From IMG/VR virus record IMGVR_UViG_3300021964_000013: a stretch of DNA of 64,000 nucleotides; one strand, given 5' to 3'. Below the pieces are notes generated by a model. The model was given only the letters and a program-made list of their open reading frames with translations, had not been told where the DNA came from and ran no database searches. This document shows, one piece after another, positions 1-64,000 of the stretch. Within the stretch, counting starts at the first letter, position 1; every line of letters starts with the position of its first letter. The DNA comes from a virus. Made by a program: the position numbers and the translations under genes.

Positions 1-3000
1 ATCACTCGAAAATGAAGACACCTTACAGAATATTAGATTAGGATCTTTAGAGTCATTTACTGCGAGTATTGACAACACATATGCAACGGATAATGACGTA
101 TCAAATCTAAGAGGTGATTTTAATACTTATACATCATCTAATGATGATGCCACCGTGATTCAAAACGATAGGATTAGTTCATTAGAAAGTACAAGTGGAT
201 CACATAACACGAGATTAACTAATCTTGAAACCTTTGAGACCAAAGTCGATAGTGGGTTAGAATTTACAGGATCCAACGTAACAATTAAGGGTGACCTATT
301 AGTTAAAGGGACTGAGACAAGAGTTGATTCAACAACCGTTGAGGTTAGTGATAACATAATCTCTTTAAATGGAAGTGGTGCCGTTAATGGGGGTATTGAA
401 GTAAGAGATACCACGTCACCGGGCGTACTATCGGGTTCTTTATTATGGGACAGTAGTAATAATCATTGGATTGGTGGCACTAAAGGAAATGAGGAGAGAT
501 TATTAACAACGACCGACTTAACTTCATTAGATAATGATATAAGTGATTTAGATGGTCGTTTAGATTCCATAGAAATTAAGACAGGGTCTTTAGACTCAAC
601 TAACACCTCACAAAATAGTAGGTTAGCATCATTAGAATCCTTCACAGGTAGTATTGATGATACATATGCGAGTGATGAGGATGTAACGGACCTTAGAAAC
701 GACTTAAATACCTATACGTCATCTAACGACACATTAAACAACACACAAACCAATAGGTTAAATGCATTAGAAACTACGAGTGGCTCACATGGTAGTAGAA
801 TAGATAGTTTAGAAAACGCGGATTCGGATCAAGATGATAGATTACAATCTCTTGAATCTAAAACAGGGTCTTTAGATAATGATATAAGTGATTTAGATGG
901 TCGTTTAGATTCTGTTGAATCATTTACTGCGAGTATTGATAGTACTTATGCAACTGATAGTGACGTATCAACACTAAGAGGTGATTTTAATACTTACACA
1001 TCATCTAATGACAGTGACATATCATCAATACAAACATTAAACACCACACAAAATAGTAGACTGAATAGTCTTGAATCTAAGACGGGTTCTTTAGATGGTG
1101 ATATATCTACGTTAGATGGTAGAATTGATTCGTTAGAAGTTGAGAGTGGGTCTATTAGAGGTACCTTTAATAGTTACACATCATCTAATAATACATTAAA
1201 CACCACACAAAATAGTAGATTAACATCATTAGAATCTGCAACAGGTTCTTACTTAACCGAACACCCAAACATTACACCAGCACCATCATCTAACAATAGT
1301 GGTCGAACTTATATACAGGATGTTCTTCTCGATTCAAATGGTCACGTGACAGGTTTGACGACAGGGACTGAAACTGTGGTTAACACAGATGAGTATGTAA
1401 CAGGTGCGTCGTGGAATAATAGTACTGCAGTCTTATCATTCACAAGAAATGACGGTGATACATTCAACGTAACATTATTAGACACATTAAGTGATGTTAC
1501 AGTAACGGGAGGTACCTACGACAGTGGGACACAAACATTAGAATTAATCAAAAACGACGGTTCAACGATAAGTGTTAGTGGTTTTGCTATTGATACGGAC
1601 ATTAACTATTACACCACAGGGGCAACCTTTAACAACTCAAATGGAGTTTTAACTTTAGGTATTAAAGGAACCTCCGATGTTACAGTTGATTTAGATGGAA
1701 GATATTTAACGGGTTACACAGAAACTGATCCAATATTCTCAGCATCTCCATCTGCGGGTATAACCAATACAAATATAAGTAATTGGAATACGGCATATGG
1801 TTGGGGAGATCATAGTGTAGAGGGTTACGTAAAGAATGATGAGTATACAACAGGTGCGACTTTCAACTCAGGTAATGGTATTATCACATTTACAAGAAAT
1901 GATGGTGATACGTTTACTGTTGATATTGACGGTAGATATCTAACATCATACAGTGAGACCGACACGTTAGATAGTGTTGCGGATAGAGGTAACACAACAA
2001 ACCAATCATTGAATATTGGTGAGTATATCTCAATGTCTTCGGCACAACCTAAGATTAAACTCATTGAAACCGACACAACAGATAAGAACAAAGAGATATT
2101 AGTTAGTGGTGGTGGATTATACATAAGAAACCTAAATGATGATGGTTCTGTAGGTAGTAATCTTATCAATGTTAGTAATGGAGGTAACTTAAATGTTACG
2201 GGTACTATATCCGCATCGGGTTACAACGACTCAAATTGGAACACCGCATACGGATGGGGTGATCATTCACAAGCGGGTTATCTAACCTCTTACAATAATG
2301 AATACACAACAGGGGCATCATTTAATACATCAACAGGTGTATTAACCTTCACAAGGAATGATGGTGATACGTATGATGTTGATTTAGACAACAGGTATTT
2401 ACAACTTACAGGTGGTAGTCTATCAAGTTTAAACATGAACGGTGACCTTAATATTAGATGGTCAGGTACAGATACTACGAGTTATGAATTGTTCTTCTAC
2501 AACCAAAGTTATCATGCAAAAATCTACTCTACGGGTGGTGATTTAATATTAACCAATGGTACAGGAGAGAAGATGAGAACAACATCTTCAGGTATAAGTG
2601 TAACAGGTTCAGTAACCGCAACAGGTGGTAACTCCACACAATGGAATACCGCATATGGTTGGGGCGATCACAGTGTAGAAGGATATGTAAAGAATGATGA
2701 GTATACAACAGGTGCAACATTTAATAGTGGTAATGGTGTAATTACATTTACAAGAAATGACGGTGACACGTTTAGTGTGGATCTTGATGGAAGGTACTTA
2801 ACTTCATTTAGTGAAACAGATACTTTATCGTCTGTAACCGCAAGAGGTTCCTCAACAAGTACGGCGGTCACATTTAGTGGTGGATTAACCGCAAGTGGTG
2901 GTATTAACGGACTAACGTTATCCAACGGTATTTCAGGTACCAACTTCAATATCACAGGGGTTAATCAATTAGAGATTGCCGATCCGGGTGAGGGTATTGT

Positions 3001-6000
3001 ATTCAAACAAGGATCTTCAGGTGATATAACACTCGCAATCGTAGATGATTCTAATGATAACATTCTAAACTTATCAGGTACGGGGGCTTCGTTCTCTATA
3101 AATGGGGCAACAGTAGCCACACAATCATGGGTTTCTTCGAGAAATTACTTAACCTCACACCCATCAATTGCGGGGTTATCGTCAAACAATAGTGGTAGAA
3201 CATACATCCAAGATATCTTAACAGATTCTAACGGACATGTGACAGGAATTACCACAGCAACCGAAACGGTAGTTAATACTGATGAGTATACAACAGGAGC
3301 AACATTTAATAGTGGTAATGGTGTAATCACATTCACAAGGAATGATGGAGATACCTACACCCTTGATATTAGTGATACTCTATCGGAGATCACAGTAACA
3401 GGTGGTACATATAACAGTGGGTCTCAAACCCTTACCCTTGTCAAATCGGACGGTAATTCAATAGATGTCTCAGGTTTCGCGGTCGATACAGATATTAACT
3501 ACTACACAACAGGAGCAACATTCAATACAGGTAATGGTATCATTACAGGAACCCGTAATGATGGTGGAACTTGGACTGTAGATTTAGATGGTAGATATCT
3601 AACAAGTTATACGGAGACAGATACTTTAGATAGTGTCGCGGATAGAGGGAATTCAACGAATCAATATCTACAGGCGTCGTATTTCCAATCAACGGGGAGT
3701 CAATTACTAAGAAGGTACAGTTCAGGTTGGACATATACCACACATGATATTGTTTATAATGGTTGGACCTCAAGTACAGGTGATTACACCTATTTGAAAT
3801 CTGCAGGAAATAGTAGTGGTGGTCATGGTATTATTGCCGTGGGTGACAACGGTTTTTGGATTGGTAGAACTGATTTAGAAACGGGAGCGTTAACCGATAG
3901 TTCAACTAACCCTATTGGATATACTTTACTTAGATCAGATAGTTCGGGTAATGTTACCATATCAGGGACAATTACGGCATCGGGATACAACAAATCGAAT
4001 TGGGATACAGCGTATGGTTGGGGTAATCATGCAAGTGTGGGGTATCTAACATCTCACCCAACTATTCCGGGTGTTTCGTCTAATAACAGTGGTAGAACAT
4101 ACATACAAGACGTACTTACAGATAGTAACGGTCACGTAACAGGATTAACAACTGCAACAGAAACAGTTGTCAATACCGACACTAACTACTACACAACAGG
4201 GACAACCTTTAATACGGGTAACGGTATAATTACCGGTACAAGAAATGATGGTGGTACTTGGACAGTTGACATCGACGGAAGATACTTAACTTCTTACACT
4301 GAAACTTCAACTCTATCTGATGTTGTTGGTAGAGGTAATTACTTTGGTAATTCGCAATCAGGTTTTGTAACGAATAATACGTGGGGATCTGAATTTAGAA
4401 GAATTAAAAGAGTTACATTCACAAGCGGTGGATCGAATTGGGATAGTGATAATCACGGTATCTTCTCAACGGATGCGAGTGGTAACTATAATGACTCTAT
4501 GTCTGTTAACTCATATAATGATTTAACATTCAGAGTTGATACCAACTCCAACAATAATACGAGTTATGTTAGGTTCATGCAACACTCCACAGGTGCGGGA
4601 ACTGAATGGTTCAGATCAGGATTTGATGGTGGACAATACATTAACTTATTTAGACAGGGTGGTTATGTTGCATTTGAAGGTTTAAATCTCGCAATTTCAA
4701 ACAGTAATGGTACTCATGGTTTCAATAACTACTTTAGAGGTGATAGTACACACTTAGTAATTGGTACGGGAGGTACACTTTATCTAAACTATGGACAATC
4801 CTCAGGAAGTACAAGAATATATGGTAACATTTACTTAAATGATACTATTGTCCTTAACTCGAGTAGGGTTCTTCAAAATGTAACAGGGAATATATCAATG
4901 TTCACCAATGATAGTGGGTATTTAACCACACACCCAACAATAGCGGGGGTATCATCAAACAACAGTGGTAGAACATATATACAAGACATACTCACAGATA
5001 GTAATGGACACGTAACCGGCATCACTACAGGTACTGAAACAGTGGTTAACACTGATACTAACCATTACCTTAATTCGATTAGTTGGAACTCGAGTAATGG
5101 TATTATCACACTTGGTAGACAAGGATTAAATTCATTAACTCTCGATATTGATGGTAGATACGCACAATACGGACACCAAACAACTACAAATTCTGACTTT
5201 AATAATGTAAGGACTTCAGGTATCTATACCTTAGACTATGGTGGACAGTCAAATGCGAACAGTCCTGATGGTGGTGCATGGCACGCATTATGGCACGCAA
5301 GAAGTGGTGGAACAAGACAAGCACAAATCACCATACCATATAATAACGATAATATCTACTTCAGAAGAGCACATAACTCAACCGCAGAAACATGGTATGA
5401 TTGGGTTAAGATATGGCACGAAGGTAATGATGGTGCGGGATCAGGTTTAGACTCTGACACATTAGATGGTCAACAAGGGTCTTACTACTTAGACTACAAT
5501 AACTTCACTAACAAACCGACTATTGGTAATGGTACTATGACGATCTCCGCGGGTGGAGGTATGTCAGGTGGTGGGTCATTTACAGCAAACCAAACAGGTA
5601 GTAGTAGTGTGACAATATCTCACGCAGATACTTCCTCACAAGCGTCCTCTAACAATAGTGGTAGAACATACATACAGGATGTCTTATTAGATGGTTATGG
5701 TCACGTAACAGGATTGACCACCGCAACTGAAACAGTCGTCAACACAGATACTGTAGATTATATAACAAGTGCAACATTCAATACAGGTAACGGTATTATT
5801 ACCGGTTCAGGTGTGGGTAGAGCATCATTCAGTGTTGATATTGATGGTAGATACTTACCATATGGTGGAGGTACTATCACGGGTGATCTACAGGTTAATG
5901 GACACATTAGAGGTGGAGGTCAACAACTCGTCTTAAATGCGGGTGAAACACACTTATATGCCACAGGACAAACAAATGAGTACATTTACTTAAATGCCGA

Positions 6001-9000
6001 ACAAGGTCTTGAGATTAACTCTGAAACAGGTAATTGGTCAGGTGGATGGGCGGCAAGAAAGACAGCATATCTAAGAGGTGACCAATTAACGTTAGATGGT
6101 GAGACACTAACCAAGACTAATATTCAAAACTTTAAGACCGCATACGGTTGGGGTGATCATGCTGTAGAGGGTTACGTAAAGAATGATGAATATGTAACGG
6201 GAGCAACTTGGAATAGTAGTAATGCAGTATTAACCTTCACAAGGAATGATGGAGATACATTCAACGTAACATTATTGAACACGTTGAGTGATGTAACTGT
6301 AACGGGTGGTACCTATAATAGCGGTAACCAAACATTAACACTAACCAAATCAGATGGTAATACTGTATCCGTATCAGGTTTCGCGATTGATACTGATGTC
6401 AATTGGTACACAACAGGGGCAACCTTTAATACAGGTAACGGTATAATTACCGGTAGAAGAAATGATGGTGGTACTTGGACGGTTGATATTGACGGTAGAT
6501 ACTTACCACTTGGTGGTGGAACACTTACAGGTACTATTTCCTTAGGTGAATTAAGAATTGGACAACATACGGTACATAGTGGGTATTGGGGTCTTTGGAA
6601 CTCTGAAGCGTCCACAAGTACAACATCACAATACATGATCATCAGTGCAGGTACTGACACTTATATAAATGGTGATAATGTATTCATTAGAGCGGGTAAT
6701 AATTTATCAACTAACGAACTTAAGGTAACTACAAGTGGTACATATATTGGTGGCAATAAAGTTGCCACAGAGAATTGGGTAATAAGTAACCCTACTCACC
6801 CATCGATAAGTGCGGCAAGTAGTTCTAACAACAGTGGTAGAACATACATACAAGATATATTATTAGATGGTAATGGACACGTAACCGGTATTGCTACAGG
6901 TACTGAAACTGTAACCAATACAGACACAAACTACTACACGACAAGTGCAACGTTCAATACGGGTAATGGTATAATCACAGGAACTCGTAATGATGGTGGT
7001 ACTTGGACAGTTGACATCGACGGAAGATACTTAACTTCTTACACAGAAACGGATACTTTAGCGTCAGTAACGTCAAGAGGGTCATCTACCTCATCTAACA
7101 TTTACTTGAATAACGCATCACCAACACTATACTTACAGGATACTGATAATAGATCTGCGATGATTCATGTTAACAGTAACTACTTCTACATCCTAAATGG
7201 TAGTGCTAATAACAGTACAAGTTGGGCTCAACAAGCAAACAGTAGATGGTTATTCCAAGGTGACTTAAATAATAACAATATTATATTTGGTGGCTCGGGT
7301 GACTTCGCGGGTGTTGTTACCGCATCAGGAGGTAACTCTAACAATTGGAATACCTCATACACTTACTCACAAGTTGGTCACTTACCACTTGCGGGTGGAA
7401 CGATGTCAGGTTCGATAAGTATGGGTAATAATACCATCACTAATGTTGAATCATTAACCTTCAACGATCCGGGACCAACTGAAGGTATTATATGGGCAGG
7501 TGGAAGTGGATTCAAAATTGTAGAATCACCAAACGACCTCTCAACAAATACAGGGGGTAACTTACAGTTTGCTGTTGGATCTACAAGAATATTAACTTTA
7601 GGTTCGAACGGTGAGTCAGAGTTTACTGATAAATTAACTCTAACATCTTCCACTTCAGGATCAACAATATTTGATATTCAAGGTACAAGTGGTCAGTTGT
7701 TCTCAATTACGGATGATTTAACAGGAGACTTGTTCTCAGTATCGGACGCATCAGGTGTACCAATCCTTAATGTAAACGCAAATGGTTCGGTAACACTTGA
7801 CCCGCTTGGTTCTTTATATGTTGGTGACAATAAAGTAATCAACGGTAGTGGTAACATTGTATTTGATGGGCCTGTGACCACAACAAACCAAGGTAGAGGT
7901 ATATATTGGACCGCATACGATAAAGAAGGAACAACAGACGCATCTGATACCGCACATATCCTACACACAACTAATAGTGGTGGATTGTCAGGTTCCGTTA
8001 TTGAGATTAAATCTCATAATGACGCTACGGATGGTGTTAACTTTATTGTAAATGCAACAGACAGTGGTGTTAGAATTAATGGTAGTGCCATTGCGACACA
8101 GACGTGGGTCGGTACAAACACATTAAATCAAACTGAGGGTGACGCGAGATACGCACAACTCACGGCGAGTAACAGTTTCAGTAACTCGTACAATGAATTT
8201 GGTAATAGTACGGGTAGTGTGTCTAACGATGGTAATTGGAATGCAAGGGTTAACGTCGCCGGTAGTTCTCACGCAAGACTTGACGTAAAATCAGTAAGTG
8301 ATGGTATTATCACTTCCATGTTTGCACATACAGGGCATAGTACAGGTAAGATTGGTACATACTCTAACCACTCATTGGAGTTGATGGTTAATGGAACGGG
8401 TGTCGTTACAATTGACTCTTCAGGTAATATATCAACATCAGGTACATTAAGTGCGTCAGGTTATAACAAATCAAATTGGGACGATGCACATGGATGGGGT
8501 GATCACTCAGGATTATACCTACCTATTGGTGGAGGTACAATTACAGGAGATTTAGTTGTTGGTGGTGGAGACTTAACAATTAGTAAGGACGGTAACTACT
8601 CAACAATCACATTCCCCGCACAAACTAATGACGCGGGATTCATTAGACATTATGAATCAAATAACACCGCAAGGATGGAATTCTCGGTGTCTGATGATTC
8701 AGGTACAACCGATCAATTCCACTTCGGTTACAGTGGCGATTTAGATAGATTTATTATTTACTCTAATGGTAGTTTCTTATCACGAGGTTCAGGTACCATT
8801 ACAGGTTCTCTTGGTTTACAAGGTGACTTAGATATGTCCGCAGGTACAACAGCAACACTTGCTGGTATCTCGGGTACAGACCAAACGGTGGAGAATAATT
8901 ATGGAGCATATTTACATTTAGGTGGGTGGGCCGTAGGTAGAACGGATTCAACCGCTGTCTTAGTAAACACGGCGTATAGAGCGGATTACGCAACGAGTCT

Positions 9001-9241
9001 GTTCGATATGAATATCAGTAGATTCACCAATGATTCGGAATATGCGTTAAGAAAATCAACAACTTTCACGAACACCGCAGCAGTATCATTTACTCACGGT
9101 ATTGGACACGATAATGTGATCGTACAAGTTTACGATGGTAATGGAGATCTGTTCTTCCCATCAAGAGTCAATGTTCAGGGTGGAGTTGTTGAAGTTAATT
9201 TTGAGGTAGCAAGATCAGGTAGATTAGTAGTAGTCGGATAA
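1..9241 (+). CDS. Giant modular tail fibre / virion fibre protein (5' end lies upstream of the window)
   Basis: Frame is open from position 2, so the ORF-track start at 155 is internal. N-terminal heptad-like RLxSLESxTGS repeats. Recurring modules SSNNSGRTYIQD..GHVTG..TETVVNT, TGATFN.GNG.ITFTRNDG, and NWNTAYGWGDH. Knob-like segment ending WVKIWHEGNDGAGSGLDSDTLDG, typical of phage fibres. Confidence 0.85.
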   Translation, partial: SLENEDTLQNIRLGSLESFTASIDNTYATDNDVSNLRGDFNTYTSSNDDATVIQNDRISSLESTSGSHNTRLTNLETFETKVDSGLEFTGSNVTIKGDLLVKGTETRVDSTTVEVSDNIISLNGSGAVNGGIEVRDTTSPGVLSGSLLWDSSNNHWIGGTKGNEERLLTTTDLTSLDNDISDLDGRLDSIEIKTGSLDSTNTSQNSRLASLESFTGSIDDTYASDEDVTDLRNDLNTYTSSNDTLNNTQTNRLNALETTSGSHGSRIDSLENADSDQDDRLQSLESKTGSLDNDISDLDGRLDSVESFTASIDSTYATDSDVSTLRGDFNTYTSSNDSDISSIQTLNTTQNSRLNSLESKTGSLDGDISTLDGRIDSLEVESGSIRGTFNSYTSSNNTLNTTQNSRLTSLESATGSYLTEHPNITPAPSSNNSGRTYIQDVLLDSNGHVTGLTTGTETVVNTDEYVTGASWNNSTAVLSFTRNDGDTFNVTLLDTLSDVTVTGGTYDSGTQTLELIKNDGSTISVSGFAIDTDINYYTTGATFNNSNGVLTLGIKGTSDVTVDLDGRYLTGYTETDPIFSASPSAGITNTNISNWNTAYGWGDHSVEGYVKNDEYTTGATFNSGNGIITFTRNDGDTFTVDIDGRYLTSYSETDTLDSVADRGNTTNQSLNIGEYISMSSAQPKIKLIETDTTDKNKEILVSGGGLYIRNLNDDGSVGSNLINVSNGGNLNVTGTISASGYNDSNWNTAYGWGDHSQAGYLTSYNNEYTTGASFNTSTGVLTFTRNDGDTYDVDLDNRYLQLTGGSLSSLNMNGDLNIRWSGTDTTSYELFFYNQSYHAKIYSTGGDLILTNGTGEKMRTTSSGISVTGSVTATGGNSTQWNTAYGWGDHSVEGYVKNDEYTTGATFNSGNGVITFTRNDGDTFSVDLDGRYLTSFSETDTLSSVTARGSSTSTAVTFSGGLTASGGINGLTLSNGISGTNFNITGVNQLEIADPGEGIVFKQGSSGDITLAIVDDSNDNILNLSGTGASFSINGATVATQSWVSSRNYLTSHPSIAGLSSNNSGRTYIQDILTDSNGHVTGITTATETVVNTDEYTTGATFNSGNGVITFTRNDGDTYTLDISDTLSEITVTGGTYNSGSQTLTLVKSDGNSIDVSGFAVDTDINYYTTGATFNTGNGIITGTRNDGGTWTVDLDGRYLTSYTETDTLDSVADRGNSTNQYLQASYFQSTGSQLLRRYSSGWTYTTHDIVYNGWTSSTGDYTYLKSAGNSSGGHGIIAVGDNGFWIGRTDLETGALTDSSTNPIGYTLLRSDSSGNVTISGTITASGYNKSNWDTAYGWGNHASVGYLTSHPTIPGVSSNNSGRTYIQDVLTDSNGHVTGLTTATETVVNTDTNYYTTGTTFNTGNGIITGTRNDGGTWTVDIDGRYLTSYTETSTLSDVVGRGNYFGNSQSGFVTNNTWGSEFRRIKRVTFTSGGSNWDSDNHGIFSTDASGNYNDSMSVNSYNDLTFRVDTNSNNNTSYVRFMQHSTGAGTEWFRSGFDGGQYINLFRQGGYVAFEGLNLAISNSNGTHGFNNYFRGDSTHLVIGTGGTLYLNYGQSSGSTRIYGNIYLNDTIVLNSSRVLQNVTGNISMFTNDSGYLTTHPTIAGVSSNNSGRTYIQDILTDSNGHVTGITTGTETVVNTDTNHYLNSISWNSSNGIITLGRQGLNSLTLDIDGRYAQYGHQTTTNSDFNNVRTSGIYTLDYGGQSNANSPDGGAWHALWHARSGGTRQAQITIPYNNDNIYFRRAHNSTAETWYDWVKIWHEGNDGAGSGLDSDTLDGQQGSYYLDYNNFTNKPTIGNGTMTISAGGGMSGGGSFTANQTGSSSVTISHADTSSQASSNNSGRTYIQDVLLDGYGHVTGLTTATETVVNTDTVDYITSATFNTGNGIITGSGVGRASFSVDIDGRYLPYGGGTITGDLQVNGHIRGGGQQLVLNAGETHLYATGQTNEYIYLNAEQGLEINSETGNWSGGWAARKTAYLRGDQLTLDGETLTKTNIQNFKTAYGWGDHAVEGYVKNDEYVTGATWNSSNAVLTFTRNDGDTFNVTLLNTLSDVTVTGGTYNSGNQTLTLTKSDGNTVSVSGFAIDTDVNWYTTGATFNTGNGIITGRRNDGGTWTVDIDGRYLPLGGGTLTGTISLGELRIGQHTVHSGYWGLWNSEASTSTTSQYMIISAGTDTYINGDNVFIRAGNNLSTNELKVTTSGTYIGGNKVATENWVISNPTHPSISAASSSNNSGRTYIQDILLDGNGHVTGIATGTETVTNTDTNYYTTSATFNTGNGIITGTRNDGGTWTVDIDGRYLTSYTETDTLASVTSRGSSTSSNIYLNNASPTLYLQDTDNRSAMIHVNSNYFYILNGSANNSTSWAQQANSRWLFQGDLNNNNIIFGGSGDFAGVVTASGGNSNNWNTSYTYSQVGHLPLAGGTMSGSISMGNNTITNVESLTFNDPGPTEGIIWAGGSGFKIVESPNDLSTNTGGNLQFAVGSTRILTLGSNGESEFTDKLTLTSSTSGSTIFDIQGTSGQLFSITDDLTGDLFSVSDASGVPILNVNANGSVTLDPLGSLYVGDNKVINGSGNIVFDGPVTTTNQGRGIYWTAYDKEGTTDASDTAHILHTTNSGGLSGSVIEIKSHNDATDGVNFIVNATDSGVRINGSAIATQTWVGTNTLNQTEGDARYAQLTASNSFSNSYNEFGNSTGSVSNDGNWNARVNVAGSSHARLDVKSVSDGIITSMFAHTGHSTGKIGTYSNHSLELMVNGTGVVTIDSSGNISTSGTLSASGYNKSNWDDAHGWGDHSGLYLPIGGGTITGDLVVGGGDLTISKDGNYSTITFPAQTNDAGFIRHYESNNTARMEFSVSDDSGTTDQFHFGYSGDLDRFIIYSNGSFLSRGSGTITGSLGLQGDLDMSAGTTATLAGISGTDQTVENNYGAYLHLGGWAVGRTDSTAVLVNTAYRADYATSLFDMNISRFTNDSEYALRKSTTFTNTAAVSFTHGIGHDNVIVQVYDGNGDLFFPSRVNVQGGVVEVNFEVARSGRLVVVG
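527..912 (+). repeat. 41-bp exact direct repeat inside the fibre gene (527-567 and 872-912)
   Basis: TTAGATAATGATATAAGTGATTTAGATGGTCGTTTAGATTC occurs twice. Confidence 0.9.
4244..7044 (+). repeat. 56-bp exact direct repeat inside the fibre gene (4244-4299 and 6989-7044)
   Basis: AATGATGGTGGTACTTGGACAGTTGACATCGACGGAAGATACTTAACTTCTTACAC occurs twice. Confidence 0.9.
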
Positions 9242-9252
9242 AAGGGAAATGT

Positions 9253-10398
9253 ATGTTAAGAGAAAATGTTATAGTAAGTGGTTCGTTAGATGTACAAAGC
9301 GGGCAGTTCATAATACCAAGAGGACCGAGGGCGAATAGACCTTCGAGTCCTGAGGTTGGTTCTTTATATCTTGAAGAGTCACCAAGTGGTAGTTTTGTTG
9401 TAACATACACAGGATCATCTAATGATGATGGTGGATGGGAACCCGTAGGTTCACAGAACACGGATAGAACCGCATTCAAGTATAGAAACATCATCAACTA
9501 CTCATACTTAGCGGGTGGATATAAATCTTCATCTCCATGGAAGAATGTCCATAGGGCAACACACGCAACCGATCAAACGGTTCACATTGGTGAACTTATG
9601 GATTATCCCGCATCGTACACATCCGGTGCGTGTAGTAAATCCATATTATTTATATGGTCATCTAATAGTGATGGTGCATGGAAATCAGCAACACAAGTAC
9701 ACGGAACACATACAACAGGTATTCATATGGTTAATGAAACAGCATATGCTCACCAAACGAAATGGGATTTACTGAATGCAAGAGATGATCCGGGTACTTT
9801 ATTTAAGGAGACGGAATTTGCATACATATTTGGTGGATCAGTGGCGGCAGTTGAAAAGTTTAACTTAACTAACGAGTCTATGTATACTACTTACTACCCA
9901 AGTGGAACGGGACCTTATACAACCACAACAACATCTATTACGAGTACCCTTGGTGCTTCGGGATTTTCGGATGAGAATTATGGTTATGGATATGGTTCTG
10001 AGAGTGGTAATAAATGTCATTTTGCCACCGATACTTTCGAAACGAGAGCGTCATCATGGGCATCAAGTGGTCAACAGAAAGGGATTAGTTCTAAAGTAGG
10101 TAAAGGGTACTGTGGTAATGAAGGTACCTACCAAGGAGGATACAACCTTAGAAGATGGGATGCGTTTACTGAAACGAATATTGGTAACGTACCTAAACCA
10201 AGACCTAATTGTGGGGAAGAGAACTTCTCCATGGGACAAGACTTCCAATACATGTTAGCATGTTATGGGGATAGTCAACAAAATAACGATAGTTGGAAAT
10301 TTACATATTCAACCGACACGGGAGTTTTAAATCCCGCGGGGTTAGCACCGGGTGTTAATGCGGGTGCGTCCTCAGGTCATTGTGGTTGGAGAAATTAA
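9253..10398 (+). CDS. Tail-associated kelch/beta-propeller-like repeat protein, paralog 1 of 3
   Basis: N-terminal PxG..A.RP.SP..GSLYLE fibre-attachment-like motif; repeated Y.AGG / Y.FGG units; ends SSGHCGWRN; directly follows the fibre gene. Confidence 0.6.
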   Translation: MLRENVIVSGSLDVQSGQFIIPRGPRANRPSSPEVGSLYLEESPSGSFVVTYTGSSNDDGGWEPVGSQNTDRTAFKYRNIINYSYLAGGYKSSSPWKNVHRATHATDQTVHIGELMDYPASYTSGACSKSILFIWSSNSDGAWKSATQVHGTHTTGIHMVNETAYAHQTKWDLLNARDDPGTLFKETEFAYIFGGSVAAVEKFNLTNESMYTTYYPSGTGPYTTTTTSITSTLGASGFSDENYGYGYGSESGNKCHFATDTFETRASSWASSGQQKGISSKVGKGYCGNEGTYQGGYNLRRWDAFTETNIGNVPKPRPNCGEENFSMGQDFQYMLACYGDSQQNNDSWKFTYSTDTGVLNPAGLAPGVNAGASSGHCGWRN

Positions 10399-10410
10399 GT
10401 ATTTATAGAT

Positions 10411-11523
10411 ATGTTATTCGAAAATTTAGAAATAAGTGGATCATTAAGAGGAGAAGGTAACGACTTTAAAATGCCGAAAGGTGCGAAAGGAGATCGACCA
10501 TCATCACCTGAAACAGGATCACTCTATTTAGAGGAAGCCACATCAGGTAGTTTCCTTATGGTATATACAGGTATTTCTAATAATGATAGTGGTTGGGAAA
10601 GAGTTTCACACCAATCGAATTTCGGGAAGACAGCATTTAAATATAGACATGTGATTGCCTATTCATACTTAGCGGGTGGATATAAATCTTCATCTCCATG
10701 GAAGAACGCACACAAGACCGTTAATGCCACAGATCAAACTTCACACATTGGTGAATTATTAGATTATCCCGCATCTTATACTTCAGGAGCATGTAGTCGA
10801 TTTACTTTTTTTGTGTGGTCAGTAAACAGTGATGGTGCTTGGAAGAGTGCATCTAACATCCATGGAACATATACATCAGCAATCAATATGTTTAACGACA
10901 CTAATCTTGCTCATGATGCGAAGTTCGATACCAATATTGCAAGAAGTGATTTAGGTACGATGTTTAAGGAACAAGAATACGCCTACCTATTTAGTGGTGG
11001 ATCCGCAACGGTAGAGATATTTGATTTAACTAATGAAAGTTTGATGACACTATATACGTTATCAACTATAAACGGTAGTGATGGGGGGAGTGCGTTCTCA
11101 GACGAACATTATGGTTATGGATGGACCTCGAGTTCGGGGGTTAAACTAAACTTTGCAACAGAAACATTTGCAACATCACCTCATTGGTCAGCCCATTCAC
11201 AACAAAAGGGTATCTCATCAAAATTAGGTAAAGGTTATGCGGGAAATGAAGGTTCATATGCAGGAGGATATAACCTAAGAAGATGGAGTAATCAAACAGA
11301 TACTAACCTTGGTAATGTGGCTAAACCCGATGGTAACTGTGGTGAAGAAAACTTTACTATGGGTCAGGATTGGCAATATATGTTAGGTAATTATAATGGT
11401 GCACAAAATAATAATAGTTGGAAATTCACATATGCAACCGATACGGGTGTACTAAACCCTTCAGGTTTATCACCGGGAGTTAACGCTGGTACATCATCAG
11501 GTCATTGTGGTTGGAGAGATTAA
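10411..11523 (+). CDS. Tail-associated kelch/beta-propeller-like repeat protein, paralog 2 of 3
   Basis: Colinear with paralog 1; ends SSGHCGWRD. Confidence 0.6.
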   Translation: MLFENLEISGSLRGEGNDFKMPKGAKGDRPSSPETGSLYLEEATSGSFLMVYTGISNNDSGWERVSHQSNFGKTAFKYRHVIAYSYLAGGYKSSSPWKNAHKTVNATDQTSHIGELLDYPASYTSGACSRFTFFVWSVNSDGAWKSASNIHGTYTSAINMFNDTNLAHDAKFDTNIARSDLGTMFKEQEYAYLFSGGSATVEIFDLTNESLMTLYTLSTINGSDGGSAFSDEHYGYGWTSSSGVKLNFATETFATSPHWSAHSQQKGISSKLGKGYAGNEGSYAGGYNLRRWSNQTDTNLGNVAKPDGNCGEENFTMGQDWQYMLGNYNGAQNNNSWKFTYATDTGVLNPSGLSPGVNAGTSSGHCGWRD

Positions 11524-11533
11524 AATTTAAGAT

Positions 11534-12649
11534 ATGATATACGAAAACATGTCCGTTAGTGGATCGTTAAAGGTGGATAAGGTCACTGCAAGACCTCCGA
11601 AAGGTTCTGCCGCAAATAGACCCACGAATCCACTCTCAGGATCTATGTATTTAGAGACATCTGATGTGCATACGAGTTATTTGATGATATATACGGGTGT
11701 AAGTAATATCGACGGAGGATGGGAAAGAGTTGCGGCACAACAAAATATGGCGACAGGTTTTAAATTTAGACAAATCATCAACTACTCTTACATAGCCGGT
11801 GGATATAAGAGTTCGTCACCATGGAAGAATGTTCATAAATCAACTAACTCCACAGATCAAACATACCACATTGGTGAGTTATTAGATTACCCGGCGAACT
11901 ATACCTCAGGGGCGTGTAATCTTAGAATATTTTTTATGTGGTCGGTGAATACAGATGGTGCCCACAAAGGACCAACGTCCATACATAGTACCACCACATC
12001 GGCGGTTAATATGTTCACAGATACCAATTACGCACACCAATCACAACATGATATACAATATACAAGATCGGATTGTGGTACTGTTCATAAAGAACATGAT
12101 TTTGCATGGATCTTTGGTGGTAATAGAACTGAGGTGGATAAGTTTAACTTAAGTAGTGAAACGAGGATTTTAAATTATGGTGTAACATCAATTAGTAGTG
12201 GTGGGGGTGTAAGTGCATTCTCAGACGAGAATAATGGTTATATACATTCTGATGGTGGTAATAGAAAAATGAATTTTACCACAGAAACCATTAGTACCTC
12301 CTCTACTGCATGGGCGGCACACGGACAACAAAAAGGTATTTCATCTAAAGTATCAAAAGGTTATGCGGGTAATGAAGGTTCATACAATGGCGGTTATAAC
12401 CTAAGAAGGTGGGATTTAACTACCGACACCAATGTGGGTAATATTGCTAAGATCCAAGGAAACACAGGTGAAGAGAACTTCACTATGGGACAAGATCATC
12501 AGTATATGTTAGGTAACTATAATGGTGTTCAGAATAATGACACTTGGAAATTATTTTATTATACTGACACGGGTATTTTTAACCCAACAGGTTTACAACC
12601 CGCGGTTAATGGTGGAACATCTTCAGGACACTGTGGGTGGAGGGAATAA
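11534..12649 (+). CDS. Tail-associated kelch/beta-propeller-like repeat protein, paralog 3 of 3
   Basis: Colinear with paralogs 1 and 2; ends SSGHCGWRE. Confidence 0.6.
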   Translation: MIYENMSVSGSLKVDKVTARPPKGSAANRPTNPLSGSMYLETSDVHTSYLMIYTGVSNIDGGWERVAAQQNMATGFKFRQIINYSYIAGGYKSSSPWKNVHKSTNSTDQTYHIGELLDYPANYTSGACNLRIFFMWSVNTDGAHKGPTSIHSTTTSAVNMFTDTNYAHQSQHDIQYTRSDCGTVHKEHDFAWIFGGNRTEVDKFNLSSETRILNYGVTSISSGGGVSAFSDENNGYIHSDGGNRKMNFTTETISTSSTAWAAHGQQKGISSKVSKGYAGNEGSYNGGYNLRRWDLTTDTNVGNIAKIQGNTGEENFTMGQDHQYMLGNYNGVQNNDTWKLFYYTDTGIFNPTGLQPAVNGGTSSGHCGWRE

Positions 12650-12731
12650 TATAGATCATTTAAACGATATTTTAAAATATCACTTCATTAAACGATAATT
12701 TTTACGTATATTATAGATAAAATATAGAAAT

Positions 12732-13496
12732 ATGTCAGAAGGTTATACCTACAGTAAAGAATCGGGATTAAAAGACGAAATGAGTAAAAAATTACTCGAT
12801 ATCGCAGAGGGGGTATCATTCGCACTTCCTAAGTATAAAGCGGATAATTTTGTCGGTGGGGCACAAATCACACCATACGCAAAATTAAAACAATGGTTAC
12901 TTGAGTTAAGAGGTAGAGAAGACATTGTGGAACACTTAGAGTATACGGTTCGTAAACAAGAATTAGAGATACAAATACAAGAAGAAAGTAAAGAATTTTT
13001 AACCGACTCTAAAAGAAAACAATTGGTTGATCTAACTATTGCGGATATGAAGATCGACCTGAGAAAGTTCCAAAGAAACCTAAAAGATGCCCACATCGAA
13101 AGACAAGGTTTTATAGATCTAATTAAAGACTTCTTAGAGAGTGATGATGCGAAACTACCTGACGGTGGTAACCTGATTGATGTTATTGGTAATAAAGAAT
13201 TAGAACATAAATACGAACACGAATATTGGACTGTTCGTATGGCTAAACAGGCGATGTTGGATATGGTTTCTTATGGTAGAATTGGAACAGGTAATTTAGA
13301 TTCGATTCTTATGATGTCACCCGACCAACAAAAGGATGTTTTATCACTTGCTTCATCTTACACAGTATTTATTGATAAGAATATTAATCAATTAATGTCG
13401 AACGCATCTGTAAATAACTTCTCCATTGAAGAATCATTGAGAAAACAATTAAAGTTGGGTGAGGCAGATAAACCTGATACTGAAAAATTATTATAA
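12732..13496 (+). CDS. Coiled-coil phage protein, possible fibre assembly factor
   Basis: 254-aa ORF with long helical charged segments, in the fibre locus. Confidence 0.5.
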   Translation: MSEGYTYSKESGLKDEMSKKLLDIAEGVSFALPKYKADNFVGGAQITPYAKLKQWLLELRGREDIVEHLEYTVRKQELEIQIQEESKEFLTDSKRKQLVDLTIADMKIDLRKFQRNLKDAHIERQGFIDLIKDFLESDDAKLPDGGNLIDVIGNKELEHKYEHEYWTVRMAKQAMLDMVSYGRIGTGNLDSILMMSPDQQKDVLSLASSYTVFIDKNINQLMSNASVNNFSIEESLRKQLKLGEADKPDTEKLL

Positions 13497-14236
13497 TGAA
13501 ACACATTCTTTTTAAAATGAGGGGAGAAGTTCCCGGATATATAAGAGTTATCGGTTCGTACATGAATTACTACTATGGTAGGATTGAAGATGTATATGAC
13601 GATATGAGATTACAACTTAACGAGTTAAATGCAGTAGTCATTCCCGAGGAGGTTGGTAATGGTTATATTTTTGCCGATATATACTTAGATTATGTAAGTG
13701 TGAGAACGAATTCATCTATGATGGATGAGATTCCCGTCTTGGCACAATCTTCAGAGACTGAAGAAGAAAAAGTTAGGTACACATTGACCGAGAATGATAG
13801 ATCTGCGGGTGTGGAATTTAACAAAGCCGTACTCTTAAAAGTTATCGCTGATAGATTTTCTGAAAGACATAAGGATCTTATGGTTGACACATCCAAACTC
13901 GAAAAAGATACGTGGGAAGAACAAAAAAGAGAAGCACTCGGATACCAATCAGACAATACATACCCAACACCTGTTATTGATATTTTATCTCAGGGAAGAA
14001 ACATAGATAAATCGACATTCATTCAAAAGATTATTGATAACGTAAACACATACAATACCAAATTAGCCAACTTACTTTTAGAACAACAACTATTAGAACA
14101 AAGAGTAAAGGATTGTGTGACCCTCGCCGACTGTCATAGACTTAAACATGAGAAATTTGGTGTTGCGATGAGTAAACAACAGAAGGAAGATGAGAATGTC
14201 GAATCTACACCACTTACACTGAAAATGGATTTCTAA
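13496..14236 (+). CDS. Tail fibre assembly chaperone-like protein
   Basis: C-terminal E..TW..Q..EA..Y..D...PTP.I..L...R.I pattern resembling fibre assembly chaperones; coupled to the upstream gene (TAATG). Confidence 0.45.
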   Translation: MKHILFKMRGEVPGYIRVIGSYMNYYYGRIEDVYDDMRLQLNELNAVVIPEEVGNGYIFADIYLDYVSVRTNSSMMDEIPVLAQSSETEEEKVRYTLTENDRSAGVEFNKAVLLKVIADRFSERHKDLMVDTSKLEKDTWEEQKREALGYQSDNTYPTPVIDILSQGRNIDKSTFIQKIIDNVNTYNTKLANLLLEQQLLEQRVKDCVTLADCHRLKHEKFGVAMSKQQKEDENVESTPLTLKMDF

Positions 14237-14246
14237 ATAACGTTAA

Positions 14247-15245
14247 ATGAATTTAGCAATAAATGGTACATGTGCTAAAGGTTGTTCATTTTGTTTTACC
14301 AAAGAAGACGCAAGGTTAAAACATACCCTTGGTGAAATGACAATAAAAAAGGTCGGGGAACTCCTCGACCATTTTGATGTTGAGGGTGCGGGTGAAGAAG
14401 TTACCATTTTAGGTGGAGAACCAACCCAACACTCTAACTTCACAGGTATTGTCGATTATATAATCTCGAGAGGACATAAAATCAATTTAGTTAGTAATCT
14501 TCTATTCGGTAAGAGAACTTTAGACTACATCACCAACAACATTAGATACATAAGATGGGTACTTCCCAATGGTGCGGAACTGAATGAAAAGAATAGAATG
14601 AATCTATTCAAAAAGAATTACCTATCTCTTTATACTGCATATGCAAATACATGGACTTTTAGGGACAATGCAAGACTATTCATCGCAATTACTCTGTCGA
14701 GTGATTGGAAGGAAAGGAAGATGTTTGAGTATGTTAAATGGTTACACAGTGAATTGGGTGGTAGACTAAATGCAATTAGGTTAGGTGTTGACCTTACAGA
14801 TACTTACATGGTTAATAATAAAGAGTTGGGTAGTGAAATCACTAAGATCTTAAAATTTGCCAAGTATAATAACATCCAAGTAGTTTCCGATTGTCAGATA
14901 CCCCCATGTATGTGGGAAGGAAAAACCAAAGAGTCAATTATTGAAAACTCAATGGGGTTTGCAACTTTCAAAGTACCGGGTTATGACACGATATGTGGTT
15001 TTATGCCCTTAGATATATTCCCTAATGGTAGTTCAATACATTGTTACCCTTTACAGGATAAATTAAAGATAGATAATGTCTTGAATATCAAAGGGGAAAA
15101 TAGTATATTATCATTGAGAGATGAGTTCGATAAACTCTACGAAGAGAATCATAAAAATTATACCCTCCCAAAGGACTGTTTAGAATGTGTCTTCTACAAG
15201 ACCGAGTGTAATGGGATATGTGGGGGATGTTTAGAAGGTGAGTAA
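14247..15245 (+). CDS. Radical SAM protein with C-terminal SPASM/twitch-like Cys cluster
   Basis: CAKGCSFC (CxxxCxxC), GGEPT motif, C-terminal CLECVFYKTECNGICGGC. Confidence 0.9.
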   Translation: MNLAINGTCAKGCSFCFTKEDARLKHTLGEMTIKKVGELLDHFDVEGAGEEVTILGGEPTQHSNFTGIVDYIISRGHKINLVSNLLFGKRTLDYITNNIRYIRWVLPNGAELNEKNRMNLFKKNYLSLYTAYANTWTFRDNARLFIAITLSSDWKERKMFEYVKWLHSELGGRLNAIRLGVDLTDTYMVNNKELGSEITKILKFAKYNNIQVVSDCQIPPCMWEGKTKESIIENSMGFATFKVPGYDTICGFMPLDIFPNGSSIHCYPLQDKLKIDNVLNIKGENSILSLRDEFDKLYEENHKNYTLPKDCLECVFYKTECNGICGGCLEGE

Positions 15246-16278
15246 AATATTTTCAATACCGTTAAATCCGATGTTGACTGAACAGGCGTTCAATCACATT
15301 TTTTATCCCTTTCTTGAAAAGAATAAGGAGTGGATATACGATATCTATTTTACATGTAGGATACCTCCTTTCACCCAAGATGCGATGGGTTCAGTTATAC
15401 TACCTGAATTTGAAGATGCGGTATTCGAAAACGCAATGGTGATACAGGAACGTTTAGGGATACGAGTAAGCGCCACTTTCAATAATTTTAATGTCTCTCC
15501 CAAATACGATAACTACAAACTCTTTGTAGATAACTTAAGACCACTTTATGAAAAAGGTTTAAGATCTATGACCATACCTCATGGTCATTGGGTTGCAATG
15601 GGTTTGAAGAACGAGTTTCCTGAAATGGAAATAAAGAACACAATCTTAAGGAAAGTGTCCACCGCTCAGGACTTTTGGTATAACGCAGAACAAGGTTTCG
15701 ACTACATCAACGTAGATAGAATACTCATGAGGGATGAGGAGGAACTAAAGAATATTAGACGTGCTCAATTAATGTTCCAACAGAAACATGGTAGGTATGT
15801 AAAGATCGCACTACTAACCAATGAAGGGTGTTTGGGTAGATGTCCTGTAATGGATGAACATTACTCTTATAATAACCTTAGACAACCTAATGAGTTGCCT
15901 TACTTTCATCACGAGATTTCTAAAGTCACATGTGAGTATAAATGGGAAAACGAGATTGATGCATTTATGTTTAAGACCGCAACAATCCCCCCATTCAAAG
16001 AAGAGTTTGATGAATTCCTAAACCACGTAGACGTATTTAAAATGCATGGTAGAGATAGTTTTGATAGATTAAACGAAACTATGGAGATTGTGGAATCATA
16101 TGTTGCGGGTAGAGAGGTGTTATCAGAAACATCTAAAACATATTTGGATGGTATTCCATTTGAAGAACTTAGGGGTTGGAGAAAGAAAATTAAGAAATGT
16201 AGGTTCCAATGTTGGGATTGTAATTACTGTGACATAGTTGCAGATCATAAGAAAAAGAAACTGTATGGATCTAATTAA
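15238..16278 (+). CDS. Peptidase U32 family protein (Fe-S hydroxylase-like)
   Basis: NEGCLGRCP..EHY, later Cys, DVFKMHGR motif; C-terminal CRFQCWDCNYC. Confidence 0.75.
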   Translation: MSKIFSIPLNPMLTEQAFNHIFYPFLEKNKEWIYDIYFTCRIPPFTQDAMGSVILPEFEDAVFENAMVIQERLGIRVSATFNNFNVSPKYDNYKLFVDNLRPLYEKGLRSMTIPHGHWVAMGLKNEFPEMEIKNTILRKVSTAQDFWYNAEQGFDYINVDRILMRDEEELKNIRRAQLMFQQKHGRYVKIALLTNEGCLGRCPVMDEHYSYNNLRQPNELPYFHHEISKVTCEYKWENEIDAFMFKTATIPPFKEEFDEFLNHVDVFKMHGRDSFDRLNETMEIVESYVAGREVLSETSKTYLDGIPFEELRGWRKKIKKCRFQCWDCNYCDIVADHKKKKLYGSN

Positions 16279-16927
16279 ACACATTGACGATTCTATACAT
16301 TGGGGGGAAAGAGAAGTCTCAAAACTCACTCAGGATATACTGAACATCCACGGGATTACGAGTAATAAGGTAAGGTCATTTCTAAATAATATATGTTCAA
16401 TAGGTGGGAATTTTTTAGAGATAGGGGTTTTTAGAGGGGCCACTTTCTGTTCATCAATTTATGGAAACGATATCCATGCTATTGGAATTGATAATTTTGC
16501 ATCACCTAACCTTACTCCTATGGGGGTAAGTCAAAGATTGGCATCCTATCTTAAACAGGGTCTCGATATACCACCACAAGAGGATTTTCTTAATAATGTT
16601 AAAAGATTCGGAAACCCCGAAAAATTAGATGTTTATAAAACAGACTACACAACCTTTGATTATACTCAACTACCCAAACTAAATATTATTTTCTATGATG
16701 GTGACACTCGTTTTCATGATCAATATGTGGTACTTAAAAAGTTAGTTCCATTATTCTCAGATCAAACTATTCTAATAATGGATGATTGGAATTGGAACAG
16801 TGGTGCGTTAGAGAGGGTTATAGAGGAAGGGGGTTTATACGTTACCCACAAAAGGGAGATTTTCACAAGTGGTGAAAACATGGATGACTTTTGGAATGGG
16901 TTAGGTATATTCTTAATTGAGTCTTGA
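16265..16927 (+). CDS. Class I SAM-dependent methyltransferase (Methyltransf_24-like)
   Basis: FLEIGVFRGAT motif I, IGIDNF, IIFYDGD, LIMDDW; likely start ATG 16265. Confidence 0.8.
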   Translation: MDLIKHIDDSIHWGEREVSKLTQDILNIHGITSNKVRSFLNNICSIGGNFLEIGVFRGATFCSSIYGNDIHAIGIDNFASPNLTPMGVSQRLASYLKQGLDIPPQEDFLNNVKRFGNPEKLDVYKTDYTTFDYTQLPKLNIIFYDGDTRFHDQYVVLKKLVPLFSDQTILIMDDWNWNSGALERVIEEGGLYVTHKREIFTSGENMDDFWNGLGIFLIES

Positions 16928-16993
16928 TAAAACAAAGGGATTTCGTTATATTCTCAATGTACTTAGGTACATAATATTTCATAAAAATTTAAA

Positions 16994-17920
16994 ATGAAAA
17001 AACAAAGAACACCATCATTTGGGTTGGTGAAATCGTTGGGTACAATCATGAGGTTTGTAACTAACAAAACAATGTTAATTTTATTTTTGGTGGTTTTGAG
17101 TATACCGAACGTGTATGGTCAATATTCAGGACGAACCCTAAACAATGGAAAACAAGACAGTACAGAGGTTAAGAACCTTAAAGAAGTCGTTGTCACCGCA
17201 AGAAGGTACTCACAATTCGAATTGGTTGGTGAAAACAATCAACCGGCATGGACTTTAGTGAGAAAATTCCCTTCAACAAGAACTTACATTATGGTCCCGA
17301 AAGGTACAGTGATGTATGAGAAATGGTTTGATATGAGATCCCCAAGGGGAGGTGATCCTACCGAAGTTAGAATGAGAGATGAGTTTGCCTTTGGTCTTGC
17401 AAATAGATTAGAATTAGATTTATATCTACACACAGTTTACAAATCAGGGGGATATGAGTCATCTTTTGGTTTTAGAGGTTTCTCATGGGAGATCCGATAT
17501 GCCCTTGCGGAATGGGGTAAGATATGGGGTAACCCGACACTATACTTCGAACACAAACTATTAGATGGTAAGTACCAAGGTATTGAACCTAAATTACTTT
17601 TGGGTGATAGAGTTGGACAACGAGGTATTTGGGGTGTAAACTTAATCTATGAAGCGTACACTGCACCTACACGGGTGGATCAGAAAAGAGAATATGCGTA
17701 TACCGCATCATACGGTCAAATCATAAATGACGACCTAACTATTGGAGTCTCTAATATGTTTAGACACAACGATGTTGATGGTTCTAATGAATGGTACATT
17801 GGACCCGCGGTTCAGTATAGATTTAATGGTAACGCATACCTAAATTTCGAGTTGTTACCGGGGTTAAATGAGGATGCTAAACTTTATAGGAACACAATCA
17901 TATTTGGATGGAGATTTTAA
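16994..17920 (+). CDS. Predicted exported outer-membrane beta-barrel-like protein
   Basis: Hydrophobic signal-like stretch LILFLVVLSIPNVYGQ, LKEVVVTAR motif, alternating beta-strand pattern, C-terminal aromatic IIFGWRF. Confidence 0.55.
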   Translation: MKKQRTPSFGLVKSLGTIMRFVTNKTMLILFLVVLSIPNVYGQYSGRTLNNGKQDSTEVKNLKEVVVTARRYSQFELVGENNQPAWTLVRKFPSTRTYIMVPKGTVMYEKWFDMRSPRGGDPTEVRMRDEFAFGLANRLELDLYLHTVYKSGGYESSFGFRGFSWEIRYALAEWGKIWGNPTLYFEHKLLDGKYQGIEPKLLLGDRVGQRGIWGVNLIYEAYTAPTRVDQKREYAYTASYGQIINDDLTIGVSNMFRHNDVDGSNEWYIGPAVQYRFNGNAYLNFELLPGLNEDAKLYRNTIIFGWRF

Positions 17921-18912
17921 TTAAAGGACAACATTTTTTAATATATCTAACATTTATCATGTTCGTGACGGGTATTCTTAAAGACAAAGGATACCTGTCC
18001 GATGTATTCCGTTGGATTGCAAGAAATGTGAAGTCAAAGAAAATGGTAGTCTTTTTCGTATCTCTATTCGGAGGAGTACTACCAATACCGGGGAGAGTTG
18101 CACTATCTGCAAGTATGTTGAATTCAATAGCACCTATAGATAGAAAAAAGAGAAAGAAGTTTGGTATCATAGATTACTTGGCAACACACCATTACTATCT
18201 GTGGTCACCTCTTGAGAAAACTGTAATCATTCCTATGGCGGTTATCGGGTTTACTTATAAGGAGTTCATGGGTTTAATATGGCCACTACTTCTCATTAGT
18301 GTTCTTTATATTGCATATTACATCATGACATTAAAGGACGATGAGATTGATTTAGAGATAACAGATGAACCTACAGATTGGAGGAATATCGTATTCGTTG
18401 TTATACCTTTCTTAATTACTATTTTGGTATCTTGTTTTACGGATTATTATTTCTTTGCATTTTTCGTCTTCACATTATACCTAACCCAATACTCCAACAG
18501 TTGGAAAAAACTATATGGATATGTGAATGGTGAATTAATTATCATAGTCGGTTTGGTTATTATATTAGGTAACATTGCAAACTATTACTACGATGATATC
18601 GAAAATTATATCCGACTATACACAGAACCCGAACACATACTTGTGGTTGCGGTTTTAGGTTTCCTTTCTTCATTCTTATTGGGATCATCCGCTAAGTATG
18701 CGAGTATTGTGAGTTTATTAACTGTTGTGTTCGGTGTTGAATATTTTGTTTTATTCTTCACTTTAGAATATTCAGGATATTTAATATCACCCTCACATAA
18801 ATGTTTACCCATTGGTCAGAAATATTTTCACACAGGTTTTATGACTTACTTAAAGGCATTAATCATATGGATAGGATTTATGGTGACTTATGGTATTATA
18901 ACAGTGATTTAG
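17908..18912 (+). CDS. Multi-pass membrane transporter (DUF401 / ion-transporter-superfamily-like)
   Basis: About 9-10 hydrophobic helices; GGVLPIPGRVALSA and SPSHKCL motifs. Confidence 0.6.
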   Translation: MEILIKGQHFLIYLTFIMFVTGILKDKGYLSDVFRWIARNVKSKKMVVFFVSLFGGVLPIPGRVALSASMLNSIAPIDRKKRKKFGIIDYLATHHYYLWSPLEKTVIIPMAVIGFTYKEFMGLIWPLLLISVLYIAYYIMTLKDDEIDLEITDEPTDWRNIVFVVIPFLITILVSCFTDYYFFAFFVFTLYLTQYSNSWKKLYGYVNGELIIIVGLVIILGNIANYYYDDIENYIRLYTEPEHILVVAVLGFLSSFLLGSSAKYASIVSLLTVVFGVEYFVLFFTLEYSGYLISPSHKCLPIGQKYFHTGFMTYLKALIIWIGFMVTYGIITVI

Positions 18913-18914
18913 AC

Positions 18915-18943
18915 TTGACTTTTTAAGTCAAATAAAGTATATT
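18915..18943 (+). promoter_or_regulatory. Sigma70-like promoter TTGACT-N17-TATATT with overlapping inverted repeat
   Basis: Exact 17-nt spacing; TTGACTT-ttt-AAGTCAA inverted repeat over the -35 box. Confidence 0.6.
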
Positions 18944-18959
18944 TTAAAAAAAAGAAATT

Positions 18960-19406
18960 ATGTCTACAAAATTAACGATCGATCAAATTTTGCAGCTTGA
19001 TGCTGAAATTAACGGGTTCACCAACCCTCAAACAGGTGACGTAGTCTATGAAGGTTTCGTTAAACAACCACTATCAATTCTACTCAAGTATGAATTAACT
19101 GAATTATCTAACACCCTAAAAGAGGAAAGAGAAAAGGTTGATTCATTAAGAAATGAGTTAATTGAAAAGTATGGTGAAAGTAACGAAGATGGTAGTATTC
19201 AAATCAGTCCGACCATTGAAGAGAAAAAGGGTAAGAAAACTGAAACAGTAAGAAACCCTAAGTATGTGGAGTTCGTTGAAGAATACAACAAGTTACTTCA
19301 AAAAGAAATCGAGGTCTCTCACCCTGAGATTACTAAAGAAGACCTTAAAGATGCGGGTAAAACCAAAGATCAATACAATATATTATTTAAATTGGTTACA
19401 GGTTAA
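18960..19406 (+). CDS. Hypothetical phage protein
   Basis: 148-aa ORF with its own promoter. Confidence 0.6.
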   Translation: MSTKLTIDQILQLDAEINGFTNPQTGDVVYEGFVKQPLSILLKYELTELSNTLKEEREKVDSLRNELIEKYGESNEDGSIQISPTIEEKKGKKTETVRNPKYVEFVEEYNKLLQKEIEVSHPEITKEDLKDAGKTKDQYNILFKLVTG

Positions 19407-20500
19407 ACCTTATTTCTGATTTCAATCAACAAATTTCCGATTTGATATTCCCCTACTTCGTAGTGTGGGATTGATAATCGGATTTTGTTTATAGTATACA
19501 TATCCTCATCGGTCATGGGGTATGTTTCGTACACCATTACATCAACCATTTCAGGTAAAACAAATTTAGATCTTATATCATAATTTGTATTCTGTTGTTC
19601 GTTTTTGATGTAGTCTTCAGGTACCTTACCAAGATTAATCTTATCGAAGTAAGGTTCGAGATTGTAAAGTTTACTATCATTTAGTGTGGTAAGACCCATG
19701 TTAAAAGTCTTATAGGTGAATATCTCATCCTCCCAATATCTAAGTTCATTGAACACGGGAATAGGTATACCCCACTTACGTATGAAATTTCTTATGTTTC
19801 TGTGTTCACTCAACCTACTTTCATCGGAGCGTAACTCCCTACTTGTTTTAGACACGAAGTGATAGACCACAGCACACTCTGTAGTTTTAAGGTTATACCC
19901 CTTTAGTTTTGCTCTAATTAGGAAGTCATCATCTTCACAAAAGAAGGGATCGAAAGTAAATCCATCGAATAACCCCACATCCATAAAGACCGACTTATAA
20001 CCTGACATGAAAAATGTACCACCATCAACTAATACATCATTATGTTTCACCCGATCAACATACTCATTAAACATTGGGTAATTGAAATCAAAAAACGATC
20101 TACCAAGATCTAACAATACCTTACCGGGTCTTTTATGTCCCTTAAAAATTGGGGGTTCAATTGTGGTGTAAGTTAAAAGAGTCTTTTCATCAATTAGACG
20201 AGATAGGTTTTCTAAAAAGTTCTGACCAATAACCATATCATTATGGATTAGAACTAATTTTTCAGTATCTACTAATTTGATGGCGGAGTTGTAATTGTCA
20301 GAAAAGGTTAGTTTATCATCGTCATGTATAAATGAAAGGTAATCATCCTCTAACGACTGTAACCATTCTAACGTACCATCAGTTGAACCACCACTACTTA
20401 TGACCATTGGTGCTTCGGGGTATATATCTCGTATTCTATTATAACAATCTTTTGTGTAGTCTAAATTATTGTAGACTGCAAGTACTAATGATATATCCAT
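19403..20500 (-). CDS. Glycosyltransferase family 2
   Basis: ISLVLAVYNNLDYT, GSTDGT, HNDMV, FCEDDDF motifs. Confidence 0.85.
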   Translation of the reverse strand: MDISLVLAVYNNLDYTKDCYNRIRDIYPEAPMVISSGGSTDGTLEWLQSLEDDYLSFIHDDDKLTFSDNYNSAIKLVDTEKLVLIHNDMVIGQNFLENLSRLIDEKTLLTYTTIEPPIFKGHKRPGKVLLDLGRSFFDFNYPMFNEYVDRVKHNDVLVDGGTFFMSGYKSVFMDVGLFDGFTFDPFFCEDDDFLIRAKLKGYNLKTTECAVVYHFVSKTSRELRSDESRLSEHRNIRNFIRKWGIPIPVFNELRYWEDEIFTYKTFNMGLTTLNDSKLYNLEPYFDKINLGKVPEDYIKNEQQNTNYDIRSKFVLPEMVDVMVYETYPMTDEDMYTINKIRLSIPHYEVGEYQIGNLLIEIRNKV

Positions 20501-20502
20501 AA

Positions 20503-21132
20503 TTATGATTGGAGGTCGTCGTATAGTTTATTTTGTCTCTCCTGTCTTTCGATGGTTTTAGGGTGGATTAGAGAGTAGATCTCATCCTCAGGTAGGTTAG
20601 TGTAGGTATTGAAGTTAACTAACCTCTCATGCACCTTACCGTACCATCTTATTCTACCTTCTTTCTTCCATATACGAGTTTGGTAATCAGGGAAGTTAAC
20701 CCAACCTTTTTTATTGGTCCTCCAACCCCAATTTTCCACATGTTCTTCAGTTAGTCCATCAACAGTATTAACTCTCGGAACTAAAAACACCTCATTCTTA
20801 GGGTTGACCAATATAATCTCAGGTAAGACCCTAATTAAGTTAGGGTGTGGTATTTCATCTGCATCTATTTGGAATATGTAATCACCTCTACAGTAATCAA
20901 TTAAATTATTTTTCCATTCACCGAAATGACCCTCGAAATAACCCCTCCACATTTGGAAGTTCGGTAATTTATTATACCCGACCAACCAATCAGCAATTTC
21001 TTTGGAACCGTTCTTTTGGTCAAAAAGAACCACAATCTCATCTATCGGTCTTTTGTTCTCCAATAAGAACTTTACGAGTCTTTGGATTTCCTCAAACTCA
21101 TTACATACGGTTATTGCGTAACTAATTTTCAT
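20503..21132 (-). CDS. Glycosyltransferase family 2
   Basis: ISYAITVCNE, IFQIDADE (DxD), PDYQTRI, VHE motifs. Confidence 0.85.
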   Translation of the reverse strand: MKISYAITVCNEFEEIQRLVKFLLENKRPIDEIVVLFDQKNGSKEIADWLVGYNKLPNFQMWRGYFEGHFGEWKNNLIDYCRGDYIFQIDADEIPHPNLIRVLPEIILVNPKNEVFLVPRVNTVDGLTEEHVENWGWRTNKKGWVNFPDYQTRIWKKEGRIRWYGKVHERLVNFNTYTNLPEDEIYSLIHPKTIERQERQNKLYDDLQS

Positions 21133-21980
21133 TATAGACTTAAAATATAATCTCTTAATTTGTCTTTAGGTGACCAACCAAGTCTTTGTAGTGTGTCGTC
21201 ATTCTCTCTACGAGTTTCGAGATAATTTCCGTTTTGGTTTGGTAAGTTAATCTTTTCTAAATCACCGAATCTCTCTTTAAACATCTCAAATACTTCGTTT
21301 ATTGAATAATTCATACCCGTACCAAGTTCCCACGCTTCATTGTGAGACTCGTTACCCATACCAATCCTAACTAAACCATCTACAATATCATCTACGTGGG
21401 TAAAGTCTCTACGTTGTTCACCGTCTGAGACAATGGTGATTGGTTCACCTGTTTTGATCTGATGTCTCCAAATCCCGATTACCGCGGCCCACTTACCATC
21501 AACCAATTCGTTTGGTCCGTAGACATTGTAAAAACGAGCAATCTCGAAGTCACACGAATAAGTTTTCCTATAAAGTCTGAAAATATCTTCACCGAGTTTT
21601 TTGTATGTTGCATAAGGTGAATCTTCGGGGTTGTGCCATTGGGATGATGAACCTGCGTAAACCACTTTAACTTTATGGAATTTAGCCCACTCGGCTACGA
21701 TCTGACAACACTGAGTATTAGACCTAAATGTCTCAACGGGATTATCAAATGATGGTTGTATTCTTGATAATGCGGCCAAGTGGAAACAAAGATCAAATGA
21801 ACCGTTTAGTTCAAATATGTTTTCCACGTCTGTATAGATATAAGTACAACCCTCCACCTCATATTCTTTTAAACCTGTGGATAGGTTATCAATTGATGTG
21901 AGTGTGTGACCCTCACTAATTAATCTCTTAATTAAATTACTCCCTATAAATCCATTACCACCTGTAACTAATATTTTCAT
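21132..21980 (-). CDS. NAD-dependent nucleotide-sugar epimerase/dehydratase
   Basis: ILVTGGNGFIGS, YxxxK (YATYK), FYNVYGP, RDFTHVDD. Confidence 0.92.
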   Translation of the reverse strand: MKILVTGGNGFIGSNLIKRLISEGHTLTSIDNLSTGLKEYEVEGCTYIYTDVENIFELNGSFDLCFHLAALSRIQPSFDNPVETFRSNTQCCQIVAEWAKFHKVKVVYAGSSSQWHNPEDSPYATYKKLGEDIFRLYRKTYSCDFEIARFYNVYGPNELVDGKWAAVIGIWRHQIKTGEPITIVSDGEQRRDFTHVDDIVDGLVRIGMGNESHNEAWELGTGMNYSINEVFEMFKERFGDLEKINLPNQNGNYLETRRENDDTLQRLGWSPKDKLRDYILSL

Positions 21981-23245
21981 TCTTTTTCAACCTTCTTTAA
22001 TTCGGGTAAAACCAATTTTGTTTTTGTTGGTTTTATCTCCTCTTTTATCGATAAACCTTCAAAAATCATTTTTAAATCTTCTGTGGTTTTCTCAAGTGAG
22101 AAGGATTTTATATTGTCCTCTCTTAATTCTTCCGATCTCTCTAAAAAATCATCATATTCTTCTCTTACAACTTTTAAAACTTCAACAACCTCGTTGTAGT
22201 TGGCGGTGAACCATTTCGAACTTTTCATTATGAAATCATCACTTGCACTTTCATGTACTTCAGTCAACTTACCACCCAAAAGAACTGCCTTGTTCATTGG
22301 TAGGAAGTCCTTATGTCCTGACCAATTTGAGGCGATGACAGGTTTACCTGACATGGAGAATTCTAATAATGGTCTACCAAAACCTTCACCCTTTGTTAAT
22401 GTTACCATTGTCTTTACCTTAGGGTGATTATACAGATCATTCATTTCCTTATCCGTTAATTGACCGAAAAGTAGGTATATGGATGGTGGGTTAGAATAAG
22501 ACTGTGTAATCTGTTGAATTTTTTTTCTGAAGTATTCCCTTTGTTTTATCGAGAAAGTAGCTCCTGAGGTCTTTAAAATCAATGCAGGACGATCCTCACC
22601 CTCTTTAAAAGACTCACAGAAACATTTAATCAACATACCAACGTCTTTTCTGTCCTGACCGATATCACCTTTTAACCAATGACCAACAAAAAGGAATGTA
22701 AAATCCTCTTCAATATTTAACTCAAGATCCGATTCCGTTTTATAGTAGGTAGATAGATCAACACCCTCATGTAAAATTTCTATGGGTGTGGTTATCCTAT
22801 GTTGTTTGATTAATTTGCCTGTTACTTTATCGGTTTCATTGTAAACGGTTTGAAGTAAAACATCACGAGAAAAAGTGGATGTTGTAATTACTTTGTCCAT
22901 TCTATTAATCCCATCTACCCACGATTTAGGTGCTGCTGTTGTCTCGATACCAGCGGTGATACCTATGTTATATTTTCCTTTTCTTTGGAATTCGTTTGGT
23001 ACGGTGACCTGAACATAAATTTCGGGTTGTTCATCTAATGAAGTAACAATACTTGATTCAATCCATTGATGGAACAAATCGTTTTCAGGTTCTAATGCAG
23101 TCATTGGAGTATTCCCCCAATTACAACTATCTATTTTAATATCGAATAAATCTAAATCGTATAATGATTTTAGGACATCCCTTGAATGTGATCCGTAACC
23201 ACTTAGTGTTTTAATCGGTCCTCTAAATAATAGTGTTCTCTTCAT
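21977..23245 (-). CDS. Glycosyltransferase family 4 (GT-B)
   Basis: SGYGSHSR, GEGFGRPLLE, PVIASNWSG motifs. Confidence 0.88.
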   Translation of the reverse strand: MKRTLLFRGPIKTLSGYGSHSRDVLKSLYDLDLFDIKIDSCNWGNTPMTALEPENDLFHQWIESSIVTSLDEQPEIYVQVTVPNEFQRKGKYNIGITAGIETTAAPKSWVDGINRMDKVITTSTFSRDVLLQTVYNETDKVTGKLIKQHRITTPIEILHEGVDLSTYYKTESDLELNIEEDFTFLFVGHWLKGDIGQDRKDVGMLIKCFCESFKEGEDRPALILKTSGATFSIKQREYFRKKIQQITQSYSNPPSIYLLFGQLTDKEMNDLYNHPKVKTMVTLTKGEGFGRPLLEFSMSGKPVIASNWSGHKDFLPMNKAVLLGGKLTEVHESASDDFIMKSSKWFTANYNEVVEVLKVVREEYDDFLERSEELREDNIKSFSLEKTTEDLKMIFEGLSIKEEIKPTKTKLVLPELKKVEKE

Positions 23246-24624
23246 TATGTTATTTTATATAAATCAAAATTATTTTTAGGTTCCCACTTATTAAGTGCGG
23301 TTTCAATACCTTTAACCATAGACTCACACATAACTTCACTTGAGAAGTTTTTAATCATGTATTCCCTACCTGAAAGTCCTATTTGTTTTCTTTTATCTCT
23401 ACCCATCTTATGCATTTTTCTAAGTTGGGAAACCACATCATAGTGGTTGATACGATCATCAAAAATATAAGGGGTTGAAGGAGAACCATTTAATGTTATA
23501 GATTTTGGCCAAACAGGTAGAACCCAACTACCCCATGTTAAATTTTTAGGTAGTTTTTGTTCATCATGAAGTGATCCTATTTTAATGTAATCTTTTTCTT
23601 TGATCAATTTTCCGTTCGTCTTAAAACCACATTGATCTTGTAGACCACCGGTAACATTTAAAATTATTGGTGTCCCTGACATGACCGACTCGGCGGTTGT
23701 CAAACCGAAACCTTCGTTGTTTGCAATGTTAATTGTACAATCAACCATATTATAGATTCTATTTAACTTCTCTTGATCGAATTTGTCATTTGTAAATTTC
23801 ACATCATAGTCAGGACATAGTTCATTCACCACTGCAACTAAGTCAGTACCATTCTTATCTACTGACGCAGTGTGCATCAACAACAAACATTTATCTGACT
23901 TATCCTTAGATAATGTGTCACAGAACATTTTATAGGAGTATATAACATCCGCCGGTTGTTTCCTCTTAATGTTTCTGTTGTTATAGAAAAGTATGAAGTC
24001 ATATTCTTTATCGCCGTGGATATACTTCCTCATTTCCTCATCCTCACCTTCAAGAGGTTTGAAGACGTTTTTGTTGATGCCATGAGGGACATAAGATATC
24101 TGCCAATCCTTTAGTTGATTATGTGTAGTTTCCCTATTGGTCTTACCAACCCTATGTACGATACCGTAGGTTTGTTTAGATATACAACCTAACCAATCAC
24201 AAGATTCATAATAATCTCTATTATAATAAGGGTCAGGTAAATCATCCCATATGTGGTAATAGAATATAGGTACTCTCTGTCTTATCTCATGTTCATTATC
24301 ATACAACCACTGCCAGTAGTGTGGGTCAGTAAAATGTAATATCGCATCAGGTTTCTCACTATCAATAAGTTCTCTTAACCTTACTATATTCCCATAACCG
24401 TTACTCGGGTATATTTTAACATTGGCGTCTTTAATACCTGTCTTCTCCCTAACATCAGCGTTAAGGTCAACTACCTTTCCATACTCAGGGTGTTTTATTG
24501 CGGCACCTAATTGGACCCAATCAAATTTGTCAACTGTTCCAATTACAATTTCACGAGACATCGTTGCCACTCCCGATGTCATTCTCATATCATCAGATAG
24601 TAGTAATATCTTCTTCTTCATCAA
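23245..24624 (-). CDS. Glycosyltransferase family 4 (GT-B)
   Basis: NRNIKRKQ, NEGFGLTTAESVMSGTPII, TGGLQDQ motifs. Confidence 0.88.
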   Translation of the reverse strand: MMKKKILLLSDDMRMTSGVATMSREIVIGTVDKFDWVQLGAAIKHPEYGKVVDLNADVREKTGIKDANVKIYPSNGYGNIVRLRELIDSEKPDAILHFTDPHYWQWLYDNEHEIRQRVPIFYYHIWDDLPDPYYNRDYYESCDWLGCISKQTYGIVHRVGKTNRETTHNQLKDWQISYVPHGINKNVFKPLEGEDEEMRKYIHGDKEYDFILFYNNRNIKRKQPADVIYSYKMFCDTLSKDKSDKCLLLMHTASVDKNGTDLVAVVNELCPDYDVKFTNDKFDQEKLNRIYNMVDCTINIANNEGFGLTTAESVMSGTPIILNVTGGLQDQCGFKTNGKLIKEKDYIKIGSLHDEQKLPKNLTWGSWVLPVWPKSITLNGSPSTPYIFDDRINHYDVVSQLRKMHKMGRDKRKQIGLSGREYMIKNFSSEVMCESMVKGIETALNKWEPKNNFDLYKIT

Positions 24625-24828
24625 TTAAAATCTTGATCCACTCACAGCCAAAACGTCGTGATTATCAATCATATCTTTGAAATCTTCGTTGGTGTTGTAT
24701 AGGTCCAACGACCTGTTTACTAATTTTTGGAAATTTACACCATCCGTCTCGATGGTATTGATTCTAAATTGTTTGTACGTATTCTCAATCACATTGACTG
24801 TGGTGAGTTTTGTTTTTGCTTTACTCAT
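24625..24828 (-). CDS. Hypothetical small protein
   Basis: 67-aa ORF leading into the glycosyltransferase operon. Confidence 0.55.
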   Translation of the reverse strand: MSKAKTKLTTVNVIENTYKQFRINTIETDGVNFQKLVNRSLDLYNTNEDFKDMIDNHDVLAVSGSRF

Positions 24829-24923
24829 ATTAGTATATATTTCTATATATATCTTATGATACTAAAAATAGCCACTCAATATAAATTGGTGGCCATTCAT
24901 AGAGTCAATTCGTGATTCTCGAA

Positions 24924-25049
24924 TTACGAATTCTTAACTTCTTGTACCGTAGCCACGATTGGTTGTGTACTATCCTGTTGGTTAGTGGTCGTGGTTTGTT
25001 GGTTAGTGGTTTGTTGAGTCTGATTTTTCTTTTTGCATCCGCATCCCAT
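24924..25049 (-). CDS. Small MGCGCKKK-type protein (41 aa; not in ORF track)
   Basis: Translated by hand: MGCGCKKKNQTQQTTNQQTTTTNQQDSTQPIVATVQEVKNS. Confidence 0.55.
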   Translation of the reverse strand: MGCGCKKKNQTQQTTNQQTTTTNQQDSTQPIVATVQEVKNS

Positions 25050-25074
25050 AATAAAAGTGTTTTAATTATAATTA

Positions 25075-25106
25075 TTTGGTTTATCAAAAAAAATATTTTA
25101 TCTTTG
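25075..25106 (+). promoter_or_regulatory. Bacteroidota housekeeping-type promoter (TTTG-N20-TATCTTTG)
   Basis: Matches the known -33 TTTG / -7 TAnnTTTG consensus, upstream of 25145. Confidence 0.65.
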
Positions 25107-25144
25107 TTAAAGTATAACGAATTTTATTCTTAAAATCAATAGTT

Positions 25145-25522
25145 ATGAGCGAAAAACTCTATGTAAGAAAAGTTGAGAGGTATACTCAATGGGAGGCGTC
25201 CACTCCTGTGGTAGTAGATGTCGAGAAACTTAGAAAGTGTGAACCACCTTATGAAGGTAATTCACCTGAAGAACTTTTGGAATACCTCCAAGAGAACGTA
25301 TATAACAATTACGATTGGTACGAAAACGACACCAATAAAGAAGTGTACGGTGAAGATGATGCATTTAACTTATCGTTGGAAGAGTCCGATTCAGAAGTTT
25401 ACTCAGATAGTCGAGAAAAGTTTGAGGATTCGTGGCTTGAAGTGGGTGTACCTAATGAAGAGTACAGAAAAGTTGGTAGATTTGAATCTAAGGCAGATAA
25501 CATGCCACGTAATGATTGGTAA
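25145..25522 (+). CDS. Hypothetical acidic protein
   Basis: 125-aa ORF after a promoter. Confidence 0.65.
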   Translation: MSEKLYVRKVERYTQWEASTPVVVDVEKLRKCEPPYEGNSPEELLEYLQENVYNNYDWYENDTNKEVYGEDDAFNLSLEESDSEVYSDSREKFEDSWLEVGVPNEEYRKVGRFESKADNMPRNDW

Positions 25523-25527
25523 TTAAG

Positions 25528-25710
25528 ATGGCAAAAGTAGTAAAAATAGAAACCGATTATCGTTTCTACGAAGCGGAACTAACCGATGAACAATTAAAAC
25601 TCTACAAAGAAGACGAAGATAAGTTTTGGGACGAGTTTTGGGATTGGGATGTTGAATTCGAGTTTACTCGAGATAAAGAAGGTGGAACCGACTTTCAAAT
25701 ACAAGAATAA
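25528..25710 (+). CDS. Hypothetical small acidic protein
   Basis: MAKVVKIETDYRFYEAEL..., tightly packed with neighbours. Confidence 0.6.
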   Translation: MAKVVKIETDYRFYEAELTDEQLKLYKEDEDKFWDEFWDWDVEFEFTRDKEGGTDFQIQE

Positions 25711-26274
25711 ATGGCAAATTATTTAAAATGTGTGGTTGAAGTTCACGGTAACGAGGAAACCATTAAGAAACTTGACGAAATGTTATCAACTGTTAAAAAC
25801 GGTGATGTAACATCTTTCGCACAAACATTCTACGATCAAGTAGATGTTACAGAAAATGACGGTGTTTTAAACACATGGTCAATAGATAATTTAGGTCCTA
25901 AGTGGACGTACTTAGAAGATATCATAGGTGATGGTAATTTCATTACTATTTCGGCGTGGTATCCACCGACTAAGTTCTTTACACATTTGTATAAGATGTT
26001 GTCTGAAACTGACCCCGACTTATTTATCGAGGTTGAGTATGAGGATGAATCGTATGATCCAATCGGTGCACTTGTGATTAAAAAAGACAGGGACGGTACA
26101 CCATGTATGTGGCAAGAAGAAGATGAAATGGAGGACCCAACCGCCGAAATGGATTGGGATGATGAGGACTATGATGAGACTCAAGAGAACTTCATGGAAT
26201 CCATCTATGAACGACAACAGGAGTTGAAGAGAGAGTGTCACGACCTCATCGAGACCGACGGTGAACCAATTTAA
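25711..26274 (+). CDS. DUF1281 / YubB ferredoxin-like domain protein
   Basis: WSIDNLGPKW ... FITISAWYPP resembles the W..NWGTKW / F.TAW.PP signature. Confidence 0.55.
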   Translation: MANYLKCVVEVHGNEETIKKLDEMLSTVKNGDVTSFAQTFYDQVDVTENDGVLNTWSIDNLGPKWTYLEDIIGDGNFITISAWYPPTKFFTHLYKMLSETDPDLFIEVEYEDESYDPIGALVIKKDRDGTPCMWQEEDEMEDPTAEMDWDDEDYDETQENFMESIYERQQELKRECHDLIETDGEPI

Positions 26275-26278
26275 TTAG

Positions 26279-26305
26279 AAACCCTCACGAAAGTGGGGGT
26301 TTTTT
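26279..26305 (+). terminator. Rho-independent terminator
   Basis: AACCCTCAC-GAAA-GTGGGGGTT followed by a T run. Confidence 0.8.
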
Positions 26306-26338
26306 AATTACTAAGATATTTATTAGTAAAAAGATATT

Positions 26339-26881
26339 ATGGCATCGATTAAGTACACATTATACTTTGATGGTTGTGACACAACAGTGATCGACAGATT
26401 TAAAAGTATATTTGATTATGTTGAGGGTGATAATTCGTTTAAGGGATATTACCAAATAATTAATGATTTGTTTGGTACTACCCATTCAGAAGAGAATCAT
26501 CCCGATCAAGAATGGATAAACAATAATGTTGGTGTATCAACACTTAACGGTAAAATTGAATTTATCGATATCGACAGTGATACTGTATGTTTAACAATCG
26601 TTTCACCTAACGAATGTATACCATTTATACAATCCTTAATTCAAGACATCAACTTAAATTATAAAGATGATGTAAGAGTTAGTGGTGATTACGAATCATT
26701 TACTTTTGAAACATGTGGTGTTATAGTTGGTGGGGATAACCGAGAGGTTGTAAAACACGTATTTGATATGACAAATTACGATGTTTCGGAAATGGTTGAG
26801 AATTCACAGGCACTCATCAATTGGGGATCCGACCTACTCGATTTTAGATCTCTAAAATATTCAGAGTTTTTAGCCTCTTAA
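26339..26881 (+). CDS. Hypothetical protein, possible divergent paralog of 25711-26274
   Basis: Similar length and motif spacing (EWINNNVG ... VSGDYES...CGVIV); preceded by ATATTTAT. Confidence 0.5.
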   Translation: MASIKYTLYFDGCDTTVIDRFKSIFDYVEGDNSFKGYYQIINDLFGTTHSEENHPDQEWINNNVGVSTLNGKIEFIDIDSDTVCLTIVSPNECIPFIQSLIQDINLNYKDDVRVSGDYESFTFETCGVIVGGDNREVVKHVFDMTNYDVSEMVENSQALINWGSDLLDFRSLKYSEFLAS

Positions 26882-26942
26882 ATTTTATTGGACTTTAAGA
26901 TTTTTTTTTCTTATATTTTAGTAAGTGTCACATCACTACTGA

Positions 26943-27605
26943 ATGATGGAAAAAGAATTTGAAATAGTAAGAACAGTCTACAACTCTAACGAAGAGGTTA
27001 TAACTAATATAATGAACCTCTATGGTATAGAACGATTTGATTTAGATTGTACCTATTCTAAAGGTAAGTTTTGGAAGGGATTGCCCGACCCAACACATAA
27101 GACAGATCTCATTCCACATTTTGACAATGTAAAACAAGCGGATTCCGAAGATCTTCCGTTTGAGGATTCGTCGTTAAATTCTATTATGTACGATCCTCCA
27201 TTTATTATTATGGGTAGAGGTAAAAAATACAAACACGATCTTAATGAGAATAACTCTAAGATGGCCAAGAGATTTGAGGGATATGGTACATATAACGACC
27301 TAACGTCTAATTACTATAACACCCTTAAAGAATTATATCGTATTTGTGATAAAGGTGGTTTTGTTGTCATGAAATGTCAAGACACCGTATCGGGAGGAAA
27401 ACAATACTTTTCACACGTTCATGTTATGAATATGGCATTAAATGTGGGATTCTACCCGAAAGATTTATTCGTATTAACATCTAATGTTAGGATGAATTCA
27501 TTCAATGGAACCAAGTGGAAAAAACAACACCACGCAAGAAAATACCATTCTTACTTTTGGGTCTTCCAAAAAGTTAAACCGAAATTTAATTACGAATTTG
27601 AATAG
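26943..27605 (+). CDS. DNA methyltransferase-like protein (amino-methyltransferase, DPPF motif)
   Basis: DCTYSKGKFW, SIMYDPPF, VMKCQD, HARKYHSYFWVF. Confidence 0.7.
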   Translation: MMEKEFEIVRTVYNSNEEVITNIMNLYGIERFDLDCTYSKGKFWKGLPDPTHKTDLIPHFDNVKQADSEDLPFEDSSLNSIMYDPPFIIMGRGKKYKHDLNENNSKMAKRFEGYGTYNDLTSNYYNTLKELYRICDKGGFVVMKCQDTVSGGKQYFSHVHVMNMALNVGFYPKDLFVLTSNVRMNSFNGTKWKKQHHARKYHSYFWVFQKVKPKFNYEFE

Positions 27606-27934
27606 TAGGGATTGATCTTATCTCCAACTTTGAAATTCTCACATGTACCTGAGGGAAATTCAATAACATGATCCCCAATACCTGAATACCTTTCAGGACA
27701 ATCAATGTCACATGGTTGGCAATCGTGATGAATTCTACTAATCCTATTGTTGTTGACAAACATAATGTCAAGAGGTATTAAACACCTTCTCATCCAAAAA
27801 CGATGGTGACCTTTACCCATGTTAAAGACCATACAACCATTTAGTTCTTTACGACCCATCATACCCTGTTTTATTTGTTCAGGTGTTGTCATGTATTCTG
27901 CGTCAAATACTTGACCATTTACTAATACTCCCAT
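27590..27934 (-). CDS. DUF192 family protein
   Basis: QGMMGR ... MVF ... FWMRRCLIPLDIMF ... VIEFPSG. Confidence 0.8.
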   Translation of the reverse strand: MGVLVNGQVFDAEYMTTPEQIKQGMMGRKELNGCMVFNMGKGHHRFWMRRCLIPLDIMFVNNNRISRIHHDCQPCDIDCPERYSGIGDHVIEFPSGTCENFKVGDKINPYYSNS

Positions 27935-27946
27935 ACCAATAATTAT

Positions 27947-27975
27947 TTGACAATGATAATTAATTTCCGTATATT
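27947..27975 (+). promoter_or_regulatory. Sigma70-like promoter TTGACA-N17-TATATT
   Basis: Near-consensus boxes with exact 17-nt spacer, upstream of 27984. Confidence 0.7.
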
Positions 27976-27983
27976 AAGTAGTA

Positions 27984-28331
27984 ATGAAAATAAATGATCT
28001 TTTGATTGGTATGGGGTTATTCGCGGTAGCACATACCTTAACGTTTTATCAACTTAATGGGCAGTTCATATCTAAGTGGTTTCAGAAGTATGAATGGTTT
28101 GTCATTGGGTTCGGTGCGATATTATCTATATTTTATGTATGGGGTACGAGGTATGCGGTTTCAGGTACGGGGGGTTTATTATGGCCCGCGAGGTTTATTG
28201 GTTTTGGTATTGGGATGCTACTTTATGCGGTGTTAGTTAATTATCATTTTAGTGAGGGTATTAATATGAAAACCATGATAAGTCTCCTTTTATGTTTAAC
28301 CCTAATTTGTATTCAGGTTTTTTGGAAATGA
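27984..28331 (+). CDS. Small membrane protein
   Basis: Four hydrophobic segments. Confidence 0.65.
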   Translation: MKINDLLIGMGLFAVAHTLTFYQLNGQFISKWFQKYEWFVIGFGAILSIFYVWGTRYAVSGTGGLLWPARFIGFGIGMLLYAVLVNYHFSEGINMKTMISLLLCLTLICIQVFWK

Positions 28332-28762
28332 GAAAGTGGGTGGTTGACATAACGAACTTTGAGTATACAAAATACAAAGACGTACACCAAGTATTAAACC
28401 CAAATTATGCAGATCTAAGGAGGGAGATCATGTCCTTTAATGATGAAATTAAATGGGATGGTATGTGGACTCACTACGATGCCATTGAGAGACTCTCCAA
28501 GGGTTGGGTTCTAATCGGATTATTTGTTAACTATCAGATCAAAGGTTGGGTTTGGTTGGACACCAATAAAAATTTATTATGTAATCTATACGTAAATAAA
28601 TCATATAGGAATTTTTATAATGCAAAGAAACTCGTATTAACTCTAATGAGGGTTGCTCACGAAATGGGGTTCACTGAACTCCATACGGAAATTGATACGT
28701 GGAATGGTAGAAGTGAATTAATAGCAATAAAAACAGGTTGGAAATTACAGAATGAACATTAA
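28328..28762 (+). CDS. GNAT-family acetyltransferase-like protein
   Basis: NLYVNKSYRN ... N.RS......K.GW pattern; ATGA overlap with the upstream gene. Confidence 0.6.
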   Translation: MRKWVVDITNFEYTKYKDVHQVLNPNYADLRREIMSFNDEIKWDGMWTHYDAIERLSKGWVLIGLFVNYQIKGWVWLDTNKNLLCNLYVNKSYRNFYNAKKLVLTLMRVAHEMGFTELHTEIDTWNGRSELIAIKTGWKLQNEH

Positions 28763-29798
28763 CGAAATTGATAAAAAATACCAAGACTTATTAGTTGATA
28801 TAATAACTAATGGTAAGGATAAAAAGGACAGGACCGGTACAGGTACTCGTTCTGTGTTTGGTCGTCAGATTAGACACGATATGAAAGATGGTTTCCCACT
28901 TCTCACAACAAAGAAGATGGCAGTCAAAACTATGATGACCGAATTGAAGTGGTTCTTAAAAGGAGACACCAACATCAAATATTTGGTGGATAACGGATGT
29001 AACATTTGGAATGGTGATGCTTTCAAAAACTATATTAGTAAGACTAACGAGTATAAAGGTAATTGGCCTGATACTATGGAGGAGTTTATTGAACGAATCA
29101 AAACCGATCATGAGTTTGCAGAGAAATGGGGTGAGTTAGGCCCAATTTATGGTAAACAATGGAGAGATTGGACTGAATACTATGTTGAGAAATTAAATGG
29201 TGGTAATCCTATTATAGTTGAGAGAACTAAAGACCAAATCGAAAACCTTATCAACGACCTTAAAACAAATCCGGATTCTCGTAGACATTTAGTATCTGCT
29301 TGGAATGTTGGTGATATGGATGAAATGGTTCTACCACCGTGCCACTACGGATTCCAAATATACACGAGGGAATTGAATTTAGATGAGAGAATAGATTACT
29401 ATAATGGTAGTTCAGATCCACTTAACAGATCTTCAGATTATTTTGATTGGCACATGGACGTATACAATGTTCCTAAGAGGGAGATTTCATTGATGTGGAA
29501 TCAAAGAAGTGTGGATACTTTTTTAGGGTTACCCTTTAACATTGCATCTTACGCAACACTGTTAATGTTACTTGCAGAAGAACTCAATATGGTTCCCGGT
29601 GAAATCATTGGTAATCTTGGGGACACCCATTTGTATGTAAATCATTTAGATCAAGCGCAAGAACAAATTGATAGGGATCCCCACCCTTACCTACCAACAT
29701 TGAAGTTAAGTAATGTAGACATCCTAAATGGGGAGTTCGACTATGAAGTTCTACATTACCATTCACACCCACCGATTAAGGCACCACTGAGTAATTAA
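28752..29798 (+). CDS. thyA: Thymidylate synthase
   Basis: DRTGTGT, FPLLTTKK, LGPIYGKQWR, LPPCH, QRSVDTFLGLPFNIASY. Confidence 0.97.
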   Translation: MNINEIDKKYQDLLVDIITNGKDKKDRTGTGTRSVFGRQIRHDMKDGFPLLTTKKMAVKTMMTELKWFLKGDTNIKYLVDNGCNIWNGDAFKNYISKTNEYKGNWPDTMEEFIERIKTDHEFAEKWGELGPIYGKQWRDWTEYYVEKLNGGNPIIVERTKDQIENLINDLKTNPDSRRHLVSAWNVGDMDEMVLPPCHYGFQIYTRELNLDERIDYYNGSSDPLNRSSDYFDWHMDVYNVPKREISLMWNQRSVDTFLGLPFNIASYATLLMLLAEELNMVPGEIIGNLGDTHLYVNHLDQAQEQIDRDPHPYLPTLKLSNVDILNGEFDYEVLHYHSHPPIKAPLSN

Positions 29799-29799
29799 A

Positions 29800-30219
29800 A
29801 TGCAGTTAATAACCACACACCCAATTAAAAAATCCGACTTAGGTTTTCATGCCAACCTTTTCGGGGGTAAATTATTAGCATGGTTGGATGCTGCAGGTGC
29901 GGCATATGCAATGGAAATATGTGACACACCACGAATGGTCACCGTGATGATCGATAAGTGTATTTTTAAGAAACCGGCAAAAGAGGGACAACTTATAAAG
30001 ATATACGGTAAAGTGGTTCATGTGGGGAATAGTTCAATAACCTTTTACTTAGAGGCAAGAGCTCATAATGTTTATTCGGGACAACAAACTGTTATACTAC
30101 AAACTAACATAAGATTCGTTAGGATCGATGAGAATGGAGATCCTGTACCAATATCAGAAAAAGTCAAAAACAAATATGGATTACAATCAGAAATTAAACC
30201 AACTGAGAAAGAAGATTGA
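29800..30219 (+). CDS. Acyl-CoA thioesterase (hotdog fold)
   Basis: NLFGGKLLAWLDAAG, MVTV, VGNSS, FVRIDENG.P. Confidence 0.85.
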   Translation: MQLITTHPIKKSDLGFHANLFGGKLLAWLDAAGAAYAMEICDTPRMVTVMIDKCIFKKPAKEGQLIKIYGKVVHVGNSSITFYLEARAHNVYSGQQTVILQTNIRFVRIDENGDPVPISEKVKNKYGLQSEIKPTEKED

Positions 30220-30463
30220 TGAAGCAGATGATGAGATATACTCATCAATCTTAAGACGTAGTTTATTAACATCCTTAATAGGGGAACTTAAAAAGGAACA
30301 CGGTATCACCGAGATGTGTGAGAATAGACGAAGAGAGATATATGATAAACTGAAGGATAGGTGTATTGAAGATGGACTACCTGTCTCGTTAATTGAGTCC
30401 GTTTATGATATCTTATTTGATCAATCAATGTTAGAACAAACCCTTATTATATATGATAAGTGA
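30176..30463 (+). CDS. Chorismate mutase (AroQ / type II)
   Basis: LNQLRKKIDEADDEI....RR......IGELKK ... RRREI pattern; ends S..EQ. Confidence 0.7.
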   Translation: MDYNQKLNQLRKKIDEADDEIYSSILRRSLLTSLIGELKKEHGITEMCENRRREIYDKLKDRCIEDGLPVSLIESVYDILFDQSMLEQTLIIYDK

Positions 30464-30686
30464 AACAATAGACTTACATGGTATGAGGAGAGAGGAGGCG
30501 TTCCTCTATGTCGAAGATGAACTTTTAAGAAGATCTAATTTAGGATCATTCGCAATAACCATCATTACCGGTAACAGTAAAGCAATGAGAGATGGTGTAA
30601 TTAAAGTGTGTGATAAGCATGGATTTGATTATGTCGTCCCAAGTTATAATATGGGACAACTTAGTGTGACCTACTTATCGATCTAA
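30453..30686 (+). CDS. Smr domain protein
   Basis: IDLHGMRREEA, ITIITGNS, N.G motifs. Confidence 0.75.
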   Translation: MISETIDLHGMRREEAFLYVEDELLRRSNLGSFAITIITGNSKAMRDGVIKVCDKHGFDYVVPSYNMGQLSVTYLSI

Positions 30687-30824
30687 TTATTTCCCCTGTC
30701 CTCTATATTTCTTCTTGTAGTTTGAAGAGTTTTTAAGTTTAGAAGTCTTAGTCTTTGCATGGACTCCCGGTCTCTTTCTACCACCTTTAGAACGAAATGT
30801 TGAGTTTGATGTAATCTTAGCCAT
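30687..30824 (-). CDS. Small basic phage protein ending YRGQGK (45 aa; not in ORF track)
   Basis: MAKITSNSTFRSKGGRKRPGVHAKTKTSKLKNSSNYKKKYRGQGK; GTATTTAT motif upstream on the minus strand. Confidence 0.65.
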   Translation of the reverse strand: MAKITSNSTFRSKGGRKRPGVHAKTKTSKLKNSSNYKKKYRGQGK

Positions 30825-30908
30825 TTAAATAATAATATCCCATAAATACTTCCTATTTTTTAGAAGGAACACTACACAAATATTTTTTTTTCCTCTACAT
30901 TTTAGTAG

Positions 30909-32342
30909 ATGGAAAGAGTGTTCACTCATACACAAAAAAGGAAAACAGATAAAGGTAAATGTCTCGAAGAATGTTCGGTTAACATTTACTACTATAACGA
31001 TGCACTATTAATTGATATTAAATATAATTTCAGTTACAGTAGACCACGTGATAATGATCAGGAAGAGTACGAATTATCACGAAATGTAGAGACAGAACAC
31101 TCCATCGAATTAAATCTTTCGAATGCTAATTTCCACGTGTATTCTGTCACAAGAAATAAAGGGTTCTTAGGTGAAAGTAAGAGTCCTTATGATAGGAAGT
31201 TTAAAAATAAATTCACCCAACTTGCGGACATTACATCCATAGGTTTTTTCGGTGGATGTAAAAAGGGTACTAAATCTTGGGGAGTTAGGTATGAAAGAAA
31301 GATGGACGAGGCGTGGGAGATCATACGATCAATCATCCAACCAAGAATCAAGAATACATATCTCCAATCAAAAGGTTACCATAAAGTTGAAATAGATCGT
31401 TTATACGATTTAATTGTTGACTACCACTTGGATGTTAAGAATATAAAGGGACATGATCTGATCTACTTAGACATCCAAGAGGATTACCCAAAGAGTAAAT
31501 ACTTGAAACTAAATGATCGTAAGTACATACCTTCAGTATTAGACCAATACGGTATTAAAACCAAACAGTTCGTTAGTTGGTTGAGTGGTGGAAGTGAGGG
31601 CATGCCGATTATAATTAAAACATTGAATTACCTATGTAAATTATTTGGGGAGAACTACATAGATCACATGAATAAAATTGATTGGAATTTACACTGTTAT
31701 AAATCTCCCCCAACGAGGAGAGTTCACCCACTTAAGAACGAGACTGAGAAAAGAAACATGGTTAAACTTATTAATCAATGGGAAGAGGAAGGTCTTCGAC
31801 TCACTAACGATTTAAGTATGGACGGTAGTTTAGTCACATCCTTATACAACCTTTTCGAGTTGAGAAATAAGATAGAGAAGAAGGGTATTGAACTTAAATT
31901 TACCGCAACTACTGATACTGAATTAGACATCCTTTATAACGAGTGGGAATCCTTAAGGAAATATCTACAGAAAGGTTATAAGTTGAGGTACTCATTCCCC
32001 CAAGAATTTATCGATTACATAGAGCAACCCATTAAAGTTGGTGACGTGATTTACTATCCTATAGTTCTCAAAGAGGAGGAGGAATTTAAAGTCGAGGGAC
32101 ATATAATGAAAAATTGTATGGGTAATCAATTTAATCATGGTATCGCATCAATATTCATATCACTAAGAAAGGGTAAGAAATGGGTCGATGTCCAATATCG
32201 TAAGGGTGAAAAGACAATGTCATATGGTAAAGCCAACTCACCTGTACCATCTGACTTTAATGGTGCAGTAAACGTACTTACAAAAAGGATGAAGAAATAC
32301 AAAGAAATCAAATGGGTTAAGGAAAAATACGATTTGATTTAG
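30909..32342 (+). CDS. PcfJ-like domain protein
   Basis: C-terminal EGHIMKNCMG motif. Confidence 0.55.
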   Translation: MERVFTHTQKRKTDKGKCLEECSVNIYYYNDALLIDIKYNFSYSRPRDNDQEEYELSRNVETEHSIELNLSNANFHVYSVTRNKGFLGESKSPYDRKFKNKFTQLADITSIGFFGGCKKGTKSWGVRYERKMDEAWEIIRSIIQPRIKNTYLQSKGYHKVEIDRLYDLIVDYHLDVKNIKGHDLIYLDIQEDYPKSKYLKLNDRKYIPSVLDQYGIKTKQFVSWLSGGSEGMPIIIKTLNYLCKLFGENYIDHMNKIDWNLHCYKSPPTRRVHPLKNETEKRNMVKLINQWEEEGLRLTNDLSMDGSLVTSLYNLFELRNKIEKKGIELKFTATTDTELDILYNEWESLRKYLQKGYKLRYSFPQEFIDYIEQPIKVGDVIYYPIVLKEEEEFKVEGHIMKNCMGNQFNHGIASIFISLRKGKKWVDVQYRKGEKTMSYGKANSPVPSDFNGAVNVLTKRMKKYKEIKWVKEKYDLI

Positions 32343-32367
32343 TCGAATTTTTTTCATATATTTTAGT

Positions 32368-32529
32368 ATGCAAGAAAAAGAATCAAAAACTAATTGGCAC
32401 TTTTGGATGAGTATGATCAAATCATTTATTCGAATGGGTGCTGCGATGTATTTAATGATGTCATCCTTTTTTTGGGCGGGGGCATTATTTATTGTTGCCG
32501 AGATACTCGGAGTATTAGAAGAAATTTAA
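32368..32529 (+). CDS. Small membrane protein (53 aa; not in ORF track)
   Basis: MQEKESKTNWHFWMSMIKSFIR...AEILGVLEEI, downstream of TTGATT-N17-TATATT at 32334-32362. Confidence 0.6.
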   Translation: MQEKESKTNWHFWMSMIKSFIRMGAAMYLMMSSFFWAGALFIVAEILGVLEEI

Positions 32530-32530
32530 T

Positions 32531-32860
32531 ATGGTAGACATTACAGAAACAGCGTTAGAAAAACTTATCTCATTAATGATGGAGGGTGGTATAACACCTG
32601 AAACACATAATTTACGTGTTGGGGTAAAAGGTGGTGGATGTAGTGGATTGCAATATGAAATGGACTTTGACGATGTGATCAATGAAGGTGATAATGTTTT
32701 CGATCTTGACGCGATTAAGATTGTAGTTAATAAACCATCACTACTTTATTTGGCAGGAACTGTCTTAGATTATCAGGGTGGACTGAACGGTAAGGGATTC
32801 GAATGGATAAACCCAAACGCATCAAGAACCTGTGGATGTGGTGAAAGTTTTAGTCTATGA
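32531..32860 (+). CDS. iscA: A-type Fe-S cluster carrier (IscA/SufA/HesB family)
   Basis: LRVGVKGGGCSG, NPNA..TCGCGESF. Confidence 0.93.
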   Translation: MVDITETALEKLISLMMEGGITPETHNLRVGVKGGGCSGLQYEMDFDDVINEGDNVFDLDAIKIVVNKPSLLYLAGTVLDYQGGLNGKGFEWINPNASRTCGCGESFSL

Positions 32861-33264
32861 GTGACAAACCACAAAAATATCCTGATAATATAGTTTGGAA
32901 CGAAGAGGAGGGGTTTAACGCGAGTAAACTTCCATATGCATCTAACGTTGGCGCACCCTCAATTAAAATGGATGATGTGGGTGGATGGAAAAGTAGACAA
33001 GTTGTTAATGTCAACCATCAAATCAAAACAAAATTTGAAGAGTTAAGGGAGGAGTATAATAAGTTGGTTGATGAATACAATTGGAATCAACTTATCTATA
33101 AATCTAAGTATTCTTTCACCCCCGTAATAGGTCATATCTATCATCTTTACATGAATAAGAAGGATGAAGTATTCCTGTCCTTAATAAGTCCCGATGAGTG
33201 GAACCAACAGTTCGTAGGTTCATTCCAATTAGATTCCACAGAAAAATGGATTAAAGTTTCTTAA
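32857..33264 (+). CDS. DUF2452-like protein
   Basis: LPYASNVGAP, F.PVIGHIYHLY, LSLISPDEW. Confidence 0.65.
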   Translation: MSDKPQKYPDNIVWNEEEGFNASKLPYASNVGAPSIKMDDVGGWKSRQVVNVNHQIKTKFEELREEYNKLVDEYNWNQLIYKSKYSFTPVIGHIYHLYMNKKDEVFLSLISPDEWNQQFVGSFQLDSTEKWIKVS

Positions 33265-33279
33265 AGGATATTTATCTAT

Positions 33280-33771
33280 ATGTTGATATCCGAAGAAATC
33301 AAGCGTATAAGTCAATTAATGGAAGTTAAGTCCGTCAATCGCCCTGACCTACAGGGTGAGATGGATGAAATCCAAAGAGTGACTCAATACCTTAATAGGG
33401 AAGAAGGTTTCCACGTTAAGGTGAATGAGTTAGTTGATCTATTCGATAAATCAACAGAATCCACTTTATCTGATGATGTATGGTCTAAATTAGAAAACAC
33501 CGAATCAAATGAAATTAAGAAGGGTGATATGGATTCAGTCTACGACGTGGCAAAAAAGTATAATAAAAGTAATCCCGATAAATTAAAATCTAAGTTTGAG
33601 GATGGTACATATAAAAGACCACTAATCCTCAAGTTCAATAATAGATATCATTTGGTTGCTGGAAACACAAGATTATGTACTGCGGCGGCAATGGGGTTAA
33701 ACCCTAAGGTTTTCATTGGTACTTTAAGTACAGAAGATCAAATGGATACCGATAACAATTCGGATAAATAA
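33280..33771 (+). CDS. ParB/Srx-like domain protein, late class
   Basis: PLIL....YHLVAGNTRL; ATATTTAT upstream. Confidence 0.55.
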   Translation: MLISEEIKRISQLMEVKSVNRPDLQGEMDEIQRVTQYLNREEGFHVKVNELVDLFDKSTESTLSDDVWSKLENTESNEIKKGDMDSVYDVAKKYNKSNPDKLKSKFEDGTYKRPLILKFNNRYHLVAGNTRLCTAAAMGLNPKVFIGTLSTEDQMDTDNNSDK

Positions 33772-33795
33772 AGTATTTATATATAAAAGAATTCC

Positions 33796-35196
33796 ATGGA
33801 AGAGTTAAGTAAGAAAGATATTTTAACATTAATTGGTGAAAACCTCACCACGGTTAGACATGCGGGGTATAAAGGATTCGATGAGGGTGTTGATTTAGAG
33901 GAGATGCCTCAGAAACCCGAAGACTTCCCAAAGAACGCACCTGACCCAACTAAACCAACAAAAAGATCAAAAGGCGTTGTTCCTAAGTGGACAAGATTAT
34001 ATGAAGCCGATGAAGAAGGTAAATTAGTTGAGCACGTAGGTTGGTACCATTTCGATCAGGCGAATGAAATTGCCACACCAATTATATTCACATGTGAATG
34101 GGATGAAATGATTCAAAGACATCCTGATTTAGTAAGTAAATTGAAGGAACAGTTTGGTGAAGTCAAATTTGCCAATGACGTATGTCCCGCATACGAGCCG
34201 GGTAGGAAGAAAGGTAATTTAGTTATACAACCCATACCGGGTGATGAGGGGTCAACCATGGACATTGAAGGTAACCCATATATTCCGAGTGAAGAAAAGG
34301 TAACTTACACAAGAGAGAAAATCAATAGAACTTTTAATGGAATATTAAAAGATGAAATCCAAAATGATCAAGATTTAATAAATGGTTTAAAGAAATTGAG
34401 TTTACCTCAAATTGTTATTGATGATACTAAACACAGGAATTCTTATAGTACCGTCAATAATGATGAGATATCTTTTCAATCACATAACATCCATTTATAT
34501 GAAACACAGAAACAATTCATCAAGGATGTTACTACGGCTGTTAGAACAAAGGATTTAGATCAAATCCCAACAAAAGATAATAAATCATTAAGAAGGTTAT
34601 ATAATACAAGATACACTAATTGGTCTAAAACAAGATTTACTCAATCCTCGGGTTATGGTAAAACACCTGTTTTCCAATTAGATCAAGGTGATTTCCCTAA
34701 TGATAAAACTTTTGAGGTTATGGTGTCGTCTGATGTTAAAATTACGGGTAAGTCAACGGACAAAAATGAAAATGGAGAGGTTACCCAATGGCAGTGGGAT
34801 ATCGAATACTTAGTGGAATACGCTAAGAAAGCACCAACAGATAGGGTGGCAAGAAAAATGATTAAAGACGGTGAGATTAATAAGACGGTTGTTGTTGATT
34901 TAAGTGAACCTAAGAAGTTCGACGGAGAAACGGAATTAAGTGATAGTGGTAGGATTGTTGGCGGAGACACCGGTGATCAACACCCATTAACCGATATTAA
35001 CGTTGTAGAAGGTTTAAAACAAGTTATTTCAGAATTTAAAGAAGAATTATTAAGTACTAACCCAACAACATCTATTAGAAGGGCAGTTACTAAAATTGAA
35101 GATTTAGGTGGTGAAAGAGCATTAAGAACAAGACCACAATTAAACGAAGACGACATTAGAGATTTAGTAAAGAAAACAATTAGAGAAAATAAATAA
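33796..35196 (+). CDS. Hypothetical protein, late class (possible virion/internal protein)
   Basis: 466-aa ORF with GTATTTAT upstream. Confidence 0.6.
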   Translation: MEELSKKDILTLIGENLTTVRHAGYKGFDEGVDLEEMPQKPEDFPKNAPDPTKPTKRSKGVVPKWTRLYEADEEGKLVEHVGWYHFDQANEIATPIIFTCEWDEMIQRHPDLVSKLKEQFGEVKFANDVCPAYEPGRKKGNLVIQPIPGDEGSTMDIEGNPYIPSEEKVTYTREKINRTFNGILKDEIQNDQDLINGLKKLSLPQIVIDDTKHRNSYSTVNNDEISFQSHNIHLYETQKQFIKDVTTAVRTKDLDQIPTKDNKSLRRLYNTRYTNWSKTRFTQSSGYGKTPVFQLDQGDFPNDKTFEVMVSSDVKITGKSTDKNENGEVTQWQWDIEYLVEYAKKAPTDRVARKMIKDGEINKTVVVDLSEPKKFDGETELSDSGRIVGGDTGDQHPLTDINVVEGLKQVISEFKEELLSTNPTTSIRRAVTKIEDLGGERALRTRPQLNEDDIRDLVKKTIRENK

Positions 35197-35215
35197 ATAA
35201 AACCACCTAAAGATT

Positions 35216-35243
35216 AAAACCCGACCATGTGTCGGGTTTTTTT
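35216..35243 (+). terminator. Rho-independent terminator
   Basis: AAAACCCGAC-CATGT-GTCGGGTTTT followed by a T run. Confidence 0.85.
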
Positions 35244-35257
35244 ATACCATAATTTAT

Positions 35258-35286
35258 TTGACAAATATTAAAAAATTACGTATATT
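35258..35286 (+). promoter_or_regulatory. Sigma70-like promoter TTGACA-N17-TATATT
   Basis: Near-consensus boxes, 17-nt spacer. Confidence 0.7.
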
Positions 35287-35305
35287 GATATCAAAACCGT
35301 AAATA

Positions 35306-35509
35306 ATGTTAAGTTTTCTTAGAGACGAGTGGATAAAGAACCCAAAGTATTCAAAATGGAGTGGCAGGAGATGTACCTATCATAAATGTGAATGTGATAA
35401 ACCTAAATTGGTCGAATTGTGGGACCAAGACAGTTGTATTAGGGGAAGGATAGATACGGTGGTATGTACCAAATGTGATAGAGTAAGTACGTTTAAAATA
35501 ATAAGATAA
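35306..35509 (+). CDS. Small Cys-containing hypothetical protein
   Basis: CEC and CTKC motifs. Confidence 0.55.
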   Translation: MLSFLRDEWIKNPKYSKWSGRRCTYHKCECDKPKLVELWDQDSCIRGRIDTVVCTKCDRVSTFKIIR

Positions 35510-36000
35510 TGGGAACAAACTATTACAGAATCCCGTCCGCGGACGAGGTAAAGAAGAAAAGAGACATCTTAGTTGTTCAGGTTGAAACTATGGAGTTAAA
35601 CCCGAGTGACGTTGAAGGTGGGTTTAGATTTATCAGTCCCAATAAAGATTGGGAGTGGTTCAGTCCGTGGGATATGTTCATGAAAGATATGAACGTCCAC
35701 TTAGGTAAACGGAGTATGGGGTGGAAGTTCTGTTGGAATTTTCATGATAACAAGTACTACTCAAATAAAGAAGAACTTATTGAGTTCATCAAGTCAGGTA
35801 GAGTTGTTGATGAATATGGGGAGGAAATGTTAGTTGATGAATTCTTAGAGATGTCGTTTAATTGGGGAGAACCCGATGGATTGGTTGTGGATGAGGAATA
35901 TTACAAGAATAACGAAAGGTTATCATACTTTAATGATCCTAAATATTACGATAGAATAATTGATGGACTAAGAGTCTCATCATCAACCGAATTTACTTGA
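35509..36000 (+). CDS. Hypothetical phage protein
   Basis: MGTNYY ... HLGKRSMGWKF ... DEYG. Confidence 0.65.
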   Translation: MGTNYYRIPSADEVKKKRDILVVQVETMELNPSDVEGGFRFISPNKDWEWFSPWDMFMKDMNVHLGKRSMGWKFCWNFHDNKYYSNKEELIEFIKSGRVVDEYGEEMLVDEFLEMSFNWGEPDGLVVDEEYYKNNERLSYFNDPKYYDRIIDGLRVSSSTEFT

Positions 36001-36002
36001 TT

Positions 36003-36665
36003 ATGATAACACTATTTGAAAATTACGATCAAATGTCGGAGTACACCGCATCTTTAGTTGCGGAGGAAGTAACGAACAACCCTAACCTACGTTTAGGTTT
36101 ACCCACAGGATCAACACCGATTGGGATGTATAAAAATCTTATACAATTTGGTTTAGATTGGTCTAATGTAGAAACATATAACTTGGATGAGTATGAAGGG
36201 ATTAGTCATAGTCACCCCGAATCATATCACATGTACATGAATAAGAACCTATTCTTACATGTGAACTTAAAGAAGGAGAATATCCACTTTCCTGATGATC
36301 AATATGATAAAACCATATCGGGGTTTGGAGGATTGGACTTAACAATATTGGGTATAGGTCACAATGGTCACATTGCATTTAATGAACCCGGTTCTTCAGT
36401 AACCTCGAGAACAAGAAAAGTCAAACTCACTGAAGAGACAATAAATACCAACAGTAGGTTCTTTGATTCAATTAATGAAGTACCTAAGAAAGCATTCACT
36501 ATGGGAATGAAAACCATCAGAGAATCAAAGAAGATCATTTTAATTGCCAATGGTCAAGATAAGTGGGATATACTCAATGAATGTTTTAACGGTGAACTAA
36601 ATAAGGACAGACCTGCGAGTATATTACAGACACACCCAAACATCCAAGTATTCTATGCCGGTTAA
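36003..36665 (+). CDS. nagB: Glucosamine-6-phosphate deaminase
   Basis: LGLPTGSTP, YNLDEY, LGIGHNGHIAFNEPG, TMGMKTI, PASILQ.H. Confidence 0.93.
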   Translation: MITLFENYDQMSEYTASLVAEEVTNNPNLRLGLPTGSTPIGMYKNLIQFGLDWSNVETYNLDEYEGISHSHPESYHMYMNKNLFLHVNLKKENIHFPDDQYDKTISGFGGLDLTILGIGHNGHIAFNEPGSSVTSRTRKVKLTEETINTNSRFFDSINEVPKKAFTMGMKTIRESKKIILIANGQDKWDILNECFNGELNKDRPASILQTHPNIQVFYAG

Positions 36666-37170
36666 TAAATTAATGGTTGTTGCACACCCCGACGATGAAA
36701 CCTTATTCGGTGGGGGTGAACTACTAAAACACCAAGGAGAGTACAAGGTGGTTTGTTTAGATTACGGTAATCATTTGGTTAGACACAAAGAATTTATTTG
36801 TGCAATGGAAGAATTGGGAGTAACTAAATGGGAACATTGGGATGGTGAACCCTACAAATCCTCAACCGCATATAATGAGTCTATCTTAATACCAAGAATA
36901 GAAAGAGTCTTAAACGAGAAGAATTGGGAAAGGGTTGTCACACACAATCAAGGTGGTGAGTACGGACACTATAGACATATTGGAACCCACAATGTTATGA
37001 GTCGTTTATGTCCCGATAAGTTATGGGTTTTTGATACGTGTTCAGACAAACCCCTTGGTGAAGAGATAAAACGTATGAAGGGTCACGTTCTTAAAACATG
37101 TTACCCATCACAAGAACAGGTCTTAAGGTGGTTTAATTGGGGTTGTGAGAGGATAAAGAAATACAACTAA
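36655..37170 (+). CDS. PIG-L / LmbE-family deacetylase
   Basis: VAHPDDE, THNQGGEYGH..H, YPSQ. Confidence 0.85.
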   Translation: MPVNKLMVVAHPDDETLFGGGELLKHQGEYKVVCLDYGNHLVRHKEFICAMEELGVTKWEHWDGEPYKSSTAYNESILIPRIERVLNEKNWERVVTHNQGGEYGHYRHIGTHNVMSRLCPDKLWVFDTCSDKPLGEEIKRMKGHVLKTCYPSQEQVLRWFNWGCERIKKYN

Positions 37171-37183
37171 AGTAATTAATTAG

Positions 37184-37191
37184 ATATTTAT
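37184..37191 (+). promoter_or_regulatory. Putative late promoter motif ATATTTAT
   Basis: Same (A/G)TATTTAT motif lies just before ATG at 10399, 26316, 33268, 33773, 40863, 41206, 45835, and on the minus strand at 30842 and 51011. Confidence 0.6.
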
Positions 37192-37195
37192 TATT

Positions 37196-37471
37196 ATGGG
37201 TATAGATTTTTTAAAAATCATTGAAGCATTTAAGATCAAAATAAGTCCAAGTGAGAGTCAGAAAGAACTCGCACAGAAGAGATTGGATATTTGTTCTACG
37301 TGTGAATTTAGAAGAGGCGACATAGACTCCAATTTAACTTCATGTGGGAAATGTGGGTGTTTCATATATGGTAAAATATTTACTAATGAGTATGATGCGT
37401 GCCCCGAGGGTAAATGGTCAGAAATAGATAAACCCTATTTTAAAATTAAAGAAACAAAAACATTAATATGA
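37196..37471 (+). CDS. Small Cys-rich (metal-binding) protein, DUF6171-like
   Basis: RLDICSTCEF ... CGKCGC ... CPEGKW; ends KETKTLI. Confidence 0.7.
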   Translation: MGIDFLKIIEAFKIKISPSESQKELAQKRLDICSTCEFRRGDIDSNLTSCGKCGCFIYGKIFTNEYDACPEGKWSEIDKPYFKIKETKTLI

Positions 37472-39072
37472 AGGCAGTCTTATTAGGTAACGACTTTATA
37501 AAGGACACTGACGGTACCTTTAAAATGTTAGAGACAAATACAAATCTTGCATTACCATTAAAACCAATTGCAAGTTATATAAATAAGGATGTATTAGATC
37601 AGTTCTTATTAGATAACGATATAACTGACATCGATCTAATTATACCTTCGGTAGGTATTGCCTCTTCCATTGACTATGATAACTCAGAATTATCTCATTC
37701 CACATTCCACTCCTACATAATTCAAAATTATGGTGAAACTTACAATGTTAGGACATGGACAACGAAGGGTGATAACATACCAACCGTGGAAGACGGACCG
37801 AACAAACTAATAATTAGAATTTCTTATGATACTAATGCGTTAGTTGACGATACATACTGTAGAGATAATTTTAATTTTCTAAAGTTAATGTACGATTCGA
37901 ATTCCAATTCCATACCCTCAACCTATTTTAATGATGGAGGTGATTTAACAATTGATGGTATTGGTACCTCTTTTAGGGATAACGGTAATTACCCTAACCT
38001 AATAATAAAAAAGAGATATCCAACAACAGACTACTTAGAATATCCCAAAGTTTTAAAAGTCACCACACCACAAGAACTTATCGATATAAAAAATTCATTA
38101 TCCTCCGATGAATTACTACAAGAATATATTGTAAATACCAATGATTTGTTGGAAGGTAAAACAAAAACATATAGACATTTATCTTTAGTTTATGGTTCTG
38201 ATTTATCTGTCTTAGATTTGTTTGAACCTTATGTTCATACAAACAAAGTTGCTCTTTCAGAAACTATTGATTATGTGGGTAATGAAATCCAAGTTTGGGA
38301 AAGACCTAAACTATTGCAGAAAATAGGAAATTATGAATACAATAATAGTTTACACGGCGATTCAAATGACACGGTAATATTAAGTGATGGTACGACCACC
38401 ACTTTAGGATCTCTTAGTGTTGGTGATGAAGTGAAGTCTTTGGATATATACAGTCTTCCCGATGAGGAAATGTCCTATAATAGTTGGAGTGGTGTAGAAA
38501 GTGACGTATTTAATAACACTATACCTACAACTTCTTCTGTAATTGGCAAGATTTCAAAACCATTAGGTTTATTCGTAAATGTTTTAGGTTTTGATAATGG
38601 TTTAACTATTTCGAATGTAAAAAAGACGATCATCCTTACAAAAACATCAGAAGGAAATATAAAGTTTACAACATTTGGTAGACTAAATGTGGGATCCCAA
38701 GTCGTTTTCGGGAGTCTGAGTGATGACTCTTTATCCACCGCAACCGTGACCTCAATTAACTATGAATTTAAATATTTGGTCGCTAACAGTGTTGACGTTG
38801 AGGATAAAGATGTCTATTTAGTTTTAGATGATCAGACTAACCCCATGTATTATACAATACACCATAATGCTAAGGGGATTCCATCAGAGAATTGTGCGTG
38901 TTGGATGAAAGAAAATGAATGGGATGATTGTATATGTGAACAACCCTGTATTTTTGACCCGGGGGAATGTGAATTTAGTCCATTTTTTATCGATTGTTGC
39001 CAAAGTGCTCCGAATTGTAATGGGATGTATACTAATTCCTTCGCAGCGAATCCTTGTGGTGAAGCAAAATAA
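37468..39072 (+). CDS. Circularly permuted ATP-grasp-like domain + Hint-like domain + C-terminal 10-Cys peptide fusion
   Basis: N-terminal GNDF..D.DG.FKMLETNTN, LIIKKRYP, LLQEYI, YRH (ATP-grasp motifs in permuted order); TVILSDG....LGSLSVGDEV and terminal IHHN (Hint blocks); 67-aa Cys-rich tail from 38869. Confidence 0.65.
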   Translation: MKAVLLGNDFIKDTDGTFKMLETNTNLALPLKPIASYINKDVLDQFLLDNDITDIDLIIPSVGIASSIDYDNSELSHSTFHSYIIQNYGETYNVRTWTTKGDNIPTVEDGPNKLIIRISYDTNALVDDTYCRDNFNFLKLMYDSNSNSIPSTYFNDGGDLTIDGIGTSFRDNGNYPNLIIKKRYPTTDYLEYPKVLKVTTPQELIDIKNSLSSDELLQEYIVNTNDLLEGKTKTYRHLSLVYGSDLSVLDLFEPYVHTNKVALSETIDYVGNEIQVWERPKLLQKIGNYEYNNSLHGDSNDTVILSDGTTTTLGSLSVGDEVKSLDIYSLPDEEMSYNSWSGVESDVFNNTIPTTSSVIGKISKPLGLFVNVLGFDNGLTISNVKKTIILTKTSEGNIKFTTFGRLNVGSQVVFGSLSDDSLSTATVTSINYEFKYLVANSVDVEDKDVYLVLDDQTNPMYYTIHHNAKGIPSENCACWMKENEWDDCICEQPCIFDPGECEFSPFFIDCCQSAPNCNGMYTNSFAANPCGEAK

Positions 39073-39092
39073 ATTTATTAGATCAAAAAAAT

Positions 39093-39239
39093 ATGTCAAA
39101 CAATAATCAAAATACAACTTATAATACTTTAAGAGAAATAACATCTCTTGTTAGTAAGGTGACTGATACAAATGACACCTCATCAATTAAAAGTTTGAGT
39201 AGTCAATTTGCACAAAACATAATCAACAAACACTCATAA
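39093..39239 (+). CDS. Small Ser/Thr/Asn-rich peptide (48 aa; not in ORF track)
   Basis: MSNNNQNTTYNTLREITSLVSKVTDTNDTSSIKSLSSQFAQNIINKHS; fills the gap and abuts the next start. Confidence 0.55.
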   Translation: MSNNNQNTTYNTLREITSLVSKVTDTNDTSSIKSLSSQFAQNIINKHS

Positions 39240-39240
39240 A

Positions 39241-39867
39241 GTGAGATTATGTATCTTAACACAACCGAGGACTTCATCTACGAATTTATCTTTTCTTCTC
39301 GGTCGTTTGTCAGGATATGAAGTTTACAATGAACCATTTCATGGTCATCACGGTATTAAAAAATACCTAACAGAGCCCTTTACAAAAGATGATAACATCA
39401 TTCTAAAGGAAATGCCATTCTTCCACCAACCATTCGGTGTGGAGGGTAGTGACCAATTCTTTGAATGGTCTCAACAGAACTTCGACAAGGTAATATATCT
39501 TCTACGTAGAGATACTCAAAAACAGAGTGAAAGTTTCTGTTATAGATTAATCCTCTCCAATGAAGACCCAAATACCAAATGGCACGACCAAAAGGAGTAC
39601 GATATGAGTATCGTTCCCCTAAAAAAAATCCAATACGAGAAGGAACGTATGGACCAAAGGAATGAAATGTTCATAAATAACTCATCCATTCATTCCAACC
39701 CTTTATTCTACTATGAAGACCTAATCATTAATGAAGGTAATAACGAGAATATGATAAAATTAATTAATTACGTTGGTTTATCATTCGACAAGAACATCGT
39801 TAGAACCTACTACGGCATCAATAAAAAGTGTAGAGTAAACAGGAAAAAAACAAACACTTTGATTTAA
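39241..39867 (+). CDS. Sulfotransferase-like protein (Stf0 / P-loop type)
   Basis: QPRTSST (PAPS 5'-phosphosulfate-binding-like), NEPF, YLLRRD...QSES, YYEDL; ends KKTNTLI. Confidence 0.7.
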   Translation: MRLCILTQPRTSSTNLSFLLGRLSGYEVYNEPFHGHHGIKKYLTEPFTKDDNIILKEMPFFHQPFGVEGSDQFFEWSQQNFDKVIYLLRRDTQKQSESFCYRLILSNEDPNTKWHDQKEYDMSIVPLKKIQYEKERMDQRNEMFINNSSIHSNPLFYYEDLIINEGNNENMIKLINYVGLSFDKNIVRTYYGINKKCRVNRKKTNTLI

Positions 39868-39893
39868 TAAAATATTTTTCGTATATTATACTC

Positions 39894-40157
39894 ATGAAGA
39901 ATATTGATAAACTACATGAGATGTATCCGGAAATTGAACTACTTCAAGCGGACGGATTTGACGATGCAATCATAGGATTGGAACCTTTATCGGGAAAAGT
40001 AATCTATGATATTGATAGGATGGTTGGTGTCTTGGTTGAAGAGGGTCTTTCCTCCGAAGAGGCCATAGAATACTTAGATTTCAATGTATTAAATGCGTAT
40101 GTGGGTGAGAATACACCACTATACATTCAAACAATTGACGATGATGGATTTATATAA
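39894..40157 (+). CDS. Conserved phage hypothetical protein
   Basis: ADGFDDAIIG ... EEAIEYLDFNV..AYVGE.TP. Confidence 0.7.
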   Translation: MKNIDKLHEMYPEIELLQADGFDDAIIGLEPLSGKVIYDIDRMVGVLVEEGLSSEEAIEYLDFNVLNAYVGENTPLYIQTIDDDGFI

Positions 40158-40356
40158 TTCTTACGAGAAGGCAATGAAAGTCATTGATAGTTGTGAGAAC
40201 GACATTCAAATGAAAGGTGCGATAACTTATTGTCACCTATTTAAGGATCAATTCATTAGATTAGGGGGTGATGAAACACTCATTAATGTATACCACAGTA
40301 ACTTAATAAAACATATTAACTATAAGATAAATGAGAGTTATAGGTACGTCAATTAA
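40141..40356 (+). CDS. Hypothetical protein
   Basis: ORF packed between neighbours. Confidence 0.5.
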   Translation: MMDLYNSYEKAMKVIDSCENDIQMKGAITYCHLFKDQFIRLGGDETLINVYHSNLIKHINYKINESYRYVN

Positions 40357-40873
40357 AGATTGTTACGTCCTTCAGTGGGACAAGTTTAATGACCGGAGAG
40401 GTTACTTCCAAGTACCCTTTAACCAAGATATTTTTAATGAAGTTACGGATTTGGATTTCAATATAGTCCAAGAGAATGAATCGTACTCCAAAAAGAATGT
40501 TATAAGAGGATTACATTTCCAAAAACCACCTTACGAACAAGCCAAATTAGTTAGATGTACTTACGGTGAGGTAACCGATGTTATCGTAGATATAAGAAAA
40601 GAGTCTCCAACCTATGGTAGAGTAGTCACTGTTAAATTGAATGGTGGGGATTGTAAATCAGTATTTGTACCTCGGGGTTGTGCACACGGATTCTCAACCC
40701 AAACAAAGGCAATATTCAATTATAAGGTCGATAACGTTTATAATAAAGAGAGTGAAGGAGGTATTATCTATAATGACCCTAATCTAAACATCGATTGGGG
40801 TGTAAATAAGAAACCTAAAATATCAGAAAAGGATTTGGAACTACCCTTTTTCAAAGACTTAGATATTTATTAA
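40331..40873 (+). CDS. rfbC: dTDP-4-dehydrorhamnose 3,5-epimerase
   Basis: DRRGYF, QENESYS, RGLHFQ, AKLVRC, DIRKESPTYG, AHGF, YKVDN, SEKD. Confidence 0.93.
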   Translation: MRVIGTSIKDCYVLQWDKFNDRRGYFQVPFNQDIFNEVTDLDFNIVQENESYSKKNVIRGLHFQKPPYEQAKLVRCTYGEVTDVIVDIRKESPTYGRVVTVKLNGGDCKSVFVPRGCAHGFSTQTKAIFNYKVDNVYNKESEGGIIYNDPNLNIDWGVNKKPKISEKDLELPFFKDLDIY

Positions 40874-40885
40874 TAAAAGAATATT

Positions 40886-41161
40886 ATGTCAAAAGTCGTA
40901 AAGATCACACAGGAAGATCTCGAAAGAATAGTAGAGAATATAGTTAAAGAACAGGAAGAGTGGAAAGGTTCTATGGATCCTGAGATCATGCAAATGGGTC
41001 AACAAGGTCCTGAGGAATTTGGAGATGAACCTGAGGATTTAGGTCCTGAGGATGATTCCACGGCGGTACCACTACGTTTAGGTAAAGATGAGGAAGGTAA
41101 TTACTTTGTCTTTCAAGACGACGGGAGTGATAACCCAAAGATCTTTAAGATCAATAGATAA
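40886..41161 (+). CDS. Acidic late protein (possible head/internal protein)
   Basis: MSKVVKITQEDLERIVENIVKEQ leader; ATATTTAT upstream. Confidence 0.6.
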   Translation: MSKVVKITQEDLERIVENIVKEQEEWKGSMDPEIMQMGQQGPEEFGDEPEDLGPEDDSTAVPLRLGKDEEGNYFVFQDDGSDNPKIFKINR

Positions 41162-41168
41162 TTCAATC

Positions 41169-41192
41169 GCCCCACGATCGTGGGGTTTTTTA
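41169..41192 (+). terminator. Rho-independent terminator
   Basis: Perfect palindrome CCCCACGATCGTGGGG followed by a T run. Confidence 0.75.
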
Positions 41193-41217
41193 TTTAATTT
41201 TTCAGGTATTTATAGTT

Positions 41218-42036
41218 ATGAAATTAACCCATTTATTCGAGGGACTTACTCGTGATAAAATACAAGCAATCCATAAAAAGAACCCATCATTCTTTAGCAA
41301 TGAAAGGTACTTTAAACATGGCGTTGAAGGTGGGGTACATGATTTCGTGTGGGAATTAGAACCCGATGATTTAAGTAGATACATTGATGGGGATTTCACC
41401 ATCAGGAGATATAAAAATAAAGAAGGTAGGGACGTTCACATAGGTTTATTTGAAACCATACTTTCAGGAGATACTTGGGATCTTTGGGATTGTAATTCTT
41501 ACGATGGTGATTGGGAATCTGCGTTAGATTACCACATCAATTCTGAAAATGAAGAAAGGATTAAACAAATACTACATAAAATCATAACTGATGAGGGTAA
41601 GGACCCTGAGGAATATTCCGACCTCACATTACAAGATATGATCATGGAAGTTGACGAGGACCGTGTCATTGTTGATGCATTAAGAGATTCAATTTGTTCT
41701 GCGGAGGCGGATAGTTATCACAATTACATACATGATCAACTAAAAAGTGCATGTGAGGAATATGGTGAGGTGGTTGAGTTTAATGATCGTGGTGTTCATA
41801 TTAAAATAGATTTTAAAAACTTCATTGAAAGTATTTTTGATAAGGATTACATGAGGGATGAAGATGTTATCGATGGTTTGGATAGATGTGAATATGACTC
41901 TGAATGTTTTTTTGAGGAGATGTTAGATCCATATGGTGAAAAACCAAAGTTCCAAAGTGATGATAGATGGTACCCTGATATAGACGATAAAAACTTCAAC
42001 ATGATTTTGGAGGATAGATTATACGAGATTGGATGA
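41218..42036 (+). CDS. Hypothetical acidic late protein
   Basis: 272-aa ORF; GTATTTAT upstream; MKLTHLFE leader. Confidence 0.65.
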   Translation: MKLTHLFEGLTRDKIQAIHKKNPSFFSNERYFKHGVEGGVHDFVWELEPDDLSRYIDGDFTIRRYKNKEGRDVHIGLFETILSGDTWDLWDCNSYDGDWESALDYHINSENEERIKQILHKIITDEGKDPEEYSDLTLQDMIMEVDEDRVIVDALRDSICSAEADSYHNYIHDQLKSACEEYGEVVEFNDRGVHIKIDFKNFIESIFDKDYMRDEDVIDGLDRCEYDSECFFEEMLDPYGEKPKFQSDDRWYPDIDDKNFNMILEDRLYEIG

Positions 42037-43838
42037 AACTAATTGAAACGGTATATGATTTATTATTGGAGGCGGCTCCCGAACAGATATATCAGAAATA
42101 TTATTCAGATATTGATAGGTCGACCTTCCTACGTATTATCCAATTAGATCCTCGAACAAAAGTAAAACACGAAAAAGAAAACGGAATTAAGAAGATCGGT
42201 AGGTACGCCAAAGTACTTTTAAAAATGCATAAGGAGGGTAATCTAAAATCTGAAGATCACCCAAAGGCAAAAGATTATCTTACACTTGTTTATAAACACA
42301 ACGTATCGGTAGACATCAGTAAAGTAAAAACTTTAGGGGACCTGTTTACTTTAGTTGAGAAGTATTATTCACAGAGTACCAATAAAAACGTTTTTGATTT
42401 AATCAACGTCTTAGACGACAACGATTACGACTTATTACTGAGTGGTGATAAGTGGATCATATACAAACCCAAATCCGAAAAGGGTGCGTCATATTTAGGG
42501 ACAGGTACTGAATGGTGTACCGCTTGGGGTCCTTATTCAACAAACGAGAAATACAGAGACCGAAAAAACCATTTTAGTTCACATAGTGATAGAGGACCAC
42601 TTTATGTTATCTTAAATAGGGATGACAGTAATAAGAAATACCAATTCCACTTTGAAACTAAACAATATATGGATAGGAACGATAGGAAGATAGACACGGG
42701 GGACTTCTTAGAAAGTAACCCTGAGGTCTGTAAGTTCTTCTTCCCATCTTTATATGATGATACCGAAGTAAGTGATTTGGAAATGGAAAGGATTGGTGTG
42801 TTGAATAGACCCCAAACCGCAAAACTTATTGAGCGTTCTGTAGGTGAAACAGATAATAGGATAGTTGAGACTTTAGTTAATGATGAAGGGGATGAGTTAA
42901 TCTCTAAAATGAAATCATTCATAACAGACCCAAACCTTGAATCTTTGGATTATGATTATAGGTTGGATCGACTCGAGTTCTCCTTATCTGATATTGGAAA
43001 TTATAATTGGGGTAATATTGAAGCTTGTAGGGAAACCTTAAGTCGTTATAGGTACGATTCAGATCCGTATGCTGATCACTCTGAAAGATTAAGATATGAC
43101 ATAACGGAAATGGATGAGGATTACCAAAAGGAACAAATAGAACCACTCCTTAAGAAATATTACGATGAGGTGGTACTCTTACCCAAAGTTAATTCCTATG
43201 AAAGATATAGGGAATTAATCAATGATTATTGGGACGACATAGTAAACGATTTTGCTGACGAATATGCTTACTTGAATGAAGGGACTGTAAGGGATGCTTC
43301 TGAAACAGAGTTAAATGCAATTGAAAGATTCATATCCATTGATGATAATCTAATACAAGTACCTACATCCCACTTAGCCCTTTTTATACACAAAGAAAAA
43401 TTAAAAGAACTTTCAGATATTGAGAGTTTATTCGAGGCATATATTGAAAGTCACAATCTCGCTTATGAGTATGAAGACCCCATGTACAATATAAATTTAG
43501 AGAATCCTTCATTGAAAGATATGACCTCCCATTTCGAGGGATACACCAAAAAGATAGAGGATGATTTAAATCAGGATCCCGAATGTTTAGAGAATAAAGA
43601 CAGACTTGCGAAACTAAGAAAAGAGTTATTCAATGGAGGTAATAACTTTAGTCGTGATGATCTTAGAATTGAGATTAGAGGTGGTTACGATTGTGAGAAA
43701 GAAGGTGTTCCTGTAATCGTAAACTACTTAAAAGAAAAGAATCCTAATGTCAGTAATTGGGTGAGATGGTCAGGACATTTAAGTGTCGATCGCATCTCAG
43801 AATACATCACCAACGAAAGACTCTTCGAAAATAATTAA
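42033..43838 (+). CDS. Large hypothetical protein with GT.WCTA / KYQFHF motif domain
   Basis: 601 aa; YLGTGTEWCTA...GPLYVI...KYQFHFETKQYMD. Confidence 0.65.
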   Translation: MKLIETVYDLLLEAAPEQIYQKYYSDIDRSTFLRIIQLDPRTKVKHEKENGIKKIGRYAKVLLKMHKEGNLKSEDHPKAKDYLTLVYKHNVSVDISKVKTLGDLFTLVEKYYSQSTNKNVFDLINVLDDNDYDLLLSGDKWIIYKPKSEKGASYLGTGTEWCTAWGPYSTNEKYRDRKNHFSSHSDRGPLYVILNRDDSNKKYQFHFETKQYMDRNDRKIDTGDFLESNPEVCKFFFPSLYDDTEVSDLEMERIGVLNRPQTAKLIERSVGETDNRIVETLVNDEGDELISKMKSFITDPNLESLDYDYRLDRLEFSLSDIGNYNWGNIEACRETLSRYRYDSDPYADHSERLRYDITEMDEDYQKEQIEPLLKKYYDEVVLLPKVNSYERYRELINDYWDDIVNDFADEYAYLNEGTVRDASETELNAIERFISIDDNLIQVPTSHLALFIHKEKLKELSDIESLFEAYIESHNLAYEYEDPMYNINLENPSLKDMTSHFEGYTKKIEDDLNQDPECLENKDRLAKLRKELFNGGNNFSRDDLRIEIRGGYDCEKEGVPVIVNYLKEKNPNVSNWVRWSGHLSVDRISEYITNERLFENN

Positions 43839-43856
43839 TATTTTTTTTGATATTTT

Positions 43857-43887
43857 TTTGGATATCATGATTTTTTTATTATCTTTG
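43857..43887 (+). promoter_or_regulatory. Bacteroidota housekeeping-type promoter (TTTG-N19-TATCTTTG)
   Basis: Consensus match upstream of 43908. Confidence 0.65.
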
Positions 43888-43907
43888 TTTAGATAAAAGT
43901 AGAAATT

Positions 43908-44195
43908 ATGACATTTGAGGAAATTAAATTCACCCCAAACCCACACGGTGGTTGGTCTTCACGAACCAAAATAAACAACACAATATCAGTCTCTGTTGTT
44001 TGTGGATTATTTGCGTATTGTGCACCAAGAGAGAACCTATCAAACCCACTTGAATATGGTCTGTACGAGATTGCGGTTTTTAAAGACAATGAATTTACTC
44101 GAGAATACTTTAGTGAAGACCATGACGATGATGTGATGGGGTTTGTTACTAAGGAAGATGTAATGTCAATCATTAATAAAATCAAAGAATCATGA
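43908..44195 (+). CDS. Hypothetical phage protein
   Basis: ISVSVV ... LYEIAV ... DDVMGF. Confidence 0.65.
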   Translation: MTFEEIKFTPNPHGGWSSRTKINNTISVSVVCGLFAYCAPRENLSNPLEYGLYEIAVFKDNEFTREYFSEDHDDDVMGFVTKEDVMSIINKIKES

Positions 44196-44303
44196 TACCA
44201 CGTTTTGAAGATTTGAATCCCAAACTACAGGGGTTCTTTATTGGAGTTGGAGTAACACTATTGACGGTGTTTGTAACAGGTATGTACTTAACACATTTCT
44301 ACC

Positions 44304-44891
44304 ATGGTTAAAACAGAGAACAGAATTGATCTTTTAACTGAGACATTCCACAATAAGTTGGAATTGGATAAGTTATATTCTCGAAGTGAGATTGAAGATC
44401 TCATGGACAAAAAGATGGATTACTATTACAATGTTACTGCGTTGACATATAATAGATGGAATAAAGGGATGAACTTTGTTTGTCCCCTATTAGAACATAC
44501 GGATAGAGGTACCTATAGATATTTAGGTGCCGACTATCCTTACAATGGTATTCTAAGTCATTTCCCACAAGGACAGTACGAAGAATATATTATAGGTAAA
44601 TGGGATAATGGTGTGCTTAAGTTCACCAACCCAAACATTAGATCCTTTAAGGATTGGGTCAAATCAGATGATAACGGGGAACGTATGGTGTCCGTAGGTT
44701 CCAAGGTCACTGTTTTAAGAGGAGGACACAAAGAGTTTAAATTCCTTTTATCTGATGAGAGTGGTGGGATAACCGATGGTTATGGTCACGTCTCAACAGA
44801 AAGTAAACTTGGACAACTAATCAAAGGAACCACAAAGGGTTCTACGTTTGAGTTTGGGGGATTGACACACGAAGTTATTTCAATAGAATAG
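44304..44891 (+). CDS. Hypothetical protein with C-terminal GreA/GreB-CTD-like domain
   Basis: VSVGSKVTV ... VSTESKLGQLIKG...G ... EVISIE. Confidence 0.5.
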   Translation: MVKTENRIDLLTETFHNKLELDKLYSRSEIEDLMDKKMDYYYNVTALTYNRWNKGMNFVCPLLEHTDRGTYRYLGADYPYNGILSHFPQGQYEEYIIGKWDNGVLKFTNPNIRSFKDWVKSDDNGERMVSVGSKVTVLRGGHKEFKFLLSDESGGITDGYGHVSTESKLGQLIKGTTKGSTFEFGGLTHEVISIE

Positions 44892-44892
44892 T

Positions 44893-45381
44893 ATGGTACT
44901 TTTTGATAATTTAAAATTTAGAATATATTGTGACATGGATGGGGTCCTCGTGGATTTCGACAAAGGTTACAGTCAACTACCCGGTGCGTTAGAGCTTGAT
45001 GGTACTTACCAAAGTACTGAAGAGTTTTGGGCACCAATTAATAAGGCGGGAAAGGACTTTTGGGAAAGTTTGGATTGGATGCCCGATGGTAAACGATTGT
45101 GGGATTATATCAATGAATATTACCCTGTAATTCTCTCATCACCTTCCCGACGTGGTTACGGATCGAGAGAAGGTAAGAAGAATTGGGTTGAGAAGGAGTT
45201 ACCGGGAGTACCACTTCTTTTAGAGTACTCTTTTAATAAGAGGAAACACGCATCACCAAACCATATATTGATTGATGATAGAGAAAGTAACATCGAACAA
45301 TGGGTTGAGAGTGGAGGTATTGGAATACTTCACACCTCGGCAAAAGAAACTATAATAGAACTTAATAAGTTAGGGTTATGA
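44893..45381 (+). CDS. HAD-family 5'(3')-deoxyribonucleotidase-like protein
   Basis: YCDMDGVLVDF, ILSSP, ILIDDR..NI.QW...GG.GI. Confidence 0.8.
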   Translation: MVLFDNLKFRIYCDMDGVLVDFDKGYSQLPGALELDGTYQSTEEFWAPINKAGKDFWESLDWMPDGKRLWDYINEYYPVILSSPSRRGYGSREGKKNWVEKELPGVPLLLEYSFNKRKHASPNHILIDDRESNIEQWVESGGIGILHTSAKETIIELNKLGL

Positions 45382-45824
45382 ACACAATAACAATGAATGG
45401 GAGTTTGATGAGTATTAAACCCTCGCAGTGGTTAAATTTCGGATACGCTTTATCAACCGTAGTGGGTCTTTTGATCCACCCTATCTTAGGTGGTATTGTG
45501 GGACTCTACCTCCTATGGAAGGTCTTAGAGGTATATTTCCTAAGGTGGGACATCACCAACGATTCAATCATTGAAAGGGAAGGCGTACTGAACGTAACTA
45601 TGGATGAGATTCACCTATTTAGAATTAAGGATGTCCATCTATACCAACCACTTTTGTATAGAATCGTGGGTATCTCCAAACTGTCTTTGGTTACATCTGA
45701 TAAGACAAGACCGATACTCGTCCTTAATGGAATTAAAGACGGTAAGCGTAAACGTGAAATGTTTAAGAAACTAACACTGAGTAGTCGTAAGTCTCAGGGG
45801 GTTAGGGAATTTGACTTTAGGTAA
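45378..45824 (+). CDS. Membrane-anchored bacterial PH-domain (bPH_2-like) protein
   Basis: Two TM segments then ITN..IIE.EGVL....DEI.LFRIKD. Confidence 0.7.
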   Translation: MNTITMNGSLMSIKPSQWLNFGYALSTVVGLLIHPILGGIVGLYLLWKVLEVYFLRWDITNDSIIEREGVLNVTMDEIHLFRIKDVHLYQPLLYRIVGISKLSLVTSDKTRPILVLNGIKDGKRKREMFKKLTLSSRKSQGVREFDFR

Positions 45825-45859
45825 AATTTTCCTTATATTTATCTTAGAAAGAGGGACTT

Positions 45860-46045
45860 ATGAAATACTTAAAGTCAGTAAATTCTTACATAGATGAATC
45901 GACAGGTTTAGTTTATACATGTGTCTCTGATGAGTGTAGAGACACAGATGAGGGTCACCACCTCAATGAAATGAAAGAGGAGTGGTGGGATCGATTAGAT
46001 TCCCACGACATGTCAAGGATAGATATTAACGGTGGTTTATTTTAA
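45860..46045 (+). CDS. Hypothetical small protein
   Basis: 61 aa, with promoter motifs at 45811-45842. Confidence 0.5.
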   Translation: MKYLKSVNSYIDESTGLVYTCVSDECRDTDEGHHLNEMKEEWWDRLDSHDMSRIDINGGLF

Positions 46046-46048
46046 TGA

Positions 46049-46456
46049 ATGGTTGAAATTTTAAAAAATAACGGTAACATGAAGTTTGCCTTAATTGCTC
46101 ATGACAACAAGAAAGCGGATCTTGTTGCGTTTGTAATGAAACGATTGGATTTCTTTAACAGGGAAGATATTGATATTGTAACCACCGGTACAACAGGTAA
46201 ACACTGTGAACATGCGGGTATCGATAAAGTAGAAAAGGTACATTCAGGACCTTTAGGTGGTGATGCCGAGATTGGTGCGATGGTGACAAGGGGAGAGATA
46301 ACGGGAGTTATATTCTTCAGAGATCCATTAGACAAACACCCACATGATGTCGACATTAATATGTTAATGAGATTATGCGATGTACATAATGTACCACTTG
46401 CAACCAACTATAAGACCGCAAGTATTATGGTCAAATGGTTTAAACTAAACTCATAA
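46049..46456 (+). CDS. mgsA: Methylglyoxal synthase
   Basis: ALIAHDNKK, TGTTG, SGPLGGD.EIG, FFRDPL..HPHDVDI, LATN. Confidence 0.95.
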   Translation: MVEILKNNGNMKFALIAHDNKKADLVAFVMKRLDFFNREDIDIVTTGTTGKHCEHAGIDKVEKVHSGPLGGDAEIGAMVTRGEITGVIFFRDPLDKHPHDVDINMLMRLCDVHNVPLATNYKTASIMVKWFKLNS

Positions 46457-46458
46457 AA

Positions 46459-47082
46459 ATGAAAAGTAAGTTCGAAATAAAAGACAACATAACATTTGGT
46501 GAAAAGGTAAAATCTTTTTTCAAATCACTTTTATTTTGGAGAGGAAGGAAGAAAGGGATGATTCATACTCGTAATTTAATGTGGAGTGATCTACGTTACA
46601 TATTTTTCCCTAAAGACTTTGCGGAGAAGTATGGTTACTTAGGCACATCTGTTTGGAATGAGGAGAGTAGATACTATAAAGCATTACTACCACTCGTGTT
46701 AACATTAGACTATGAGGCAAAACCAAAATGGTGCCCACGTTGGTTTCTTCGTTTCCTTCATGTCTTTGGTAATGATAGAAGTATCGTGAGAGTGAGAAAT
46801 AGATTTTGGAGTAATCTAAGTAATAAACTCACCAAAGGTATTATGTTCGTGGATTGGAAAACGAAATGGACTGATTATGATTTACGAATCTCAGTTCACG
46901 CACCAAGTCATATTCAAGACTTGGCCCAAGCCATTGAAGAACACTTTTATTCTGAGGGTAGACAAAAAGAGTTGGCCGTACAGATAAAAGAACTTGATCC
47001 TGATGCTCGTATTATTTGGGGTAGTATCAGTAGATTGGAAAAACAATTAGAAGAGTTGAGTATAAACAACAAAAAAAATTGA
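46459..47082 (+). CDS. Hypothetical protein
   Basis: 207-aa ORF. Confidence 0.6.
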   Translation: MKSKFEIKDNITFGEKVKSFFKSLLFWRGRKKGMIHTRNLMWSDLRYIFFPKDFAEKYGYLGTSVWNEESRYYKALLPLVLTLDYEAKPKWCPRWFLRFLHVFGNDRSIVRVRNRFWSNLSNKLTKGIMFVDWKTKWTDYDLRISVHAPSHIQDLAQAIEEHFYSEGRQKELAVQIKELDPDARIIWGSISRLEKQLEELSINNKKN

Positions 47083-47163
47083 ATTGTAGATAATAAACAA
47101 CAAAAATATGAAACCAACTTATAGAAATAGGTTGGTTAAAATAGAATTAACTACGAATAGAAA

Positions 47164-47448
47164 ATGTCAAAGAGATTAAGTAGACAGGAAAAAATGAACA
47201 TCTTCGTTGTTGATGTGATCAACAAAATGTTTGAGATTGCAGGTCATGACGTGACCTATGAAGACATCAAAGATAGAGAGGATGATTGGTACACCCAATG
47301 GACTATGACCATGGAACAAAGTGATCAATGGAAAGAGTGGGGTGTTGAGGAAATTAGAAAAAGATTCCGATATAATAAGAAGTGGGCAGAAAAAGAAATG
47401 GGAATGATCACTCTTATGTGGGGTTTAAAATTTAGTGACTTTAAATAA
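47164..47448 (+). CDS. Hypothetical protein
   Basis: 94-aa ORF. Confidence 0.6.
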   Translation: MSKRLSRQEKMNIFVVDVINKMFEIAGHDVTYEDIKDREDDWYTQWTMTMEQSDQWKEWGVEEIRKRFRYNKKWAEKEMGMITLMWGLKFSDFK

Positions 47449-47454
47449 TAAGTT

Positions 47455-47850
47455 ATGGATACAATAAAAAAACACACTAATCGTTACGGTGATGTGTACA
47501 CCTTTACACTTTTAGAAGATGGTAACATTCAATGGAGTGGGGAGTTTAAGCATTGTCGATTTGGTTGGCCAAACGACTATACACAATCCTTATTTGAATA
47601 CCTGAGAGATACGGGTAAATCAATCACGCTTGAGGAGTATAAAAAGTTGGTACACAAATATGATAACGAGAAGGGTGAGTACGTACTCAAGGATGACAGG
47701 TACAGAAAATTAGTTACTTCCATCCGTGGTAAAATTAATATGGTCGATCCGAGTGGTGGACCATACCTTACAGAAGGAATGGAATTTATGGGTAAAACCA
47801 TAAAAGAATTTAAGTCAAACGAAAACGGTTATTTAATTATTACATCATGA
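47455..47850 (+). CDS. Hypothetical protein
   Basis: NRYGD ... VDPSGGPY motif. Confidence 0.6.
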   Translation: MDTIKKHTNRYGDVYTFTLLEDGNIQWSGEFKHCRFGWPNDYTQSLFEYLRDTGKSITLEEYKKLVHKYDNEKGEYVLKDDRYRKLVTSIRGKINMVDPSGGPYLTEGMEFMGKTIKEFKSNENGYLIITS

Positions 47851-48377
47851 GGCTAAAGAAGTTTAAAGTAATCCAAAAGAATGGGATGTCACATCCCACA
47901 CTATTCGATACTATTGGTGAAGCAATAAAGACCGTAGGAATCAAAAATGTTCAGAAATTTGTTGAGGTTGAAGATCCGAAATCTAAGGGTAAACCCGACG
48001 TAATAAAGGGTGATGAGATGTTGGTCATTAGTAAAAGAAGTAATGAGGATCTTGAAAAGTCACTTCAGTGTGGTTATACGGTTACCTACAATAAACCCAA
48101 CTTGGAAAAAGTATATCGAGGAATGACAGTTTTGGAAACGTCTGAGGATCGTGTCCTTGTTGGTAAGTTTAAGGACCTAACCAATTGGGATCCTGCGGTT
48201 CATAAAGATTACATCCCACCGGGTTATAGACCCGATAAGGATTGGGAATGGGCAATCTTTAATACAGACGCTGAGATTGTGGACCGAGCGAAGTTAGAAG
48301 AAGAAATAGGTAGAATACCGGGTGTTCAAGGTGGTATTGGTTATCACACACCCATAAAGAAAAAACAGAATGTTTGA
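47847..48377 (+). CDS. Hypothetical protein
   Basis: 176-aa ORF, ATGA overlap. Confidence 0.6.
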   Translation: MRLKKFKVIQKNGMSHPTLFDTIGEAIKTVGIKNVQKFVEVEDPKSKGKPDVIKGDEMLVISKRSNEDLEKSLQCGYTVTYNKPNLEKVYRGMTVLETSEDRVLVGKFKDLTNWDPAVHKDYIPPGYRPDKDWEWAIFNTDAEIVDRAKLEEEIGRIPGVQGGIGYHTPIKKKQNV

Positions 48378-48448
48378 GTATCTATTTAATCTAATCTTAG
48401 GTGGTTCATTCTTCCTCATGACAATCTTTATAATTAAATTTTTAAAAG

Positions 48449-48724
48449 ATGGAAAAGGAGATAAATAAAATGTTCCGTCAACAAAGGAACTTACTATTAG
48501 TGCTTGGGTTATTCGCGATCGCAACATTTACACTGTTGACCGGTTTTATAACGATCCCAAAACAAAACAAAACAATGGTTAGTGGTGACATGACATGGGA
48601 AGAAATGTACTATGACATGAAAAAACAAAGAGACTCAATGGAAGTTGAGAGAGATGAGTTTGAAAGAAAATTTGAGGAGTCTGTTGGATATTGGCAGCAA
48701 TGTGAAACCAAGATAAATCAATAA
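48449..48724 (+). CDS. Membrane-anchored coiled-coil protein
   Basis: One TM helix then a charged helix. Confidence 0.55.
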   Translation: MEKEINKMFRQQRNLLLVLGLFAIATFTLLTGFITIPKQNKTMVSGDMTWEEMYYDMKKQRDSMEVERDEFERKFEESVGYWQQCETKINQ

Positions 48725-48725
48725 A

Positions 48726-49220
48726 GTGCAAACCTTTCTACCATACCCCGACTTTAAAAAATCCTTAAGAGTCTTGGATGATAAGAGATTAGGGAAACAA
48801 AGAGTTGAAGCGTATCAGATCATATCGGCGATTACGGGTAGACCACGTAAAGACGGTAAACCTTACAAAGGTTGGATTAATCATCCATGTACTGTTATGT
48901 GGAGAGACTACGTCAACGCATTAAAGTTGTACTATAACGATTGTATTGACGAGTGGGTCAGTAGGGGTTTTAGAAATACAATGGATTATGAAACTATTGT
49001 AGGTGATTTTACACTACCACCATGGGTTGGATTCGAGGATTTCCACTCATCCCATAGATCTAACTTACTTAGAAAGGATTTAGAATACTACTCTAAGTTT
49101 AATTGGTCGGAAAACCCTGAAGATCCTTATGTTTGGTTGGATAAAGAAGGTAGATGGTACAAACAAATGGTGGGTAAAAACCTGAAGGATTATTACCAAC
49201 CACAAAAAAATTACAAATAA
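48726..49220 (+). CDS. Pyrimidine-dimer DNA glycosylase / endonuclease V-like (MSMEG_6728 family)
   Basis: QTFLPYPDF ... LDDKRLGKQRVEA ... GW.NHP...MW ... SHRSNLLRKD. Confidence 0.85.
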   Translation: MQTFLPYPDFKKSLRVLDDKRLGKQRVEAYQIISAITGRPRKDGKPYKGWINHPCTVMWRDYVNALKLYYNDCIDEWVSRGFRNTMDYETIVGDFTLPPWVGFEDFHSSHRSNLLRKDLEYYSKFNWSENPEDPYVWLDKEGRWYKQMVGKNLKDYYQPQKNYK

Positions 49221-49221
49221 T

Positions 49222-49252
49222 TTTGTGATATCATAAAAAATACTTACATTTG
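49222..49252 (+). promoter_or_regulatory. Bacteroidota housekeeping-type promoter (TTTG-N19-TACATTTG)
   Basis: Consensus match upstream of 49271. Confidence 0.6.
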
Positions 49253-49270
49253 TATTAGAATATTAATAAA

Positions 49271-49549
49271 ATGAACATGAAAAAGGTATTTTTTATTTTG
49301 AGTTTGGTGTTACTAACCGTTTCATGTGTTAGTGAGAAACCGATGGTTGTTGTCGATGCGAATGGCGAGTGTTTCCCCACAATCGAGAATATTAACCAAA
49401 TGTATATGAAACGAACCGAAACAGGGTTAAATTATGTTTGGTTCAACTGTGAATGGGTTACCCGAGCCCAACGAGATTCTTTGTCTCTAATCGAGAATGA
49501 ACGTATTTTTGAGGAATTAATCTTAATGTACGATTCGGTCCCTAATTAG
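49271..49549 (+). CDS. Predicted lipoprotein
   Basis: MKKVFFILSLVLLTVSC lipobox-like signal. Confidence 0.65.
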   Translation: MNMKKVFFILSLVLLTVSCVSEKPMVVVDANGECFPTIENINQMYMKRTETGLNYVWFNCEWVTRAQRDSLSLIENERIFEELILMYDSVPN

Positions 49550-50991
49550 GTATTAACCTCTTTAGGTAATTCATTACCACAGAGGTCGGTGGTTAAGATA
49601 GTTTTCTGATCCATCGACCCTCTTACCATTTTAGCATTAGGTTGTCCCGTATACCTTTTATCCCCATTTTTACCGGTGATATATACCGAAGGTACATTCG
49701 AGTGAGATCCTTTATTAAATAGAGCCCTATACGGTCCTGTTGAACCGACTAAAGGTTTTAATGATATAACTAACCTATCTTTAATTGGTGCTTGTTCAAC
49801 AATGGTCTTAGCCTTTTGATTGTCTAAGAAGAATGTTTGTGATCTCTTACCACCCTTTTTACCATCACTTTTCCTACCTTCTATTTTACTAAGGAGGGCG
49901 ATAGGACTTTTGGTTGTCTCAACATCACCCATAGTTCTACCAACATAAGGTTTTAACCTACTATCTATTCCCGCCATTTCATCGGTAATTACTGATTTAG
50001 GGTCGTAAACTATCTTACCATCAAAATCAATTTTATCGATGTAAAGTTCAAAGAGACCTCGGGTTCTAAATGTAGAAGAAGTATAACCAAGTTCTGTTAT
50101 TGATTTAGTACCGTCAAGTCCAAGTTCGGGGATATTGGGTTTAAAATCACTCGATTTTGTGATTGTCCTTTCCCTTCTTTGATCAAGTAACTCTTTATTG
50201 TGTTTCTGATATATTTTTTGGTAATTTTTTAATTGTCTAATCTTAGCTCGATTGGTTTGATAAATCCTTCCCTTAACATTGAATGTTTTGTCGAAGGATT
50301 CGTAGTTGGTGATGTCATTTGTTGAGTTATTTAAGTTCGCAACACCAAGAGGTACATCATTCACAAGGACTTGGAATACCGCCTCATCGCAATCATGACC
50401 CGTCGTATCATATGCGATAACTATCTTCATACCAATAAGACATTCATAACTCGCCTCTGCTGATATCACTAATTTAACAAACTGTTCTTCTTTGTATTTT
50501 GGATCATCAGCTTTATCCTTTCCTGAGGTATAGGATGTCGAACCCAACACAGTCTCGGTTGGTAGGAAAGTCGGAGGGTTTTGAAGTTCTTTCCTTTGAA
50601 GGTAGTTATCCAATAACCTTTGAATTGAACGACCCCTTAATTCTGAAAGAACCTTCGGTTCCAACTTACAATTATCACTGAAATCACCTTCCTTACATCT
50701 TTCTCTGTCATAGTTAGTTACACGAGATTCTCCAGCAACAACCTTAATAGTTAATTGTGCGTTTGGATTCTGATTAATAAACTGATTTAACTCCCCAAAA
50801 TTAGATTTCATTTCCGCAACCATTTGGGATGTTAACTTGTATTTACCCGAATCAAAGGTTGCCCCCAAATCAATAGAGATTGATCTTGTACCGCTGGTGT
50901 TAGGTTGTTCCTGTTGTTGCTCGTTGATTAATCCTAATTTATATCCACCAATTAACCTTTTAATCTGTGACTCATCTAACTGTATTTTCAT
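49546..50991 (-). CDS. Late protein with OmpA-C-like segment
   Basis: Likely start ATG 50991 after ATATTTAT; FDSGKY.L ... IKVVAGES ... LSELRG.SI pattern reminiscent of OmpA_C. Confidence 0.5.
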   Translation of the reverse strand: MKIQLDESQIKRLIGGYKLGLINEQQQEQPNTSGTRSISIDLGATFDSGKYKLTSQMVAEMKSNFGELNQFINQNPNAQLTIKVVAGESRVTNYDRERCKEGDFSDNCKLEPKVLSELRGRSIQRLLDNYLQRKELQNPPTFLPTETVLGSTSYTSGKDKADDPKYKEEQFVKLVISAEASYECLIGMKIVIAYDTTGHDCDEAVFQVLVNDVPLGVANLNNSTNDITNYESFDKTFNVKGRIYQTNRAKIRQLKNYQKIYQKHNKELLDQRRERTITKSSDFKPNIPELGLDGTKSITELGYTSSTFRTRGLFELYIDKIDFDGKIVYDPKSVITDEMAGIDSRLKPYVGRTMGDVETTKSPIALLSKIEGRKSDGKKGGKRSQTFFLDNQKAKTIVEQAPIKDRLVISLKPLVGSTGPYRALFNKGSHSNVPSVYITGKNGDKRYTGQPNAKMVRGSMDQKTILTTDLCGNELPKEVNT

Positions 50992-51041
50992 ATCTAAAAT
51001 GTGTATTTCTATAAATATCAAGAAAAATAATAACATTTTTT

Positions 51042-51071
51042 TTTGATATAATAAATTCTTTCTTATCTTTG
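51042..51071 (+). promoter_or_regulatory. Bacteroidota housekeeping-type promoter (TTTG-N18-TATCTTTG)
   Basis: Consensus match upstream of 51095. Confidence 0.6.
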
Positions 51072-51094
51072 TGTAGAATTTTAAACATAAAGAC

Positions 51095-52366
51095 GTGAAA
51101 AAATTATTAGATTATCTTGTTTTAGTTTTGATTGTTGGTTTGATGATGTTTCTCTCATCATGTGAGAAAGACTATATTGAACCTTTGGATGATTCCATCG
51201 TAATCGAGGAACCATCGGAGGTAGACACTACGTGGAACCCCATAGAATTTGAGGATATCGATCCTTTCCTCTCAACCCCCGCTGAAGATGCTCATAGAGT
51301 CGTTAATGTGGTGGTGATAAACTATATACCCACAAAAGATAAGGGACAAACTCTTGACCAATACACCTTTCCATGGAGAGGAAACAACGGTCAATTAGAT
51401 ATGGATTTACCTGTGAGTGAATATAAGAAGTGGTTACTCACATCAACCATTAGAACAAAATTTGCCTTCGAAGAAGGTACTAAGTTCAGGGGATATAAGA
51501 GTAATTCAAGACCTTCAGTTGGTATAAAGGTATTGAAGTATATTAATGTATATGAAATGCCGAAGATTGAAAGACAAATGCCATCAAACCTATTCGCGGT
51601 AGATAGTACCGAAGGTTATTTCCCCGACTATAATAAATTATTTGCGGATATAGGTATGGACACCTTGGTTAATAATCACGATGTCAAGGAGGTTTGGTTT
51701 AATAGGAAATCGTTGGCGGTCCCTGAATCAAATATGTCAAGTCCAAGTTCGGGGGACATCAGTAACCCATACTTCGGTTCAAGTCAATATGGTTTTAATA
51801 ATACCATTGACGAATATGATTTACCTATCTATGATAAAACCTATGTGGTTTACTCTCATTGGATGCATAACTCATACGATAAGAACTTACACGTAAGGGG
51901 TCACCAAGTAGAGGCACAAATGAATCAAGTGGATGGTAATGATTTTATTTGGGGTAAGTTTAAAGGACAAGTGAATACCTCCGATGGAAGAACAAGAGGT
52001 TGTGGGACCGTACACCTCCCACCTAATGCGACTTCGGGTTATCAATATAATAACACACACTATATCTTATCAGATATTGAGGATTGGAATCCTGAAGGTA
52101 CGGGACAACAGACCGAAGTGAATAATAGTAATTGGGTAAAGAACTACACCATCAACTACAATTTCCCAACTTCAACTTATCATGGTGAGGTACAAAGGAA
52201 TGTAGTTGGTAATGATCCTGAGGGTGGATGGTTAATGTATTGGTACCAATCAATACCCGGCTACGATAATGGTATTGAATATGGTGATAAAGAACTCAAA
52301 AACTTTTGGGATGTGATCTATGATTGGGATTACCATTTTACAAACGACAAGGACTTATTAAAATAA
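51095..52366 (+). CDS. Predicted lipoprotein, possible metal-binding hydrolase
   Basis: Signal ending FLSSCEKD; HVRGHQVE and CGTVH motifs. Confidence 0.55.
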   Translation: MKKLLDYLVLVLIVGLMMFLSSCEKDYIEPLDDSIVIEEPSEVDTTWNPIEFEDIDPFLSTPAEDAHRVVNVVVINYIPTKDKGQTLDQYTFPWRGNNGQLDMDLPVSEYKKWLLTSTIRTKFAFEEGTKFRGYKSNSRPSVGIKVLKYINVYEMPKIERQMPSNLFAVDSTEGYFPDYNKLFADIGMDTLVNNHDVKEVWFNRKSLAVPESNMSSPSSGDISNPYFGSSQYGFNNTIDEYDLPIYDKTYVVYSHWMHNSYDKNLHVRGHQVEAQMNQVDGNDFIWGKFKGQVNTSDGRTRGCGTVHLPPNATSGYQYNNTHYILSDIEDWNPEGTGQQTEVNNSNWVKNYTINYNFPTSTYHGEVQRNVVGNDPEGGWLMYWYQSIPGYDNGIEYGDKELKNFWDVIYDWDYHFTNDKDLLK

Positions 52367-52377
52367 ATCATAACAAA

Positions 52378-52602
52378 ATGTTACTAACGTTTATCAGATG
52401 GGGTTTGAGGTTACACTCGGTGTTTCACATATTCGAGTTTGTTACCGCAATCTACGAATCGGCCTACATTACAGCAGTAATCGCATTCATGTCCGCTCTC
52501 ATACAATACTTAGGTAGTGTGTACTTACCAAAGGAACATATCCATGTCGGTGGTTTTATTCCTGACATCCATGAGAATTGTGATAATGAAAAAAAATCGT
52601 GA
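52378..52602 (+). CDS. Small membrane protein
   Basis: Two hydrophobic segments. Confidence 0.5.
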   Translation: MLLTFIRWGLRLHSVFHIFEFVTAIYESAYITAVIAFMSALIQYLGSVYLPKEHIHVGGFIPDIHENCDNEKKS

Positions 52603-52607
52603 TAAAG

Positions 52608-52638
52608 TTTGTATATTCAAACAAAATCATTAAATTTG
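52608..52638 (+). promoter_or_regulatory. Bacteroidota housekeeping-type promoter (TTTG-N19-TAAATTTG)
   Basis: Consensus match upstream of 52660. Confidence 0.55.
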
Positions 52639-52659
52639 TATTAATATTAAAACATTATA

Positions 52660-53208
52660 ATGAAAACATTAGTTATTCATCCTAAAGATTCGACCACACA
52701 TTTCTTAGACATTGTCTACAGAAATATAGATGACCTAACACTCATCACCGGTGGTGTCAGTAAGGATTATGTTATGGAACAAATCAAAACCCACGATAGG
52801 GTTATGATGATGGGACATGGATCACCCGGTGGTCTATTTGCCGTGGGTCAATTTGACCAAACAAGAGGTTTTATTATTGATCACGAGTGTGTTGAGTTAC
52901 TTAAAGAGAAGGATAATTCAGTCTTTATTTGGTGTAACGCTGATCAATTCGTGGAGAGATATGACCTTAAAGGTTTTTACACGGGTATGTTTATCAGTGA
53001 AGTGGGTGAAGCCATGTATTGTGGTTTACCTGAAACCGAACAACCTGAAGTGGATGAATCCAACTATTCCTTTGTGGAGATCATGGGTGAGTGTATTGAC
53101 CACGACCCTAAGACCATTCACTTTGTTGCAAAAGAAAGATATGGTAAATTGGTTGACCATAACCCTGTTGCAAAGTACAATCACGAACGTTTATATGTTA
53201 ATTTTTAA
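52660..53208 (+). CDS. Hypothetical protein
   Basis: LVIHPKD.TT.FL, MMGHGSP.GL, IWCNAD, GMFISE. Confidence 0.65.
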   Translation: MKTLVIHPKDSTTHFLDIVYRNIDDLTLITGGVSKDYVMEQIKTHDRVMMMGHGSPGGLFAVGQFDQTRGFIIDHECVELLKEKDNSVFIWCNADQFVERYDLKGFYTGMFISEVGEAMYCGLPETEQPEVDESNYSFVEIMGECIDHDPKTIHFVAKERYGKLVDHNPVAKYNHERLYVNF

Positions 53209-53211
53209 GTT

Positions 53212-53718
53212 ATGTTAGAGATCACATTTATTATTTTATTTGTTGTGGGTGCCGCCTATATTATCTACAACCACAACCCATACGTGGGATTCCAAAAACT
53301 GTATCTGAATCAAATGTCAGAACCGTTGACAACGAACATCATAGATACTTCGTATAATCTATTGTCTAATACACACGGAGTAAAAAAACCCGTCTTTAAA
53401 CTTGCCAACCTTTCAGGCGCGAATTCAAAGACACATAATATAGCAGACGGGGCTACTGTGTATGGTAGTTATGATGCCAATACCAAACTGATATTGATTG
53501 ATAGACAACGTATGTTGTCGGATAATGTTAATTGGGAAGAGTTCCTTTCAACAATTACTCATGAGTTTGGTCATTATGTTGATGACGTTTCTCACAATTT
53601 AAACCTTGGAAATACTATATCAGAGATACTTGAGAATCGAGCTGAGAAGTTTGCCGAGGATAATCTTAAAAAAGTCAGTAAAGAAGTTTTAAAAGTATAC
53701 TACAATGAAAAAGTATAG
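53212..53718 (+). CDS. Membrane-anchored HExxH zinc metallopeptidase-like protein
   Basis: N-terminal TM; THEFGH and downstream E.RAE.FA. Confidence 0.65.
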   Translation: MLEITFIILFVVGAAYIIYNHNPYVGFQKLYLNQMSEPLTTNIIDTSYNLLSNTHGVKKPVFKLANLSGANSKTHNIADGATVYGSYDANTKLILIDRQRMLSDNVNWEEFLSTITHEFGHYVDDVSHNLNLGNTISEILENRAEKFAEDNLKKVSKEVLKVYYNEKV

Positions 53719-54337
53719 GTTAGAGGTTTATGGTTGGGAGATGGAGGCGATTGGTCACTCTATTACCGATGAACAAGTTGATCAGATTGTTCAAATCATG
53801 GAAGATAATGGTTACGAAGAACTATGGGAGTGTAGAAATAATGGGGATATAGAAGATGCGGATGTCATTCCTGACATATATAACCCCGACCTCTTCCATG
53901 TGAGTCGGGCATTGGATAATGGCACTACTTTCTATGTTGTACGAGATGAGAACGATGAGATTATTTTGGAGTTCGAACAGAAAGACTTAGGAGATCCTTA
54001 TGATATGTTGGGTGATGATGATGTCATTGAAAACAACTACCCTTATGAAGGTTATTTATGTATCCCCGAAATGATGGAGGGTGTGGATAATATCCTATTC
54101 ATTGCCGATGAGAATAAGGGTGGGATATGTGAGTTAACATTCGAAAGCGATGAGATACCTACACCTAAAGATTTCTGTATATTAAATGGTGATGTTGGGA
54201 CTCCCGATGGAGATTGGGACTTTATATCAAAATATTTCTATAAAGGTAAGGAGTTGGAAGAATGGGATGGTTTGGACAATAGGGGTAAAGCATCCACAGT
54301 TGAGATCTATCGGAAAGATGGTACTGTTATTCATTAA
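53705..54337 (+). CDS. Hypothetical acidic protein
   Basis: 210-aa ORF. Confidence 0.65.
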   Translation: MKKYRLEVYGWEMEAIGHSITDEQVDQIVQIMEDNGYEELWECRNNGDIEDADVIPDIYNPDLFHVSRALDNGTTFYVVRDENDEIILEFEQKDLGDPYDMLGDDDVIENNYPYEGYLCIPEMMEGVDNILFIADENKGGICELTFESDEIPTPKDFCILNGDVGTPDGDWDFISKYFYKGKELEEWDGLDNRGKASTVEIYRKDGTVIH

Positions 54338-54345
54338 ACGGGTAT

Positions 54346-54380
54346 AAAGGGTTGATTATTTCAACCCTTTTTTTTATATT
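54346..54380 (+). terminator. Terminator-like hairpin overlapping a TTGATT-N17-TATATT promoter
   Basis: AAAGGGTTGA-TTATT-TCAACCCTTT followed by a T run. Confidence 0.6.
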
Positions 54381-54401
54381 TTATGTAGAAATACTAAAAA
54401 T

Positions 54402-54671
54402 ATGAATAGTAATGAATTTGTACATTGGTTAAAAGGTTTCATTGACGCCTGTGGTGTAGATCTATCGGTCACACAACTTAATAAGATCAAAGATAAGTTG
54501 GAGGAAACAAGTGAGGTATATTGTCCCCAACAAATAACACCAAGTCAACCTTATTCACCACCATGGACTATAGGGGATCAACCTTATGACCCCAACAAAA
54601 TATGGTATACCTCAAGTACGGGTACATCATCCTCCTCTTTTGGTACAGATTCGGAAGAATTTAAAAACTAA
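54402..54671 (+). CDS. Hypothetical protein
   Basis: MNS.EFV.WLKGF motif. Confidence 0.6.
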   Translation: MNSNEFVHWLKGFIDACGVDLSVTQLNKIKDKLEETSEVYCPQQITPSQPYSPPWTIGDQPYDPNKIWYTSSTGTSSSSFGTDSEEFKN

Positions 54672-54680
54672 ATTTTATAC

Positions 54681-55640
54681 ATGATAAGAACAGCAGAATG
54701 TGTATCTCCTATGCATCCCGATAAGATGTGTGATAGGATCTCAGATACACTATTAGATTTACACTTACAACAAGATGAGAACTCAAGATGTGCCATTGAA
54801 ACATGTGGTGGTATTGGACAAGTGTTCATTACGGGTGAGGTAACATCTAATGCATTGGTAAATGATGCAATGATTAAGAAGGTGGTGAAAGACATCACTA
54901 AGGATCCCGATATTCAGGTGACCATAAATTTGAATCAACAATCCCCTGAGATTGCGCAAGGTGTTGATATAGGAGGTGCTGGTGATCAAGGTATTATGAT
55001 TGGGTTTGCGTGTGAAGATAACGAGGAGTACCTTCCACAAGAATATTATTTGGCACGAGAACTCAATAAACACATCTATAGAACATATCCCTTCGATGGA
55101 AAGACCCAAATCACCTTAAATGGAAGTAAGGTTAGGGTGGTTTGTTCATTCCAAAACGCACCAAAAGAGATGTTGGAAGGTATGGTCACAGGATGGTTTA
55201 GGAGATATCCTGAGTACATCATAGAATCTCTGCATTGTAACCCCGCAGGTGATTGGAACATTGGTGGGTTTACTGCGGATGCAGGACTAACAGGTAGAAA
55301 ACTTGCGGTCGATAACTATGGACCAAGAGTTCCGATTGGCGGTGGCGCCTTTAGTGGTAAAGATTCGACTAAGGTTGATAGATCCGCGGCGTACATGGCA
55401 AGAAAGATTGCTGTTGACTACTGTAAACTATATGGTGGTGACACCTATGTTACTTTGGCATATGCTATTGGATACGACCAACCACTACAGGCAACTGTTG
55501 TGTGTGGGGATCACGTCATGGAGATAGAGGGTTACGACCTATCTCCTCAAGGTATCATAAAATTCCTTGACTTAAAGAAACCGATCTTCGGAAAGACCGC
55601 TGAATTTGGTCACATGGGATGTGGTTTTAATTGGGAATAG
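54681..55640 (+). CDS. metK: S-adenosylmethionine synthetase
   Basis: HPDKMCDRISD, QSPEIAQGVD, GAGDQG, DGKTQ, DAGLTGRK..VD.YG, GGGAFSGKD.TKVDRSAAY. Confidence 0.96.
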   Translation: MIRTAECVSPMHPDKMCDRISDTLLDLHLQQDENSRCAIETCGGIGQVFITGEVTSNALVNDAMIKKVVKDITKDPDIQVTINLNQQSPEIAQGVDIGGAGDQGIMIGFACEDNEEYLPQEYYLARELNKHIYRTYPFDGKTQITLNGSKVRVVCSFQNAPKEMLEGMVTGWFRRYPEYIIESLHCNPAGDWNIGGFTADAGLTGRKLAVDNYGPRVPIGGGAFSGKDSTKVDRSAAYMARKIAVDYCKLYGGDTYVTLAYAIGYDQPLQATVVCGDHVMEIEGYDLSPQGIIKFLDLKKPIFGKTAEFGHMGCGFNWE

Positions 55641-55703
55641 TTGATTTTTTCAAATATAAAATGTATATTTGGAGTATCATAATAAGAATTAATATTTAAA
55701 AAC

Positions 55704-55871
55704 ATGAGTGCAAAACAAGAAATTTTCGAACAAATTCAGTCTCACTATGATGCGTTTGTGGAGAACCACAACGCAACCACAAAGGCGGGAGCAACAAGAG
55801 CAAGAAAACACATTGGTGAAATCAAGAAACTTGTTACTGATTACAGAAAAGCATCAGTATCAGAATCTTAA
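55704..55871 (+). CDS. Histone H1-like (Hc1-type) small protein (55 aa; not in ORF track)
   Basis: MSAKQEIFEQIQSHYDAFVENHNATTKAGATRARKHIGEIKKLVTDYRKASVSES resembles the K.AG.RARK...E..K...E.RK.S family; promoter at 55641-55671. Confidence 0.7.
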   Translation: MSAKQEIFEQIQSHYDAFVENHNATTKAGATRARKHIGEIKKLVTDYRKASVSES

Positions 55872-55948
55872 GGTACGTGGAATCCAAATAGGTCACACAC
55901 TCTTCGGAGTATACTAATAGTGTGTTCGAAAGGTGAAACGATACCTTA
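55869..55948 (+). ncRNA. Candidate structured RNA in the 3' UTR
   Basis: Closing helix TAAGGTA/TACCTTA, inner CACAC/GTGTG helix, ACTC-TTCG-GAGT hairpin (cUUCGg). Confidence 0.4.
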
Positions 55949-55952
55949 CTAA

Positions 55953-55986
55953 AAACCCCACAGAAATGTGGGGTTTCTTGTTTTTT
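55953..55986 (+). terminator. Rho-independent terminator
   Basis: AAACCCCACA-GAAA-TGTGGGGTTT followed by a T-rich run. Confidence 0.85.
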
Positions 55987-56057
55987 AACATTTTTTTTGG
56001 TAATTATTGAAATACTAAAGAATATTTTTTATATTTGTAGTATAAAGTCATGAAATT

Positions 56058-56222
56058 ATGAATTATATTGAGATTGTAAAAAACTTGGAACAAATTAAAA
56101 CTCTTTGTGAAGAGGACTCTCCCATGATTGCATCCCAACGATTGGGGTGGTTAATAAACGACATCAAAGAACACCAAAACAGACTTACGTTTTGGGATGT
56201 ATTAACAGGTAAGAAGTCATGA
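56058..56222 (+). CDS. Small hypothetical protein (54 aa; not in ORF track)
   Basis: MNYIEIVKNLEQIKTLCEE..., after a promoter at 56007-56037. Confidence 0.5.
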   Translation: MNYIEIVKNLEQIKTLCEEDSPMIASQRLGWLINDIKEHQNRLTFWDVLTGKKS

Positions 56223-56871
56223 AAATTGAATTTAATTGGGGTAGGATAATTAAGATTGTAATAATCTTATACATACTTTCTCGTCTCGCACGAATTATAG
56301 TAAACGAGTTCGTGTTATGAGGAACTTCAATAACAGTGATATAGGATACCCCGATCCCGAATGGTTGGACAACAAACAGGGATTTAAATCTAATGAAGAA
56401 CATGGAGAAGACAAGATACCAATTCATGAGGATCGCAATGGCGAGACTAAAAAGTAAGTACCCCTTCAAACCTCAACGACGTGCGATCGCATCCAAAATG
56501 TGGGTAAGGTATATTGAACGTATAGATTTTAACTTTGGATCATTAGAGGGGGAACTTCTTTGATTATGTTAAAACCTAAATTATATTGGACATCCAATGG
56601 AAAAATTTTTGATAATTATGAAGACGCTCTTGAAGAGAGTAAGAAAAATCCACAGACACTTGATTTGGTTAGAGAACCAAAGGATGAAATGTGCAATAGA
56701 GACCGGTAGTGTCGACCCACTACTATAACCAAATAGATGGGGAGGAGTTTTTATTATTAATTTAAATTTTAAAACGAAATGGTTATTCGTTCCTCCCCAC
56801 TATAATACACAAAATAAGGGTAAACGACCATATTGTATGCAAATACATATAACCTTTAACACCAAAGAGAG

Positions 56872-57129
56872 ATGAAATATTATTGGACAACTAAAGATGG
56901 TACAAAGTTCGATGTGGATGAAATGTCTACCGACCACCTAAGAAATGCATTGAAGATGATTCTTCGCAACTTAGATACTGCTAAGTCTAAGACTAAACCA
57001 ATGGGTAACATTGAATACCAATTCCAAGAGGCTGAGTGGAGAGATTGGGAGAATGAGCAAGAAGAGGATATACATCCCGATAGTGCCTATGGGCAATGGA
57101 TGAAACGATTTAACACCAAAGAGAGATGA
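56872..57129 (+). CDS. Minigene in repeat array, hypothetical
   Basis: WTTKDG...VDEMSTDHLRNAL; starts and ends in the repeat (ends FNTKER). Confidence 0.7.
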   Translation: MKYYWTTKDGTKFDVDEMSTDHLRNALKMILRNLDTAKSKTKPMGNIEYQFQEAEWRDWENEQEEDIHPDSAYGQWMKRFNTKER

Positions 57130-57362
57130 AAACACCAATGCAAGAGTTGATTGAGATAATCAAGAAGCGTCAAGAAGATGATGAGGCAATGCCGTTTATG
57201 TACAATGATAAGATAATTGCGTTGGCAGAACAAATGCTTGAGAAAGAGAAAGAGGTGATGTCACAAGTTTACGCTGATGGTGGTGATTGGGATGAAGTTC
57301 CACAACCACGATTTGAAAACTACTACAACGAAACCTTTAAAACAAAGAGAAATGAAACTTAA
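57126..57362 (+). CDS. Minigene in repeat array, MKTPMQELIE family
   Basis: Paralog of 58257-58499; first 30 nt identical. Confidence 0.7.
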   Translation: MKTPMQELIEIIKKRQEDDEAMPFMYNDKIIALAEQMLEKEKEVMSQVYADGGDWDEVPQPRFENYYNETFKTKRNET

Positions 57363-57588
57363 GAGCGTAGAATTTTTGATGCAACAATTGTTTGACCCCT
57401 CTTGGAAGGAAGGGATAGAAATCCAAAACAAGTGGTTTAAAACAGCAAAAGATATGCATAAGAATGAGATTAAGAATGCTTACAATCAAGGAAAATACGA
57501 TACAGAAGACATAGAACGTGGAGGTATGCCTAACTTTCTAACATTTGAAGATTACTACAACGCAACCTTTAATACCGGAGAAAAATGA
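57352..57588 (+). CDS. Minigene in repeat array, YYN.TF family
   Basis: MKLKSVEFL ... EIKNAY..G ... FEDYYNATFNTGEK. Confidence 0.65.
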   Translation: MKLKSVEFLMQQLFDPSWKEGIEIQNKWFKTAKDMHKNEIKNAYNQGKYDTEDIERGGMPNFLTFEDYYNATFNTGEK

Positions 57589-57755
57589 AAAGACTAATCA
57601 GTATGCTAACAATGAAGAGAACGCTTAAAACTTCTTTTAGAGATGCCGTAAGTGGTGAACAAGTTTTCTTCTACAAAGACAAGTATGGCGTAGAGTGGAT
57701 GGCTAACTATCCGTACTATCCGTTTAAGTTTAGAACCAAAACAAACGACAAATGA
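57585..57755 (+). CDS. Minigene in repeat array (56 aa; not in ORF track)
   Basis: MKRLISMLTMKRTLKTSFRDAVSGEQVFFYKDKYGVEWMANYPYYPFKFRTKTNDK; ATGA overlaps at both ends. Confidence 0.6.
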   Translation: MKRLISMLTMKRTLKTSFRDAVSGEQVFFYKDKYGVEWMANYPYYPFKFRTKTNDK

Positions 57756-58006
57756 AAAACTTATTTAAAAGAAAACCAAGAAGAACACTATCAGAGGTAA
57801 GTGCAGAATTTGCAAAAAAAGTCCCACTTCCCCCTAATAATACTATAGATAGAAAAATAGAAATGACAAGACAAGAATTATTAAACCAAGTAGCAGAAAA
57901 ACTTGAGAGATGTGAGTACACACCAATAGTAACTGAAAAAGAGGAGATGCAGATTTGGGCGATGTTGCTCAATGAAGTTTATGAAGAAATCTTTAACACC
58001 AAATAA
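57752..58006 (+). CDS. Minigene in repeat array, hypothetical
   Basis: Ends EEIFNTK within the repeat. Confidence 0.6.
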   Translation: MKNLFKRKPRRTLSEVSAEFAKKVPLPPNNTIDRKIEMTRQELLNQVAEKLERCEYTPIVTEKEEMQIWAMLLNEVYEEIFNTK

Positions 58007-58024
58007 TGAAAACACCAAAGAAAG

Positions 58025-58150
58025 ATGAGAGAGATACTACTTGATATGTACGAGAAACTTTGGAACGCTGACAAGGACAAGTGGACTTGGAATGTGATAC
58101 TGAAGGACACGCTTGAGAAATTAGAGACCAAAGATGATACAGAACGATAG
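58025..58150 (+). CDS. Minigene in repeat array (41 aa; not in ORF track)
   Basis: MREILLDMYEKLWNADKDKWTWNVILKDTLEKLETKDDTER, after AACACCAAAGAAAGATG. Confidence 0.45.
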   Translation: MREILLDMYEKLWNADKDKWTWNVILKDTLEKLETKDDTER

Positions 58151-58256
58151 GGTTTTGTGTCTTTAATAGAACATTATGTCAAGTAAACTGCACAAGATGC
58201 TTGACACCTTTAACGACAGAGGGACATTGATGTCCCTCTGTGAAAACAAAAGAGAA

Positions 58257-58499
58257 ATGAAAACACCAATGCAAGAGTTGATTGAGCAACTCAATGAATT
58301 AGAAGCAAAGTTAACCTCATTAGAGGATGCAATGTATCGTGGAGGCGTAAGAAACGCTAAACGATTAGCAGAGGAACTACTTAAGAAAGAGAAAGAAATC
58401 ATCTGCAACGCCTTTAGTGATGCACAACACGGAGCAGTTGAGTCAAGATGGACTGCTGAAGAATACTTTGAAGAAACCTTTAACACCAAAGAGAGATGA
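58257..58499 (+). CDS. Minigene in repeat array, MKTPMQELIE family
   Basis: Ends EEYFEETFNTKER. Confidence 0.7.
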   Translation: MKTPMQELIEQLNELEAKLTSLEDAMYRGGVRNAKRLAEELLKKEKEIICNAFSDAQHGAVESRWTAEEYFEETFNTKER

Positions 58500-58678
58500 A
58501 AAAGTTTATAGTTTTTGCATTCAGCCAATACTACCCCGCAGGTGGTATGGATGATGTAGTAGGTAGTTTTGATTACTTTGAAGATGCTGAAGCCCTTGTT
58601 CAAAAGTATAAGGATGATGACTACTATGACCATTATCAAATCTTCAATGCTGTGACAAGGGAGTGGAAAATATATTAA
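58496..58678 (+). CDS. Minigene in repeat array, hypothetical
   Basis: F...YYPAGGM.D..GSFD..EDA. Confidence 0.65.
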   Translation: MKKFIVFAFSQYYPAGGMDDVVGSFDYFEDAEALVQKYKDDDYYDHYQIFNAVTREWKIY

Positions 58679-58690
58679 CACCAAAGAGAG

Positions 58691-58918
58691 ATGAAAGCTA
58701 TCTTAGAGTTTAATCTTCCAGAAGACCAATCTGACTTTGATTTAGCGGTCAATGGTGCTAAAGCACAAGTAGCTCTTTGGGAAATGGACCAATGGTTACG
58801 AGCACAGTGTAAGTATATGCCTGACGATGAATACAGTAAGGATAAATACGAAACATTTGTGAAGTGCAGAGGCCAGCTCCGTGAGATTATGTTTGAGAAT
58901 GGATTAAAATTTGACTAA
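58691..58918 (+). CDS. Minigene in repeat array, conserved phage hypothetical
   Basis: MKAILEFNLPEDQ..F..A ... LW.MDQ.LR...KY. Confidence 0.7.
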   Translation: MKAILEFNLPEDQSDFDLAVNGAKAQVALWEMDQWLRAQCKYMPDDEYSKDKYETFVKCRGQLREIMFENGLKFD

Positions 58919-58930
58919 AAACAAAGAGAG

Positions 58931-59104
58931 ATGAAAACAAACTACGAAACCCAAAGAACAGTAGAAGGACGAGAAACTATTACTGAGATAGCTCGTTACG
59001 CGGCAAAGAACATGCTACGTACTAAAGGTAAATCAGATCACTACGCGAAAATCGTAGACGCTTGTAAAAGCGATCTAGCTACATACGGTTTTGAGCAAGA
59101 TTGA
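58931..59104 (+). CDS. Minigene at the end of the repeat array (57 aa; not in ORF track)
   Basis: MKTNYETQRTVEGRETITEIARYAAKNMLRTKGKSDHYAKIVDACKSDLATYGFEQD. Confidence 0.5.
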   Translation: MKTNYETQRTVEGRETITEIARYAAKNMLRTKGKSDHYAKIVDACKSDLATYGFEQD

Positions 59105-59229
59105 TATACTACTAGCAATATTAGTTGTAGTACCTTGGAATGCTTATCTTATATACAAGATGAGGAAAGACCGCACAGACTAAATACGATGCGGTACATA
59201 TAATAACAGTGTAATTTAATTATATCCAA

Positions 59230-60090
59230 TTGAGACAACTCAAAATTCAACAGCAGATTACGGTCCGAGAATCGAAATCTGTTACTTCCTATTTCAACGA
59301 TATCAACAAAGAGCCAATGGTTGAGCCAGACGAAGAGTCTGATTTAGCTATTAAAATTCAGCAAGGCGATAAAGCAGCTCTTCAAAGACTTATAAAAGCA
59401 AACCTCAGATTCGTAGTATCAGTTGCAAAGCAATACCAAAACAAAGGCTTAAATCTTGAAGACTTGATTAGTGAGGGTAATATAGGTTTAGTTAAAGCAG
59501 CAGAACGTTTTGATCACACTAAAGGCTTTAAGTTTATATCTTACGCAGTGTGGTGGATTAGACAATCTATAATGCACGCGCTTGGTGAATATAGTAGGCA
59601 AATACGTCTACCACAAAATCAAATAGGTCTGCTACGTAAAATCAATAGTGAAGTTATAGAGTTTATGCAACTCTATGATAGAGAGCCAACACCACACGAG
59701 TTGTCAGAAAAAATAGGCGAACCTATAGATAAAATCGAGTTTCTACTAAACAGTAATTTCAACGCTTCTAGCCTAGATGCTCCTTTAAGTAATGGTAGTA
59801 GTGATGATTTTAGTATGCACAATATACTTTCGTCAACCATAGAAACAGATAAGGAAGTGATGAGGCAGTCTTTATCCACTGATATCAACAAGATATTAGA
59901 CGAGTTACCTGAAAGACAGGCTTATATACTGAAGCGTACGTTTGGCATAGGTTGTGCTCACGCAGAAACTCTAGATGAGATAGGCGAAGAGCTAGGCATA
60001 AGCAGAGAACGTGTTCGTCAGATCAAAGACACAACAATTAGAAAAATAAAAGGCAAAGGTTGGGATAAAATTTTAATAGAATACTTATGA
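59230..60090 (+). CDS. RNA polymerase sigma factor, RpoD/SigA family (Bacteroidota primary-sigma-like)
   Basis: MRQLKI..QIT.RES N-terminus; ANLRFVVSVAKQYQ, EGNIGLVKAAERFD..KGFKFISYAVWWIRQSI, TLDEIG...SRERVRQI. Confidence 0.93.
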   Translation: MRQLKIQQQITVRESKSVTSYFNDINKEPMVEPDEESDLAIKIQQGDKAALQRLIKANLRFVVSVAKQYQNKGLNLEDLISEGNIGLVKAAERFDHTKGFKFISYAVWWIRQSIMHALGEYSRQIRLPQNQIGLLRKINSEVIEFMQLYDREPTPHELSEKIGEPIDKIEFLLNSNFNASSLDAPLSNGSSDDFSMHNILSSTIETDKEVMRQSLSTDINKILDELPERQAYILKRTFGIGCAHAETLDEIGEELGISRERVRQIKDTTIRKIKGKGWDKILIEYL

Positions 60091-60701
60091 TAAATCTTTT
60101 AACTCAAAACCGTAAGCTAGTAAAAACAAGCAAGCTTTCTGGTTTTCGTGTAGTAAATTTCGGTATACCTGCTTACAAATCCACTACTGGTAAAGTGACA
60201 TGTCCATTTGCCGACGAATGTATAAAGTACTGCTACGCGCGCAAGGGCGCATTTAAATGGCCGAACGCTATCAACGCATACGAAAACAGATTACGTATTG
60301 CTAGAAGCCCCGATTTTGAGTCTCTGATGAACTCTTCAATCACATTAAACAATCCGCACTATGTTCGTGTCCATGATTCAGGCGATTACTTTTCAAAGCG
60401 TTATTTAGAGCGATGGTTTAACATTATGCGTAGCCATCCAAGTATTCGTTTTTACTCCTACACTAATAGTGTGTTATTAATGAAGCAATATAGTACTGAT
60501 ATGCCTCATAATTTCGACTTTATACTAAGTACCGATGGTAAACAACGCGAGCACGTAGATAAAGAAAACGATCGCCACGCGGTTATATTCAACACAGTTG
60601 AAGAATTAGAAGCTGCAGGTTATGTCAACGCCTCAGAAAACGATTTGCTAGCAACACGCTGGTTAAGCGACAATAAAAAAGTTGGTCTTATAAAACACTA
60701 A
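60087..60701 (+). CDS. Phage gp88-like protein (radical-SAM-related)
   Basis: TCPFADEC.KYCYAR.G, YVRVHDSGDYF, FYSYT. Confidence 0.7.
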   Translation: MINLLTQNRKLVKTSKLSGFRVVNFGIPAYKSTTGKVTCPFADECIKYCYARKGAFKWPNAINAYENRLRIARSPDFESLMNSSITLNNPHYVRVHDSGDYFSKRYLERWFNIMRSHPSIRFYSYTNSVLLMKQYSTDMPHNFDFILSTDGKQREHVDKENDRHAVIFNTVEELEAAGYVNASENDLLATRWLSDNKKVGLIKH

Positions 60702-60707
60702 ACATCC

Positions 60708-60956
60708 ATGACAAGAGAAGAAATGCAAGAGCTAGCTAGGCTAGTTGTAAAGTATATGTTTGAAGAGATAGACTCTCAATCTAAAGCCAACGATAACCTA
60801 TTACGAGATATTATAGACAAAGACGATATCATCAAAGAGATCGAGCGCTTACAACATTTAGTGTTAGAGTGCGAGAAATCAGAGTCTTATGAAGAAGCTA
60901 TATTGTATATGGATAAAATAACAGCACTTGAAAATCTATTAAAATCTAAATTATGA
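60708..60956 (+). CDS. Hypothetical protein with UVR-like helix pair
   Basis: E.YEEA....DKI..L. Confidence 0.55.
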   Translation: MTREEMQELARLVVKYMFEEIDSQSKANDNLLRDIIDKDDIIKEIERLQHLVLECEKSESYEEAILYMDKITALENLLKSKL

Positions 60957-61165
60957 TAAAGATATTTTTAAGAAAAAGACGGCATGTTAGATTTGTACAT
61001 AGCCGCTTATATGATCTTAAGTATGAGATTCTTAACAAGTCATTGAAAATGACAGAAATTAAAGATGAGGATTTAGGCCATTTACTTGATGAGTTTCAAA
61101 CTATACAAAGTAAAGCTAGGCTATTTAAGAAGTATCAAAGACGTTTAAAATTGTTACGATTCTAA
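60953..61165 (+). CDS. Hypothetical protein
   Basis: 70-aa ORF, ATGA overlap. Confidence 0.55.
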   Translation: MIKIFLRKRRHVRFVHSRLYDLKYEILNKSLKMTEIKDEDLGHLLDEFQTIQSKARLFKKYQRRLKLLRF

Positions 61166-61207
61166 TAGTGTGACAATAGGGTGTTAATAGTAACTAGTAG
61201 GGGGCTA

Positions 61208-61825
61208 ATGTCACATTCCAGATTGGATAGGCTTAATAGAATGAAGGTCGTATATCGTAAAGACCCTCACTCAGATAAACCAACAGAGGTTTACTGGTGG
61301 GGTAAGTTTTATGAATATGGTACACACCAATGCTTCGATCTATTTCGTAGTAAGGCTAAAATAACTACGTATAAGTCTTTAAAATGGCACAGCATCGTAC
61401 TTCGTTATCTTAATCAAGAGATGTCTGAAGATAATTTTAAGGATGTTTTATTTTACGTAGGTAATCCTTTAAATGATTTCATTACATTTGAGATAAGCGA
61501 GAATATTGTAAATGAGTTAATTACGGACTTACGTGGTTACGATTTAAGAATAGCACCAAAAAACAAATCAAGGAAAATTATATTTAATGACGGTGTCCCG
61601 CTTAGCATTAGTGAAAAGCTGAAAATCGTAGGTAGCTTAATCGGTAGAGGTAAACGCTTTACTGAAGAAGACATCTACGAGTCGATGCTATACATCCATG
61701 CTAACGGCGACAAAATTACGGTGAGAAAGATCGCGAGTACACTTGGTTGCTCAGATAGGACGATACATCGTAATATGAGTGATCAATTGAAAAATGAAAA
61801 AGATTTACTCAATGCGTCATTATGA
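61208..61825 (+). CDS. Hypothetical protein with C-terminal HTH
   Basis: ITVRKIASTLGCSDRTIHR. Confidence 0.6.
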   Translation: MSHSRLDRLNRMKVVYRKDPHSDKPTEVYWWGKFYEYGTHQCFDLFRSKAKITTYKSLKWHSIVLRYLNQEMSEDNFKDVLFYVGNPLNDFITFEISENIVNELITDLRGYDLRIAPKNKSRKIIFNDGVPLSISEKLKIVGSLIGRGKRFTEEDIYESMLYIHANGDKITVRKIASTLGCSDRTIHRNMSDQLKNEKDLLNASL

Positions 61826-62580
61826 AAAAATACAACCCGCGTACTTACTCCTCTTATAAAGAGAGTGTAAACGCAGCTAAAGCTAGGATAAGAAAAGAAA
61901 CACTAGCTAACTTAAACAGAGATGAAGTAATCACGATGTACCTACCTCTAGTCGAAAATCTCGCCAGAAAGTTCTCAACAAGCCAGCAAGCAAGCGGCGT
62001 GATGAGTCTAAATGATATGATACAAGAAGGTTCTATCGGCCTTATAATGTCATATGATACTATCAAGTGGGACAAGATTAAAGAAAGCCCAGATCCAGAA
62101 CGTACAATAAGATCTTTCTTTTCCAAAAGAATAAAAGGCGCGATTCGCAGAGCGATAGATAAAAACAGAGGTGATATACGTATACCAGAACATAAGCTAA
62201 ACGAGATTCGTAAAGACAACGGAAAAGACAAAAAGCTTATGCAGATGTTCTTTAACAGTATATTCTTGTCTATAGATGAGAAAGTAGAAAACGATGAAGA
62301 ATATGCACATCAAGTAATTGACACATCTAAGCCGTATACAATAAATAAGATAAACGACTACCTCATGGATCTCATGTCTAGAGTATTAGAAGAAAGAGAG
62401 TATGAGGTAATAAGGTTGTCTTACGGTTTAGACTGCGATAAGCATTCTGCAAAACAAATAGCTGAGATCGTCGGCATTAACGTTGATACCGCGCACGTAC
62501 GTGTGTCTCAGATTAAACGTAACGCACTGGAAAAATTAATGCAACGCGTAGATCGAAACATGTTATTGGAGTTCATGTAA
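61822..62580 (+). CDS. Second, divergent sigma70-family factor
   Basis: YLPLVENLARKF, DMIQEGSIGL, IRIPEH, region 4 S.KQIAEI.GI....VRVSQIK..AL. Confidence 0.8.
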   Translation: MKKYNPRTYSSYKESVNAAKARIRKETLANLNRDEVITMYLPLVENLARKFSTSQQASGVMSLNDMIQEGSIGLIMSYDTIKWDKIKESPDPERTIRSFFSKRIKGAIRRAIDKNRGDIRIPEHKLNEIRKDNGKDKKLMQMFFNSIFLSIDEKVENDEEYAHQVIDTSKPYTINKINDYLMDLMSRVLEEREYEVIRLSYGLDCDKHSAKQIAEIVGINVDTAHVRVSQIKRNALEKLMQRVDRNMLLEFM

Positions 62581-62593
62581 TTAAAAAACCAAA

Positions 62594-62667
62594 GCGCTTG
62601 TAGCTCAGCTGGATAGAGCATCTGCCTTCTAAGCAGACGGTCATAGGTTCGAATCCTATCAGGCGTA
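62594..62667 (+). tRNA. tRNA-Arg (anticodon TCT)
   Basis: Acceptor GCGCTTG/CAGGCGT, D-arm GCTC-AGCTGGATA-GAGC, anticodon arm TCTGC-CTTCTAA-GCAGA, T-loop GGTTCGAATCC; no encoded CCA. Confidence 0.95.
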
Positions 62668-62683
62668 CTAAAATTAATAAATT

Positions 62684-63151
62684 ATGAAGTTAGAAGTTTT
62701 AAGATTTAGTAGTGAAAAAGACAGTACAAATGGGTTATTATTCGATGTCTCAGACGGGCGTTCATTCCTTTGTTACACCCTTGAAGACGAACACAGAGAC
62801 GAAAAAGTTATGGCTGAAACTAGAATCCCCGCAGGAACATACAGGATTACTCTCAGGACGACTGGAGGATTTCACGGAAGATATCTAAAAAAGTATGGCC
62901 AAGACTTTCACAAAGGAATGCTATGGGTACGCGATGTCCCTAATTTCGAGTATATTCTTATTCATACTGGTAATACTGATGAGCACACTGCTGGGTGTCT
63001 TATTGTTGGTGACAGTCAACAGGCCAATTTTGGCGAAAGCGATGGTTTTATTGGATCAAGCAATGCGGCTTATAAAAGAATATATCCTGCTATTGCTCAA
63101 GCACTTACGTCAGGTGAAGAAGTCGAAATAACATATATCGACTACGATTAA
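62684..63151 (+). CDS. DUF5675 family protein
   Basis: CYTLED, IPAGTY, VPNFEYILIHTGN, TAGCLIVG. Confidence 0.8.
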   Translation: MKLEVLRFSSEKDSTNGLLFDVSDGRSFLCYTLEDEHRDEKVMAETRIPAGTYRITLRTTGGFHGRYLKKYGQDFHKGMLWVRDVPNFEYILIHTGNTDEHTAGCLIVGDSQQANFGESDGFIGSSNAAYKRIYPAIAQALTSGEEVEITYIDYD

Positions 63152-63205
63152 TTCTTCGAATTATTTTTGTATATTTATATTATAAAACAGTTAAATCAAA
63201 ATTCC

Positions 63206-63730
63206 ATGGGTAAATTACATGAGAAGTTATCTGCTATCCAGCAGGACTTTAAATCCAAAAAAAGCCGTTACAACAGTTTCGGAAAGTACAACTACAGAAG
63301 TGCTGAAGACATTCTTGAAGCACTAAAACCAGTCAATCTTGAATGGAATGTGTATTTCACGATTACAGAAGAGTTTATACCTGGTCAAGTACCTGTTATA
63401 GTATCTACCGCTACGATCTCTGATGGCGTAGATGAAATCTCAGCTAAAGCGGTTGTTGGTGTTGATCTACTACAAAAAGGTATGCAAACACCACAAGCAT
63501 TTGGCTCTGCAAGCTCTTACGGCAAAAAGTATGCATTGGGTAACTTACTACTCATTGATGACACCGCCGATGCAGATGCTACAAATAATCATAGCAAAAC
63601 AAAGCCTGAATTAAAAGGCGATGATCTAGAAAAAGCAAAAAGTTACATTAAGAATGGTGGTAGCGTAGCTGCTATCAAGTCTAAGTACAGCTTATCGAAA
63701 GAAGTAGAACAACAACTCGCAACACTCTAA
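63206..63730 (+). CDS. erf: ERF-family ssDNA annealing protein
   Basis: NSFGKYNYRSAEDILEALKP, QAFGSASSYGKKYAL..L..IDD..DAD. Confidence 0.88.
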   Translation: MGKLHEKLSAIQQDFKSKKSRYNSFGKYNYRSAEDILEALKPVNLEWNVYFTITEEFIPGQVPVIVSTATISDGVDEISAKAVVGVDLLQKGMQTPQAFGSASSYGKKYALGNLLLIDDTADADATNNHSKTKPELKGDDLEKAKSYIKNGGSVAAIKSKYSLSKEVEQQLATL

Positions 63731-63731
63731 G

Positions 63732-64000
63732 ATGACAAGAGAGGAAATAATCAACAAGTTAGACAAAGACGAACACTACTACGGTGAGTTTGGGCGTCAG
63801 TACTTAAGTAATTCAGATATCAAGACGTTGTTATCTAATCCACTAATGTTCAAGCAGCAAACCGAAAAAACTGTTCCAATGCTAATTGGTGGTTATTTCC
63901 ATACTCTTGTTTTAGAACCCGAGAAGTTAAAGTCCTTCAAAGTTATAGAGTCATCAACTCGCAATACTAAAATGTATAAAGAGATAAGCGAAGGTGAGTT
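63732..64000 (+). CDS. RecE / DUF3799-like PD-(D/E)XK exonuclease (partial, runs off the window)
   Basis: YYG....YLSNSDIK.LL.NP ... GGYFH..VLEPEK; adjacent to erf. Confidence 0.7.
   Translation, partial: MTREEIINKLDKDEHYYGEFGRQYLSNSDIKTLLSNPLMFKQQTEKTVPMLIGGYFHTLVLEPEKLKSFKVIESSTRNTKMYKEISEGE

Follow-up and report, generated by a model that had tools for sequence, protein, structure and literature searches.

A phage protein that joins a predicted permuted ATP-grasp ligase, a Hint domain and a Cys-rich tail: a candidate self-processing polyprotein in a three-gene module

The window analyzed here is a 64,000-nt stretch of DNA from an uncultured large phage (IMG/VR record IMGVR_UViG_3300021964_000013), and all the features described below lie on its + strand. 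At positions 37468..39072, an ORF of 534 aa plus stop encodes a fusion protein with three parts, namely a ligase, a Hint domain and a Cys-rich tail. This division had been proposed in an earlier sequence-only reading and is confirmed by the ORF itself, the domain folds and the tail composition. The fusion is preceded by the gene of a 91-aa, six-Cys partner (Cys91, 37196..37471; phrog_13558, DUF6171-like), whose stop overlaps its start in a 4-base ATGA, and is followed by the gene of a 48-aa microprotein (micro47, roughly 47 aa; 39093..39239) and by a 208-aa ORF of unknown family (39241..39867). Since Met1 is invariant in an alignment of 150 N-domain sequences and the start codon overlaps the upstream gene, the assigned start of the fusion is supported. 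The AlphaFold2 model of the whole ORF has a pLDDT of 91.1 and a pTM of 0.87. A promoter/terminator scan of 36.5-40.5 kb returned fewer sites than shuffled sequence and was uninformative.

Searched as a single sequence, the fusion protein gave nothing usable against Pfam (E up to 10), PHROGs or PDB sequences, and had no match by tblastn in 50,697 deposited phage genomes. The scan of genome contigs recovered only two MAG contigs, which are probably mis-binned phage DNA. Relatives amount to 246 among 50%-identity representatives, and 150 matches to the family were obtained on IMG/VR viral contigs (using 14 closer sequences as the query). Given these numbers, together with the conserved catalytic triad and the conserved His-Asn described below, the architecture is not a product of chance. 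In the literature, no paper describing the layout of ligase, Hint and Cys tail was found, and in a review of jumbo phages the ATP-grasps mentioned are limited to R2K peptide ligases and RNA ligases, the fusion being absent (PMC7824862).

The first 290 residues (37468..38337) are predicted to form a catalytically intact, circularly permuted ATP-grasp amide ligase. Using a domain-only model (pLDDT 93), the top 31 Foldseek matches (E 2e-5 to 2e-3) all belonged to the permuted glutathione-synthetase/GspS clade, the best ones being yeast and human glutathione synthetase, YjfC/YgiC and GspS (E from 2e-5). Structural alignment by VIA gave Z 8.7 for 7uka (206 aligned residues, rmsd 4.4) and Z 8.1-8.3 for 5oeu, 3k1t and 2io7; permuted enzymes align from residue 1 of the ligase, whereas classical ATP-grasps do so only from about residue 50. 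These structural matches are moderate (Z 8-9, TM 0.4-0.47). Such a permuted fold had been expected from the sequence, with an N-terminal domain unrelated to ATP-grasp named beforehand as grounds for abandoning the idea, and both structural searches bear it out. The motifs quoted at the time are likewise in place (MKAVLLGNDF..LETNTN at aa 1-26, LIIKKRYP at 178-185, LLQEYI at 216-221 and YRH at 235-237).

An E-x-N-type metal motif usually stands near the C-terminal end of an ATP-grasp. In the fusion, a D9...E22-x-N24-T25 motif of the Mg/phosphate type is found at 37492..37542; D9, E22 and N24 are invariant in alignment A3 and the triad is retained in 204 of 207 aligned members. The family profile aligns the D9-N24 stretch to the E-x-N motif of pyruvate carboxylase and biotin carboxylase, at a level below significance (E 0.26-0.75). 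P176-N177..K181 (within LIIKKRYP), Q218-E219-Y220 and R236 (37993..38175) constitute ATP-grasp-type nucleotide/phosphate motifs, all at least 90% conserved in alignments of 149-150 sequences; based on what is known of ATP-grasps, we infer that these motifs contact ATP. The curated sequence models CP_ATPgrasp, GSP_synth and GSH_synth_ATP do not match the domain, and the PDB sequence search with the single protein yielded no match. The permuted topology and the acidic/Asn metal motif are shared with eukaryotic glutathione synthetase, GspS, YgiC/YjfC of E. coli and the CP_ATPgrasp structures 3k1t and 3n6x. In contrast to these enzymes, the ligase of the fusion, with some 290 aa, reaches only two thirds or so of their size, is 5-16% identical to them with no significant Pfam or PDB sequence match, is fused to a Hint domain and is predicted to need a separate 48-aa subunit. 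According to PMC12568646, such enzymes activate the C-terminal carboxylate of a peptide, and YgiC and YjfC are, through work cited there, peptide-spermidine ligases.

The predicted small subunit is micro47, as suggested by its position and by complex prediction. In 64 of 86 loci, its gene immediately follows the fusion, and the protein has an invariant His47 and a C-terminus of the form K-x-K-H-[LSM]. The complex predicted for micro47 and the ligase has an ipSAE of 0.82 (best control, 0.00), a mark attained by 58 of 80 solved complexes and by 2 of 110 mismatched pairs; the value refers to micro47 and the ligase, Cys91 being only a passenger in the prediction. Between runs, contacts agree to at least 95%, with a partner pLDDT of at least 87. 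The predicted contacts on the ligase (residues 6, 8, 10, 12, 18, 20, 23, 235, 237, 239 and 241) alternate with the catalytic residues 9, 22, 24 and 236, and thus place micro47 on the back of the ligase sheet, not at the active site. As a candidate substrate of the ligase, micro47 was rejected on account of this predicted position.

The upstream partner is also constant: of 40 non-redundant locus groups, 38 encode a Cys91 homolog next to the fusion. Its match to the PHROG has E=3e-10, its Atlas neighbors are all viral, and residues R29, C33, C36, C50, C53, C55, K60, C69 and W74 are invariant. The 208-aa ORF is a frequent companion of the module, clustering with the neighbors of the fusion in 16 of the 40 locus groups; a "sulfotransferase" label for it was discarded, as it has no Pfam, PHROG or PDB sequence match. 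Other accessory genes are common near relatives, namely arrays of 2OG-Fe(II) oxygenases (30 of 40 groups), proteins of 267 and 427 aa, and a radical SAM enzyme, and homologs of these are found nowhere in the window. The conserved partner genes, as well as the conserved terminal Lys described below, had been missed by the sequence-only reading.

A Hint domain occupies aa 296-467 (38353..38868). It aligns by VIA with Hedgehog 1at0 (Z 17.1, 141 aligned residues, rmsd 2.0), the NpuDnaB intein 4o1r (Z 16.4) and the BIL domain 2lwy of C. thermocellum (Z 15.9), and Foldseek also retrieves 1at0 (E=1e-7). Among PDB sequences, the family profile finds the KlbA intein (E=6.5e-8). The Hint fold suspected earlier for aa 294-467 (38347-38868) therefore holds, the structural alignments running from model residues 293/296 to 467/468. 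Residue 296, at the structural position of intein Cys1, is His in the fusion, and Cys is absent from this column of the family alignment (H 62, G 25, K 19, T 15, N 15, S 15). The TxxH block is absent, the family alignment shows no conserved His in the block-B region, and in 159 of 207 members Asp stands in place of the block-F His. The C-terminal His-Asn (H466-N467, 38863..38868) is, however, kept in 193 of 207 relatives, and members that lack it tend to lack the tail as well (Fisher p=1e-5, without correction for phylogeny). Following the Asn, the 138 simple tails begin with A (31), P (24), K (15), I (11), Ser (3), Cys (1) or others, so that none of the features of a splicing intein (a nucleophile at residue 1, TxxH, and Cys/Ser/Thr at +1) characterizes this Hint. 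Since the residue-1 nucleophile and the TxxH block are missing and the +1 residue varies, cleavage is predicted to be C-terminal only, as had been favored over splicing from the start. H466-N467 is the predicted site of such a cut, by Asn cyclization.

The closest known arrangements are pretoxin-HINT (PF07591) and A-type BIL domains, which share the Hint fold, the C-terminal His-Asn and the lack of an obligatory +1 nucleophile, and which immediately precede a variable C-terminal cargo whose release is attributed to them. The position of the His-Asn before such a cargo, their hallmark, is found throughout the fusion family at the frequency given above. The Hint of the fusion differs in having neither an N-terminal Cys/Ser nor TxxH, and in matching neither PF07591 nor PF14890, which are matched only by the extra Hints of relatives. 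Moreover, the upstream partner is an enzyme instead of a secretion/trafficking domain, and the cargo is a putative small disulfide peptide instead of a toxin enzyme. Polymorphic toxin systems combine an N-terminal secretion or trafficking domain and a C-terminal toxin with an adjacent immunity gene. In the fusion, the N-terminal part is an enzyme, Pfam and Atlas searches revealed no recognizable toxin family in the tail, and micro47 is predicted to bind the ligase and not the tail.

The tail itself (38869..39069) consists of 67 aa ending in GEAK, with 10 Cys, 11 Asp/Glu and 3 Lys, a composition in agreement with its first description as a Cys-rich peptide with many Asp/Glu. Its Cys framework is conserved down to about 40% identity and the number of Cys is even in all 138 simple tails, on which basis we propose a disulfide mini-protein of about 7 kDa that would be released. 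All 138 contain at least one Lys, usually at the extreme C-terminus. Across the family, 166 of 207 members have a Lys within the last four residues (background Lys frequency, 5.3%), and the terminal Lys is retained even in tail-less forms and after extra Hints. Searched alone in the Atlas, the tail gave no usable named match and no structural TM of 0.5 or more. Its evolution is about 6 times as fast as that of the ligase (dN 0.385 versus 0.062), and dN/dS between near-identical strains is 1.9. Compared with the 98%-identical relative P0002, seven of the nine substitutions fall in the tail (p=1e-5). The contrast foreseen in the sequence-only reading, between a rapidly diverging tail and conserved domains preceding it, is thus borne out.

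Across the family, the cargo in the tail position varies in length, type and sequence. In several relatives (P0061-P0065, P0139, L019-L044 and L066), ..K|SD.. and an S74-like domain come after the Cys-rich segment, the Pfam match to S74 in P0139 being below threshold (E 0.0065). In others (such as P0075, P0119 and L077), the order is Hint, Cys peptide, Hint, with the extra Hints of relatives being followed by a terminal K, KL or KKF. The same 6-Cys core recurs in three contexts: it ends the chain in L063, precedes an S74 chaperone at ..FK|SD.. in L066 and precedes a second Hint in L077. This argues for an excised peptide. The Peptidase_S74 intramolecular chaperone is known from phage tail fibers and endosialidases; the domain is absent from the fusion protein of the window, and in the relatives that carry it, cleavage at ..K|SD.. 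would leave the same Lys end as in the fusion. The relatives with two Hints resemble the BUBL loci of ciliates (BIL, ubiquitin-like domain, BIL), where two Hint-type domains flank a small domain, releasing its N-terminus and activating its C-terminus. The BIL2 structures 6tmm and 6y75 also rank high among the matches of the Hint. BUBL conjugation goes through a thioester. The fusion differs from BUBL in having the upstream Hint only, a Cys-rich instead of a ubiquitin-like cargo, and an ATP-grasp.

Computational support thus covers the folds and conserved residues as well as the three-gene module and the rapid evolution of the tail. The explanation that we prefer, and to which we give an even chance, is a self-processing phage polyprotein in a three-gene module, in which a Hint cut frees the tail and the ligase perhaps acts on it. 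In the glutathione-synthetase/GspS/YgiC clade, the C-terminal carboxylate of a short peptide is phosphorylated and coupled to an amine, and the ligase would share this chemistry, with micro47 packing on the back face of the catalytic sheet and stabilizing it. The Hint, devoid of the apparatus for N-terminal cleavage or splicing, would make a single Asn-cyclization cut after N467, and the 67-residue tail so freed would become a five-disulfide mini-protein once in an oxidizing environment; disulfides cannot form in the reducing cytoplasm, which counts against this explanation, as does the replacement of the block-F His in most members. On weaker grounds, the ligase may work in cis on the Lys-bearing C-terminus of the tail before or at its release, by amidation, conjugation or joining to another amine. 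The enzyme plus Hint would then act like a "leader" covalently joined to a hypervariable peptide, with which the host or the environment would be confronted. In its specific form, which we put forward only tentatively, the permuted ATP-grasp, with its 48-aa subunit in trans, activates or conjugates the Lys end of its own tail and the cleavage-only Hint releases the product. Head-to-tail closure, amidation with a polyamine or linkage to a virion or host protein could result, and relatives would reach the same end state through the S74 chaperone or the BIL-type extra Hints.

The ligase is also intact in members where 5-10 residues or tandem Hints take the place of the tail, and its substrate, which we can only infer, is therefore not necessarily the Cys-rich part and may be external to the protein. 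This fits a plain self-cleaving polyprotein, in which the Hint would separate two products needed in equal amounts, the ligase acting elsewhere (on a polyamine or other small molecule, or on a host or virion protein) and the mini-protein being an independent effector or binding module. A basic amine such as a polyamine would be a fitting substrate in view of the conserved acidic residues D109, D121 and D127, and the closest structures are small-molecule or peptide-polyamine ligases. We nevertheless consider this reading doubtful, as the fusion is obligatory across more than 200 representatives, and an enzyme indifferent to the C-terminus would hardly account for a terminal Lys that persists in tail-less forms and behind additional Hints.

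Cleavage itself may be questioned. Pro at +1 disfavors C-terminal cleavage by inteins, and the 24 of 138 tails that begin with Pro count against self-cleavage of the Hint. Together with the lost N-terminal catalytic apparatus, the pTM of the model, which suggests a rigid two-domain body, and a carbohydrate-binding module (PF02018) inside the Hint of some relatives, this would be compatible with the Hint as a degenerate structural spacer and the tail as the attached C-terminal binding domain of a virion-associated or envelope-acting enzyme. We regard this as improbable, given that the His-Asn is near-invariant and lost mainly where the tail is lost, and that the core peptide of relatives is bracketed by a second self-cleaving domain (S74 or another Hint).

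Graspetide (microviridin-type) RiPPs also combine an ATP-grasp ligase with a short ribosomal peptide later released by proteolysis, and the 11 Asp/Glu and 3 Lys of the fusion's tail would allow side-chain ester/amide macrocycles (Thr/Ser/Lys to Asp/Glu) such as microviridin enzymes make, but such maturation is very unlikely, as 24 of 138 tails (21 of the 44 short ones) have no Asp/Glu and thus no conserved side-chain carboxylate, the ligase fold is that of the permuted glutathione-synthetase/GspS clade and not of the MdnB/C clade (RiPP ATP-grasps appear only low in the fold lists; 7mgv Z 4.7, 5ig9 Z 4.0). The fusion further differs from graspetide systems in that enzyme and peptide share one chain, with a Hint in place of the leader peptidase. 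The interpretation given in the sequence-only reading, in which the enzyme may modify its own tethered peptide or ligate it onto a target such as a virion protein, is overall only partly supported.

If the preferred explanation of a self-processing polyprotein is true, large aquatic phages carry a widespread and compact route to small disulfide-rich peptides, whose production would require no separate leader, no leader peptidase and no secretion system, and the tail peptides evolve like toxins or receptor-binding loops. Protein engineering could then draw on the family in three ways, through a natural Hint domain specialized for the clean release of a C-terminal product, through a minimal ATP-grasp ligase whose microprotein subunit can be detached, and through a library of natural Cys-knotted scaffolds.

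The fusion protein (534 residues) is encoded on the forward strand at 37468-39072, with a four-base overlap between its ATG and the stop codon of the 91-aa gene before it, and consists of an N-terminal ligase domain (residues 1-290), a Hint domain (296-467) and a 67-residue tail. Searched as a single sequence, the protein had no usable match in Pfam, PHROGs or the PDB sequences. Its relatives number 82 in the 90%-identity clusters and 246 as representatives at 50% identity, and 150 matches were confirmed in IMG/VR viral contigs. The fusion was not found among 50,697 deposited phage genomes, and a scan of 185,579 species genomes yielded two MAG contigs only, L086 (CBFHJJ010000001.1, 248 kb) and L087, labelled Flavobacteriaceae and Pelagibacterales. 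Given the matches in viral contigs but none in deposited phages and only two in MAGs, the family is one of uncultured aquatic phages, most of them large; L086 probably represents the genome of a jumbo phage that was placed in the MAG together with its host or by error.

Met1 is invariant in the N-domain alignment of 150 sequences, so the protein truly begins with the metal-binding-like motif that a sequence-only reading had placed at its start. AlphaFold2 modelled the whole fusion with a pLDDT of 91.1 and a pTM of 0.87 (149-sequence alignment), and the ligase domain alone (residues 1-294) with a pLDDT of 93.2. The best 31 Foldseek matches of the domain model are all circularly permuted ATP-grasp enzymes (E 2e-5 to 2e-3), including yeast and human glutathione synthetase, YjfC/YgiC, GspS and the CP_ATPgrasp structure 3k1t; 3n6x was matched at E 1.6e-3. 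An independent search with VIA gave moderate Z values, in a match list that is nearly all ATP-grasp (8.7 to 7uka, with 206 residues aligned at an rmsd of 4.4; 8.3 to 5oeu; 8.2 to 3k1t; 8.1 to 2io7). Permuted enzymes align from residue 1, whereas for the classical ATP-grasps (LysX/ArgX, RimK, Ddl, TTLL, PurK) the alignment begins only near residue 50, which is the signature of circular permutation and bears out the permuted order proposed from the sequence. D9, E22 and N24 are kept in 204 of the 207 aligned members, and T25, K181, R236, D109, R117, D121, D127 and Y130 are at least 90% conserved. The family profile also aligned residues 9-35 with the E-x-N metal motif of pyruvate/biotin carboxylase, below significance (E 0.26-0.75). 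Based on the structural matches to permuted enzymes and the conservation of the expected residues, we conclude that the N-terminal domain is an ATP-grasp of the amide-ligase type, and probably an active one.

For the second domain, the PDB sequences matched by the family profile were those of inteins and Hedgehog (KlbA intein, E 6.5e-8). Foldseek recovered the Hedgehog autoprocessing domain (E 1e-7) as well as inteins and BIL domains by the dozen. In VIA the Z value was 17.1 against 1at0, 16.4 against the NpuDnaB intein and 15.9 against a BIL domain, with model residues 293/296 to 467/468 aligned. Structural alignment places intein residue 1 at residue 296, a His in the protein of the window, and this family column is never Cys (H 62, G 25, K 19, others). 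The block-B TxxH motif is absent, and at the block-F His position 159 members have Asp whereas 29 keep His. The C-terminal His-Asn is kept in 193/207 members and followed by a variable residue (A, P, K, I, others); members that lack it are mostly near tail-less (Fisher p 1e-5, uncorrected for phylogeny). In silico, the protein combines two folds with conserved catalytic-type residues and has lost the N-terminal Hint chemistry; with residue 1 and TxxH lost but His-Asn kept, the Hint retains only the machinery for a putative Asn-cyclisation cut at its own C-terminus. Some relatives (P0007-P0010, P0013 and similar, ~676 aa; loci L007-L015) carry a carbohydrate-binding module of ~145 residues (PF02018, CBM_4_9) within the Hint, after the position matching residue 365 of the window's protein. 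This insertion suggests that the ligase-Hint body binds a glycan.

The tail contains 10 Cys, in a framework conserved to ~40% identity. In all 138 tails of 20-100 residues the Cys count is even (4, 6, 8, 10 or 12), which points to disulfide pairs rather than 4-Cys metal sites. None of these tails lacks Lys (74 have exactly one), and in 110 it is among the last four residues. Asp and Glu are absent from 24 of them, ruling out a conserved graspetide-type side-chain linkage. The fusion tail evolves fast: its dN relative to the 89%-identical L006 is 0.385, compared with 0.099 for the Hint and 0.062 for the ligase. Seven of the nine amino-acid differences from the 98%-identical P0002 fall in the tail, none at Cys (Fisher p 1.1e-5), and tail dN/dS in this pair is ~1.9, over few sites.

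One six-Cys core (CWC..C..C..C..C) recurs in three contexts: with a free end ..PPKL (L063), ahead of ..FK|SD.. and an intramolecular chaperone of Peptidase_S74-like type (L066), and ahead of a second, canonical Hint starting CFIGE (L077). Longer relatives carry two or three extra tandem Hints matching PF07591 and PF14890, and the chain end after the last Hint is K, KK, KL or KKF in 24/27. In P0182, P0194, P0208, P0211, P0214 and P0217, canonical tandem Hints (Cys1 ... His-Asn) lie downstream of the first, spaced by only 1-5 residues, with K or KL as chain end; in P0182 a Cys-rich peptide sits between Hints 2 and 3 of three. All 11 tail-less members end in a Lys-containing stub, and Lys falls within the last four residues in 166/207 members, against a background Lys frequency of 5.3%. 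We take the three contexts and the recurrent terminal Lys to mean that the mature product would be an excised peptide, the Lys-bearing C-terminal end of which appears to be the single feature common to all forms.

Two small genes accompany the fusion. ORFs were called in 86 loci and searched with profiles; relatedness was reduced to 40 non-redundant locus groups at 80% identity. The upstream 91-aa protein, Cys91 (37196-37471, forward strand), matches phrog_13558 and is encoded next to the fusion, in the same orientation, in virtually all loci (38/40 groups), with R29, C33, C36, C50, C53, C55, K60, C69 and W74 invariant. Directly 3' of the fusion, a microprotein of ~47 aa, micro47 (39093-39239, forward strand), is present in 64/86 loci; its sole invariant residue is His47, inside a K-x-K-H-[LSM] C-terminus. 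When a complex of three chains was predicted and micro47 scored as the partner, its ipSAE was 0.82 and that of the best of three controls 0.00; the ipSAE mark was reached by 58/80 solved complexes and 2/110 mismatched pairs. Contacts agreed between runs at 95% or above and partner pLDDT was at least 87, so that the model supports binding of micro47 to the ligase. The ligase residues predicted to be in contact (6, 8, 10, 12, 18, 20, 23, 235, 237, 239, 241 and others) are interleaved with D9, E22, N24 and R236; micro47 would thus pack against the rear face of the catalytic sheet, in the role of a small subunit and not of a substrate. A 208-aa ORF (39241-39867) found alongside the fusion in 16/40 groups has no match in Pfam, PHROGs or PDB sequences that would support a sulfotransferase label.

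Sugar-modifying genes flank the module at 35997-37170 and 40331-40873, with matches to Glucosamine_iso/NagB-like (E 1e-19), PIG-L deacetylase (E 3e-13) and dTDP-4-dehydrorhamnose 3,5-epimerase (RmlC, E 6e-61); L004, the locus of a distant relative, instead has UDP-glucose dehydrogenase, carbamoyltransferase and acetyltransferase genes. The phage character of the window is seen in glycosyltransferases, radical SAM enzymes and three phrog_1417 paralogues (~370 aa each, E 1e-43 to 1e-50) that follow a 3,079-aa open frame at 2-12649, which runs off the window start. The frame and paralogues have the look of a giant fibre and a set of alternative proteins for its tip. In L004, a gene exceeding 3,359 aa lies only 700 bases downstream of the fusion gene. 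Arrays of 2OG-Fe(II) oxygenases occur near the fusion in 30/40 groups, as small paralogues (PF13640) within a few kb (L001, 3811-12812), sometimes with a radical SAM gene; none of these other common neighbours of the fusion in relatives, the arrays among them, is present in the window.

Besides the folds and residues, what is shown in silico comprises the module of three genes, the rule of even Cys counts, the Lys near the chain end and the rapid evolution of the tail. We infer with fair confidence that a single Asn-cyclisation cut after N467 would free a mini-protein of ~7 kDa, which would gain its disulfides outside the reducing cytoplasm. The closest structural relatives of the ligase activate the carboxylate at the C-terminus of a peptide and couple it to an amine; among them, YgiC and YjfC are peptide-spermidine ligases (PMC12568646). 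By analogy with this chemistry, and since no tail feature other than the terminal Lys end persists through all architectures, the ligase may act on the C-terminal end of the tail; this assignment is tentative, its main rival being a plain 1:1 polyprotein whose ligase has another substrate. None of the domain types is new in itself, and PT-HINT and BIL systems already provide examples of a Hint that frees a variable C-terminal cargo. No description of the ATP-grasp-Hint-Cys-peptide combination was found in the searchable literature; what is new in these phages is a permuted ATP-grasp joined to a putatively cleavage-only Hint without a sequence-model match and to a hypervariable disulfide peptide, together with two dedicated small partners.

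Follow-up and report, generated by a model that had tools for sequence, protein, structure and literature searches.

A conserved stop/start junction repeat as a probable integrase-free adaptor for the shuffling of phage minigenes

The ways in which phages gain, try out and exchange their tiniest genes are poorly understood, and the origins of these genes are obscure. To our knowledge, the promoter-early stem-loops (PeSLs) of T4-like phages are the only well-studied vehicle for tiny phage genes. The locus described here raises the question of whether a different kind of short repeat can serve the exchange of such genes. The window, which is the whole 64,000-nt stretch of IMG/VR record IMGVR_UViG_3300021964_000013 that was analysed, comes from a marine phage and carries ten genes of 41-85 aa at 56872-59104, all on the plus strand and joined by exact or degenerate copies of one motif. 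A sequence-only reading of this DNA had counted about ten minigenes, which agrees with our gene count, and had taken the arrangement for an integron-like cassette system that recombines at the repeat.

We confirmed the exact 22-mer TTAACACCAAAGAGAGATGAAA at 56856, 57110, 58480 and 58675, with zero further exact copies in the 64 kb and none expected by chance (0 in 100 shuffles). With up to two mismatches allowed in a 14-nt core, eight of the nine window matches fell within 56864-58936. The repeat length of 22 bp given earlier holds for the exact match, but the conserved unit is longer, at ~28 nt, and consists of (A)AACCT followed by the 22-mer; the AACCT extension was retained also where the motif follows non-coding DNA. 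The motif contains the ATG of the downstream gene, usually followed by AAA, and it supplies stops in two of the three incoming frames, namely a TAA 12 nt 5' of the ATG and a TGA that overlaps the ATG as ATGA. An upstream gene arriving in the TGA or TAA frame therefore terminates in the motif, where the next gene begins, and unrelated proteins read in one motif frame all gain a ..FNTKER tail. It is somewhat more likely than not, in our view, that the ~28-nt unit (A)AACCTTTAACACCAAAGAGAGATGAAA works as a stop/start adaptor that small accessory genes carry with them.

The array is preceded by a candidate head element (ATACACAAAATAAGGGTAAAC, 56805-56825), the sole exact AWAAGGGTAWA match in the window. 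Similar ACAAA(G/A)TAAGGGTA(T/A)AA boxes recur 5' of the first motif copies in many loci, and the element, lying 5' of the first junction, could act as a promoter or have some other control function. Junction copy 1 (56851-56877; AACCT plus the exact 22-mer) follows non-coding DNA and gives the ATG of g1 (56872-57129, 85 aa; PHROG matches weak), which ends ..RFNTKER* at the motif TGA. Exact copy 2 (57110-57131) holds the g1 stop and the start of g2 (57126-57362, 78 aa; MKTPMQELIE family) in an ATGA overlap. The following junctions are degenerate: four mismatches were counted across the 16 nt preceding the ATG of g3 (junction 57336-57357; gene 57352-57588, 78 aa, C-terminus ..TFNTGEK*), five ahead of g4 (57585-57755, 56 aa), where an ATGA overlap is present, and seven in the strongly degenerate junction ahead of g5 (57752-58006, 84 aa), which ends ..IFNTK*. 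Ahead of g6 (58025-58150, 41 aa; 73-95% homologues in 12 loci, some motif-led and others not) lies a composite junction (CTTTAACACCAAATAATGAAAACACCAAAGAAAGATGAGA, 57991-58030) made of a 5' motif half, a remnant like an MKT.. gene start and a second motif core, a makeup suggestive of a recombination scar.

The junction before g7 is split (58207-58262) into a half motif (CCTTTAAC, 58207-58214), an 11-bp hairpin (58216-58241, 26 nt; MFE -19.4 kcal/mol, z -4.5) and a variant 3' motif part (AAAACAAAAGAGAAATGAAA, 58243-58262) that provides the g7 ATG. In two other loci (L012 and L087), the sequence upstream of the g7 junction continues directly into an intact motif. The g7 gene (58257-58499, 80 aa) ends ..TFNTKER* with an ATGA overlap in exact copy 3 (58480-58501), which separates it from g8 (58496-58678, 60 aa). 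The stop of g8 is the TAA within the motif TTAAC of exact copy 4 (58675-58696), and g9 (58691-58918, 75 aa; homologues with and without the motif) stops inside degenerate copy 5 (58915-58936; three mismatches, core exact), behind which g10 (58931-59104, 57 aa), a member of the second-largest family among the loci, is the last cassette. Most of what had been read from the letters was thus recovered: the variant junctions before the ATGs at 57352, 57585, 57752, 58006/58025, 58257 and 58931 by our own reading of the sequence, the FNTKER-stop with ATGA overlap for g1 and g7, and the upstream stops in the motif at 58675 and about 58916 for g8 and g9. The description of the upstream genes as mostly unrelated needs qualifying, since g2 and g7 are paralogues (~36% identical, both beginning MKTPMQELIE) and g2, g3 and g7 have a longer C-terminal ..YYNxTFNT.. 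stretch in common, so that not all of them are unrelated. Pfam and PHROGs searches of the ten genes found no function; only g8 matched phrog_1411, together with a weak DUF7336 match.

We assessed the motif as a start signal. The leaders of other window genes are AT-rich and possess neither a Shine-Dalgarno sequence nor the motif, which is neither the general start context of the window genes nor a genome-wide start signal. On reading the sequence, no GGAG Shine-Dalgarno core was seen in the motif, and by inspection its pairing with the 16S rRNA 3' tail amounts to only ~4 contiguous pairs. The base at -3 is G. An A at this position favours initiation in Flavobacterium johnsoniae (PMC6847099), and the motif is therefore not simply an optimal generic start context. 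The motif RNA by itself is unstructured (MFE -0.5 kcal/mol, z 0.17), folding revealed no attC-like inverted repeat or hairpin and no dyad symmetry, and no known RNA family was matched in an Rfam search. Predicted unpairedness was 0.60-0.64 in the motif versus 0.51-0.56 in its flanks and 0.44-0.50 at control starts, a modest predicted gain in accessibility over the flanks.

The junction recurs in hundreds of uncultured and otherwise unrelated marine phages: the exact 22-mer matched at least 120 contigs in IMG/VR and at least 120 in metagenomes (TARA, GOS, JGI), with 0 matches in 185,579 prokaryotic species genomes. Our motif survey recorded 261 instances in 1.0 Mb; the two motif strands never occurred together in one locus, and the median spacing was 229 nt. 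Each of the two nearly complete carrier genomes possessed one small same-strand array, comprising six copies in 1 kb of the one genome, of 297 kb, and three copies spanning the ends of the other, of 117 kb, while two carrier fragments held one or two additional motif copies or clusters. The nearest relative (G001) ends at the array head, with a degenerate junction only. Against cultured phages, a 34-nt query around the motif gave no BLAST match (a low-complexity filter may have masked the query), the g7 protein gave none, and a tRNA was the sole matching part of the 10-kb region. None of the papers searched contained the motif sequence. Bacteroidota are a lead as to the host of the motif phages.

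Across loci, the 248 complete genes headed by the motif (median 58 aa) fell into at least 101 families. The upstream ORF ended at the motif TGA in 101 instances and at the motif TAA in 48, the stop-less third frame was read in four, and non-coding DNA preceded 90 motif copies. Once the motif-encoded tail was stripped, 39 unrelated upstream families were found to end xFNTKER* and 27 to end in the TAA frame. We considered and rejected a protein signal in the ..FNTKER tail as the main cause, since fewer than half of the copies are read in that frame. The largest family, MKTPMQELIE, accounted for 34 of the 248 downstream genes and 25 of the 88 upstream proteins. Conservation of the junction as nucleotides, proposed earlier, was borne out by the leaders of g2/g7 homologues: the proteins are 28-40% identical, the 16 nt before the ATG are exact in 14-16 of the 25-28 homologues, and 20-22 of them have at most three mismatches there. 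These leaders indicate that the constraint on the motif acts at the nucleotide level.

Besides the conservation and layout of the arrays, breakpoints at the motif, insertion/deletion and replacement variants, and transfer between phages were observed. The flanks formed 162 upstream and 169 downstream clusters in 215 combinations; 30 upstream flanks had two to six different downstream partners, and 28 combinations were seen again in independent contigs. Between pairs sharing the upstream flank, identity collapsed at offsets +15 to +26, and between pairs sharing the downstream flank it was lost at -7 to +4, both ranges falling within the motif or at its edges. Matches to the window mostly began 14-17 nt 5' of a junction ATG. 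The window order g7-motif-g8-motif-g9 becomes g7-motif-g9 in L040, where g8 is absent, and in L063 a 77-aa gene stands in place of g8, in the order g7 (99.6%)-motif-77-aa gene-g9 (84%). The contig search and comparison of order and content suggested by the sequence-only reading yielded at least 120 IMG/VR contigs, and gene order was found to vary among relatives. Neither of the two findings named there as refuting, a fixed gene order in relatives and a motif that acts only as a start signal throughout the genome, was borne out. G005 and G002, the two nearly complete genomes, have 11 ORFs in common, less than 10% of their genes, and their best nucleotide match is a motif-cassette-motif unit, 94.9% identical over 157 nt; other long matches were 64-80% identical, with one 60-nt piece at 88%. 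The earlier claim of recombination at the junction stands insofar as this is where small genes come and go, are exchanged for others and change their order; its site-specific part found no support.

No upstream-flank pair sharing two downstream partners (a four-gamete square) was found in the sampled loci, so the case for recombination stands on breakpoints, indels and transfer instead. By a hand count, ~31 of 133 exact copies lay within 160 nt of a contig end versus roughly 5 expected, and three of the five large contigs, plus G001, end in or at the array, which fits populations that differ beyond the motif. Some joins in metagenome contigs could be chimeric. As the main cause this is unlikely, because combinations recur across samples and assembly k-mers are usually longer than the 22-28-nt repeat.

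The explanation that we regard as the best, and as somewhat better than an even prospect, is that the cassettes are shuffled through homologous recombination, without an integrase, at a conserved adaptor that stops and starts translation. From its position and content, the motif would have a role in translation, as an unstructured, Shine-Dalgarno-independent leader for initiation or re-initiation in a host that is probably a Bacteroidota, and the cassettes are presumably expressed early. The same motif in the same orientation brackets every cassette in many co-occurring phages and so would serve as homology for general recombination, carried out by whatever enzymes are available, possibly ERF here, RecA/UvsX-like proteins elsewhere, or host RecA. 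The expected products would be deletions and duplications between motif copies, replacement of one cassette via a double crossover in co-infection, and passage of motif-cassette-motif units between unrelated phages. General recombination at 22-28 nt of shared homology explains the data, and a dedicated enzyme is unneeded. Such a length is short for efficient homologous recombination (lambda Red, RecA), and recombination rates could consequently be low. The exactness of the motif could be upheld by repeated transfer instead of function. More tentatively, and with some doubt on our part, the adaptor may serve marine phages as a shared currency in which genes are exchanged without an integrase, and the arrays would then be the main nursery and marketplace of their ORFan genes for host takeover or counter-defence. 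Phages that belong to one host group but are unrelated would keep an identical ~28-nt adaptor, and ordinary recombination in co-infection could move any minigene that has this adaptor on both sides. The minigene would be translated immediately, because the adaptor closes the previous frame and opens the next, and the motif would be selected to stay exact for cassette transferability plus expression.

A less likely possibility is that the motif mainly serves to bind a regulator acting in trans, either an RNA-binding protein of the phage or its host or else a small RNA, through which the translation or stability of the small-gene mRNAs is switched together, recombination being a by-product; T4 RegA and RegB offer a comparison for such regulators of mRNA translation and stability. 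The motif has 22-28 invariant bases, more than ribosome binding requires, which hints at a specific trans-acting reader. It also remains exact where the downstream proteins have drifted apart to 28-40% identity, is limited to one gene class and one orientation, and has at -3 a base other than the favoured A (PMC6847099). Start-associated sequences have the same layout, and a reader of host or phage origin has been put forward for them (PMC3203893). Against this, the carriers G005 and G002 share only 11 ORFs, mostly metabolic, and a search for a shared reader gene between these two and the window found metabolic-type genes only, namely ribonucleotide reductase-sized ORFs, an MGS-like protein and a lysozyme-like protein. 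With no phage-encoded reader evidently common to the carriers, a host factor would be required. A regulator alone does not account for the stops in two frames, and it is compatible with adaptor-mediated shuffling rather than exclusive of it.

It is improbable that the motif copies are compact promoters, with a -10-like element and no conserved -35, that are read by a phage sigma factor or modified host polymerase into leaderless or very-short-leader transcripts starting at or just 5' of the ATG. The fixed distance to the ATG and the strict orientation would suit this, as would the two sigma-70-family genes directly downstream of the array and the conservation as promoters of the closest analogue, the T4 PeSLs (PMC2839356). 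The motif nevertheless heads no other operon in the 64 kb or in the two nearly complete carriers, and no close relative of the window sigma factor is common to the carriers (G002 only, 35% identity). No conservation was seen at the -35 position. Terminators are absent between cassettes, and the stops of most upstream genes fall within the motif, a better fit to polycistronic coupling. Array heads are preceded by separate boxes (TAAGGGTA, double GGCGCA) that are candidates for a control function. A consensus scan for sigma-70-like promoters placed TTAACA-16/18-TAT.. at two motif copies, the second hexamer falling in the variable gene body, and promoter-like sites totalled no more than in shuffles.

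Still further from the data is the integron-like system of the sequence-only reading, which we consider very unlikely and in which an unrecognised or host-encoded site-specific recombinase would capture and excise circular cassettes at the motif. Like integrons (IntI, attI, attC, Pc), these loci are arrays of small, mostly promoterless-looking cassettes in one orientation, with exact gain, loss or replacement of single cassettes at the repeat, content that varies between relatives, and a motif-cassette-motif unit moved between unrelated phages. Yet Phage_integrase (PF00589) matched 0 of the five carrier genomes, which include G002 (99% complete) and G005 (100%), whereas 14 of 14 controls matched, and Resolvase (PF00239) serine recombinases gave no match in the five carriers while control genomes matched. 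The motif has no inverted repeat, stable fold or dyad symmetry of the attC kind, overlaps the start codon at the gene 5' start rather than lying at the cassette 3' end, and is identical between cassettes, which attC sites are not. The ERF gene noted downstream of the array is genuine, but homologues were found in none of the five carriers and it is therefore not the dedicated partner. The motif system is not an integron.

Scarcely credible, and already contradicted by the frames, family counts and recurring combinations, is that the repeat is merely the C-terminus and start of one tandemly duplicated paralogous family, as the ..YYNxTFNT.. tails common to g2, g3 and g7 and the size of the MKTPMQELIE family (34/248 downstream, 25/88 upstream) might suggest, or a metagenome assembly artefact, given at least 101 downstream families, 39 and 27 upstream families that are unrelated once the tail is stripped, 90 copies after non-coding DNA and 48 in another frame, invariant synonymous positions, identical junction combinations that return in independent samples, and four exact copies within the window itself.

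On the favoured reading, integrase-free shuffling at a stop/start adaptor, one defined sequence, found in samples from GOS and TARA through to estuaries, stands at hundreds of points of exchange and connects phages with almost nothing else in common. Exchange would come with a translation start already in place, in a lineage seemingly without Shine-Dalgarno sequences. The motif offers a simple search key for hundreds of phage minigene families, likely early and host-directed, and a candidate short Shine-Dalgarno-independent translation leader for Bacteroidota; the arrays offer a tractable system for measuring short-homology-driven mosaicism in nature.

Among known systems, the shuffling may work like that of the PeSLs of T4-type phages (Arbiol et al. 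2010, PMC2839356; Comeau et al. 2014, PMC4122927). Both are short conserved repeated cassettes before small ORFan genes in hyperplastic or plastic regions, with a unit that extends to the downstream start codon; where related phages differ by an insertion, deletion or replacement, the change lies at the repeats, and homologous recombination between copies needs no dedicated recombinase. Mini-circles have been demonstrated for PeSLs (PMC2839356, PMC4122927). A PeSL differs in combining a sigma-70-like early promoter with a stem-loop terminator between genes and in being lineage-specific, whereas the present motif is 22-28 nt long without a stem-loop (the only hairpin is the insert at 58216-58241), lies within a coding continuum with stops in two frames plus a start, and is identical across phages sharing less than 10% of their genes.

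The start-associated sequences (SAS/ESAS) of cluster K mycobacteriophages (Pope et al. 2011), as described in passages of PMC3203893, are likewise asymmetric one-orientation repeats directly before (mostly ATG) starts of various non-structural families; an upstream stop codon sometimes falls inside the repeat, host genomes are without it, and a role in translation initiation is suspected. They differ in being 13 bp long, 3-7 bp 5' of the start, with a consensus (GGGATAGGAGCCC) that includes an AGGAG Shine-Dalgarno core, and in having 11-19 copies scattered over half the genome; those passages describe no gene-shuffling role. In comparison, our motif exceeds the SAS in length, takes in the ATG, has no Shine-Dalgarno core, and occurs in tight minigene arrays at recombination breakpoints. 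Short conserved boundary sequences have also been proposed for phage mosaic junctions, as discussed in PMC3029335, where recombination at gene boundaries would likewise yield mosaic genomes. By that account such sequences are not identifiable at most mosaic boundaries, whereas here one defined sequence lies at hundreds of junctions in many phages.

We found exact copies of the motif, a 22-mer (TTAACACCAAAGAGAGATGAAA) that includes the ATG of the following gene, at 56856, 57110, 58480 and 58675 in the window, in agreement with the sequence-only reading, and a copy with three mismatches at 58915; no match was obtained in 100 dinucleotide-preserving shuffles of the window. The sequence reading and the ORF list place ten genes of 41-85 aa each (g1 to g10) head-to-tail at 56872-59104. 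Exact copies precede g1 and occupy the g1/g2, g7/g8 and g8/g9 junctions, and the g9/g10 junction retains an exact core with three mismatches overall. Four mismatches were counted in the 16 nt preceding the ATG at g2/g3, five at g3/g4 and seven at g4/g5; the g5/g6 junction is composite and the one before g7 is split by a hairpin. Both g1 and g7 end in the motif-encoded FNTKER tail with its stop in an ATGA overlap, and g8 stops at the TAA within the motif's TTAAC. Of the nine places in the window that match a 14-nt core, eight fall within the 2.1-kb array, and the remaining window genes have AT-rich leaders with neither a Shine-Dalgarno sequence nor the motif. The motif is therefore not the general start signal of this genome, an alternative that the sequence-only reading had raised.

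Several further features were noted in the window. At the array head, a 12-codon mini-ORF at 56836-56874 (MQIHITFNTKER, then stop) overlaps the start of g1 and is closed by the TGA in motif copy 1; it may encode a leader peptide or have arisen by chance. The composite junction (57991-58030) joins a MKT..-like gene start (ATGAAAACACCAA) to a second motif core through a shared AACACCAA word and may be a deletion scar formed via micro-homology; MKTPMQ-family genes carry a second AACACCAA 17 nt past the motif's own copy. The junction before g7 (58207-58262) consists of a half motif (CCTTTAAC), an 11-bp hairpin (ACAGAGGGACA/TGTCCCTCTGT; -19.4 kcal/mol, z -4.5) and a variant of the 3' motif part. 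Two loci from the motif searches (L012, L087) share the sequence upstream of this junction and have an intact motif directly after it, and none of the 120 remaining loci yielded the hairpin sequence. A tRNA-Arg(TCT) at 62594-62668 is the reader of the AGA codon before the TGA stop in the motif's KER-stop frame. It has 96% identity with a tRNA of the carrier genome G002, and the tRNA-Arg of Shewanella phages Thanatos-1 and -2 matches it at 91%.

The motif is not private to the window's phage, as the exact 22-mer was recovered from at least 120 stretches in IMG/VR and at least 120 metagenome contigs, including TARA, GOS and ENA marine assemblies. It had no exact match in 185,579 prokaryote species (one genome each), and it was not found among GenBank phages or in the literature searched. 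Within every one of five large carrier contigs, the copies form clusters on a single strand: G002 (297 kb, completeness 99%) has five within 1 kb, G003 (212 kb, 76%) has three, G004 (166 kb, 59%) has ten within 1.8 kb and one at 21.5 kb, G005 (117 kb, 100%) has three across the contig ends, and G006 (63.6 kb, 22%), which has a 15-cassette array, carries 20 in two blocks. A second scan, using a 20-nt core over the full length of G002 and G005, yielded six copies in the single array of G002, three in that of G005, and none outside these arrays.

We surveyed the anatomy of the motif in 121 sources (1.0 Mb) among the matches listed, allowing up to three mismatches and keeping the ATG. The resulting 261 copies, confined to one strand at any given locus, define a conserved unit of about 28 nt, (A)AACCT plus the 22-mer, with AAA as the codon after the ATG in approximately 80% of copies and a median spacing of 229 nt. 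Among the matches listed, the 248 complete genes led by the motif (median 58 aa, range 6-270) belong to at least 101 families, including 66 singletons. The motif holds stops in two frames: a TAA located 12 nt upstream of the ATG, and the TGA within ATGA. The upstream ORF ends at the TGA in 101 copies and at the TAA in 48, and runs open through the stop-less third frame in four; the upstream DNA is non-coding in 90, and in 18 the locus edge was too near for a call. Once the motif-encoded tail was stripped, the xFNTKER-stop proteins fell into 39 unrelated families and the TAA-frame proteins into 27, and the AACCT extension is kept even where the upstream DNA is non-coding. These 39 and 27 families and the non-coding flanks show that the motif is not a single protein family's C-terminus. 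When homologues were detected independently of the motif, some lacked it entirely, whereas g2/g7 homologues with a protein identity of only 28-40% mostly retain the same 16 nt preceding the ATG. The identical 16 nt beside diverged proteins, the many upstream families and the non-coding flanks together indicate conservation at the nucleotide level, as had been supposed from the sequence. The family of g2 and g7 (MKTPMQELIE) is the largest cassette family and may be the origin of the motif sequence. Near-empty cassettes, with motif copies 52-70 nt apart, were also observed, between two motif copies in L083/L114 and in L085/L092, and at 8462-8572 in L159; they enclose ORFs of 10-17 codons, one of which crosses the following motif in the third frame, where there is no stop (..LTPKRDEK..).

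The flanks of 250 copies with both sides available, among the matches listed, were then clustered, giving 162 upstream and 169 downstream clusters in 215 combinations. Thirty upstream flanks have two to six different downstream partners, and six different genes were found after the g7 C-terminus. That 28 combinations repeat across independent contigs argues against chimeric assembly. Where two copies have the upstream flank in common, identity collapses at +15 to +26, counted from the motif start; where they have the downstream flank in common, it does so at -7 to +4. Other contigs mostly begin to match the window array 14-17 nt before a junction ATG. Gene order is accordingly not invariant among relatives: g7, g8 and g9 are consecutive in the window with a motif at each junction, g8 is absent in L040 (g7-motif-g9), and in L063 a 77-aa gene stands in its place, between g7 (99.6% identical) with its motif and g9 (84%). 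This single-cassette polymorphism is the clearest case of shuffling. By hand count, some 31 of the 133 exact copies sit no more than 160 nt from a contig end, versus about five expected, and four viral records (G001, G004, G005, G006) terminate in or at arrays, which is the expected assembly-graph behaviour when populations differ past a shared repeat. We consider it very likely that cassettes are reshuffled and transferred through recombination at the motif.

Cassettes also appear to move between unrelated phages. The complete G005 shares 11 ORFs with G002, mostly of metabolic types, and the 64-kb window has one ORF in common with G005 and 18 with G002; homologues of the window's flanking genes occur in few of the 120 IMG/VR loci listed. 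At the nucleotide level, G005 and G002 match best over exactly one motif-cassette-motif unit (157 nt, 94.9%), with a second copy matched at 91.3%; other long matches are 64-80% identical, apart from one 60-nt piece at 88%. The only ORF common to the window and G005 encodes an MGS-like-domain protein (PF02142, 2e-14; 124-135 aa) at 46049-46456 in the window, 20134-20511 in G005 and 270234-270608 in G002, 64-78% identical among these phages, which otherwise share almost nothing.

The integron-like site-specific system proposed earlier was not borne out; such recombination is unlikely because no tyrosine or serine recombinase was detected in the five carriers, whereas control genomes did match, and the motif has no fold or dyad. 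The window encodes ERF, which has no homologue in G002-G006; RecA/UvsX-like proteins exceed the family cut-off in three of these five, with a weaker match in a fourth. Since general recombination functions are present yet vary from carrier to carrier, we read the motif as a homology patch that would serve whichever homologous recombination is available, as reported for the PeSLs of T4-type phages (PMC2839356, PMC4122927).

The reason for the exact conservation of this patch is less certain than its role in recombination. The patch carries ATG-AAA and two stops, is rich in purines and in A, and is unstructured; in a phage without Shine-Dalgarno sequences, these properties point to a putative stop/restart translation adaptor, and we slightly favor translational initiation or coupling as the selected function. 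A serious rival, compatible with the adaptor, is a trans-acting reader of the motif, since the long invariant stretch and the G at position -3 speak against a purely ribosomal role. A compact promoter at each copy is less likely, as no gene outside the arrays of the window, G002 and G005 is headed by the motif and the genes abut without terminators. Returning to the adaptor, the nearest Atlas clusters of the window's short sigma factor are commonest in Bacteroidota, which, as a lead only, would fit a host that disregards Shine-Dalgarno sequences (PMC6847099). Put as one statement, recombination-based shuffling and transfer together with a translational function is reasonably probable.

Additional elements were noted upstream of motif copies. 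In L008, L018, L021, L022, L050, L053, L065, L091 and other loci, the 22-mer is preceded by a double box, (T)AGGCGCA-N14-(T)AGGCGCA, whose end lies 5 nt ahead of it; the loci contain 23 such pairs, whereas the window has none. In several loci the double box follows a truncated motif (CCTTTAACACCAA), resembling a control element of about 45 nt inserted into the junction, and it may be the operator for a direct-repeat-binding regulator. A second box, ACAnAA(G/A)TAAGGGTA(T/A)AA, lies at array heads in many loci, often in tandem, 20-90 nt upstream of the first motif copies, with a single exact copy in the window (56805-56825); in some g6 homologues it directly adjoins the ATG (TAAGGGTAAAATG). This second box may act as a phage promoter or, alternatively, as a rare Shine-Dalgarno-like site. 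In L065, a tRNA-like 3' end (..GGTTCAAGTCCTGTAGGGTCCACC) continues directly into TTTAACACCAA, so that a junction half adjoins a possible tRNA gene.

Shuffling mediated by a regulatory motif is already known. The motif does not qualify as an integron element when tested as one. It works like PeSLs but lacks their defining promoter and stem-loop structure. Its position is similar to that of the cluster K start-associated sequences (PMC3203893), from which it is set apart by its sequence, its length and its array layout; it also marks recombination breakpoints. What is new is the nature of the shared element, a frame-tolerant stop/start junction, together with its identity in unrelated phages worldwide and the long minigene arrays that it organises.
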